From Arthrobacter sp. OAP107 (lineage in GTDB: Bacteria > Actinomycetota > Actinomycetes > Actinomycetales > Micrococcaceae), in assembly GCF_040546765.1 (NCBI RefSeq), contig NZ_JBEPOK010000001.1, forward strand, positions 4,390,373 to 4,422,372: a stretch of 32,000 nt of DNA, given 5' to 3'. The translations under genes and the position numbers were made by a program. The notes under the pieces were generated by a model. It searched no databases. It was not told the origin of the DNA and worked only from the letters and a program-made list of their open reading frames with translations. How positions within the stretch are numbered: position 1 is the stretch's first letter; each line of letters opens with the position of its first letter. Shown here piece after piece: positions 1 to 32,000 of the stretch.

Positions 1-1098
1 AGCGGTGAAGCGGTCCACCAGGCCTTCGCCGCCGCCCTCACCGAACTGCCCGCCCTGCTGCCCGGCTTCGGCTACGACGCCTTGGGCGTGCCGGCCCTTC
101 GTGAAGCGATTGCCGGCCACTATACCGACACCGGCGTACCCACCACGGCCGGGCAGATCCTGGTGACGTCCGGCGCCCAGCACGCCCTCAACATCGTGCT
201 GCGGGCGCTGGCGGGCAAGCAGGACAAGGTCCTCGCGGAACAGCCGACCTACCCGAACGCACTCGACGCCATCCGCGCCACTGGATGCCGCATCGTTCCG
301 GTCCCCCTTCCGCCCGCATCCGAGCGCGGCTGGGACATGGACGCAGTCGAGTCGGTGCTGAGGCAGCAACGGCCCCGCATGTTCTACACAGTCCCGGATT
401 TCCACAACCCCACCGGCCGGCTCATGCCCGACGCGCAGCGCCGCCGGCTGGCCCGCGCAGCCGCGGCGTCGGGCACAGTCATGGTGGTGGACGAGACGCT
501 CCGTGAGCTGAACCTCGACGGCGGCACAACGGCTCCGCTGGCATCCTTCAGTCCGGCCGTGGTGTCCATCGGATCGCTGAGCAAGTCCCACTGGGCAGGC
601 ATGCGCACGGGCTGGATCCGCGCGTCGGAGAGCCTGATTCAGCGGTTCGCGGCCGTCCGGACCACGATGGACCTTGGCGGCCCGGTGGTGGAGCAGCTCG
701 CGGCGGCGCATTTGGTGCGAAACCTGGCCGATCCCCTGCCCGCCCGCCTGTCCGCGCTCCGGGAGAACCGTTCCGCGCTGCTGGAACTGCTCAAGGCGCA
801 CCTGCCGCGGTGGGAGGCGGAACGGCCCGACGGCGGCCTGGCCGTCTGGTGCCGCCTGCCATCACCCAGCAGCACGGCCCTCACCGTTATCGCCCCGGAA
901 TTCGGCATCCGCCTCGCCGCCGGACCGCGCTTCGGCGTGGGCGGGGTGTTCGAGAACTTCCTCCGCATTCCGTTCACGCTTCCCCCGGACCACCTGGAAA
1001 CCGCAGTTCTCGCACTGCGGGCCGCCCAGGACAGGCTGGACGCCGCCCCGCAGCTGCGGCGGACCCTCAGCGACTCCCCCGCCGCCGCCATCGCCTGA
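1..1098 (+). CDS. PLP-dependent aminotransferase, class I/II fold, resembling a MocR/GntR-type C-terminal domain. The 5' end is truncated by the window edge.
   Basis: Frame 1 is open from nt 1, so the listed TTG at 82 is internal. Motifs seen: PTYPNALDAI, NPTGR, and SLSKSHWAGMRTGW with the PLP-lysine SxSK context. Stop at 1096-1098. Confidence 0.8.
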   Translation, partial: SGEAVHQAFAAALTELPALLPGFGYDALGVPALREAIAGHYTDTGVPTTAGQILVTSGAQHALNIVLRALAGKQDKVLAEQPTYPNALDAIRATGCRIVPVPLPPASERGWDMDAVESVLRQQRPRMFYTVPDFHNPTGRLMPDAQRRRLARAAAASGTVMVVDETLRELNLDGGTTAPLASFSPAVVSIGSLSKSHWAGMRTGWIRASESLIQRFAAVRTTMDLGGPVVEQLAAAHLVRNLADPLPARLSALRENRSALLELLKAHLPRWEAERPDGGLAVWCRLPSPSSTALTVIAPEFGIRLAAGPRFGVGGVFENFLRIPFTLPPDHLETAVLALRAAQDRLDAAPQLRRTLSDSPAAAIA

Positions 1099-1257
1099 TT
1101 GCCGGCGACGGAGGACGCGGCAGTGCCTGGCGACCACACATTCCCTGGCGACGCGCACATTACCTGGTGACGCGGGAATCCCCGTGTCCCACGGCAATAT
1201 GCGCGTCATCCAGCAGATTGCGCGTCGGACAGCACATGCGGCGTCCCGACCCAGGGA

Positions 1258-1950
1258 CTACGCGTAGACCTTCCCGAGGAACGCACCCCAGGCCTGGGCC
1301 GTGGCCTGGGAACCGCCGCTGCCGGTGAAGTCGTGGACGGTCATGCCCACGGGCGCGCCGAACGCATTGCGGCCGAAGAAGCGGTAGAGGCTGTCCCCGG
1401 TCCGAAGGCCCAGGAAGTTCGCGTTGGAAAAGTCCACCTCCCCCGTAAGCCGCCCAACGCCGTCGACCTCCACCTCAAAACTGTCGCCCTGCGACGCACC
1501 GTCCACGCCGAGCGCCTTCTTGAGCTGCGCAAAGCCGCCAGGCGACTGGGACGCGGCCGGCGCCTGGATATCCGTGAAAATTACAGGCTGGCCGTCGAAG
1601 TACTTCAGATACTGTCCCAGCGTGTGGAGGTAGAACTCCGTGTGCTTGCTGGCGCCGTCGTACTGCTGGTCCCAGTCGTCTGCGAAGATGCCGCTGTGGA
1701 CATAGTGGAGCCTGGCCCGGCCGCCGTCGACCGGCTCCAGTACGTGCTCGAGCTGGTTGAACCAGCCACCCGGACCGTCCATCCGCGACACCAGGTGGCG
1801 CGGATACTCCTCCACGGTTTTGACGTCCGGCCACTGGTCGGTCGGGAACATCCAGCCGGGCGTGCCCTTGGTGACGGCTTCCCAGACCCGTTCCGGGGTG
1901 CCGGGCAGCTCGGTGTCAAAAACAATCTCGAATTTCCGGTCGTCAGTCAT
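1258..1950 (-). CDS. SRPBCC / Aha1-like (activator of Hsp90 ATPase homolog) domain protein, 230 aa
   Basis: The real start is the ATG at 1948-1950 (MTDDRKFEIVFDTELPGTPERVWEAV...). The upstream part of the 363-aa ORF is Arg/Ser/Pro junk overlapping the ArsR gene in another frame. An ATGACTGA 8-nt overlap with the upstream ArsR stop suggests translational coupling. Confidence 0.8.
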   Translation of the reverse strand: MTDDRKFEIVFDTELPGTPERVWEAVTKGTPGWMFPTDQWPDVKTVEEYPRHLVSRMDGPGGWFNQLEHVLEPVDGGRARLHYVHSGIFADDWDQQYDGASKHTEFYLHTLGQYLKYFDGQPVIFTDIQAPAASQSPGGFAQLKKALGVDGASQGDSFEVEVDGVGRLTGEVDFSNANFLGLRTGDSLYRFFGRNAFGAPVGMTVHDFTGSGGSQATAQAWGAFLGKVYA

Positions 1951-2572
1951 TGTCCTGCTCCTTGGCTGGGATGGTTTTGGTTGAGTCCTGCGTTTCCGGC
2001 TTGAGTGCCGGGTGAAGCGCGATGACGAGCCGGTGCTTCCGTCCGCCGGCACCGCCGTGGTGGTACTTATCCACGAGCCGGGTGACCGCCACGCCCAGGT
2101 CCTCGGCGAAGGCGGCCCGGTCCGCGGCCGTGCGGAAGGTGATCTCGCCGTCGATCGCGAACGTGGCAAGTTTCTGCCGCGCGGCAGCAGCTCCGGCGAT
2201 GAGCTTCCCCACTTCCTGGACCATGCGGCCGGCGAGCGCCAGCAGCCAGAAGGCCGAGAACCGGTCGGCGAAACGGCGCGGATCCGGCGCCACCGACTGC
2301 AGCGCCACCGGCGAGATGAGGTAGGAGGCAGCGGTGGCGCGCAGCACACGCTCGGTGACGTTGCCCTTGCGACGCTCCTCCACCAGCTCGACCAGGCCGT
2401 GCCGCTCGAGTGCCTTGAGGTGGTAGTTCACCTTCTGCCGCGGCAGCCCCACCTTCGCAGCGAGCTGCGTGGCCGACCCGGGCTCCGCCAGCTCCTGGAG
2501 GATGCGGGTCCGGATAGGATCCAGCGAGGCCTCCGCCGCGGCCGGGTCCTCGATCACTTCGATGTCCAACAT
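1943..2572 (-). CDS. ArsR-family winged-helix transcriptional regulator with a C-terminal extension
   Basis: N-terminal HTH region reads LDPIRTRILQELAEPGSATQLAAKVGLPRQKVNYHLKALERHGLV. It is followed immediately by the SRPBCC gene, a common actinobacterial pairing. Confidence 0.85.
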   Translation of the reverse strand: MLDIEVIEDPAAAEASLDPIRTRILQELAEPGSATQLAAKVGLPRQKVNYHLKALERHGLVELVEERRKGNVTERVLRATAASYLISPVALQSVAPDPRRFADRFSAFWLLALAGRMVQEVGKLIAGAAAARQKLATFAIDGEITFRTAADRAAFAEDLGVAVTRLVDKYHHGGAGGRKHRLVIALHPALKPETQDSTKTIPAKEQDND

Positions 2573-2590
2573 GCTTCAAGTATCTTCACC

Positions 2591-2606
2591 GACAATTTTA
2601 TTTGTC
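2591..2606. promoter_or_regulatory. AT-rich palindrome GACAA-N6-TTGTC. Candidate ArsR operator or promoter element.
   Basis: GACAATTTTATTTGTC lies 19 nt upstream of the ArsR start codon (2572, minus strand), in the only AT-rich patch of this intergenic region. Confidence 0.3.
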
Positions 2607-2629
2607 AAGAACTTTTTTCTCGTCCGTTG

Positions 2630-2697
2630 CCGTTTCGACGGTTCCCTGCCCGATCGACGGCGCGGATCGTCGTCTGCGCGGGGAACCGTCGAAACGG
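2630..2697. repeat. Perfect 17-bp inverted repeat separated by 34 nt
   Basis: CCGTTTCGACGGTTCCC (2630-2646) is the exact reverse complement of GGGAACCGTCGAAACGG (2681-2697). It lies in the divergent arsR / rluA-family intergenic region. Confidence 0.6.
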
Positions 2698-2757
2698 GCG
2701 GACCGGGCCGAGGGGCGGGGCAGCAAGCAGGAACCGGGCGCAAAGTAGAATGGACCG

Positions 2758-3714
2758 GTGATGCAATCCCCTCTTCCCGTGCGCGACGGCGTGAACGCCA
2801 CCCGTCTGCGCCTGCCGGACGAGGGACCGTGGGACACCGCAATGGACTACATGATGCACCGCTGGGGCCACATCGACCCCCAGGGCATCGAGGACAGGTT
2901 CGACGCCGGCGAGATCGTGGGCGAGGGCGGCATCCCCCTGCACCGCGGCACCAGGCTCGAGGACCACACCTTCATCTGGTACTACCGCACGCTCCCGCCG
3001 GAAACCCGGCTGCCCGTCGAGCTGAACATTCTGCACCAGGACGAGCACATCCTGGTGGTGGACAAGCCGCATTTCCTGCCCACCACTCCCGGCGGAACGT
3101 ACATCCAGGAATCGGCACTGGTCCGGCTCCGGAACCAGCTGGACCTCCCGGACCTGATCCCGATGCACCGCCTTGACCGCATGACCGCTGGCATCCTCCT
3201 GCTCTCGACCAACCCGGAGACCCGCGGCAAGTACCAGGTGCTGTTCGAGAAGCGCCAGGTGCAGAAGGAATACGAGTGCGTGTCCGCCGCCGAACCGGCT
3301 GCCGGGCATCCCGCCGTCGACTTCCCGGTGGTGGTCCGCAACCGGATGACCAAGTCCCGCAGCTATCTTCTGGCGGAAGTCATCGACGGCGAGCCGAATG
3401 CGGAGACGCGCATCAACCTGCTGCGGACGTTCGACGGCGCTGGGACAGGTGACCGTACGGCGGCCGGGGCTGGGGGACTTGGCCTCTACCGGCTCGAACC
3501 GCACTCCGGGAAAACCCACCAGCTCCGCGTGCACATGGCCTCGCTGGGCCTGGGCATCCTGCACGATTCGTTCTACCCGGAGCTGCTGGACAAGGCTCCT
3601 GACGACTACACCAAACCGCTCCAGCTGCTGGCCCGCGGCATCCGGTTCGTGGACCCCGTCACGAAGGAGCCCGTCGAGTACCGCAGCCGCCTCCAGCTAA
3701 GCGAAGTCCGCTAG
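2758..3714 (+). CDS. RluA-family pseudouridine synthase
   Basis: Motifs HQDEHILVVDKPHFLPTTPGG and the catalytic HRLDRMTAGILLLS (Asp motif). Start is GTG 2758 or the adjacent ATG 2761. Confidence 0.85.
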   Translation: MMQSPLPVRDGVNATRLRLPDEGPWDTAMDYMMHRWGHIDPQGIEDRFDAGEIVGEGGIPLHRGTRLEDHTFIWYYRTLPPETRLPVELNILHQDEHILVVDKPHFLPTTPGGTYIQESALVRLRNQLDLPDLIPMHRLDRMTAGILLLSTNPETRGKYQVLFEKRQVQKEYECVSAAEPAAGHPAVDFPVVVRNRMTKSRSYLLAEVIDGEPNAETRINLLRTFDGAGTGDRTAAGAGGLGLYRLEPHSGKTHQLRVHMASLGLGILHDSFYPELLDKAPDDYTKPLQLLARGIRFVDPVTKEPVEYRSRLQLSEVR

Positions 3715-4241
3715 CCAGCGCCTTCAAGGACGTTCCGGAAGACCGCCACGGTTTCCGGGCTGAAGAGCACGAACTCCACCAGCTCCACGCCGCCTTCGGC
3801 AGAGCGGGCGGCATAGGACCGGACGGCGTCGAAAGCTACCTGCGCCACCTGGCGGGCGTCCCAGCCGTAGACGCCGGCGCTCACCGCAGGAAAGGCAAGT
3901 GACCGGATACCCAGCCCCTCGGCAACCCGCAGGCTCTCGGTGAAGCAGGACGCCAGCAGCGCCGGGTTGGTCTGCCCGGCGTGGCGGTTGGGACCGACGG
4001 TGTGTATGACCCATTGCGCCGGCAGGCCGAACCCGGGGGTGGCCACGGCAGCGCCCACCGGCAGCCCGTCCCGGAGCGTCGTCGCCCTCAGCTCCCGGCA
4101 GGCGGCCAACAGTTCCGGCCCCGCCGCGCGGTGGATCGCCCCGTCCACGCCGCCGCCGCCCAGCAGCGAGGAGTTGGCCGCATTCACCACCGCGTCCACC
4201 GGCCGTCCGGTGATGTCACCCTCAACGATCTCTATCCGCAT
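3711..4241 (-). CDS. Macro-domain protein (O-acetyl-ADP-ribose deacetylase / ADP-ribose binding, YmdB-like)
   Basis: MRIEIVEGDITGRPVDAVVNAANSSLLGGGGVDGAIHRAAG is the canonical macro-domain N-terminal motif. AFPAVSAGVYG follows later. Confidence 0.85.
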   Translation of the reverse strand: MRIEIVEGDITGRPVDAVVNAANSSLLGGGGVDGAIHRAAGPELLAACRELRATTLRDGLPVGAAVATPGFGLPAQWVIHTVGPNRHAGQTNPALLASCFTESLRVAEGLGIRSLAFPAVSAGVYGWDARQVAQVAFDAVRSYAARSAEGGVELVEFVLFSPETVAVFRNVLEGAG

Positions 4242-4297
4242 GCAGCCAGTGTGGCACTGAGACCCGGCCCGGCGTAGAGGGTCCGCTCCCGTTCCGT

Positions 4298-4960
4298 GTG
4301 CGGTACGTTGTGCAAATGGACTTCGGCAATCCGGACACGTGGAGCACGGCGATCTACTTCTGGATCATCCCCGCTGTCCTCGGCGATGCCATCTTTCCGC
4401 CGATCCCGTCCGAGATGGTGCTGATCACGGGCGGTGCCCTGTCCGCCGCGGGCCGGGCCAACCTGTTCCTGGTCGGCGTCCTGTCCGCCACCGCCTCGTG
4501 GCTAGGCGACATGGTGGTGTTCCAGCTGTTCAAGCGCCGCCTGAGCCACGTCCTGGACCGCTGGACATGGGGCCGGAAAGTCCACCGCGGCATCCACGAG
4601 GCCATCGCCAAGGCAGGCCGGTCCTCCGCGTACGGCACCATCATAGGGGCCCGGTTCATCCCGGGAGGACGGCTTGCGACGTCGGCCGCCGCGGGCATCG
4701 CCGACGTCTCCACCCGGGGCTTCAGCCTGTGCGCCGGGCTGGGAGCCGTGCTGTGGGCGACGTGGCTCGTGGGCCTCGGCTACTTCACAGGCTCCACAAC
4801 GCGGCTGCCGTTCTGGGCGAGTTCGCTGATTGGGGTGGCGGTCGGCCTGGTGATCGGCGCCGTCGTGGGCCTGATCGTCACCCGCCGGCGCGGCGACAGA
4901 TCCCCGGTGGACGAACCCGGCAGCGCCTCCGGGCCGGGCACTCAAGCTCCGGGCGCCTAA
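4298..4960 (+). CDS. DedA / VTT-domain family integral membrane protein
   Basis: Multiple hydrophobic segments. DedA-like features seen: FPPIPSEMVLITGG, and RFIPGGR in the loop region. The start could be GTG 4298 or ATG 4316. Confidence 0.7.
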   Translation: MRYVVQMDFGNPDTWSTAIYFWIIPAVLGDAIFPPIPSEMVLITGGALSAAGRANLFLVGVLSATASWLGDMVVFQLFKRRLSHVLDRWTWGRKVHRGIHEAIAKAGRSSAYGTIIGARFIPGGRLATSAAAGIADVSTRGFSLCAGLGAVLWATWLVGLGYFTGSTTRLPFWASSLIGVAVGLVIGAVVGLIVTRRRGDRSPVDEPGSASGPGTQAPGA

Positions 4961-4986
4961 GCCTTAGAAACCTAAACACCTATGCC

Positions 4987-5292
4987 CTAAACGGGCGCCC
5001 AGCGGCCGCGGCTGCGGCGGAGCACCGAAAGCGAGCCTGTCAGCGCAACGCGTTCGACGGCGTCGCGCATCACGGCTGCCGATTCCCGTGCCGCGCTGTT
5101 CTCACCGTTGTATTCGGTGGGCTCCACGAGGAACCGCAGATTCAGTTGCGGCACACCGCCCGCCAGCTCCAGCTGGTGCGACTCCACATGGTGCCGCGAC
5201 CGCAGCGCCTCGACTGCGGTGTCCATCACGGCTTCGGGAGGGTTGCCCGGCTTCAGCCCGGTGATCTTGAGTCTGGTCTGGAAGGACGGCAT
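4987..5292 (-). CDS. Hypothetical protein, 101 aa, with no recognised domain
   Basis: The ORF has strongly G/C-biased third codon positions, typical of real genes here. It is divergent from hypA. No motif recognised. Confidence 0.45.
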   Translation of the reverse strand: MPSFQTRLKITGLKPGNPPEAVMDTAVEALRSRHHVESHQLELAGGVPQLNLRFLVEPTEYNGENSAARESAAVMRDAVERVALTGSLSVLRRSRGRWAPV

Positions 5293-5330
5293 CCTTCAAC
5301 CCTAGCGCCGCGGGCGAAAGACGCAGCACG

Positions 5331-5370
5331 CACGGACACGGCACCCACGGACACGGCGCGAACGGACACC
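5331..5370. promoter_or_regulatory. Three direct ACGGACAC repeats at 15-nt spacing upstream of hypA. Candidate regulator-binding array.
   Basis: CACGGACACGGC (5331-5342), CACGGACACGGC (5346-5357) and AACGGACACC (5361-5370). The array lies about 130 nt upstream of the hypA ATG (5498), in the divergent intergenic region. Confidence 0.3.
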
Positions 5371-5497
5371 TGTGGCCCCAAAAATCCGGCTCCGCAGGGC
5401 CTCAACTGTCCGTTCGCGCCGGGGTGGGGCGCACGGGTTATGCGGACGGTTGCGTTTTGTCCGGCGCGAGCCTATCTTGGCAGGAAGGGGCGCGATT

Positions 5498-5827
5498 ATG
5501 CACGAACTCTCCATCACGCAGGGCCTTGTCGACGCCGTTCTCTACCGGACAGGCGAACGGCCGGTCACGGCGGTCAACCTGAGGATCGGTCCCCTTTCCG
5601 GCGTGCTGGCTGATGCCGTGCGCTTTTGTTTTGACGTGGCAGTGGCGGGCACTCCGCTGGCCGGCGCGCGGCTGCAGATCGAGGCGCCGGAAGGCCGGGG
5701 ACGGTGCCGCAGCTGCCAGGACGAATTCAAGCTGAACGATCCCATCCTGCTTTGCCCTTGCGGAAGCGCGGACGTCGAAGTCCTCAGCGGCCGTGAGCTG
5801 ATGCTGGTGTCCGTGGAGGTGGCATAG
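5498..5827 (+). CDS. hypA: Hydrogenase nickel-insertion protein HypA
   Basis: N-terminus MHELSITQGLVDAV carries the MHE Ni-binding motif. Zinc-site cysteines are CRSC...CPCG. The RBS GGAAGGGG (5483-5490) precedes the ATG at 5498. The listed ORF start at 5372 is upstream junk. Confidence 0.9.
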   Translation: MHELSITQGLVDAVLYRTGERPVTAVNLRIGPLSGVLADAVRFCFDVAVAGTPLAGARLQIEAPEGRGRCRSCQDEFKLNDPILLCPCGSADVEVLSGRELMLVSVEVA

Positions 5828-5830
5828 GAC

Positions 5831-6772
5831 ATGTGTACAACATGCGGCTGCGGAGACGAGGCCGGCACCCGCATTTCAAACCTCGCAGGCGACCTGCAGA
5901 CACCCGGGCACGGGCATCTGCACAGCCATACGGATGAGCACGGCCACACCTTCACACACGAGCACCCGGACTCCACCGATCACCTCCACGTCCATGCAGA
6001 CTCCCATGAGCACAACCACGGGCATACGAACGGGCACCACCCTGCGGATCCGGGCACGGAGACCATCGTGCTCGAACAGAACCTGCTGGCCAAGAACGAC
6101 CTGTTGGCCGCCACCAACCGCGGCTGGCTGGCCGGCCGGGGAGTCCGGGCGCTCAACGTCATGAGTTCACCGGGCGCCGGCAAGACCACCCTCCTGGTCC
6201 GCACGCTGACGGAGCTTGGCGGGCGCCTCAACGCAGGCGTCATCGAAGGTGACCAGGAGACGTCCCTCGACGCTGACCGCATCCGCGCCACCGGGCGCCC
6301 GGTCATCCAGATCAACACCGGAGCGGGCTGCCATCTCGACGCCGACATGCTCCGGCACGGCCTTGATGCGCTGTCCCCGGAGCCGGGCTCCACGGTCTTT
6401 ATCGAAAATGTGGGCAACCTCGTCTGCCCCGCGCTTTTTGACCTCGGCGAAACAGCCAAGGTGGTGATCGTCTCGGTAACGGAAGGTGATGACAAACCCC
6501 AGAAATATCCGCACATGTTCATGGCAGCCGACCTCGTGATCGTCAACAAGTCGGACCTGCTCCCCTACGTCGACTTCGACGTCGACCAGTGCCTGCGGCG
6601 CATCCGGCAGATCAATCCGCGGGCCGAAGTCCTCACCCTGTCCGCCACCACCGGCGAAGGCCTCGCCGCCTGGTACGGCTGGCTCGACGGCGCCGCCTCC
6701 CATGTGGCGGCGCCCACCCCCGGGGTTGCCCGGCCAGAACCCCTGGCTGGTTCCCTGACAGAAGCACACTGA
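5831..6772 (+). CDS. hypB: Hydrogenase nickel-incorporation GTPase HypB with a His-rich tract
   Basis: N-terminal MCTTCGCG is the CxxCGC high-affinity Ni site. A 44-residue stretch (5909-6040) holds 17 His. P-loop [19 protein letters not shown], and NKSDL G4 motif. Confidence 0.92.
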
Positions 6773-6802
6773 GCCCCGCAAGGGGCACTGAAAGAGGCAA
6801 CG

Positions 6803-7861
6803 ATGCCTACGGAAACTTCCCTTAAGGCCGAAGAAGCCCTTATCCACGTGCTGTGGATCAACGCAGGGCTCAGTTGCGACGGCGACTCGGTGGCGCTGAC
6901 CGCAGCCACCCAGCCGAGCGTCGAGGAGATCGTCCTCGGGGCGCTGCCCGGCCTGCCGAAGATCGCCATGCACTGGCCACTGATCGACTTTGAATGCGGC
7001 CCGCAGGAAGGGGCAGACGATTTCCTGGAGTGGTTCCGCAAGGCGGACCGCGGCGAACTGGAACCGTTCGTGCTGGTGGTGGAGGGCTCCATCCCCAACG
7101 AGAAACTCCACGACCCCGGCGGCTACTGGTGCGGCTTCGGCAATGACCTCGAGACCGGGCAGCCGATCACCACCAGCGAATGGCTGGACCGTCTGGCTCC
7201 CAAGGCCACCGCCATCATCGCCGCCGGAACCTGCGCCACCTACGGCGGCATCCACGCCATGGCGGGCAACCCGACCGGAGCCATGGGCGTACCGGACTAC
7301 CTCGGCTACGACTGGAAGTCCAAGGCCGGAATTCCCATCGTGTGCGTGCCCGGATGCCCGATCCAGCCTGACAACCTTTCTGAAACCATGACCTACCTGC
7401 TCTACCAGGCCACGGGCCAGGCACCGATGATTCCGCTGGATGAGGCACTGCGTCCCACGTGGCTGTTCGGCAAGACGGTCCACGAGGGCTGCGACCGGGC
7501 CGGCTACTACGAGCAGGGCGACTTCGCCACCGAGTACGGTTCCCCCAAGTGCATCGTCAAGCTCGGCTGCTGGGGTCCCGTGGTGAAGTGCAACGTGCCC
7601 AAGCGCGGCTGGATGAACGGCATTGGCGGCTGCCCCAACGTCGGCGGCATCTGCATCGGCTGCACCATGCCCGGCTTCCCGGATAAGTTCATGCCGTTCA
7701 TGGACGAGCCTCCCGGCGGCAAGCTGTCCACCAGCACCATCCGCCCCTACGGCTCCGCCATCCGGACCCTGCGGGGCATCACGACGCACACCCTGGACCA
7801 GGAGCCCAAGTGGCGCCGGCCCGGACCCGAGCTCCTCACCGGGGCCCGGCGCACCTGGTAA
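6803..7861 (+). CDS. hhyS: [NiFe]-hydrogenase small subunit, group 1h/5 type, with no Tat signal
   Basis: LWINAGLSCDGDSVAL, with CDGD in place of the usual CxGC. Cys-rich Fe-S ligand regions: GTCATYGG, CVPGCP, GCDRAG, CIVKLGCWGP..KCN, GGCPNVGGICIGC. There is no RRxFxK twin-arginine leader. RBS AAAGAGG lies upstream. Confidence 0.9.
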   Translation: MPTETSLKAEEALIHVLWINAGLSCDGDSVALTAATQPSVEEIVLGALPGLPKIAMHWPLIDFECGPQEGADDFLEWFRKADRGELEPFVLVVEGSIPNEKLHDPGGYWCGFGNDLETGQPITTSEWLDRLAPKATAIIAAGTCATYGGIHAMAGNPTGAMGVPDYLGYDWKSKAGIPIVCVPGCPIQPDNLSETMTYLLYQATGQAPMIPLDEALRPTWLFGKTVHEGCDRAGYYEQGDFATEYGSPKCIVKLGCWGPVVKCNVPKRGWMNGIGGCPNVGGICIGCTMPGFPDKFMPFMDEPPGGKLSTSTIRPYGSAIRTLRGITTHTLDQEPKWRRPGPELLTGARRTW

Positions 7862-7889
7862 CCCACCCACGTCCAGACAGGCGAAGACA

Positions 7890-9684
7890 ATGACGTCAAC
7901 AATTCCCATGGGTTCCGGAAGCGGAACGGGCAACAACAACCTGGTGGAGATGAACTGGGACCCCATCACCAGGATCGTCGGCAGCCTCGGCATCTACACG
8001 AAAATCGATTTCGAGAACAACCAGGTCGTGGAGTGCAAGAGCACGTCCTCGATCTTCCGCGGCTACTCGCTCTTCATGAAAGGCAAGGACCCGAGGGACG
8101 CGCACTTCATCACCAGCCGTATCTGCGGGATCTGCGGCGACAACCACGCGACCTGCTCCTGCTACACGCAAAACATGGCCTACGGCGTCAAGCCGCCGAA
8201 CCTGGGTGAGTGGATCGTCAACCTGGGCGAGGCCGCCGAGTACATGTTCGACCACAACATCTTCCAGGAGAACCTGGTGGGCGTGGACTACTGCGAAAAG
8301 ATGGTCTCCGAAACCAACCCTGGTGTCCTGGCCAAGGCGGAGAACACCAGGGCGCCGCATGAGGCCGACCACGGCTACCGGACCATCGCGGACATCATGC
8401 GCTCGCTGAACCCCTTCACCGGCGAGTTCTACCGCGAAGCGCTCCAGGTCAGCCGCGCCACCCGCGAAATGTTCTGCCTCATGGAAGGCCGCCACGTGCA
8501 CCCTTCCACGCTCTACCCGGGCGGCGTGGGGACAGTGGCCACCATCCAGCTGATGACGGACTACCTCACCCGGCTCATGCGCTACGTCGAGTTCATGAAG
8601 AAGGTCGTCCCGATGCATGACGACCTGTTCGATTTCTTCTACGAGGCCTTGCCGGGCTACGAGCAGGTGGGGCTGCGGCGGACGCTGCTGGGCTGCTGGG
8701 GCTCGCTGCAGGATCCGGACTACTGCAACTTCGAGTACAAGGACATGACCGAGTGGGGCCGGAAGATGTTCGTCACGCCGGGCGTGGTGGTGGACGGCAA
8801 GCTGGTCACCACCGACCTGGTGCGGATCAACCTGGGCCTGCGGATCATGCTCGGCTCCTCGTACTACGAGGACTGGGAAGGCCAGGAAATGTTCGTCACC
8901 CACGATCCCCTGGGCAACCCGGTGGACCGCAGGCACCCCTGGAACCAGCACACCAACCCGCGGCCGCAGAAGCGCGACCTTTCAGACAAGTACAGCTGGG
9001 TCATGTCCCCGCGCTGGTTCGACGGCCAGGACAACCTCGCGCTGGACACCGGCGGCGGCCCGCTGGCACGGCTCTGGGCCACGGCGCTCGCCGGACTCGT
9101 GGACATCGGCTACCTCAAGGCCACCGGCAGCAGCGTGCAGATCAACCTGCCCAAGACCGCGCTGAAGGGACCCGTCACCTTCGAGTGGAATATCCCGCAG
9201 TGGAGCAACACGCTCGAACGCAACCGCGCCCGGACCTACTTCCAGGCCTACGCCGCGGCTGCTGCACTCCACTTCGCGGAAAAGGCCCTCGAGGAAATCC
9301 GCGCCGGCCGCACCAAGACCTGGGAAACGTTCGAAGTCCCCGATGAAGGCATCGGCTGCGGGTTTACCGAAGCGGTCCGCGGCGTCCTGTCCCACCACAT
9401 GGTGATCCGTGACGGCAAGATCGCCAACTACCACCCCTACCCGCCCACCCCCTGGAACGCCAGCCCCACCGACTCCAACGGCGTGGCCGGCCCCTATGAG
9501 GATGCGGTCCAGGGACAGCCGATCTTCGAGGAGAATGACCGGGAGCACTTCAAGGGCATCGACATCATGCGCACCGTCCGCAGCTTCGATCCCTGCCTGC
9601 CCCTGCGGTGTCCACATGTACCTGGGCAACGGGCAGACGCTGGACATGCTGCACTCCCCCACCCAGACCCTGACCGGCGAGTAG
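7890..9684 (+). pseudogene. hhyL: [NiFe]-hydrogenase large subunit, group 1h/5, interrupted by a 1-nt insertion. Frame 0 covers 7890-9602 and frame +1 covers 9604-9684. The restored product would be 597 aa.
   Basis: The L1 motif TSRICGICGDNH (8112-8147) is intact. At the L2 motif the DNA reads AGC TTC GAT CCC TGC CTG CCC C TGC GGT GTC CAC ATG. Frame 0 gives SFDPCLPLRCPHV... followed by Arg/Pro-rich read-through to 9902. Skipping one C of the run 9600-9603 gives SFDPCLPCGVHMYLGNGQTLDMLHSPTQTLTGE*, stop 9682-9684. The start ATG at 7890 lies 29 nt after the hhyS stop. Confidence 0.9.
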
Positions 9685-9687
9685 GCC

Positions 9688-10803
9688 ATGCTCGGCGGGG
9701 ACCGGCCGCCGCTGCAGAACGGCGACCAGATCGATACACTCCTCGACGCCCTCGGCGCCGGCGGGGCCGTGGCCCGCGGCCGGGCCGAGGACCTGGTCCG
9801 CCAGGTGACAGACCTCTACGGCGCCGGACTCCAGCGGATCATGGAAATCCTGCAGGCCCAGGGAAAGCTCGACGACGGCACGCTGGAAGCGCTGACCGCT
9901 GACAGCCTGGTGGCCGGGCTCCTGGTGATCCACGGGCTGCACCCCCAGTCGATGGAGGCACGGGTGGCCGCGGCGCTGGACAGCGTCCGGCCCTACCTGG
10001 GCTCCCACGGCGGCGACGTGGAACTGGAAGGCATCAGCCCCGACGGCGTGGTGCGGCTCAAACTGCTGGGCACCTGCCAGGGCTGCCCGTCGTCGTCCGT
10101 CACCCTCAAGTACGCCGTCGAGGAGGCCATCCAGAACGCAGCCCCGGAAGTGACGGCGATCGACGTCGTCGAGGCGGAAAAGCAGCCGGGCTCCCCGGCG
10201 CTGATTCCGGTGGACTCGCTGCTGGTCCGGGTGAACAATCCGGCGGGCGGCACGCCGGCGGAATCCTGGCACGACATGTCCGGCGGCACGTGGGAACCTG
10301 TTCCGGAGGTCGCAGGGCTCGAACCCGGGGAGGTGGCAGGTTTCCTCGTCGGCGGCTACGCGGTGCTGGCCTGCCGTACCGGGCAGGATATCTACGCGTA
10401 CCGCGACTACTGCCCGCGCTGCACCGGTTCGATGGCCGGCGCCGTGCTGCAGCGCGCCCTCGCGGCGCCTGTTGGCGGAGGCCTGCTCACCTGCCCCACA
10501 TGCCGCGGCCACTTTGACGTGAGACGGGCGGGCATGTGCCTGGAGGACAAGGACCTGCACCTGGAGCCGCTTCCGCTGCTGGTCCGGAACGGCGTGATGT
10601 CCGTGGCGGTCCCGACGGCGTCCCTGCAGTCCGTGCCGCTGCCGGTTGCCCCGGCGCCGGCTACCACGGCGGCCGTGACGCCGGCGGCCGTGACACCGGT
10701 GCAGGCTCTCCCGCTGGTGACGCCGGCCGGGCTGGAACCCGTCCCGGCGCCGGCAGCCGCCATGGCGCCGGAACTGCAGGCAGCCGCGGGGCAGGACCGC
10801 TGA
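9688..10803 (+). CDS. NifU-domain putative Fe-S protein (HhyE-like) with a C-terminal CxxC...CxxCxxH module and a Pro/Ala/Val-rich tail
   Basis: NifU C-terminal-type region VRPYLGSHGGDVELEGISPDGVVRLKLLGTCQGCPSSSVTLKYAVEEAI. CPRC at 10411-10422 and CPTCRGH at 10492-10512. The ATG lies 3 nt after the hhyL stop. Confidence 0.75.
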   Translation: MLGGDRPPLQNGDQIDTLLDALGAGGAVARGRAEDLVRQVTDLYGAGLQRIMEILQAQGKLDDGTLEALTADSLVAGLLVIHGLHPQSMEARVAAALDSVRPYLGSHGGDVELEGISPDGVVRLKLLGTCQGCPSSSVTLKYAVEEAIQNAAPEVTAIDVVEAEKQPGSPALIPVDSLLVRVNNPAGGTPAESWHDMSGGTWEPVPEVAGLEPGEVAGFLVGGYAVLACRTGQDIYAYRDYCPRCTGSMAGAVLQRALAAPVGGGLLTCPTCRGHFDVRRAGMCLEDKDLHLEPLPLLVRNGVMSVAVPTASLQSVPLPVAPAPATTAAVTPAAVTPVQALPLVTPAGLEPVPAPAAAMAPELQAAAGQDR

Positions 10804-10804
10804 C

Positions 10805-11578
10805 ATGAACGTGGAGAACGGAGGAGGTACAGGGCACGGCCCGGGGACCGGCCAGGCCAGCGGCGCCTTGCCGGTGGCCTTACTGCGGCGGATTTCCGCG
10901 AACCGGCCCGCTCCCGCCGCCGGGGAATGCTGCGAAATGTGCGGCGAACCGATTCCCGACGCACACCAGCACGTGGTGGACCTGGAGAGCCACGCGATGA
11001 TGTGCACCTGCCGGCCCTGCTACCTCCTCTTCACCGACGCCGGCGCCCATATGCGCTACCGATCGGTGCCTGACCGGTACCTCTCCTTCCCCGACTTCGA
11101 TCTCGGTCCGGGGCAGTGGGACGAACTGGAAATTCCGGTGGGTCTCGCGTTCTTTTTCCGCAGCTCCAAACTCGGCCGCACGGTGGCCTTCTACCCGGGC
11201 CCGGCCGGGGCCACGGAATCGGAACTGCCGCTGGCCGCGTGGGACGCGGTGCTGGCCTGCAACCCGGCCCTTGGCTTGGCTGCGCCGGACACCGAGGCGC
11301 TGCTGATCCGCGGCCCGGGGCCGGGCCGGGCCGCCGCGGACTGCCACCTCGTTCCCGTGGACGCGTGCTACGAGCTCGTGGGCCGGCTGCGCCGCCTCTG
11401 GCGGGGGTTCGACGGCGGCCAGGAGGCACGCGACGAGCTCACCGCTTTCTTCGAGCGGATCGGCCGCCGCAGCGTTCCGGCCCCGGCAGAGTCCGGCAGC
11501 GCAGCTTCCGGCAGCCCGGACCCCGGCAGCCCTGCTTCCGGGAACGGTGCATCACGCAGCACGGGAGGCTTCCGGTGA
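10805..11578 (+). CDS. Conserved hydrogenase-cluster protein of unknown function (as I recall it, DUF5947-like), with a Cys-rich N-terminus
   Basis: ECCEMCGEPIPDAHQHVVDLESHAMMCTCRPCYLLF, then EIPVGLAFFF...VAFYPGPAGATE. The ATG lies 1 nt after the upstream stop. The family name is from memory and is not verified. Confidence 0.7.
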   Translation: MNVENGGGTGHGPGTGQASGALPVALLRRISANRPAPAAGECCEMCGEPIPDAHQHVVDLESHAMMCTCRPCYLLFTDAGAHMRYRSVPDRYLSFPDFDLGPGQWDELEIPVGLAFFFRSSKLGRTVAFYPGPAGATESELPLAAWDAVLACNPALGLAAPDTEALLIRGPGPGRAAADCHLVPVDACYELVGRLRRLWRGFDGGQEARDELTAFFERIGRRSVPAPAESGSAASGSPDPGSPASGNGASRSTGGFR

Positions 11579-12228
11579 CAGAGCTTTCCTTCGCCGTGCT
11601 GGAGATCCGGCCCGAACCCTACGCAGCCGCGCCCCAGCTGACGGCCAGGCTGCAGGTGACGGAGGGCACCGGCGCCGTGGTGCACGCTGTGGCGCTGCGC
11701 TGCCAGGTCCGGATCCTGCCGCAGCGCCGCGGCTACGTGCCCGAGGAGGAGACGGGACTGCTGGATCTCTTCGGAGACCGCGGCCGCTGGCCCACCACGC
11801 TCAAGTCATTCGTCTGGATGCAGTGCAGCACCATGGTGCAGGGCTTCACCGGCAACACCGAGGTGGACCTGCCGCTGCCCTGCACCTTCGATTTCGACGT
11901 GGCCGCCGCCAAGTACCTGCACGCCCTGCGCGACGGCGAGATACCTCTGGAGCTGCTGTTCTCCGGAACCGTCTTTACCAGGGGGCAGACGGGGTTCACG
12001 GTGGAACAGGTGCCATGGGACCTCGAGGCGTCCTACCGGCTGCCCGTCGCCGCCTGGCGCAGCCTGATGGACCAGTATTTCCCCAACGCCGGATGGATCC
12101 GCCTGGACCGCGACGTCCTGGCAGCCCTCGCCCGGTACAAGTCCGCGCGCGGCCTCACGTCCTGGGAAGCCACGATGGAGAAACTGCTCGCCGAGGCCAC
12201 CGCCGATGTGTCCGGGGAACTGCCATGA
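11575..12228 (+). CDS. Conserved hydrogenase-cluster protein of unknown function (as I recall it, DUF6084-like), 217 aa
   Basis: The GTG start overlaps the upstream stop (GTGA, 11575-11578). Sequence begins VTELSFAVLEIRPEPYAAAPQLTARLQV... The upstream part of the listed 370-aa ORF is Arg/Gly/Pro junk overlapping the previous gene. Confidence 0.7.
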   Translation: MTELSFAVLEIRPEPYAAAPQLTARLQVTEGTGAVVHAVALRCQVRILPQRRGYVPEEETGLLDLFGDRGRWPTTLKSFVWMQCSTMVQGFTGNTEVDLPLPCTFDFDVAAAKYLHALRDGEIPLELLFSGTVFTRGQTGFTVEQVPWDLEASYRLPVAAWRSLMDQYFPNAGWIRLDRDVLAALARYKSARGLTSWEATMEKLLAEATADVSGELP

Positions 12229-13595
12229 ACACCAGCCTGGCCCTTGCCCGCGCAGTCGCCGACGCCGTCCTCTACGAGGGCTACCTGCTCTACCCCTACC
12301 GCGCCTCCTCCCAGAAGAACCAGGCCCGCTGGCAGTTCGGTATCCTTGGTCCCCCGGGCGCCGCGGCGGACGGCAGCGGGGAGGAACCGTCCATGTCCGC
12401 CGACTGCCTGCTGGCCCCAGGGACGCAGGCCGGGCTGGAAATCCATTTCCGCTTCCTGCAGCTGCAGACCCGCACGGCAGAAAAAGCGGACGACGGCGGA
12501 GGGTTCACTCCCGTGGACAGCCTCGCCGTGGGCGGTGCGAACTGGCTGAGCTGGGACGAGGCAGTCGAGCAGGAAAACACCTTCGGCCCCTTCTCCGTGG
12601 CCCGGCTCCGGGCCGGGCTGGTCCTCCCCGTGGATGTTCCCGAGGGACTCGACGTCGAGGAACTCAAGGACGACGCCGGGAGGCCGGCCGGCCGACTGGT
12701 GCGCCGCCGTCGTGCTCTCAGCGGTGAACTGCGGCTCAACGCCGCCGAAGATTCCGGCGGGCTGCTGCGGCTCAGCGTCACCGCGGCCAACACGGCCGGT
12801 CCCCTGCCTGCCGGGAACCGGCAGGCAACCATTGCGGCCTCCTTCATCGGCGCGCACATGCTGCTCGGCGTGCGGGACGGGGATTTCGTCTCGCTGCTGG
12901 ACCCGCCGGCGTGGGCGCAGCCGGCAGCACGGCTGTGTTCCCAGCACCGCTGCTGGCCCGTGCTTGCCGGGCCCCAGGGCCAGACCGACGTGCTGCTGAT
13001 CTCACCGATCATCCTTTACGACCACCCCGCCGTGGCCCCGGAAAGTTCGGTGGCACTGTACGACTCCACCGAGATCGACGAGATCCTTACACTGCGGGTG
13101 CTGACGCTGACTGACGAGGAAAAGGCCGAGGCGCGGGCGACGGATCCGCGGGCTGCCGCCGTCATCGACCGCTGCGAGGAGATGTCGCCCGAGGACCTCC
13201 AGCAGCTGCACGGCGCCCTGCGGAACCCGCACGCGTTCGCCGCGGACCCGGCCGACGCGTGGACCACGGCCAGGGAGGACGTTCCCTGGTGGAATCCCGA
13301 GGCGGAGGCCAGCGTCCGGCCGGACATGGACGCCGTCGTGATCAACGGCGTCCCGGTGGCGCGCGGCAGCCGCGTGCGCGTGCACCCGAAGCGGCGCGCC
13401 GACGCCCAGGACCTGTTCTTCGGCGGCCAGACCGGGCGGGTCACCAGCGTGCATTTCGACGTCGACGGCAGCACCCACGTCGGGCTCGTGCTGGAACAGG
13501 ATCCGGCGGCTGATCTCCATGAGGGCTACGGCCGGTCCTTCTACTATGCGCCCGACGAACTGGAACCGCTGGACGGAAAGGAACCCCCGCAATGA
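12225..13595 (+). CDS. Conserved hypothetical protein, 456 aa, in the hydrogenase cluster
   Basis: The ATG overlaps the upstream stop (ATGA, 12225-12228). Sequence begins MNTSLALARAVADAVLYEGYLLYPYRASSQKNQARWQFGILGP... Third-position GC bias holds throughout. No recognised catalytic motif. Confidence 0.7.
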   Translation: MNTSLALARAVADAVLYEGYLLYPYRASSQKNQARWQFGILGPPGAAADGSGEEPSMSADCLLAPGTQAGLEIHFRFLQLQTRTAEKADDGGGFTPVDSLAVGGANWLSWDEAVEQENTFGPFSVARLRAGLVLPVDVPEGLDVEELKDDAGRPAGRLVRRRRALSGELRLNAAEDSGGLLRLSVTAANTAGPLPAGNRQATIAASFIGAHMLLGVRDGDFVSLLDPPAWAQPAARLCSQHRCWPVLAGPQGQTDVLLISPIILYDHPAVAPESSVALYDSTEIDEILTLRVLTLTDEEKAEARATDPRAAAVIDRCEEMSPEDLQQLHGALRNPHAFAADPADAWTTAREDVPWWNPEAEASVRPDMDAVVINGVPVARGSRVRVHPKRRADAQDLFFGGQTGRVTSVHFDVDGSTHVGLVLEQDPAADLHEGYGRSFYYAPDELEPLDGKEPPQ

Positions 13596-13711
13596 AGGCA
13601 ATAGGAATGGCCACTGTTTCCGTGCTGGCAGCGATGGCCCTCTGGGGCATCTACGTCGGGATCCGCGCAGTTCCGGATATCCGGCGGTACATGAAAGTGC
13701 GGCGGATGTGA
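13592..13711 (+). CDS. 39-aa single-pass membrane micro-protein, absent from the supplied ORF track
   Basis: My own translation: MKAIGMATVSVLAAMALWGIYVGIRAVPDIRRYMKVRRM*. The ATG overlaps the upstream stop (ATGA, 13592-13595). Its stop overlaps the GTG of the protease gene (GTGA, 13708-13711). One hydrophobic helix precedes a basic tail. It may correspond to the small 'DUF6893-like' proteins of actinobacterial hydrogenase loci, from memory and unverified. Confidence 0.55.
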   Translation: MKAIGMATVSVLAAMALWGIYVGIRAVPDIRRYMKVRRM

Positions 13712-14214
13712 CCGCCGGCGTACTCGTCGCCGGCGTCGGGAACATGTTCCTGCACGACGACGGCTTCGGCCCCGAGGTGGCGCGGCACCTGGCCGCCCAG
13801 CCACGGCCGCCGGCCTCCGACGTCCGGGTGGTGGACTACGGCATCCGCGGCATGCACCTGGCCTACGATCTCCTGGCCGGCGTCGACACCCTGATCCTCG
13901 TGGACACGGTGCCGCCCGACGGGACCTCGGCCCCCGGCAGCATCCGCGTGCTGCAGGTCAGCTCGGCGGACCTGGACAGCAGGGCGTCGTTTGACCCGCA
14001 CGGCATGGATCCGGCAGCAGTGCTGGTCCGGCTCCGGTCGATGGGCGGCAGCCTGCCTGCCACGTATGTGGTGGGCTGTGTCCCCGCAGACCTGTCCGAG
14101 GGTATCGGCCTCTCGCCGGCGGTGGCAGCGGCGGTGCCAGAAGCCGTTACGGCCGTCGGGTCCCTGCTCGGCCAGCAGTCTTCCGCTCCCAACCGGTCGT
14201 CCACATCGAACTAA
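13708..14214 (+). CDS. Hydrogenase maturation endopeptidase (HyaD/HybD/HupD family), 168 aa
   Basis: VLVAGVGNMFLHDDGFGPEV is the GxGNxxxxDDGxG motif. Also LILVD and DPHGMDP. The GTG start at 13708 is in frame with the listed ORF 13519-14214. Confidence 0.88.
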   Translation: MTAGVLVAGVGNMFLHDDGFGPEVARHLAAQPRPPASDVRVVDYGIRGMHLAYDLLAGVDTLILVDTVPPDGTSAPGSIRVLQVSSADLDSRASFDPHGMDPAAVLVRLRSMGGSLPATYVVGCVPADLSEGIGLSPAVAAAVPEAVTAVGSLLGQQSSAPNRSSTSN

Positions 14215-14227
14215 GGCGGTGTCATAC

Positions 14228-14533
14228 ATGTGCCTAGGAATTCCCGGCAGGGTCGTTGAACTCCTCGAGGGCTACGGCGGCCAGCTCGCACTGGTCGATG
14301 TGGCCGGAGTGCAGCGGAAGATCAATATTGGGCTGCTGGATGAGGGGCCCCTGGAACCCGGTACCTGGGTCCTCATCCACATGGGCTTCGCGCTGGAACG
14401 CGTGGACGCCGCGGGCGCGGAACAGGCCATGGACGGGCTGGAACTGATGGGCCGCCCGGCGGACACCGCGCCCGGACCCCAGCCGGCACAACCACCACAA
14501 GGAGAGCAGCATGTCACCCACGAACCAGCCTGA
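14228..14533 (+). CDS. hypC: Hydrogenase assembly chaperone HypC/HupF family, with a Pro/Gln-rich C-terminal tail
   Basis: Canonical N-terminus MCLGIPGRVVEL, followed by VDVAGVQRKINIGLL and WVLIHMGFAL. Confidence 0.88.
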   Translation: MCLGIPGRVVELLEGYGGQLALVDVAGVQRKINIGLLDEGPLEPGTWVLIHMGFALERVDAAGAEQAMDGLELMGRPADTAPGPQPAQPPQGEQHVTHEPA

Positions 14534-14861
14534 TCCCGCCGACAAGGAACAGGGCACCTCTTCGGGCACAGCACCCGGTACGGCGCGGGCGTTCGGCAGC
14601 GAACCGCCGCTGAAGGAACCCGCCCAGCCCGGAGCAGACGAAACTCCGGAGGACGCGGCACCGGCGCCCGCCGGCGTCGGCGTCAGCACCACCCGCAGGG
14701 GCGAGGACGTCGTCAAGGAGGAGGGCTCCGAACCGGGACGCGAGCACACGGGCACCGACGAATCCCCTGCCGGCAGGCCAACCGGCGAGTCGTCCGCCCG
14801 CGATGCGACCGCCGTCAAGAGCCCCGAGCATCCCGACAGCGCGGCGCCACAGTCACCCTAG
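14511..14861 (+). CDS. Low-complexity acidic Pro/Glu/Gly/Ala/Ser/Thr-rich protein, 116 aa, predicted to be disordered
   Basis: A strong SD, AAGGAGAG (14499-14506), lies 4 nt before the ATG at 14511. It overlaps the hypC 3' end by 23 nt. No Cys and no hydrophobic core. Whether it codes is uncertain. Confidence 0.4.
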   Translation: MSPTNQPDPADKEQGTSSGTAPGTARAFGSEPPLKEPAQPGADETPEDAAPAPAGVGVSTTRRGEDVVKEEGSEPGREHTGTDESPAGRPTGESSARDATAVKSPEHPDSAAPQSP

Positions 14862-14890
14862 GCCGCCGCCGCCATAGGCAGCCGCCCTGG

Positions 14891-14931
14891 ATCCCGGCCC
14901 CGCCCGGGGCCGGGATTGGAGTTCGACTCCA
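14891..14931. terminator. Tandem GC-rich hairpins between convergent genes. Candidate bidirectional intrinsic terminator.
   Basis: ATCCCGGCCCC (14891-14901) pairs perfectly with GGGGCCGGGAT (14906-14916) around a 4-nt loop. TGGAGT-TCG-ACTCCA follows immediately (14917-14931). There is no clear U-tract. Confidence 0.45.
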
Positions 14932-14944
14932 GTGCTCCGATGCT

Positions 14945-15766
14945 CTAATGCTCGAGTGCTATGGCCGCTCCGCGGTGCTCCACGCCGGAATTGGCAATGC
15001 GCAGGTGCCGGGCCGTGAAGTGCTTCAGCTGCTGCAACTGGTGGGCCGACAACCGGTCACACACCCAGTCCCAGTGCAGCGAGACGACGTCGCCCACTGC
15101 GAGCCCGGCCACGAACCCGGTCCCGTTCACGGCAAACTTGGCCGATTCCACCACGGGTTCGCCGATGTCCAGGGCCGTGCCGTCCCACACCAGCGGCCGG
15201 GACCGCACCACGGCGTCGTCGCCGGTCATTGCGAGCACCTGTCCCCAGCGGATCCGGCACCTGTCCAGCACGTTCAGTGCGGTGGCGTGCCGGCGCTCGT
15301 CGCGGAGCAGGCCCAGCCACGGATAGATTTCAAAGACGTGGAAACTGTGGTGCGGGACCCCGCCCGCCAGCACGCCTTCCACCAGGTGCGGAAACTGCCG
15401 TCCGGTGCGCGCCCGGAAGCGGTCCTCCATGGAATTTCCGATGTTCGTGATGCCGACGGAATCCAGCAGGGTGTTGCCCACCCAGTAGGCCTCCACCACG
15501 CGGGCATCCAGCGGATCGGCGATGCCGTGCGATCCCGCGATCAGTTCGAGGTACGGCCACGCGCCGGCAAAACCCTTGGCCAGTTCGCGGAGCCCCTGAT
15601 CCGTGACGCCGGACTGCCCATAGTGCAGCAGGGCATCACTGTCCGGCGGACCGCAGCTGCCCCGCGAATTGGGCGGATAGGCATAGCGGACAAACAACTG
15701 GGCACCATCGATAACCATCCCGTGGCCACCTTCTGCGAGCGTCTTCTGAAAGTAGCACCGGGCCAT
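14945..15766 (-). CDS. Conserved hypothetical protein (as I recall it, DUF6390-like), about 273 aa
   Basis: GAQLFVRYAYPPNSRGSCGPPDS...HSFHVFEIYPW...GDVVSLHWDWVCDRLS. The start is placed at ATG 15764-15766 (MARCYFQ...), with an alternative at ATG 15718. The N-terminal 188 codons of the listed 461-aa ORF overlap the opposite-strand binding-protein gene and are rejected. Confidence 0.6.
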   Translation of the reverse strand: MARCYFQKTLAEGGHGMVIDGAQLFVRYAYPPNSRGSCGPPDSDALLHYGQSGVTDQGLRELAKGFAGAWPYLELIAGSHGIADPLDARVVEAYWVGNTLLDSVGITNIGNSMEDRFRARTGRQFPHLVEGVLAGGVPHHSFHVFEIYPWLGLLRDERRHATALNVLDRCRIRWGQVLAMTGDDAVVRSRPLVWDGTALDIGEPVVESAKFAVNGTGFVAGLAVGDVVSLHWDWVCDRLSAHQLQQLKHFTARHLRIANSGVEHRGAAIALEH

Positions 15767-15899
15767 GGCGCCGACAAGGGACGGGCCGCCGCCGGCAATT
15801 CCCGGAACGCAGCCGGCAATCCCTGGAGCGCCGGCGAAGGCGTTGACAGCCCTGCCCCCAAAGCGGATGCTGTGAGGACCCACTCGCAGGGAGTCAACG

Positions 15900-17033
15900 A
15901 TGACAGCTGCAGACCTGAACCGCCGCGCCGCCCTACAGGTGTTTATTGCCGGCGGCTCCGCCGCCCTGCTGGCCGGGTGCGGTGCATCCGGCACCGCACC
16001 GCCGTCGTCCCCTTCGGGCAGCACCAACAGCATCAGCCTCACGGACCAGCGCGGCAAAACCCTCTCCTTCGCCCGGCCGGTGGCCCGGGTGGTGACCATC
16101 CCGATGCCGTCGGCGTCGCTGCTGGTGGCCGTCGACCGCAGCGCCGACCACCTCGCGGCCATGCACAACGCCTCCTGGGCGGCCATGCGCGACGGCGTCA
16201 TGGGCACCATGTTTCCGGCCGCCCTGGACCTCCCCCACGACATCGCCACGCAGGACTTCACCGCCAACGTTGAGAGCATCCGGGCCCTCAACCCGGACAT
16301 GGTGGTCCAATGGTCGGACGCGCAGCTCATCGAACCCCTGGAGAAGGCGGGACTTCAGGTGCTGGGACTGAAGAACTCCGGAACCCAGGAGGATGTGGAC
16401 GCCTGGGTCAGCATGTTCGCCACCATGCTCGGCAAGCCCGACCGTGCCACCGAGCTCAAAACCCGCAGCGACCAGGAGCTTGCCGAGGTCAGGTCCCTGG
16501 CGGCCGGACGGGCGTCCAAGGGCCCAAGCATCCTGTACTTCAACCGCTTCACGGGCGGACTCAAGGTTGCCGGCGCCAACAGCTACAACGACTTCTACAT
16601 CAAGCTGGTGGGCGGCTCCAACCCGCCCACCGGCAAGGACCCCCTGACCGGTTCCGGCATGGTGGGCGTCGACATCGAGCAGGTGCTGCGCTGGGACCCC
16701 GAGGTCATCCTGCTGGGCAACTTCGACGCCGCCATGCCGCAGGACGTCTACTCGGACCCGGTGTGGCAGAACGTGGCCGCGGTGCGCTCGAAGCGCGTGT
16801 ACAAGGTCCCGCTGGGCGGCTACCGCTGGGATCCGCCCGGGCAGGAGTCACCGCTGATGTGGCACTGGCTCGGCGACATCGCCTTCCCGCAGCAGAGGTC
16901 CGCGGTGCGGAGCAAGGCGTCCGAATACTTCAGGTTCCTGTACAACCACGAGCTCACCAAGGGTGAACTGGACAAGATTCTCTGGACCGCGGAAAACGGG
17001 CAGTCCGCCGACTACCGGCAGTTCAATGCTTGA
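15900..17033 (+). CDS. ABC transporter substrate-binding lipoprotein, FecB/BtuF-type (Peripla_BP_2, for siderophore, heme or another metal chelate)
   Basis: The N-terminus NRRAALQVFIAGGSAALLAGCG carries a twin-Arg-like leader and an LAGC lipobox. Class III binding-protein architecture. FecCD permease and ATPase genes follow. Confidence 0.85.
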   Translation: MTAADLNRRAALQVFIAGGSAALLAGCGASGTAPPSSPSGSTNSISLTDQRGKTLSFARPVARVVTIPMPSASLLVAVDRSADHLAAMHNASWAAMRDGVMGTMFPAALDLPHDIATQDFTANVESIRALNPDMVVQWSDAQLIEPLEKAGLQVLGLKNSGTQEDVDAWVSMFATMLGKPDRATELKTRSDQELAEVRSLAAGRASKGPSILYFNRFTGGLKVAGANSYNDFYIKLVGGSNPPTGKDPLTGSGMVGVDIEQVLRWDPEVILLGNFDAAMPQDVYSDPVWQNVAAVRSKRVYKVPLGGYRWDPPGQESPLMWHWLGDIAFPQQRSAVRSKASEYFRFLYNHELTKGELDKILWTAENGQSADYRQFNA

Positions 17034-18186
17034 TGGGGCCGGTTCCCCGCGCTTGCGCAGGCGGCCGCGGCCGGCGCAGCCGGCACTGCCGCGGGCGGGG
17101 CCTTTTCCTGCCCCGGACGGCACTGCAAATCAAACCGTAGGGAGGCGCCGGGAGGGAGAACGACGGCGGGAAGCCGCCGTCGTCGTTCCCATCGCCTTAG
17201 CTGCCTGCTTCCTTGCCGCCGTCGCGGTGCTGGCGCTGGCGGTGGGGCGGTACAGCGTGCCGCTGGACCACGTGGTCCAGATCCTGGCCGGGCAACTCGC
17301 GCCGGTTCCGGTTCAGGCCACCGGCACCGAGCAGAATGTGGTGCTGCTGGTCCGGTTGCCCCGGGTCCTGCTCGCCTTGCTGGTGGGCGGCGGCCTGGCC
17401 ATCGGCGGCGCCGCGCTGCAGGCCATTTTCCGCAACCCCCTGGTCAGCCCCGAGATCATCGGGGTGTCTGCCGGCGCATCCTTCGGCGGCGCCCTGGCGC
17501 TGCTGCTCGGCCTGGGTCCGTTCCTGCTGGTGGGCGGTTCCTTTGCCTGCGGGCTGCTGGCCCTCGGGACGCTGTTCCTGATCACCTCGGGACGCTCGGG
17601 CACACCGATGCTCATGATCGTGCTCGGCGGTGTGGTCACCGGGTCCTTCTTTTCGGCCCTGGTGGCACTGGTGACCTACATTGCGGACCCCAACACCACA
17701 CTGCCCGCCATCGTCTTCTGGCTGCTGGGCAGCGTGTCCACGGCCACCTTCGGCAAAGTCGCCGTGGCCCTGATCCCTGTCCTCGGCGGGGCCGCCGTCC
17801 TCCTGGCCCTGCGCTGGCGGATCAACGTGCTGTCCCTCGGCGACGAGGACGCTGCTGCCCTTGGTGTCCGCCCCCGCCCGCTCCGCTGGGTGGTGCTCGT
17901 GGCCGTGGCCCTGATCGTGGCCGGTGCGGTGGCGGTCAGCGGCGCCGTCAGCTGGGTGGGCCTGGTGATCCCGCACCTCGCCAGGATGTGGGTGGGCCCG
18001 GACCACCGGGTCCTCCTGCCCGTGTCCTTCCTGCTCGGCGGCGCCTACATCGTCCTGGTGGACACCATCGCCCGGACGGCCACCGCCGGGGAAATCCCGC
18101 TCGGCGTCCTCACGGCCCTGATCGGCGCGCCCGTGTTCTTCATGCTCCTGCACCGGAACCGCGAGAAGGTCTGGGACAGTGCTTGA
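17026..18186 (+). CDS. FecCD-family ABC transporter permease
   Basis: Multiple TM segments. Typical motifs: LLVGGGLAIGGAALQAIFRNPLVSPEIIGVSAGA and LTALIGAPVFFMLL. The start is uncertain: ATG 17026 (8-nt overlap with the upstream stop) or ATG 16963. Confidence 0.82.
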   Translation: MLDGAGSPRLRRRPRPAQPALPRAGPFPAPDGTANQTVGRRREGERRREAAVVVPIALAACFLAAVAVLALAVGRYSVPLDHVVQILAGQLAPVPVQATGTEQNVVLLVRLPRVLLALLVGGGLAIGGAALQAIFRNPLVSPEIIGVSAGASFGGALALLLGLGPFLLVGGSFACGLLALGTLFLITSGRSGTPMLMIVLGGVVTGSFFSALVALVTYIADPNTTLPAIVFWLLGSVSTATFGKVAVALIPVLGGAAVLLALRWRINVLSLGDEDAAALGVRPRPLRWVVLVAVALIVAGAVAVSGAVSWVGLVIPHLARMWVGPDHRVLLPVSFLLGGAYIVLVDTIARTATAGEIPLGVLTALIGAPVFFMLLHRNREKVWDSA

Positions 18187-18937
18187 ACTCGACGGCGTTG
18201 GCTTCGGCTATTCGTCCCGGGACTGGGTGTTCCGCGGCGTCAGTTTCCGTGTGCCGCCGGGAACTGCCACCGCCGTGCTGGGCCCCAACGGCAGCGGCAA
18301 GACCACGCTGGTGCGCTGCGCCGCGGGGTTGCTAGACCCGCGGGAGGGAACCGTCCGGCGGAGTGAAAGCGCCGGCTACGTGCCGCAGGCGCATGGCAGC
18401 GCCTTTGCCTACCGGGCGCTGGACATGGTCCTGATGGGGCGGGCGCGGCACGTTGGCGTGTTCCGGACACCCGGTCCGTCCGACCACGCGGCAGCACTGG
18501 AGGCGATGGAGCGGGTGGGCGCGGCCGGGCTGCGGGACCGGCGTTTCCCCACACTGAGCGGCGGCGAGCAGCAGCTGGTCCTGATCGCCCGGGCCATTGC
18601 CGCCGGCTCGCCCATCCTGGTGCTGGACGAGCCCGCCACCGGCCTCGACCTCAAGAACCAGGCCCGGGTACTGACGCTGCTGCGCGAACTGATGGCCGAC
18701 GGCATGGCCCTGCTCCTGAGCACCCACCATCCAGATCACGCCCTGCACCTGGCCGACCGCGTGGTCCTGCTGGGCTCGGGCGGCGTGCGGACAGGCCCGG
18801 CCGCGGAACTCCTGACCGACGCCCAGCTGTCCGCCCTCTACGGCGTGCGCGTTAGCACCGTGGCTTACTCCGACGACGGCGACGGTGTCCCCAGCACGAC
18901 GCCCCGCCGTACCATCGTGGTGCACTACGGCAGCTGA
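18179..18937 (+). CDS. ABC transporter ATP-binding protein (FecE/FepC-like)
   Basis: Walker A GPNGSGKTTL, signature LSGGEQQ, Walker B ILVLDEP, and H-loop STHH. The GTG start overlaps the permease stop by 8 nt. Confidence 0.9.
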   Translation: MLELDGVGFGYSSRDWVFRGVSFRVPPGTATAVLGPNGSGKTTLVRCAAGLLDPREGTVRRSESAGYVPQAHGSAFAYRALDMVLMGRARHVGVFRTPGPSDHAAALEAMERVGAAGLRDRRFPTLSGGEQQLVLIARAIAAGSPILVLDEPATGLDLKNQARVLTLLRELMADGMALLLSTHHPDHALHLADRVVLLGSGGVRTGPAAELLTDAQLSALYGVRVSTVAYSDDGDGVPSTTPRRTIVVHYGS

Positions 18938-19066
18938 CGCTTCCTCCGATCCCGCCGCTTAACCCCCAACGCTCCCTCAGCGGATGAGGAAGCGTTGCGG
19001 CAAACCCGACGAAAAGTGAGGACGCGTCCCGGGGAAACCTGCGGGAGGTGAGGCCGCGTCCGGGGG

Positions 19067-21877
19067 CTACCCGGTGTTGCGGAGGCCTGCTGCCACGCCG
19101 TTGACGGTGATGAGCATGGCCCGCTGCAGGCGCTCGTCGATCTCGCCGCCGGTAATGCCGGCGCCTTCTGCACGCACGCGGCGGAGCAGTTCCACCTGGA
19201 GGTAGCTGATCGGGTCGAGGTACTGGTCACGGATTTCCAGGGACCGCTTGAGCGTGGGCTGGGCGTCCAGCAGCACGTTCTCGCCGGTGAGGTTCTGGAT
19301 CTCGGAGACGGTGAGCTCGTACTCGTCACGGATGGCTCGGAAGAGGTGGTGCAGCTCCGCCGGGACCAGGGTGTCCACGTAGTATCCGGCGATCTCCATG
19401 TCCGTCTTGGCCAGGGTCATCTCCACGTTGGACAGCACCGAACGGAAGAAGTGCCAGCCGTTCATCATCTCCACGAGCTGGGCGGAGTTCCCGGCTTCGC
19501 GTGCCGCCTTCAGCCCGGAGCCGACGCCGAACCAGCCCGGCACGATCTGCCGCGACTGGGTCCAGCCGAACACCCACGGGATGGCGCGCAGGCCGCCCAG
19601 CCCGGCACCGGAGTCCGGGCGCTTGGACGGGCGGGAGCCGATGTTCAGCGAACCAAGCTGCTCCACCGGCGTCGAGGCCAGGAAGTACGCCGGCAGGTCC
19701 GGGTGGTCGATGAGGCTGCGGTAGCGGGCGAACGCGGCGTCGGAGATGGTCTCCATGACGTGGCCGAACCGCTCACGCTGGTCGTCCGAGGTGCGCGGCG
19801 TGCGGTGCAGCGCAGACCCCTGCAGCACGGCAGCGAGGGACAGTTCCAGGTTTTCGCGGGCAAGCTCCGGCAGGGAGTACTTGTCCGAAATGACCTCGCC
19901 CTGTTCGGTGAACTTGATTTCGCCCTCGAGGACACCGTTCGGCTGCGCCATGATCGCGTCGTAGGTGGGTCCGCCGCCGCGGCCCACGGAACCCCCGCGG
20001 CCGTGGAACAGGCGCACGCGGACGCCGTGCTTGGTGGCGATGTCGCGCAGCTTGCGCTGGGTCTTGTGGATCTCCCACTGGCTGGTCATCACGCCGGATT
20101 CCTTGTTGGAGTCCGAGTAGCCGAGCATGACTTCCTGGACGTCCCCGCGCAGCCGGACCAGCTCGCGGTAGGAGGGATCGGACAGCAGCTGGTCCACGAT
20201 CTCCGCCGAGGCACGCAGCTCCTCAACGGTTTCCAGCAGCGGCGCGAAGCCGATCTTGGCGTACGGGGCGTCACCGAATAGGCTGACCAGGCCGGCCTCG
20301 CGGGCCAGGACCGCGGCGGCCAGGACGTCGTCGGCGCCGCGGGTCATGGAAATGATGTACGTCTCGATCACGTCCGGGCCGTAGGTGCGCAGGGCGCGGC
20401 GGATCTCCCGGAAGACGTCGTACGTGCCGTCAGCGGCGCCGTCGAGCTTGATCGGGTGGCCGGACAGCGGACGGCGGGAGGCGAGTTCGGCACTCAGGAC
20501 CTCGAGCCGCTCTTCCCGGGTCAGCTCGGCATAGCGGATGCCGGGGCCGCCGAGGCGGTCCATGAGCTGCCCGACGGCGTCATGGTGGTGGTCTGCATGC
20601 TCGCGGATGTCGAGGGTGGCCAGGTGCAGGCCAAACGAGGCGATGGCCCGGCGGACACGGGCCAGCGCGCCGTCCGCGGCGAGGGCCGCCGAGTGGTTGC
20701 GCAAGGACAGCTCCAGCAGCTCGAGCTCGCCGATCAGGTCCTCGGTGGAGGTATAGTCGCGGCCCGGCTGGTGCTTGGCTTCGGAGGCGACGCGCTTGCC
20801 GGTGTTGATGAGCTTGGCCTTGATGCAGGTCAGCTTCAGCCGGTAGGGCTCCTGGGCGTTGAGTTCCAGGATGCGGGGGTCAAGGCCGGGCAGCTTCGCG
20901 AGGTCGGCGTCGATCGAATCGAGCAGTGCCTGGTCCGCACCGGCCAGGGCGGTGGAGTTGGACAGGACCGAGATCAGCTCGTCGATCATGGCGATGCTGA
21001 TCCGCACCGCGTTCTGGTTCTGCAACTGCAGGATCTCGTGGGTCACGGCCGCGGTGACGTTGGGGTTGCCGTCGCGGTCACCGCCGATCCAGGAACCAAA
21101 CCGGATGGGGGCGTTCTGGGCCGGCAGCGCGACGCCATGCTCGCCGAGGAGTTCCGAGAAATCCGTGAGCATCTCGGGCAGCGCGTCCGTCAGGATGCTG
21201 TTGAGATAGTAGATGGCGTTGCGGGCCTCATCCACCGGTGTGGGCCGGACCTGGCGCAGCTCGTCCGTCTGCCACATCTGGTCGATCATCTCGGACAGCT
21301 GGCGGTCCTGCCGGCGCCGGGCGCTGGTGCCTTCCTCGGTGGGCTGGGCCAGGACGTCCGAGAGCTTGCGGATCTTGTCCAGCACGGAACGGCGGGACGC
21401 CTCCGTGGGGTGCGCGGTGAAGATCGGGCGCACATCGAGTTCGTTGACGACTTCCTGCAGCACGGCCGGGCCGGCCTGGCCCGCGATGTCCTCGACGGCC
21501 TTGGCCAGCCAGCCGTCCTTCTCCTGCCGGGTGCGCAACCGGCGGACCCGGTGGACCTGCTCGGCGGCGTTGGCGAGGTGGAAGTAGAAGGCGAAGGCAC
21601 GGACCAGGTCGGTCGCCTGCTCGAGCGGCAGGGAGGCGAGGAGCTCGCGGACCTGGGCAACGACGTCGTGCGCGCTCCACGGCCCGGTGGCGTCCGCGCC
21701 GCCCCGGGCGGCCTCCTTGGATTCCTTGGTGAGCAGGCGCACCTGCTCCACGAGGTCAAGGAGTTCAGGGCCGTGCTGGCGGACCAGGGACTCGCCCAGC
21801 AGGGTGGAGACGCGGCGCACGTCCGCGCGGAGTTCGGCGGCGAGATCTGTTTCGGAATTCATTGCAGTGTCAGCCAT
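19067..21877 (-). CDS. ppc: Phosphoenolpyruvate carboxylase, 936 aa
   Basis: Motifs [18 protein letters not shown] and [14 protein letters not shown], plus the canonical C-terminus AAGLRNTG. Confidence 0.95.
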
Positions 21878-22252
21878 GGAAAACTATCTTTCGAGTGTTC
21901 GACTTTGGCTCGTACACTGCGCTGGATACTGTGAGCCGGGTTACTGTTCCTATGGGATGTTACCCGCAGCCGGCCGCAGCCCGGGAATATGTCTCAGATG
22001 TTGTCAGGCCCTTGAACCGGACCGGCCGGTCGCTGTATTTAGGGCGCTGCACCTGGAACATGGCCCCCGGGATCCGCCGGAACGGGGCCATTCACCAAGG
22101 CTACTCCGGCCGCGCGTCCGGGGGCAGTGCGCGGTTCCGGCGGCGCTTTTGACGGCGGAACCGGGGCCCGCGGAATGAAGCGGCTGGGCCCGGAGTTGAC
22201 CCCCATGGCCGGCCACGCACCGGCCGTAACACGCAGCACCGTTGGAGGACAC

Positions 22253-23071
22253 ATGAGCACCACAGCAGACGGCCAGCTCGAGCGCTGGCGCCGCTTCCGC
22301 AAGGGCCGCGACACCGCCCTCGCGGCCGAACACGGCTGGCTCACCCTCACCTCGTTCCAGTGGCTGGAAAGCCAGCCGGCCGCCGTCGACCTTGTCCCCG
22401 GACGGTGGTCAGCGGACGGTACGACGGCGACACTCACCGCAGCCGCGTCCGACGGGCTGACGCTCGTGGCGACCGGGGAGCCGGTGGACGGGACGGTTAC
22501 CGCCCGGCTCGCGGACGAGGAATCGCTGATGTGGGTGCAGTTCGGCGGCGCGGACGGCCGGCAGGTGGTGGTGGAGCTGGCGATGCGCGCCGACAGGTAC
22601 GCGCTCCGCACCCGGGATTCGTCGTCGCCGGTGTTCACCGGGTTCGACGGAGTGCCCACCTTTGACTTCCGGCCCGACCTTGCGGTGGAGGCAAGGTTCG
22701 AGCCCTACCCGGAGCCGGTGGATGTGCCCATTTCCACCGCCAACCCGCTGGTGGACGGGGTACATCGCAGCGTGGGCGAACTGGTGTTCCGGCTGCCCGG
22801 CAAGGACCACGAGTACCGGCTTCAGGCCGAAGAGGAGAAGCTGGGTGCCCTGACCGTCACGTTCCACGACGAGACCAACGGCGAATCGACCGACGAATGG
22901 CGCAAGGTGTCCACAGCCCGTCCCCGGCCAGACGGCTCCGTGGTGCTGGACTTCAACCGCGCCATCAACTACCCCAGCGCCTTCACGCCGTACGGCACCT
23001 GCCCCATGCCGGTGCGGAACAACAGCCTGGACGCCCGGATCGAGGCCGGTGAAAAGCAGCCCGCCTCCTGA
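22253..23071 (+). CDS. DUF1684 domain-containing protein, 272 aa
   Basis: The RBS GGAGGA (22244-22249) precedes the ATG at 22253. Sequence includes WRRFRKGRDTALAAEHGWLTLTSFQWL. The C-terminal end NYPSAFTPYGTCPMPVRNNSLDARIEAGEK is typical of this family. Confidence 0.8.
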   Translation: MSTTADGQLERWRRFRKGRDTALAAEHGWLTLTSFQWLESQPAAVDLVPGRWSADGTTATLTAAASDGLTLVATGEPVDGTVTARLADEESLMWVQFGGADGRQVVVELAMRADRYALRTRDSSSPVFTGFDGVPTFDFRPDLAVEARFEPYPEPVDVPISTANPLVDGVHRSVGELVFRLPGKDHEYRLQAEEEKLGALTVTFHDETNGESTDEWRKVSTARPRPDGSVVLDFNRAINYPSAFTPYGTCPMPVRNNSLDARIEAGEKQPAS

Positions 23072-23172
23072 AACACGGACCGTCATGCGCGAACTGGCAG
23101 CTGATGCCCTCAAAACGGAGATTTCCGGGCATTACCTGCCAGTTCGCGCTTCGCTCTGGGCCTGGAGAACCG

Positions 23173-24405
23173 TCAGGCGATTGCGGAGACGCCGGTGACC
23201 GCCCGGCCCACGATCAGCGTGTTGATCTCGAACGAGCCCTCATAGGTGTAGATGGCCTCGGCGTCGGCGAAGATCTTGGCCATCCGGTAGTCCGTGACGA
23301 TGCCGTTGCCACCCAGGATGGACCGGCCCATTGCCACGGTTTCGCGCATTCTCGCCGACGTGTAGGACTTGGCCAGCGCCACCTGCGCCATCCCGGCGCC
23401 CTGCTCCTGCAGCTGGGCGATCCTGACCATCATGCCCATACTCGCCACCGCGTTCCCCAGCATGGACACCAGCTGCTGCTGGATGAGCTGGAACCTCGCC
23501 AGCGGACGGCCGAACTGCTGGCGTTCGACGGCGTACTGCCGGGCGACGTCGAACGCCGCCAGCTGCTGCCCCACCGCCTGCCAGGCCACCATGATGCGGG
23601 AACCGCGGAGCAGCTCGTTGGTGTCCTCGAAACTGCCGATGCCGGCAAAGCGGTCCGCCTCGGCAACCCGGACGTCCTCGAACACTATGTCGGCGTTCTG
23701 CACCGTGCGCAGCGCGATCTTATTCTCGATGCGGCTCCGGCTCACCCCGGGCAGCGAAGCGTCCACGATGAAGCCGCGCACCGCGCCGTCGGCCTCGTCC
23801 CGCGCCCACACCAGCAGGTAGTCGCAGAACGTCCCGTTGCCGATCCACCGCTTGGCGCCGTTCAGCACCCAGCAGTCCCCGGCGTCGTCGGCCTCTCCCG
23901 TAACGCCGGATATCCGGCGTGCCCGCGTCTCCATGCCGCCGGCCACATCCGAGCCGTGGTCCGGTTCGGTCAGGGCAAAGGCGCCGGTGGTCCTGAGGTT
24001 CGAGGCGTTGGCGAGGTAGCGGCGGCGCTGGTCCTCGGAGCCGAAGCGGTAGAGCGATTCGACGAAGAGGTCGTGGTGGACCAGGAAAAACGTGGCGATC
24101 GAGGTGTCCACCCGCGTCATCTCCGCGATCACCAGCCCGGCGAACAGGTGGCTGTAGCCGCGCTGCGCCGGCGTGCTCAGCTCCAGGGCAGCCAGCTTGG
24201 GCAGGATGTGGGCCGGAAATTCGGCCCTGTTCCACCAGTCCCCCGCGAACGGCGCGATCTCCGCCGCCAGGAAATCCCGCAACTCGTTCAGCTTCCGCTG
24301 CTCGGCGGCGCTGAGCAGGGACTCGTACCCAAGAAAGTCAGCGGTAGGCAGGGTGTCGACGGCGGGTATCACGGGCGCGGTCGTGCCAAGTCCGGTGCGG
24401 CTCAC
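23173..24405 (-). CDS. Acyl-CoA dehydrogenase family protein (glutaryl-CoA dehydrogenase-like)
   Basis: Motifs [23 protein letters not shown] and [13 protein letters not shown]. The C-terminal [18 protein letters not shown] is an ACAD hallmark. The GTG start overlaps the upstream SDR stop (GTGA). Confidence 0.9.
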
Positions 24406-25220
24406 TTGGGACCCATCCGGATGGCGCCGTCGAGGCGGATGGTTTCGCCGTTGAGCATCGCGTTCTCCACGATGTGCGCGGCGAGGTTGGCGTACTCGGC
24501 GGGCCGGCCCAGCCGGGAGGGGTGGGGCACCTGCCGGCCCAGTGACTCCTGTGCCTCCTGCGGCAGCCCGGCCATCATCGGCGTCTCGAAGATCCCGGGC
24601 GCTATGGTGACCACGCGGATCAGGGACCGGGCCAGTTCACGGGCCAGCGGCAGGGTCATGGCGGCCACTCCGCCCTTGGATGCGGCGTAGGCAGGCTGGC
24701 CGATCTGCCCGTCGAACGCGGCCACCGAGGCGGTGTTGATGATGACACCGCGTTCCTCACCACCCAACTCCGTGACGGCAGGCTCGGTGGCGGCCATTGC
24801 GGCCGAGGCCAGCCGGACCACGTTGAACGTCCCCACCAGGTTGATCTGGATGACGCGCTGGAACGTCTCCAGCGGCAGCACGCCGTCGCGGCCCAGGACC
24901 TTGCCCGGCGTGGCGATGCCCGCACAGTTCACCACGATCCGCAAGGGTCCCAGTCCGGCGGCGGCGTCGACGGCGGCCTGCACCTGGTCCTCGCTGGTCA
25001 CATCAGCGGGCACGAAAACCGCCTTGGGGGCCACCGCCTGATGGCCCCCAAGGTTCTGCGGGCCGGCCGCGTTCAGCTCCCCGGCATACGCGGCGCCGGC
25101 CGAAGAGGCGAGATCGGCCAGCACCACGGAGGCGCCGGCGTCGAACAGCCGCCGGGCCGTTGCGGCGCCCAGGCCGGACGCACCACCCGTGATGAGCGCG
25201 ACGGAACCCTCGATATCCAT
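24402..25220 (-). CDS. SDR-family 3-hydroxyacyl-CoA dehydrogenase (type-2 / HSD17B10-like)
   Basis: N-terminal [18 protein letters not shown] is the TGxxxGxG motif. Also [12 protein letters not shown] (the YxxxK catalytic motif) and [10 protein letters not shown]. Confidence 0.9.
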
Positions 25221-25396
25221 ACATCCTCCTTGATGCGGAACCGGTCGATGCGGTCCGGATCCGGCCGCGAACGTTAGTTAGTGAATGTTAACTGAAATGG
25301 GCGGCGGATGCACCCGCGCCGCACGGTCGCCGTCACACGGTTGCAAGGCACTGTTGCAGGGCGCGCTTGCAGGGCGCTTTTCGTTAGGCTGGCCGC

Positions 25397-26674
25397 ATGA
25401 CGCAGCCCGATGCAGACGCCACCCCGCATGCCGCTCCCGCCTCCGCGACGGAATGGGCGCAGCGGGCCGACGAGGCCGCGCGGTCGGTGACGCACATCTT
25501 TGGCCAGCGGCTGTTCTTCCTGCCCGGGACGCACATCGCGGCCACCACCCGCCCCTCCGGCCGGATCGGGAACCTCCGCCGCCCGTGGCACTACTGGTGG
25601 CAGGCGCACTATCTGGACTGCCTCGTGGACACAGGTCTTCGCGAGCTCGGCAAAGCGGGCAGCCCGCCGGCAAAGTTCGACGGCAACACCCGCCCCAGCG
25701 CGGGCCAGCTCGCCTCGCGGCTGGTCACCGGCATCCGGCTGCGGAATTTCCTGACGTACGTCAACCATTACTACGACGACATGGCATGGCTGGCACTGTC
25801 CACGCTCCGGTTGGAGCGGCTGGCCGAAGAGAGCCGCAGGCCCAGCCCCCGCCGGCAGGAGAGAATCCGCAAGAGCCTGACCCTGCAGTTCGACTCGGCA
25901 TCCACGGACGACCTGGGCGGCGGCACGTTCTGGAGCACCAAGCGGGACTTCAAGAACACCCCGGCCACGGCCCCGGTGGCGCTTTACTATGCGCGTACGG
26001 GCAACGCCGCGAGGGCGCAGGCCCTGCTGGACTGGCTGGACGCCCGGCTGTTCGACCGCGCCCGCGGGCTGTACCTGGACGGGATCCGGGTCCGCAGCAC
26101 CGGGGAGACGGTGCTCGAGGACGCCATCTACACCTATAACCAGGGGCCCGTCCTGGGCGCCCTGCTGGAACTCGGCGGCACTGCCAACCTGGAGCGCGCC
26201 GCAACCGTGGTGCGCGCGGTGGCAGCACACCTCACCCTGCCGGATCCCCTCACCGACAGGACAGACGCCGCGAACGGAACAGGCGCCGCCAACAGGACAG
26301 AACCCGCCAACCCCATGGTTCTCCGCTGCGACGGGACCGGCGACGGCGGACTGTTCACCGGCATCCTCACCCGCTACCTGGCGCTGGCCGCGAACGACCA
26401 ACGGCTGCCGCAGGACGTCCGGAGCACTGCCGCCGGGCTGGTCACCGGCACGGCCGATGCCCTTTGGGCCGGCCGCCGGCTCATTGCGGCAGGCGAACCG
26501 CTGGCCCGGCACGGGCAGGCCGGGCGCCCCATCTTCTCTTCGGAACCCCGGCGGCCGGCGGACGGCACGTATCCGCCGGGTGCCGCCGTCGAACTTTCCA
26601 CCCAGCTTCAGGCCTGGCTGGCCCTGGAGGCCGCGGCATCGCTAAAGCCGGCCTCACAGGGACACCATAATTAG
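25397..26674 (+). CDS. Glycoside hydrolase family 76-like protein with no signal peptide
   Basis: WHYWWQAHYLDCLVD, YYDDMAWLALS, GGGTFWS, TPATAPVALYYARTG and IYTYNQGPVLGALLEL resemble GH76 / alpha-1,6-mannanase-fold proteins. Confidence 0.7.
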   Translation: MTQPDADATPHAAPASATEWAQRADEAARSVTHIFGQRLFFLPGTHIAATTRPSGRIGNLRRPWHYWWQAHYLDCLVDTGLRELGKAGSPPAKFDGNTRPSAGQLASRLVTGIRLRNFLTYVNHYYDDMAWLALSTLRLERLAEESRRPSPRRQERIRKSLTLQFDSASTDDLGGGTFWSTKRDFKNTPATAPVALYYARTGNAARAQALLDWLDARLFDRARGLYLDGIRVRSTGETVLEDAIYTYNQGPVLGALLELGGTANLERAATVVRAVAAHLTLPDPLTDRTDAANGTGAANRTEPANPMVLRCDGTGDGGLFTGILTRYLALAANDQRLPQDVRSTAAGLVTGTADALWAGRRLIAAGEPLARHGQAGRPIFSSEPRRPADGTYPPGAAVELSTQLQAWLALEAAASLKPASQGHHN

Positions 26675-26736
26675 GACACGCAACAGTTGCGTAATTGATG
26701 TGATCCTCATCACTTAATGCCTCTGCCGCTTGGTGC

Positions 26737-26755
26737 TTAGGTTTGGCTAACCTAC
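26737..26755. promoter_or_regulatory. IdeR/DtxR-type iron box upstream of the ferric ABC transporter operon
   Basis: TTAGGTTTGGCTAACCTAC matches the 19-bp consensus TTAGGTTAGGCTAACCTAA at 17 of 19 positions. It lies 82 nt upstream of the ATG at 26837. A weaker second site (about 12 of 19) is at 26767-26785. Confidence 0.6.
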
Positions 26756-26836
26756 AGTTTTTCGAGTGAGCTTTGCCTAACTTCCCCAGCTCACAGAGGG
26801 CCTCGCCCACCAGACTTTTTCAGAAAGAAGCACCCG

Positions 26837-27883
26837 ATGAAGATCCGCATCAACGCGCTGGCCGGCATCGCGATCGCCGCCACGGCAGCCCTTGGCCTCT
26901 CGGCCTGCGGCTCCAGCTCCTCCCCCGCTGCCTCGTCCTCCGCTGACGCCTCCAAGGGCGAGATCACGGTCTACAACGCCCAGCACGAAAGCCTGACCAA
27001 GGAATGGGTGGACGCATTCACCGCGGAAACCGGCATCAAGGTGACGCTTCGCCAGGGTGACGATACCGAGATGTCCAACCAGATCGTCCAGGAAGGCGCG
27101 GCCTCACCGGCGGACGTCTTCCTCACCGAAAACTCCCCCGCAATGGCGCAGGTGGAGAACGCCGGCCTGTTTGCCGACGTCAACAAGGACACCGTGGCCC
27201 AGGTCCCGGCGGAATTCCGCCCCAGCACCAACAAGTGGACCGGCATCGCCGCGCGCTCCACCGTCCTGGTGTACGACAAGAACAAGATCTCCGAGGACAA
27301 GCTGCCCAAGTCCATGCTGGACCTGGCCAAGCCGGAGTGGAAGGGCAAGTGGGCAGCCTCCCCCACCGGCGCCGACTTCCAGGCCATCGTCTCCGCCCTC
27401 GTTGAGCTCAAGGGCGAAGCCGCTGCCGAGGCCTGGCTGAAGGGCATGAAGGAAAACTCCACCGCCTACAAGGGCAACAGCACCGCCATGAAGGCAGTGA
27501 ACGCCGGCGAGGTCGATGCCGCGCTGATCTACCACTACTACTACTACGGCGACCAGGCGAAGACCGGCGAGAACTCCAAGAACGTCACGCCGTACTACTT
27601 CAAGAACCAGGACCCGGGCGCGTTCCTGTCCGTCTCCGGCGGCGGCGTGCTGAAGTCCTCGAAGAACGCTGACAACGCCCAGGCCTTCCTGAAGTTCATC
27701 ACCGGCAAGAAGGGCCAGGAGATCCTGCAGAAGGGCACGTCCTTCGAATACGCCATCGCTTCCGGCGTCCCCGCCAACGAGAAGCTGGTTCCCATCAAGG
27801 AACTCGACGCTCCCACCGTGGACCCCGCCAAGCTCAACTCCCAGAAGGTCACCGAACTGATGACCAAGGCAGGACTGCTCTAA
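26837..27883 (+). CDS. Fe(3+) ABC transporter substrate-binding lipoprotein (FbpA/AfuA/SfuA-like)
   Basis: The signal and lipobox region reads [16 protein letters not shown]. Also [11 protein letters not shown]...[13 protein letters not shown] family 1 architecture. A two-domain permease and an ATPase follow. Confidence 0.88.
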
Positions 27884-27887
27884 TTCT

Positions 27888-29480
27888 GTGACCACGCACG
27901 TATCGGCGCCGGAGACTTCCGGAAGCACGACGACGGCGGGCCGGGGCAAGCGCCCCCGCCCGCCTTTCGGCGTTTCCGCAGTAGGCGTCATGGCGATGCT
28001 GATCGCCCTGTTTTCCCTCGTCCCCCTCGGCTACGTCGCGGTGATGACCGCGGCCACGGGCTGGGACACCGCCCTTGAACTGATCGTGCGCCCGCGGGTC
28101 GGCGAGCTGCTGCTCAACACCGTGCTCCTGATTGTGCTCACGGTGCCGCTCTGCCTCGTCCTGGGCGTGGGCGGCGCGTGGCTCGTGGAACGGACCACCC
28201 TCCGCGGGAAGAAGGTGTGGGCCGTGCTGCTTGCGGCCCCGCTGGCCATCCCGGCGTTCGTCAACAGCTACGCGTGGGTTTCCGCCGTGCCGTCGCTGCA
28301 CGGCCTGTTTTCGGGCGTGCTGATCGCCACCCTCTCCTACTTCCCGCTGGTCTATATCCCCGCCGCCGCAACGCTGAGCCGGCTGGATCCCGCCGTCGAG
28401 CAGTCCGCGGCCTCCCTGGGCCTCGGGGCCTGGCGGGCGTTTTTCCGGGTGGTCCTGCCGCAGCTGCGGATCGCAATGACCGGCGGCGCGCTGCTGGTGG
28501 CACTTCACCTGCTGGCCGAGTACGGTGCCTTCGCGATGATCCGCTTTGACACGTTCACCACCGCCATCATGGTGCAGTACCAGTCCACCTTCAACGGCAC
28601 CGCGGGCACCATGCTGGCCAGCGTGCTGGTGTTCTTCTGCCTCCTGCTCCTCCTGGTCGAGGTCCGCAGCCGCGGCACCGCCCGGTACGCCCGCGTTGGC
28701 TCCGGTGTCCAGGCCAGGGCCCTGCGGCTGCCCCTGCACTTCTACCAGGTCCCTGCCCAGCTGGCCCTGCTCGCGCTGACCCTGCTGGCCTTCGGGCTGC
28801 CGCTGCTGTTCGTCCTGCGCTGGATCTTTGCCGGCGGAACGGAAATCTGGGCCGCCGACGAATTCGTTCCGGCCCTGTGGCAGACCCTGCTGTACGGGCT
28901 GGCAGGCGCCGCGGCCACCACCATCGTCGCCTTCCCGATGGCGTACCTGGCCGTCCGGCACGCCGGTTGGTTCAGCAAGGCACTGGAGCTCTCCAACTAC
29001 GTCACCAGCTCCATGCCGGGCATCGTGGTGGCCCTGGCCTTCGTCACCGTCAGCATCCGGCTGCTCCCGAACATTTACCAGACCTCGGGCGTCCTGGTGG
29101 CTGCCTACATCCTCCTCTTCCTGCCGCGCGCGCTGGTGAACATCCGTGCCGGGCTGGCGCAGGCGCCCAAGGAACTTGATGAGGCGGCCCAGGCCCTGGG
29201 AACGCCCCCGCTGCTGTCCTTCATCCGTGTGACGCTCCGGCTCACCGCTCCCGCTGCGGCCGGCGGCGCAGCGCTGGTGTTCCTCGGCATCGCCAATGAA
29301 CTGACCGCCACGCTACTGCTCTCGCCCAACGGAACCCGGACCCTGGCCACCGAGTTCTGGAGCAAGAGCAGCGAAATCGATTACGCCGGCGCGGCGCCGT
29401 ACGCGCTCCTCATGATCGTGATCTCGGCGCCCATGACCTATTTGCTCTTCCAGCAGTCCAAGAAAGTAGCGGGACAGTGA
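27888..29480 (+). CDS. Iron ABC transporter permease, duplicated two-domain type (FbpB/AfuB-like)
   Basis: 530 aa with about 12 hydrophobic segments and two EAA-like loops ([23 protein letters not shown] and [21 protein letters not shown]). GTG start at 27888. Confidence 0.88.
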
Positions 29481-30640
29481 CCGAACAATCCCCGTCCAGG
29501 CTTCCGGAACCGCGGATCTCACCGTCCGTGGCGCCAAGCACCAACAGCCACCTGCAGATCGACGCCGTCACCAAAAACTTCGGCTCGCAGGCCGTCCTCA
29601 AGGGCGTTAACCTGGCCGTGGCGAAGGGCGGCACCACCGCGATCGTTGGCCCGTCGGGCTCGGGAAAGACCACCCTGCTGCGGCTGATTGCCGGTTTTGA
29701 ACACCCGGGCACCGGCACCATCTCGCTGAACGGCTCACCGGTGGCGGGCGACGGCGTGTGGCTGCCGGCGCACAAGCGCCACGTCGGCTATGTTGCCCAG
29801 GACGGCGCCCTGTTCCCGCACCTGACCGTGGGGCAGAACATCGCGTTCGGGCTCAGTGCGTCAAAGCTCGACGGCGGCCGGCGCGCGGTTAAGGCCCGGG
29901 TCAGCGAACTCCTCGAGATGGTGTCGCTGGATACTGCCATGGCCAAGCGACGGCCACACCAGCTCTCCGGCGGGCAGCAGCAGCGCGTTGCCCTTGCCCG
30001 GGCGCTGGCCCGCGAGCCCGAACTCATGCTGCTGGACGAGCCGTTCTCCGCCTTGGACGCCGGGCTGCGGGTCGCCACGCGGCGGGCCGTGGCCAAGGTC
30101 CTCAACGAGGCCGGCGTCACCACCATTCTCGTGACCCATGACCAGGCCGAGGCGCTGTCCTTCGCGGACCAGGTGGCCGTCATGCGGGGCGGCAAGCTGG
30201 CGCAGATCGGCAACCCGTTCGTGGTGTACACCCGGCCGGCCGACCGCGCCACGGCAGAGTTCCTGGGCGACGCCGTGATCCTCGATGCGTGGATGGAGGG
30301 TTCGCTGGCTACGTGCTCGCTGGGCGGAATTCCCGTCCGGCGTCCGCCCGCGCAGGGCCGCGTCCAGCTCATGCTGCGTCCGGAGCAGATCCGGATCGCC
30401 GAGGACGGGCCCATTCGCGGCGTGGTGGTGGACACCGACTATTTCGGCCCGGAGACCACCGTGCGGCTCAAGCTCGCCGTGCCGCCCCAGCTGGCCGGCG
30501 CCTTGCCTGACCACCGCTATCCCGGCGGCGGCGAGGTGATCACTATCCGGCACTGGAACGCGTCCATCGCCCAGCCCGGCACCGAGCTCTGCCTGCGCGT
30601 GGTGGGCGAAGCAGTGGCGTTCGCGATCGAGTCTGCCTGA
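29477..30640 (+). CDS. Iron ABC transporter ATP-binding protein (FbpC/PotA-like)
   Basis: Walker [12 protein letters not shown], signature [15 protein letters not shown], Walker B LMLLDEP, and VTHDQ. The GTG overlaps the permease stop (GTGA). Confidence 0.9.
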
Positions 30641-30653
30641 CGGTCCTGTCCGG

Positions 30654-30675
30654 GGCCCCGCGTTCCGCCGGGGCC
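30654..30675. terminator. Short GC hairpin between convergent genes. Weak terminator candidate.
   Basis: GGCCCCG (30654-30660) pairs with CGGGGCC (30669-30675) around an 8-nt loop. No U-tract. Confidence 0.25.
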
Positions 30676-30693
30676 GGCGTGGCCGTTCCCGCT

Positions 30694-32000
30694 TCAGCGT
30701 GCCGTCAGCACGGTGGCCAGCGGGGTGTACTTAAACGACTTCAGCGTCAGCTTCCCGCCGGCCGTGGCGGCGCTGACCGCGGGCTGCCCGGCCTTCGGCA
30801 GCACCACGGAGGTCAAAGTCTGCTCGCCGCCGTTCACAAAGACCTCCACCGAGGAGTAGTCCACGAAGATGGTCAGCTCCGCGGAGCCCCGGCCTGCCGG
30901 GTTGACCGTTGAGCCGCCCGGCGCGCTGCCGTTGCGCGGCCGGCTCTGGGCGCTCCGCCGGTCCGTGAAGAGCGGTCCGAGGGCGTCCGCGCCCGGGACC
31001 ACTGCAGCCCGGCTCACCCACGCCGTGCCCGCCTCGAAGTTGTAGCCGACCGTGGCGTAGTCCGCCCCGCCGTTCCCCAGGTTCAGCAGGGCCTCCGTGC
31101 CGTCGTCGCCCTGACCCCGTTCCAGGGTCACATCCAGCCGGTACGCTCCGCTTGCGGGCGCGGGAAGCCCGCCGGCACCCTCCGGGGTGAGCGCCCTGCT
31201 GCCTACCGTCCTGGCTTCGCCGTCCAGCGCTGACAGGGCCGGCGTTGGCGTGGAGACGAGCGTGGGCCGGCCCTGCACGGTTTTCAGCCGGATGTCCCGG
31301 ACGATCGAGTCGGCGCCGCCCTGCCAATCGGTGGTGGGCAGCTGACGGGCGTACGTCCAGTTGTTCATCCAGCCGATGGCGTGGCGGGACGCCATCCGTT
31401 CGTTTTCCGGGAGCCGGGGATCGTCCCAGGTGACGGCGGCATAAAAGTCCGCGCCGGCGTCGAGCCACTGGTGTTTGTCATCCGCAGGGGTGAACCTGGT
31501 CCCGTCAAAGGTCCCGGTCCAGTAGGCCACCCCGGTGGTCCGTCCTTCGGCTGTGCCGTTCGCGCTGGCCGCCAGAACCCAGGTGCGTTTGGCGGGATCG
31601 CCGTCGACGTCCAGCTGGAAGAGGTCGGGGCATTCGAGGATCCCCAGGCCCTTCCGCTCGAAACCGGACGCGTAGCGCCAGTCCTTGAGGTCCTTCGAGG
31701 TGTACAGGCCGATCTTCTCCCCCTCGGCCAACGCCATGACCCACTGTCCGTGGGCCTGGTCGCGGATGATCTTGGGGTCGCGCCAGTGCTGCGCGCCGGG
31801 GTTGTCCATGGCCGGATTCCCGTCGGCGGCCTTGAAGGTGTAGCCCTTGTCCGTGGAGTAGAACAGCGACTGCCGCTGCACACCCTTGTCCTGCTGGGTC
31901 AGGACGGCGACGACAGCACCCTTGCCGAAGCCGGCCGTGTTGTCCTGGTCCACCACGGCACTCCCGGTCTCAATGTCCCCGAGGCCGTTCTTGAACTTCT
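30694..32000 (-). CDS. Glycoside hydrolase family 32 (levanase / beta-fructofuranosidase). The N-terminus lies beyond the window edge.
   Basis: The reading frame stays open to nt 31998 (…KFKNGLGDIETGSAVVDQDNTAGFG). Motifs seen: WRDPK (the RDP motif), ECPDLF (the catalytic EC motif), and a C-terminal beta-sandwich (LTIFVDYSSVEVFVNGGE). The WMNDPNG block must lie upstream of this window. Confidence 0.85.
   Translation of the reverse strand, partial: KFKNGLGDIETGSAVVDQDNTAGFGKGAVVAVLTQQDKGVQRQSLFYSTDKGYTFKAADGNPAMDNPGAQHWRDPKIIRDQAHGQWVMALAEGEKIGLYTSKDLKDWRYASGFERKGLGILECPDLFQLDVDGDPAKRTWVLAASANGTAEGRTTGVAYWTGTFDGTRFTPADDKHQWLDAGADFYAAVTWDDPRLPENERMASRHAIGWMNNWTYARQLPTTDWQGGADSIVRDIRLKTVQGRPTLVSTPTPALSALDGEARTVGSRALTPEGAGGLPAPASGAYRLDVTLERGQGDDGTEALLNLGNGGADYATVGYNFEAGTAWVSRAAVVPGADALGPLFTDRRSAQSRPRNGSAPGGSTVNPAGRGSAELTIFVDYSSVEVFVNGGEQTLTSVVLPKAGQPAVSAATAGGKLTLKSFKYTPLATVLTAR

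Follow-up and report, generated by a model that had tools for sequence, protein, structure and literature searches.

The hhyL gene of the soil bacterium Arthrobacter sp. OAP107 raises the question of whether a single extra C, lying between the two C-terminal cysteine ligands of a [NiFe]-hydrogenase large subunit, belongs to the DNA of the cell or only to its deposited sequence, and, if it belongs to the cell, whether it is a plain mutation or a site at which the ribosome is meant to change frame. Our results indicate that the lesion is ordinary and that no new mechanism is involved: it represents a very recent knockout or else a sequencing error, without programmed recoding. Three readings had been offered by the first-pass annotation, namely a sequencing or assembly error, a very recent or phase-variable inactivating mutation, and +1 ribosomal slippage. 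Error and very recent mutation both fit all of the data; phase variation and regulatory slippage are not supported.

The insertion and the deposited reading frames

In the window (the whole stretch of 32,000 nucleotides analysed here), hhyL starts at ATG 7890 on the plus strand, and its codons 1–571 (7890..9602) encode, in the 0 frame, a group 1h [NiFe]-hydrogenase large subunit as far as DPCLP (Pfam PF00374, E=7.5e-61). The sequence at 9594-9612 is TGC CTG CCC CTG CGG TGT C, in which CCCC at 9600..9603 (+) consists of the Pro571 codon CCC and one extra C; every relative has three bases here. Up to the lesion the 0 frame reads ...MRTVRSFDPCLP and thereafter LRCPHVPGQRADAG... (SFDPCLP followed by LRCPHV), the product across the lesion being ...MRTVRSFDPCLPLRCPHVPGQRADAG... 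and Arg/Pro-rich beyond. This out-of-frame read-through extends over 9603..9902 (+) as 99 Arg/Pro-rich codons and a stop at 9900-9902, giving a translation of 7890-9902 that is 670 aa long and a reading frame that overlaps the next gene (ATG 9688) by 215 nt.

Deletion of one C yields instead a protein of 597 aa that ends ...RSFDPCLPCGVH MYLGNGQTLDMLHSPTQTLTGE at a TAG stop (9682-9684). What should be the end of hhyL, comprising CGVH, the C-terminal extension and the stop, is displaced into the +1 frame at 9604..9684 (+), and in the repaired protein SFDPCLPCGVH is followed by the extension MYLGNGQTLDMLHSPTQTLTGE, which has 22 residues after His575 and not the 23 given in the first-pass annotation. 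The L2 motif DPCLPCGVH (residues 567-575) is found solely in the repaired frame; in the 0 frame the signature DPCxxCxxH is replaced by DPCLPLRCPH, which lacks the CxxC spacing. The remainder of that annotation's account of the lesion, with the extra C in the run at 9600-9603, read-through to 9902, restoration of SFDPCLPCGVH on removal of one C, and loss of the fourth Ni-Fe cysteine and the cleavage site, is upheld by sequence and translation. By coincidence the frameshifted product keeps a Cys and a His (DPCLPLRCPH), at a CxxxxC spacing as against the invariant CxxC.

Codon composition follows the repaired frame. As far as 9599, frame 0 has a GC3 of 0.91; over 9604-9684 the +1 frame has one of 0.96. 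When GC3 was segmented by a Viterbi procedure across all 32 kb, the reading frame changed on the same strand at 9609/9610, and this was the sole same-strand change in the window without a stop/start junction to explain it. By composition, this frame switch is a real coding signal. A protein search among cluster representatives found no homologue of the out-of-frame tail, which suggests that the read-through is no conserved protein sequence.

The database entry WP_354262442.1 / MET3936023.1 of Arthrobacter sp. OAP107 is identical to the 670-aa product, so the extra C is present in the public deposit (genome record GCA/GCF_040546765.1; IMG 2931867202; GOLD Gp0588953; JGI) rather than being peculiar to the window. 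The deposit also affects the downstream NifU-family/Rieske-like gene (9688..10803, +; assigned by Pfam), which begins at ATG 9841 in GenBank (MET3936024.1, 320 aa) and at GTG 9805 in RefSeq (WP_354262443.1, 332 aa). Alignments to orthologues begin at ATG 9688 (residue 1 by tblastn), 4 nt past the restored hhyL stop, and this ATG is the true start. Both annotations start the gene late because the hhyL reading frame is over-long.

The locus, its relatives and the age of the insertion

Apart from the lesion, hhyL and its surroundings have the features expected of a functional group 1h locus, for which a role in high-affinity oxidation of atmospheric H2 would be predicted. The L1 motif RxCGxCxxxH is present as RICGICGDNH (residues 77-86, nt 8118-8147). 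The repaired HhyL matches PDB 5aa5_C (HofG) over residues 16-575 with E=0 and 1069 bits, against 163 bits for the next-best structure match and 129 bits for Huc (7utd). The closest solved relative is an actinobacterial-type hydrogenase, as opposed to an enzyme of groups 1a-e or of group 2. The solved 5aa5_C chain terminates exactly at ...DPCLPCGVH, which would fit removal of the extension after the histidine. The gene for such a maturation step is also present, as had been proposed: the product of 13708..14214 (+; GTG start in the context ATGTGA) is an endopeptidase of the HupD/HybD/HycI superfamily, which passes the 47-bit cutoff of TIGR00072 with 118 bits, and would be predicted to cleave HhyL after His575.

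The genes of the locus are arranged in the order hypA, hypB, hhyS, hhyL, NifU/Rieske-like, DUF5947, DUF6084, 456-aa unknown, DUF6893, protease and hypC, all on the plus strand. The nickel insertion proteins HypA (5498-5827) and HypB (5831-6772) are intact, as is the small subunit HhyS (6803..7861; Pfam PF01058 and PF14720), which has 97% identity to the HhyS of locus L081 over 352/352 aa. The hhy accessory genes, encoding DUF5947 (10805-11578), DUF6084 (11575-12228), a 456-aa protein with no Pfam domain (12225-13595) and the 39-aa DUF6893 protein (13592-13711), are full length, and hypC (14228..14533) is intact, its product being identical to the HypC of same-species metagenome contigs. The earlier statement that the remaining genes of the locus look intact therefore holds, all hhy/hyp neighbours being full length against their orthologues. 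We also considered as a sign of decay the missing nicO, a nickel transporter gene that stands beside hypA in several Arthrobacter loci; this was rejected since nicO is also absent from the closest relatives with intact hhyL, and its absence is thus a lineage trait. Likewise hypD, hypE and hypF are off this locus in relatives too.

Comparison at the affected codon, which the first-pass annotation had called for, covered 95 related loci: 80 species representatives, the four loci L081-L084, and contigs from metagenomes, MAGs and Logan. All 95 have three bases at the Pro codon and an intact frame. DPCLPCGVH is in frame in 80/80 species representatives, in which the Pro codon is CCG in 46, CCC in 29, CCT in 3 and CCA in 2; since this codon varies, no slippery site is conserved. 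Arthrobacter sp. ISL-65, at 93% nucleotide and 98% amino-acid identity, is the same as the window base for base around the lesion, minus one C. Closer still are the metagenome, MAG and Logan contigs recovered by exact look-ups of HypC and of a conserved 101-aa neighbour (orf101), which have 95-97% nucleotide identity and, judged by the usual threshold, belong to the same species but do not come from this strain. All of these contigs have three Cs, and their HhyL calls of 577-597 aa show no frame break at the site, those below 597 aa reflecting a different called start or a cut at the contig end.

Exact look-ups of neighbouring full-length proteins (frameshifted HhyL, HhyS, HypB, DUF5947 and PEP carboxylase) returned the NCBI record alone, and so no independent contig across 9600; the repaired 597-aa HhyL and the 371-aa NifU-family protein are absent from the protein collection, and scans of metagenome DNA with a pattern allowing three or four Cs gave no match. 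A 938-nt Logan contig from SRR23892420 is 99.9% identical and covers window positions 5098-6016 only, short of the lesion. Its end bears a Nextera adapter: public Illumina data with this strain exist. Metagenome, metatranscriptome and metaRibo-seq data are reported by the SynCom study (bioRxiv 10.1101/2023.05.11.540389).

The substitutions that separate OAP107 from its relatives, polarised with outgroups, show how recent the insertion must be. Over its 3' 1.4 kb, hhyL has acquired 32 synonymous and 3 non-synonymous changes on the OAP107 branch, and with another outgroup the whole gene carries 43 and 6, respectively, a ratio equal to that of the sister branch. Downstream of the lesion, the tail is 100% identical in amino acids to those of representatives P0001 and P0122, and the 27 codons that follow the lesion have one synonymous difference from ISL-65. 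GC3 segmentation found no further frame break in the 32-kb window (∼27 kb of coding sequence). These patterns show that strong purifying selection acted on hhyL up to what is practically the present day. The 32:3 changes, the conserved tail and the lack of any other broken gene together make the lesion evolutionarily instantaneous, and the insertion, if it is real, must be brand new. Nor does hhyL resemble a decaying pseudogene, in that the lesion is single, selection is not relaxed (32:3) and the neighbours are intact.

Recoding and phase variation

In programmed or physiological +1 frameshifting, tRNA-Pro would slip from CCC (9600-9602) to CCC (9601-9603), and the level of HhyL would be set by translational fidelity. 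The site is suitable, as CCC-C permits perfect +1 re-pairing in the P site at 9600-9603 and is a documented error-prone site for +1 slippage of tRNA-Pro (PMC4519876), and the frame beyond it is fully preserved. Shift efficiencies, however, range from 30-100% at the programmed prfB site to below 0.003% at ordinary sites (PMC4519876), and what surrounds the site in hhyL is not what a programmed shift would call for. Neither the shift site nor the two-frame architecture occurs in any relative (0/95), and the Pro codon is freely synonymous among them. In the A site the 0 frame presents CUG, which encodes more Leu residues than any other codon (550/899), and not a hungry or stop codon. An SD-like stimulator (GGAG, GAGG, AGGA or GGGG) was not found in 9560-9606, the flanking RNA folds no more stably than its shuffles (z = +0.93 and +0.50), an Rfam scan returned a chance-level match alone (E=0.97), and a tRNA scan detected no tRNA gene in the window. 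Moreover, in-frame CCC-C occurs 31 times in the 8149 codons of the window's ordinary genes, 9 times as CCC-CUG, and one in-frame CCC-CUG lies inside hhyL itself, at 8907. Because CCC-C is so frequent in ordinary genes its intrinsic slip rate must be low, and the site is not efficiently slippery here. With the site missing from relatives, a common CUG codon and neither SD nor structure, the earlier suggestion that +1 slippage serves as a regulatory device is not supported, and we regard a programmed shift as very improbable.

It would be similarly surprising if the four Cs were real and a little active Hhy arose from a spontaneous +1 slip (1% or less) at CCC-C, making the allele leaky rather than null. 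Were this so, hydrogenase output would depend on translational fidelity (m1G37/EF-P status).

The position of the lesion in a homopolymer, and the fact that loss of a single base restores the gene, could also suggest a phase-variable contingency switch, in which reversible slippage of the C tract toggles the hydrogenase within the population. Known contingency tracts, however, have about 7 or more bases, whereas the tract in hhyL has only 4, or 3 when the gene is functional, and no G/C run in the window exceeds 5. Among the 95 relatives the site is C3 or a run interrupted as CCG, CCT or CCA, with no length polymorphism. A run of four Cs that is both too short and invariant in length across 95 loci gives the phase-variable option of the first-pass annotation hardly any likelihood.

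Mutation, consensus error and comparison with known systems

The data show a lesion that is unique to OAP107, very recent and without recoding signals, and two explanations are left to be weighed. For the first, a real, unprogrammed and very recent one-base insertion that has made hhyL a fresh null allele, we estimate the chances to be about even. Replication slippage on the short C run would have converted CCC to CCCC, and a ribosome staying in the 0 frame would then add 99 junk residues where the final Ni-Fe cysteine, the CxxH cleavage site and the extension of 22 residues should be. With these residues replaced, the large subunit could neither bind the metal centre nor serve as substrate for the endopeptidase from 13708, and the strain would be without high-affinity H2 oxidation from this locus; chance +1 slippage at CCC-C might involve at most ∼1% of ribosomes. 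Young strain-specific frameshifts are common in bacterial genomes. On the other hand, dN/dS of hhyL is well below 0.1, which makes a surviving real frameshift less likely in this gene.

The second explanation, to which we assign a little less than an even chance, is an error of long-read consensus (polishing), such that the cell has CCC and an intact, working hhyL, and only GCA/GCF_040546765.1 contains the extra C. The source is a JGI contig of 5.39 Mb (5,389,831 bp), a length that points to long reads; the papers that name OAP107 state platforms generically only, as PacBio Sequel II or NovaSeq. A consensus error would be consistent with the lack of decay anywhere (32:3 changes, conserved tail, intact locus) and with intact hhyL in 95/95 relatives. 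Broken C-terminal tails, at other positions, are likewise seen in 3 of the best 120 HhyL cluster representatives (P0002, P0073 and P0103), which are draft or MAG assemblies. Consensus errors of PacBio assemblies appear to be mostly missing bases, with longer runs favoured, whereas an error in hhyL would have added a base to a run of only three. The published differences are described as mostly single-base insertions on correction (PMC6923854, PMC4832174), a wording that is not fully explicit and that we read as meaning that the errors were mostly missing bases. Gain or loss of 1 nt in a G/C homopolymer is nevertheless the characteristic residual error of PacBio-only assemblies of high GC content: in actinobacteria, 205 residual indels and 70-335 SNP/indel differences per 7-9 Mb have been reported, nearly all of them in G/C homopolymers (PMC4832174, PMC6923854). 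This rate alone could yield about one such lesion per window. Against it, the ∼27 kb of coding sequence contains no other frame break, and the assembly is thus not error-ridden.

Besides the run in hhyL, the window contains 196 four-base and 42 five-base G/C runs, and no frame break is associated with any of them. The unbroken state of these runs, together with the addition of a base to a run of only three, favours a real mutation, and we infer, as a slight lean only, that the extra C is in the DNA of the cell: the odds of a real insertion are about even, and those of an artefact somewhat below that.

Neither outcome alters what is known of hydrogenases or of recoding; the consequences are practical. 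OAP107 (DSM 113524) is a switchgrass-rhizosphere isolate in a shared synthetic community (PMC9765266), a widely shared model rhizosphere community of 16/17 strains. If the lesion is real, the Arthrobacter of this community would be without high-affinity H2 scavenging from this locus, and metabolic models based on gene presence would be wrong. If the extra C is artefactual, the 670-aa hydrogenase in RefSeq and GenBank (WP_354262442.1) is wrong and needs correction, as do the 5'-truncated neighbour records WP_354262443.1 and MET3936024.1.

Set beside known systems, the OAP107 enzyme shares L1 with the group 1h (formerly group 5) HhyL of Mycobacterium smegmatis and with HofG of Ralstonia eutropha (PDB 5AA5), and L2 once the C is removed, and the locus has the same order of hhyS, hypA/B/C, endopeptidase and NifU/DUF5947/DUF6084 genes as other Arthrobacter hhy loci. 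The deposited 0 frame differs from group 1h large subunits in that it is without the second cysteine of CxxC, the His site and the 22-residue extension, and in that it bears a 99-residue out-of-frame tail. With the prfB-type shift and with error-prone CCC-C decoding, OAP107 shares the CCC P-site codon and the C that follows it (PMC4519876), but it has no slow A-site codon, SD-like stimulator, conservation or avoidance of CCC-C elsewhere. The likeness to PacBio homopolymer indels comprises a 1-base change in a G/C run, a single contig from long reads and a conserved gene broken without decay; the lesion differs from the reported cases in that a short run has gained a base (3 to 4), whereas the corrections reported there mainly insert one. 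Young strain-specific frameshift pseudogenes resemble OAP107 in having a single strain-unique lesion within an intact flanking operon, but in OAP107 there is no second lesion or relaxed selection (32:3), which places the hhyL insertion at the youngest possible end of that class, if it is real at all.

Consequences of the extra C for the hydrogenase and its neighbour

In the frameshifted group 1h [NiFe]-hydrogenase large subunit (HhyL), window positions 9588-9617 encode DPCLPLRCPH, in which the cysteines are spaced CxxxxC rather than CxxC. The Cys and His of this motif are a chance reappearance. Since DPCLPCGVH is kept in 80 of 80 species representatives of HhyL, the sequence comparison suggests that a functional DPCLPLRCPH variant would be very unlikely.

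The over-long hhyL ORF is also the reason that the NifU-family/Rieske-like gene immediately 3' of it is 5'-truncated in both public records. The orthologue alignment runs from the ATG at 9688 (9688-10803, 371 aa), whereas MET3936024.1 is annotated from ATG 9841 (320 aa) and WP_354262443.1 from GTG 9805 (332 aa).

In three other database HhyL entries, P0002 (899 aa), P0073 (746 aa) and P0103 (618 aa), the C-terminal tail is likewise disrupted by a frame break or by loss of the stop codon; these lesions lie at differing positions, all 3' of an intact CGVH. The reading frames of P0002 and P0073 extend into the NifU-family gene, inside which a second break is found. The tail breaks in all three entries look like the product of indel-rich draft or MAG assemblies.

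Public short-read data

A 938-nt Illumina contig from the Logan assembly of SRR23892420 is 99.9% identical to window 5098-6016, with a single C/T difference at window 5156, and its 5' end retains the Nextera mosaic-end adapter (AGATGTGTATAAGAGACAG). Short reads of OAP107 or a near-clone are thus already public.

Lineage differences and conserved genes around the locus

In three related loci (L081-L083), a 412-aa NicO nickel/cobalt transporter gene adjoins hypA (6251-7489 in L081), and NicO-coding sequence is also found 5' of hypA in L002-L005. The gene is missing from the window, where the gap between orf101 and hypA (5293-5497) is only ~205 bp. Loss of NicO through decay of the window locus was considered and rejected: the gene is equally missing from the Arthrobacter sp. 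ISL-65 locus, from the related locus L084 and from the same-species contigs, so its absence is a lineage difference. Between the aminotransferase and rluA genes, the minus strand encodes a regulator of the ArsR/HTH_20 family (1943-2572) and, within 1258-2572, a product of ~230 aa without a Pfam match; both genes are found in the same-species contigs L093-L098 and missing from L081-L083.

The conserved gene orf101 (4987-5292, minus strand) encodes a 101-aa protein without a Pfam domain, and in every Arthrobacter locus inspected it has the VTT/DedA gene on one side and hypA on the other. Its composition is atypical, as a GC3 model labelled 4915-5493, a segment spanning orf101, 'non-coding'. Inside or adjoining the hhy cluster are three genes of unknown function that are conserved at the same positions in relatives. 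The first (12225-13595) encodes 456 aa in which no Pfam domain scores above threshold. The second (13592-13711) encodes the 39-aa DUF6893 protein, and its stop codon overlaps the start codon of the protease gene (ATGTGA). The third is an ORF of 116 aa (14511-14861) that overlaps the last part of hypC.

Follow-up and report, generated by a model that had tools for sequence, protein, structure and literature searches.

Group 1h [NiFe]-hydrogenases (Hhy type, formerly group 5) enable soil bacteria to live on trace hydrogen. In the window analysed here, a stretch of 32,000 nucleotides from Arthrobacter sp. OAP107, five ORFs lie between hhyL, the large-subunit gene of such an enzyme, and the gene of its maturation endopeptidase. 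This arrangement raises the question of whether the five products build the enzyme, carry its electrons or hold it at the membrane. Our sequence comparisons suggest that this companion set serves to assemble and place the enzyme and not to transport its electrons.

Organization of the hydrogenase locus

The features of the locus are as follows:
5372-5827, + strand: hypA (ORF; true start probably internal; Pfam HypA 2e-28)
5831-6772, + strand: hypB (His-rich N-terminus; Pfam cobW/HypB 3e-25)
6803..7861, + strand: hhyS (ORF/translation; 82-99% identity to HhyS of 82 related loci)
7890..9684, + strand: hhyL, large subunit (1-nt insertion splits the C-terminal Ni-binding motif across two frames)
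9688..10803, + strand: ORF1, hhyE (Pfam NifU 1.6e-22; Cys pattern; HhyE literature)
10805..11578, + strand: ORF2, DUF5947 protein, PHG067/MSMEG_2717 homologue (Pfam DUF5947 1.4e-72)
11575..12228, + strand: ORF3, DUF6084 protein, PHG068 homologue (Pfam DUF6084 1.9e-97)
12225..13595, + strand: ORF4, 456-aa protein, PHG069 homologue (no Pfam/NCBIfam family)
13592..13711, + strand: ORF5, DUF6893 mini-protein (Pfam DUF6893 4.2e-9)
13708..14214, + strand: [NiFe]-hydrogenase maturation endopeptidase, HupD/HycI family, GTG start (Pfam HycI 2.6e-14; TIGR00072 2.6e-34)
14231..14533, + strand: hypC/hupF chaperone (Pfam HupF_HypC 1.4e-18; TIGR00074)

The five tightly packed ORFs described in an initial annotation are real: every coordinate and junction given there matches the window sequence, as do the product lengths of 371, 257, 217, 456 and 39 aa. 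ORF1 begins with ATG at 9688, 3 nt after the hhyL stop codon (TAG, 9682-9684), and ends with TGA at 10801-10803; the ATG of ORF2 follows at 10805 after a 1-nt gap. The remaining junctions are overlaps, GTGA between ORF2 and ORF3 (11575-11578), ATGA between ORF3 and ORF4 (12225-12228) and between ORF4 and ORF5 (13592-13595), and GTGA between ORF5 and the endopeptidase gene (13708-13711). At third codon positions, ORF1-4 have a GC content of 0.84-0.885 and the short ORF5 one of 0.725, values typical of real genes in a genome of ~69% GC. The nickel-insertion factors HypA and HypB are encoded 5′ of the structural genes (5372..6772, +), and no twin-arginine motif was seen in the N-terminus of HhyS (6803..7861).

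A conserved companion set of group 1h hydrogenases

Co-occurrence with group 1h hhyL was checked in an hhyL-anchored sample consisting of the best 80 of 593 loci, all from Actinomycetota, plus two from Proteobacteria; 81 were informative. All 81 of these loci contain ORF1-4 in unchanged order, and 80/81 contain the DUF6893 peptide (79 by HMM, then the peptide of locus L075), with a weak candidate in locus L002. Plasmids of Cupriavidus (the megaplasmid pHG1), Methylocystis and Mycobacterium also carry ORF1-4, and the layout of hhyL, ORF1-4 and endopeptidase on one strand is shared by the window, the 81 loci and pHG1. A 4-nt overlap joins ORF3 to ORF4 in 75/81 loci, ORF2 to ORF3 in 50-59/79, ORF1 to ORF2 in 46/74 and ORF4 to the peptide gene in 25/73, where the remainder mostly lie within ~13 nt; the 3-nt gap between hhyL and ORF1 recurs in 26-34/80. 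Kept across 81 related loci, the tight spacing of the chain is more than chance. ORF1-5 are a group 1h accessory set, inherited with hhySL and translationally coupled into the endopeptidase and hypC genes, and the earlier proposal of a dedicated, co-inherited companion set of hhySL is upheld. Methylacidiphilum group 1h loci reportedly lack hhyE.

This accessory set is already known rather than new. It corresponds to PHG066-069 of C. necator pHG1 and MSMEG_2718-2715 of M. smegmatis, and the conservation of the cluster has been noted in print, citing Constant 2011. Judged from sequence, the window set belongs to this type in position, strand, gene content and order, the last being read from matches to NifU (1.6e-22), DUF5947 (1.4e-72) and DUF6084 (1.9e-97) in Pfam, followed by ORF4 (tblastn against PHG069).

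In C. necator H16, PHG066-PHG069 (H16_RS31850-31865) lie between the large subunit of an actinobacterial-type hydrogenase and the protease, in the same order as in the window (NifU-like, DUF5947, DUF6084, a ~450-aa protein with 476 aa in pHG1, protease), with junctions of 4-8 nt overlap and with 39%, 43%, 43% and 35% identity to ORF1-4, respectively. pHG1 also has a DUF6893-like ORF, but it follows the protease gene and is unannotated. PHG066 differs from ORF1 in its length of 192 aa and in having neither a CxxC motif nor a C-terminal Cys domain. In contrast, M. smegmatis MSMEG_2718 (HhyE) resembles ORF1 by its published description, with a CxxC-bearing NifU-like domain and two C-terminal CxxC motifs. 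MSMEG_2717, described as a PHG067 homologue, matches ORF2, and gene order in the mycobacterial loci of the sample is identical to that of the window. ORF1 and ORF2 of Arthrobacter have additional tails of low complexity, the former rich in Pro/Ala and the latter in Gly/Ser/Pro.

Features of the accessory proteins

ORF1 comprises a conserved N-terminal helical part, a NifU/Nfu domain (PF01106, aa 93-158) whose CxxC is formed by C130 and C133, a Rieske-like domain (aa 201-306) and the Pro/Ala-rich tail. Within the Rieske-like domain, C229, C242xxC245 and C269xxC272 are invariant among 69 sequences. ORF1 agrees with the definition of HhyE (Islam et al. 2019), namely a NifU-like domain with CxxC and two C-terminal CxxC motifs, and its matches in the PDB are confined to NifU domains. 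The C-terminal fold is probably Rieske-like, though not a Rieske centre. As a Rieske [2Fe-2S] protein ORF1 was rejected, scoring 25.9 bits for Rieske_2 (cut-off 27) and 16.6 for Rieske (cut-off 20.3), with ligand positions that read CxxC/CxxC and not the Cys/His pairs of CxH...CxxH. HhyE of C. necator, Methylocystis and a metagenomic lineage has no NifU CxxC, and both proteobacterial HhyE proteins are too short for the C-terminal Cys domain; an electron relay via HhyE therefore cannot be universal.

According to the initial annotation, no biochemical role had been assigned to any of the five products. This holds for ORF2-5, which are hypothetical in papers of 2025-2026, but not for ORF1, since deletion of hhyE in M. 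smegmatis abolishes Hhy activity (PMC6883350). The Hhy band of the deletion strain is gone in zymograms despite the use of nitroblue tetrazolium as an artificial acceptor, and native gels reportedly show HhyE co-localising with HhyS and HhyL (PMC6883350). In M. smegmatis, HhyE alone has been tested genetically. Its NifU-domain paralogue HucE, from the group 2a hydrogenase Huc, is equally essential (PMC6883350) and has a true Rieske CxH...CxxC signature, versus CxxC...CxxC in HhyE.

ORF2 (DUF5947) contains eight invariant Cys/His residues (C43, C46, H54, H56, C67, C69, C72 and C188), unvarying across Actinomycetota, Alpha- and Betaproteobacteria and metagenomic lineages. On ORF2 the initial annotation was not quite right, since its homologue PHG067 has been put forward in the literature as a possible electron acceptor. 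ORF3 (DUF6084) is predicted to form a beta-sandwich followed by three C-terminal helices (AF2 model of a natural DUF5947::DUF6084 fusion, pLDDT 85.6), and a structure search with the DUF6084 model returned nothing beyond generic Ig-like fold matches.

ORF4 has no family in Pfam or NCBIfam, but its homologues number 3857 cluster representatives at E<=1e-3, and it aligns with PHG069 over residues 10-451 (35% identity, tblastn). Besides an invariant N-terminal motif, LYEGYxLYPYR..N..RW, it shows a core rich in beta-structure (aa 40-240), an acidic helical stretch that is conserved (aa 260-330) and an SH3-like domain at the C-terminus (aa 370-450). The AF2 model (pLDDT 66.8) gives SH3-like matches, for example to PetP (TM 0.78).

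ORF5 scores 36.7 bits against a DUF6893 gathering cut-off of 24.6. It has one transmembrane helix and then a basic C-terminal tail ending ...PDxxRYxKxRxM-COOH, in which D-11, R-8, Y-7 and M-1 are invariant. With transmembrane grade set at Kyte-Doolittle >1.6 in a 19-residue window, ORF5 is the sole operon product with such a stretch (maximum 1.88), and the same scan found no transmembrane segment in ORF1-4. Because of this, the anchoring role suggested by the initial annotation is credible for ORF5. ORF1-4 were rejected as cytochrome b-type membrane or electron-transfer subunits, having no transmembrane segment and no haem or cytochrome domain in Pfam, NCBIfam and the PDB sequence search. The peptide gene remains 3′ of ORF4 in loci where the protease is encoded elsewhere, and in several lineages it is followed by a YceI-family gene; YceI proteins bind polyisoprenoids. 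The DUF6893 mini-protein has no mention in the papers searched and no annotation in pHG1. Hhy itself is confined to the membrane fraction and resists 5% cholate, with no transmembrane region of its own, and the literature still describes its membrane tether as unresolved, as the initial annotation had said.

Fusions link each step of the chain

For every two neighbours in the chain, some lineage has a fused protein: HhyE::DUF5947, DUF5947::DUF6084, DUF6084::ORF4 and ORF4::maturation protease. ORF4::HycI fusions recur as full-length proteins in JGI, NCBI and Logan assemblies that are independent of one another, and they make up four separate 50%-identity clusters, each with at least two full-length members, and one lies on a clean 52-kb contig. 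DUF6084::ORF4 is represented by at least 12 full-length entries of 765 aa, in one 90%-identity cluster of 28 from four sources. The HhyE-N::DUF5947 fusion appears in two independent assemblies, and a DUF5947::DUF6084 fusion lies on a JGI contig with intact neighbours, although many such fusions in ENA metagenome-assembled genomes are visible frameshift artefacts. As the protease is a maturation enzyme, the protein fused to it, ORF4, most likely acts at the same step. These fusions are weaker evidence than fusions of unlinked genes would be, because adjacent coupled genes fuse most easily.

A proposed role in maturation and assembly

Co-occurrence, conserved order and coupling, the fusion chain, the hhyE deletion, the loss of HhyE cysteines, the comparison with Huc, the two-subunit composition described for group 1h enzymes, the lack of membrane or cofactor features in ORF1-4 and the near-universal peptide together suggest such a role. 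We propose that the accessory set forms a physically linked maturation/assembly complex that works with the endopeptidase, the peptide being a possible membrane tether, and give this reading a probability of roughly 55%. ORF1-4 and the endopeptidase would constitute one physical complex, an assembly line maturing HhyL and HhyS in the aerobic cytoplasm. HhyE would act on the metal-cluster side, as a NifU-type carrier in Actinomycetota and a cysteine-free scaffold elsewhere, and the putative Cys6His2 metalloprotein DUF5947 may serve the same side. The HhyL precursor would be held or presented by DUF6084 and ORF4 so that its C-terminus can be cleaved and it can pair with HhyS. More speculatively, the DUF6893 peptide may be embedded in the membrane, its conserved basic tail facing the cytoplasm, and dock either the machinery or the finished enzyme there. 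That this mini-protein (39 aa here) is the missing group 1h membrane anchor, its tail docking HhySL or the HhyE-DUF5947-DUF6084-ORF4-protease complex, is a tentative and somewhat doubtful idea. If true, the oxygen-insensitive enzyme would be matured at the membrane and handed over beside the quinone pool, and the set would amount to a membrane-tethered assembly line, so far unrecognised, for a hydrogenase that does not depend on Tat.

Against this reading, ORF2-5 show no homology in sequence or fold to known maturation factors: Pfam, NCBIfam, PDB sequence and profile, and Foldseek searches were negative or generic. Membership of the HypA-F, HypC/HupF, HyaE, HyaF/HupH or rubredoxin-type families was rejected for want of a Pfam/NCBIfam match, and ORF2-5 may therefore work like such factors without being members. 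In C. necator, the membrane-bound hydrogenase accessory proteins HoxL, O, Q, R, T and V are encoded with the protease HoxM. The likeness to this set is an analogy only: in both, an oxygen-tolerant hydrogenase has its own small chaperones and a single Cys-rich metalloprotein, whose genes surround that of the endopeptidase; the rubredoxin-type HoxR is needed for aerobic maturation (cited in PMC6883350). Unlike the Hox proteins, ORF2-5 stand outside the Pfam/NCBIfam maturation families, and HoxO/Q-type chaperones would find no Tat signal to bind on the group 1h enzyme.

Of the three roles offered by the initial annotation, electron transfer, assembly or anchoring, assembly is favoured and electron transfer is weakened. 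In the latter case, which is also the hypothesis found in the literature, Fe-S centres of HhyE and/or DUF5947 would relay electrons from the HhyS distal cluster to menaquinone, with DUF6084, ORF4 and the peptide as scaffold and anchor. The cysteine motifs are indeed invariant in actinobacterial HhyE, the eight Cys/His residues universal in DUF5947 could form a redox centre of the kind proposed for PHG067, and the accessory genes lie directly 3′ of the structural genes. H2 oxidation is coupled to the menaquinone pool according to the literature, Hhy is without a cytochrome b partner, and the reported presence of HhyE with HhyS and HhyL on native gels (PMC6883350) counts against the assembly reading. 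However, the artificial acceptor did not substitute for HhyE (PMC6883350), and HhyE of C. necator and Methylocystis is without cluster-binding cysteines, yet the C. necator enzyme has been characterised (PMC13332983). Purified Huc consists of HucS, HucL and HucM and itself reduces menaquinone analogues, in a paper that makes no mention of HucE (PMC10017518). ORF4 is fused to the maturation protease, and ORF1-4 have no membrane element and no cytochrome, haem, flavin or quinone-binding domain in Pfam, NCBIfam and PDB sequence searches. The C. necator enzyme purified by Schafer in 2013 reportedly had two subunits and was active. We consider an electron-transfer module unlikely.

A permanent scaffold appears less probable still. 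Huc owes its membrane attachment and its quinone access to HucM (PMC10017518), the type of role raised in the initial annotation, and DUF6084, ORF4 and DUF6893 might do a similar job by remaining on the mature enzyme, oligomerising it, fixing it to the membrane and opening its way to quinone; HhyE and DUF5947 would serve maturation. Such a role would suit a membrane-bound, cholate-resistant Hhy that has no transmembrane segment of its own, as well as a near-universal peptide that provides the sole transmembrane element and whose gene is coupled to ORF4; protein-protein modules typically have folds of the beta-sandwich and SH3-like kinds, and the YceI-family neighbour in several lineages also fits. 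Group 1h enzymes, however, are described as HhyL and HhyS only (PMC13332983), and the fusion of ORF4 to a transiently acting protease is a better fit to a transient role. HucM is an amphipathic coiled-coil tube, not a transmembrane helix (PMC10017518), and the ORFs are set beside it by description only.

A frame change in hhyL

The hhyL stop at 9684 is positioned as initially annotated, but it is reached from the start at 7890 only via a +1 frame change. One extra C in the run at 9598-9601 falls inside DPCLPCGVH (consensus of four HhyL sequences), and the Ni-binding motif is read as DPCLP|CGVH with its halves in different reading frames. The DPCxxC motif of [NiFe]-hydrogenases supplies metal-ligating cysteines. 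The extra C is missing from five of five related Arthrobacter loci in a DNA alignment, one of them with a 98%-identical HhyL. A genuine insertion would mean a dead hydrogenase and accessory genes heading for loss in this strain, but we regard such decay as improbable. The insertion site is a homopolymer run, and such runs are common sites of sequencing error. The nine hydrogenase genes next to hhyL are all intact and normal in third-position GC, and ORF1-5 share 82-100% identity with their counterparts in the closest relative.

Gene order and coding content

Five genes lie between hhyL and the maturation endopeptidase gene of the group 1h hydrogenase (Hhy, HhyS + HhyL), and their products are 371, 257, 217, 456 and 39 amino acids long (ORF1 to ORF5). 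The initial annotation described them as a chain with essentially no spacing, and all six of its junctions are exact when the ORF coordinates are re-read in the window. Third-position GC is 0.84-0.885 in ORF1-4 and 0.725 in ORF5, values that mark all five as coding.

Genes and junctions downstream of hhyL
9688-10803, + strand: ORF1, hhyE; hhyL stop TAG at 9682-9684, 3-nt gap, ATG at 9688
10805-11578, + strand: ORF2, DUF5947; ORF1 stop TGA at 10801-10803, 1-nt gap, ATG at 10805
11575-12228, + strand: ORF3, DUF6084; GTGA overlap with ORF2 at 11575-11578
12225-13595, + strand: ORF4; ATGA overlap with ORF3 at 12225-12228
13592-13711, + strand: ORF5, DUF6893 mini-protein; ATGA overlap with ORF4 at 13592-13595
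13708-14214: maturation endopeptidase; GTGA overlap with ORF5 at 13708-13711
14231-14533: hypC
14945 to about 15730 (listed ORF reaches 16330), - strand: DUF6390 protein (Pfam 8e-91), convergent, just past hypC
15900-18937: Peripla_BP_2/FecCD/ABC-ATPase transporter, beyond hypC and the DUF6390 gene
19067-21877, - strand: PEP carboxylase, beyond the transporter

The window has an actinobacterial GC content of about 69%, and its best matches are Arthrobacter species, with HhyL 98% identical to that of Arthrobacter sp. ISL-65 and ORF4 90% identical to that of Arthrobacter sp. NPDC056493. The genes hypA and hypB lie 5' of hhyS, and the HupD/HycI-type endopeptidase gene follows ORF5 directly, with hypC next. 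hypD, hypE and hypF are absent from the 32-kb window, whereas other group 1h loci have them beside the protease gene and hypC. A promoter and terminator scan of positions 4900-16500 gave counts no higher than chance. At least 37 of 81 related loci have a DUF6390 homologue no more than 10 kb 3' of hhyL, and many homologues are truncated where the compared flank stops; this is therefore another uncharacterised family tied to group 1h hydrogenase loci. A candidate low-complexity ORF of 116 aa with abundant Pro, Glu, Gly and Ala (14511-14861, + strand) overlaps hypC at its end.

Conservation of the set

Scanning one genome per species with hhyL as the anchor gave 593 relatives, and the best 80 of them were taken. 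All 80 belong to Actinomycetota, so that the sample is biased toward this group, and they span Arthrobacter, Rhodococcus, Nocardia, Mycobacterium, Streptomyces, Actinoplanes, Aeromicrobium and Jatrophihabitans; three plasmid loci were added. Co-occurrence of the chain with group 1h hhyL is borne out in this sample: ORF1-4 are present in constant order in 81 of the 83 loci (best 80 of 593 plus three plasmids), and the other two are contigs ending straight after hhyL. The 4-nt overlap between ORF3 and ORF4 is kept in 75 of the 81. Methylacidiphilum is reported to lack hhyE.

On the Cupriavidus necator plasmid pHG1, the genes annotated after that for the large subunit encode a NifU family protein, DUF5947, DUF6084, a hypothetical protein of 476 aa and the protease, and successive genes overlap by 4-8 nt. 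Given the homology of PHG067 reported in the literature, they are PHG066-070. One plasmid each of Methylocystis and Mycobacterium has the same gene order.

In papers published between 2019 and 2026 these genes are called conserved hypothetical proteins (including PMC13332983), and the NifU protein is the sole member described as tested so far. A literature search found no functional study of DUF5947, DUF6084, DUF6893, PHG066-069 or MSMEG_2714-2717. The earlier view that none of the products has an assigned role therefore stands for ORF2-5 and does not quite hold for ORF1, since HhyE has already been tested genetically. Because the set is known, conserved and present in papers as hypothetical proteins, the chain is a recognised unknown, correctly described in the initial annotation, and not a newly discovered element.

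Uptake of atmospheric H2 by soils is driven by group 1h hydrogenases and has been described as the main sink of the global hydrogen cycle. Next to hhySL there are no lineage-specific candidates other than these five genes, so their roles bear directly on how the enzyme attaches to the membrane, how it reaches the respiratory chain and how it is assembled in air.

Product identities and structure models

ORF1 contains the NifU/Nfu domain called earlier (Pfam 1.6e-22, including C130xxC133) and a Rieske-like domain below threshold, with C229, C242xxC245 and C269xxC272 invariant; as far as its sequence can tell, it matches the published description of HhyE. ORF2, ORF3 and ORF5 belong to DUF5947 (Pfam 1.4e-72), DUF6084 (1.9e-97) and DUF6893 (4.2e-9). 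The lengths given earlier for ORF3, ORF4 and ORF5 (217, 456 and 39 aa) agree. ORF4 has no family in Pfam or NCBIfam, and its own family is large, with 3857 cluster representatives at 50% identity (E<=1e-3). A Phage_TAC_7 match in ORF4, whose 20.3 bits fall short of the cut-off of 25, was treated as spurious. In PDB sequence and profile searches with ORF1-4, NifU domains were the sole matches and ORF2-4 had no relative among solved structures; profile-profile comparison found ORF4 unrelated to DUF6084 or DUF5947.

The structure model of ORF4 (pLDDT 66.8) has a confident β-rich core (aa 40-240). Its small C-terminal domain resembles SH3-like folds (PetP, TM 0.78), the only matches of the model in Foldseek searches of PDB and BFVD apart from DrmA (low TM) and many viral glycoproteins, which were regarded as noise. 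The segments of ORF4 that are conserved best (aa 1-37 and about 260-330) are modelled at low confidence, a pattern compatible with folding on a partner; the shallow alignment may also account for it. A natural DUF5947::DUF6084 fusion was modelled at pLDDT 85.6, its DUF5947 part as short hairpins followed by an α/β domain and its DUF6084 part as a β-sandwich with three helices. Foldseek returned generic Ig-like sandwiches only for this model, and nothing specific for DUF5947. In these models ORF4, DUF5947 and DUF6084 look like protein-binding modules, and none indicates a cofactor or catalysis.

Metal ligands of DUF5947 and HhyE

DUF5947 has eight Cys/His residues (CxxC-x7-HxH-x10-CxCxxC plus C188) that do not vary among seven aligned sequences, which represent Actinomycetota, Alphaproteobacteria, Betaproteobacteria and metagenomic lineages; across 82 sequences they are at least 99% conserved. 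DUF5947 is thus the predicted universal metalloprotein of the set.

In HhyE, by comparison, the NifU CxxC is missing from the homologues of C. necator (PHG066, L001 10758-11336), Methylocystis (L002 10777-11301) and from the fused metagenomic form (L089 3035-4162); LQGK, for example, stands where CQGC is expected. With lengths of 192 and 174 aa, the C. necator and Methylocystis proteins also leave no room for the C-terminal Cys domain. What stays conserved in these homologues is the helical region at the N-terminus (L36, D72, H85, P86, R92). A universal role of HhyE therefore cannot depend on a bound cluster. PHG066 is annotated as 'NifU family protein' despite its CxxC loss.

The DUF6893 mini-protein

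ORF5 was found by tblastn in 35 loci only; an HMM built from 28 full-length matches finds it in 79 of 81, and a six-frame search afterwards recovered it in one more locus (L075). On pHG1 an unannotated DUF6893-like ORF, MKGFLKYLVLPALVVALLANIKDIRRYIRIRSM, lies between the protease gene (PHG070) and hypF (L001, about 14645-14746), and on Methylocystis pMpar-2 a weak candidate from the six-frame search, ending in RDIVRYIKITMM (E = 0.41), lies between the protease gene and hypC (L002, about 14340-14424). The gene sits between ORF4 and the protease gene in 73 loci and past the protease gene in five, pHG1 among them; one metagenome-assembled genome has it after ORF4 although the protease gene is at another site.

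The product is 39 aa long in 73 of 79 cases and comprises one hydrophobic helix and a tail, with D-11, R-8, Y-7 and the C-terminal Met invariant and P-12 and R-3 nearly so. Its hydrophobic segment is the only one of transmembrane grade among the operon products, and the positive-inside rule would place the basic tail in the cytoplasm. The mini-protein is a good candidate to account for the cholate-resistant membrane association of Hhy.

YceI proteins bind polyisoprenoids. In three metagenomic loci a YceI-family gene lies directly 3' of the DUF6893 gene (L084 12396-12911, L087 11044-11565, L088 4361-4873), which, given this binding, suggests a link to quinones. In the cluster of the L087 protein, one member is named Acidimicrobiaceae. 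Between hypC and hypD the same three loci share an ORF of about 76 aa that is conserved and has no Pfam match; the window has neither this ORF nor the YceI-family gene.

Gene fusions

Long members of the ORF4 family are fusions: of ten scanned, seven have a C-terminal HycI domain and one an N-terminal DUF6084. Cluster membership was checked, since fusions of overlapping genes may be assembly artefacts. Copies of ORF4::HycI with the same full length come from independent assemblies (JGI, NCBI and Logan) and form four clusters less than 50% identical to one another. For DUF6084::ORF4, a 90%-identity cluster of 28 includes at least 12 entries of full length, from four sources. The genomic contexts of both are clean, as in a 52-kb contig with the order hhyS-hhyL-NifU-like-DUF5947-DUF6084-[ORF4::HycI]-DUF6893-YceI-hypA-hypC. 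The gene that precedes DUF6084::ORF4 in its lineage (375 aa) joins the N-terminal, NifU-like region of HhyE to DUF5947 (34% identity, E = 6e-15), a fusion present in two independent assemblies.

DUF5947::DUF6084 fusions are numerous. Of 31 inspected, several stem from error-prone metagenome-assembled genomes and have motifs broken by frameshifts, and this pair was downgraded as Rosetta-stone evidence; a few are credible, such as a JGI contig with intact neighbours. Frameshift-riddled genes also yield fragmented hhyL and false fusions in L075, L076, L086 and many ENA proteins, and fusion inference from such genomes needs replication in independent data. Each adjacent pair from HhyE through the protease is a single polypeptide in some lineage, which is an argument for joint, physical action of the products at the protease's step.

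Role of the set

The initial annotation proposed a dedicated electron-transfer, assembly or anchoring module. Assembly is favoured among these, and we place the probability of a role in maturation or assembly at about 0.55, since the fusion chain terminates in the endopeptidase and the genes are placed among hyp and protease genes. The purified C. necator enzyme of Schafer's 2013 work reportedly had two subunits only. The description of group 1h enzymes as two-subunit (PMC13332983) likewise points to maturation, and a permanent scaffold like HucM of the group 2a hydrogenase Huc seems improbable. Maturation is further supported by the failure of nitroblue tetrazolium to rescue an hhyE deletion (PMC6883350), and by the purified-Huc paper, in which Huc itself reduces menaquinone analogues and the HhyE paralogue HucE goes unmentioned (PMC10017518).

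Electron relay by the set appears unlikely, if somewhat less so than the scaffold. It would fit the invariant Cys6His2 set of DUF5947, the reported co-localisation of HhyE with HhyS and HhyL on native gels (PMC6883350) and the lack of a known alternative acceptor. However, the loss of HhyE cysteines in Proteobacteria speaks against a universal HhyE relay, and HhyE is cysteine-free in an organism whose enzyme is characterised (PMC13332983), which again favours maturation. For anchoring, the peptide is the candidate.

These comparative results sharpen the label of conserved hypotheticals into testable roles. The fusion chain points first to HhyL processing, the invariant ligand set singles out DUF5947 as a likely metalloprotein, and the near-universal mini-protein offers a concrete candidate membrane tether. 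The full maturation set is also relevant to expressing oxygen-insensitive, high-affinity hydrogenases in other hosts.

A one-base insertion in hhyL

Positions 9595-9604 of the window read CTG CCC C TGC, and five related Arthrobacter loci read CTG CC(C/T) TG(C/T). The extra C, in the run 9598-9601 of hhyL (7890-9684), divides the C-terminal Ni-binding motif DPCLP/CGVH over two frames, and the unshifted frame continues to 9902, overlapping the start of ORF1. Exact look-ups of the window's HhyE, DUF6084 and HhyS gave no identical entry in the public collection. The genes neighbouring hhyL are all intact. The extra C stems either from a sequencing error in the homopolymer or from an inactivation so recent that hhyL would be a fresh pseudogene.
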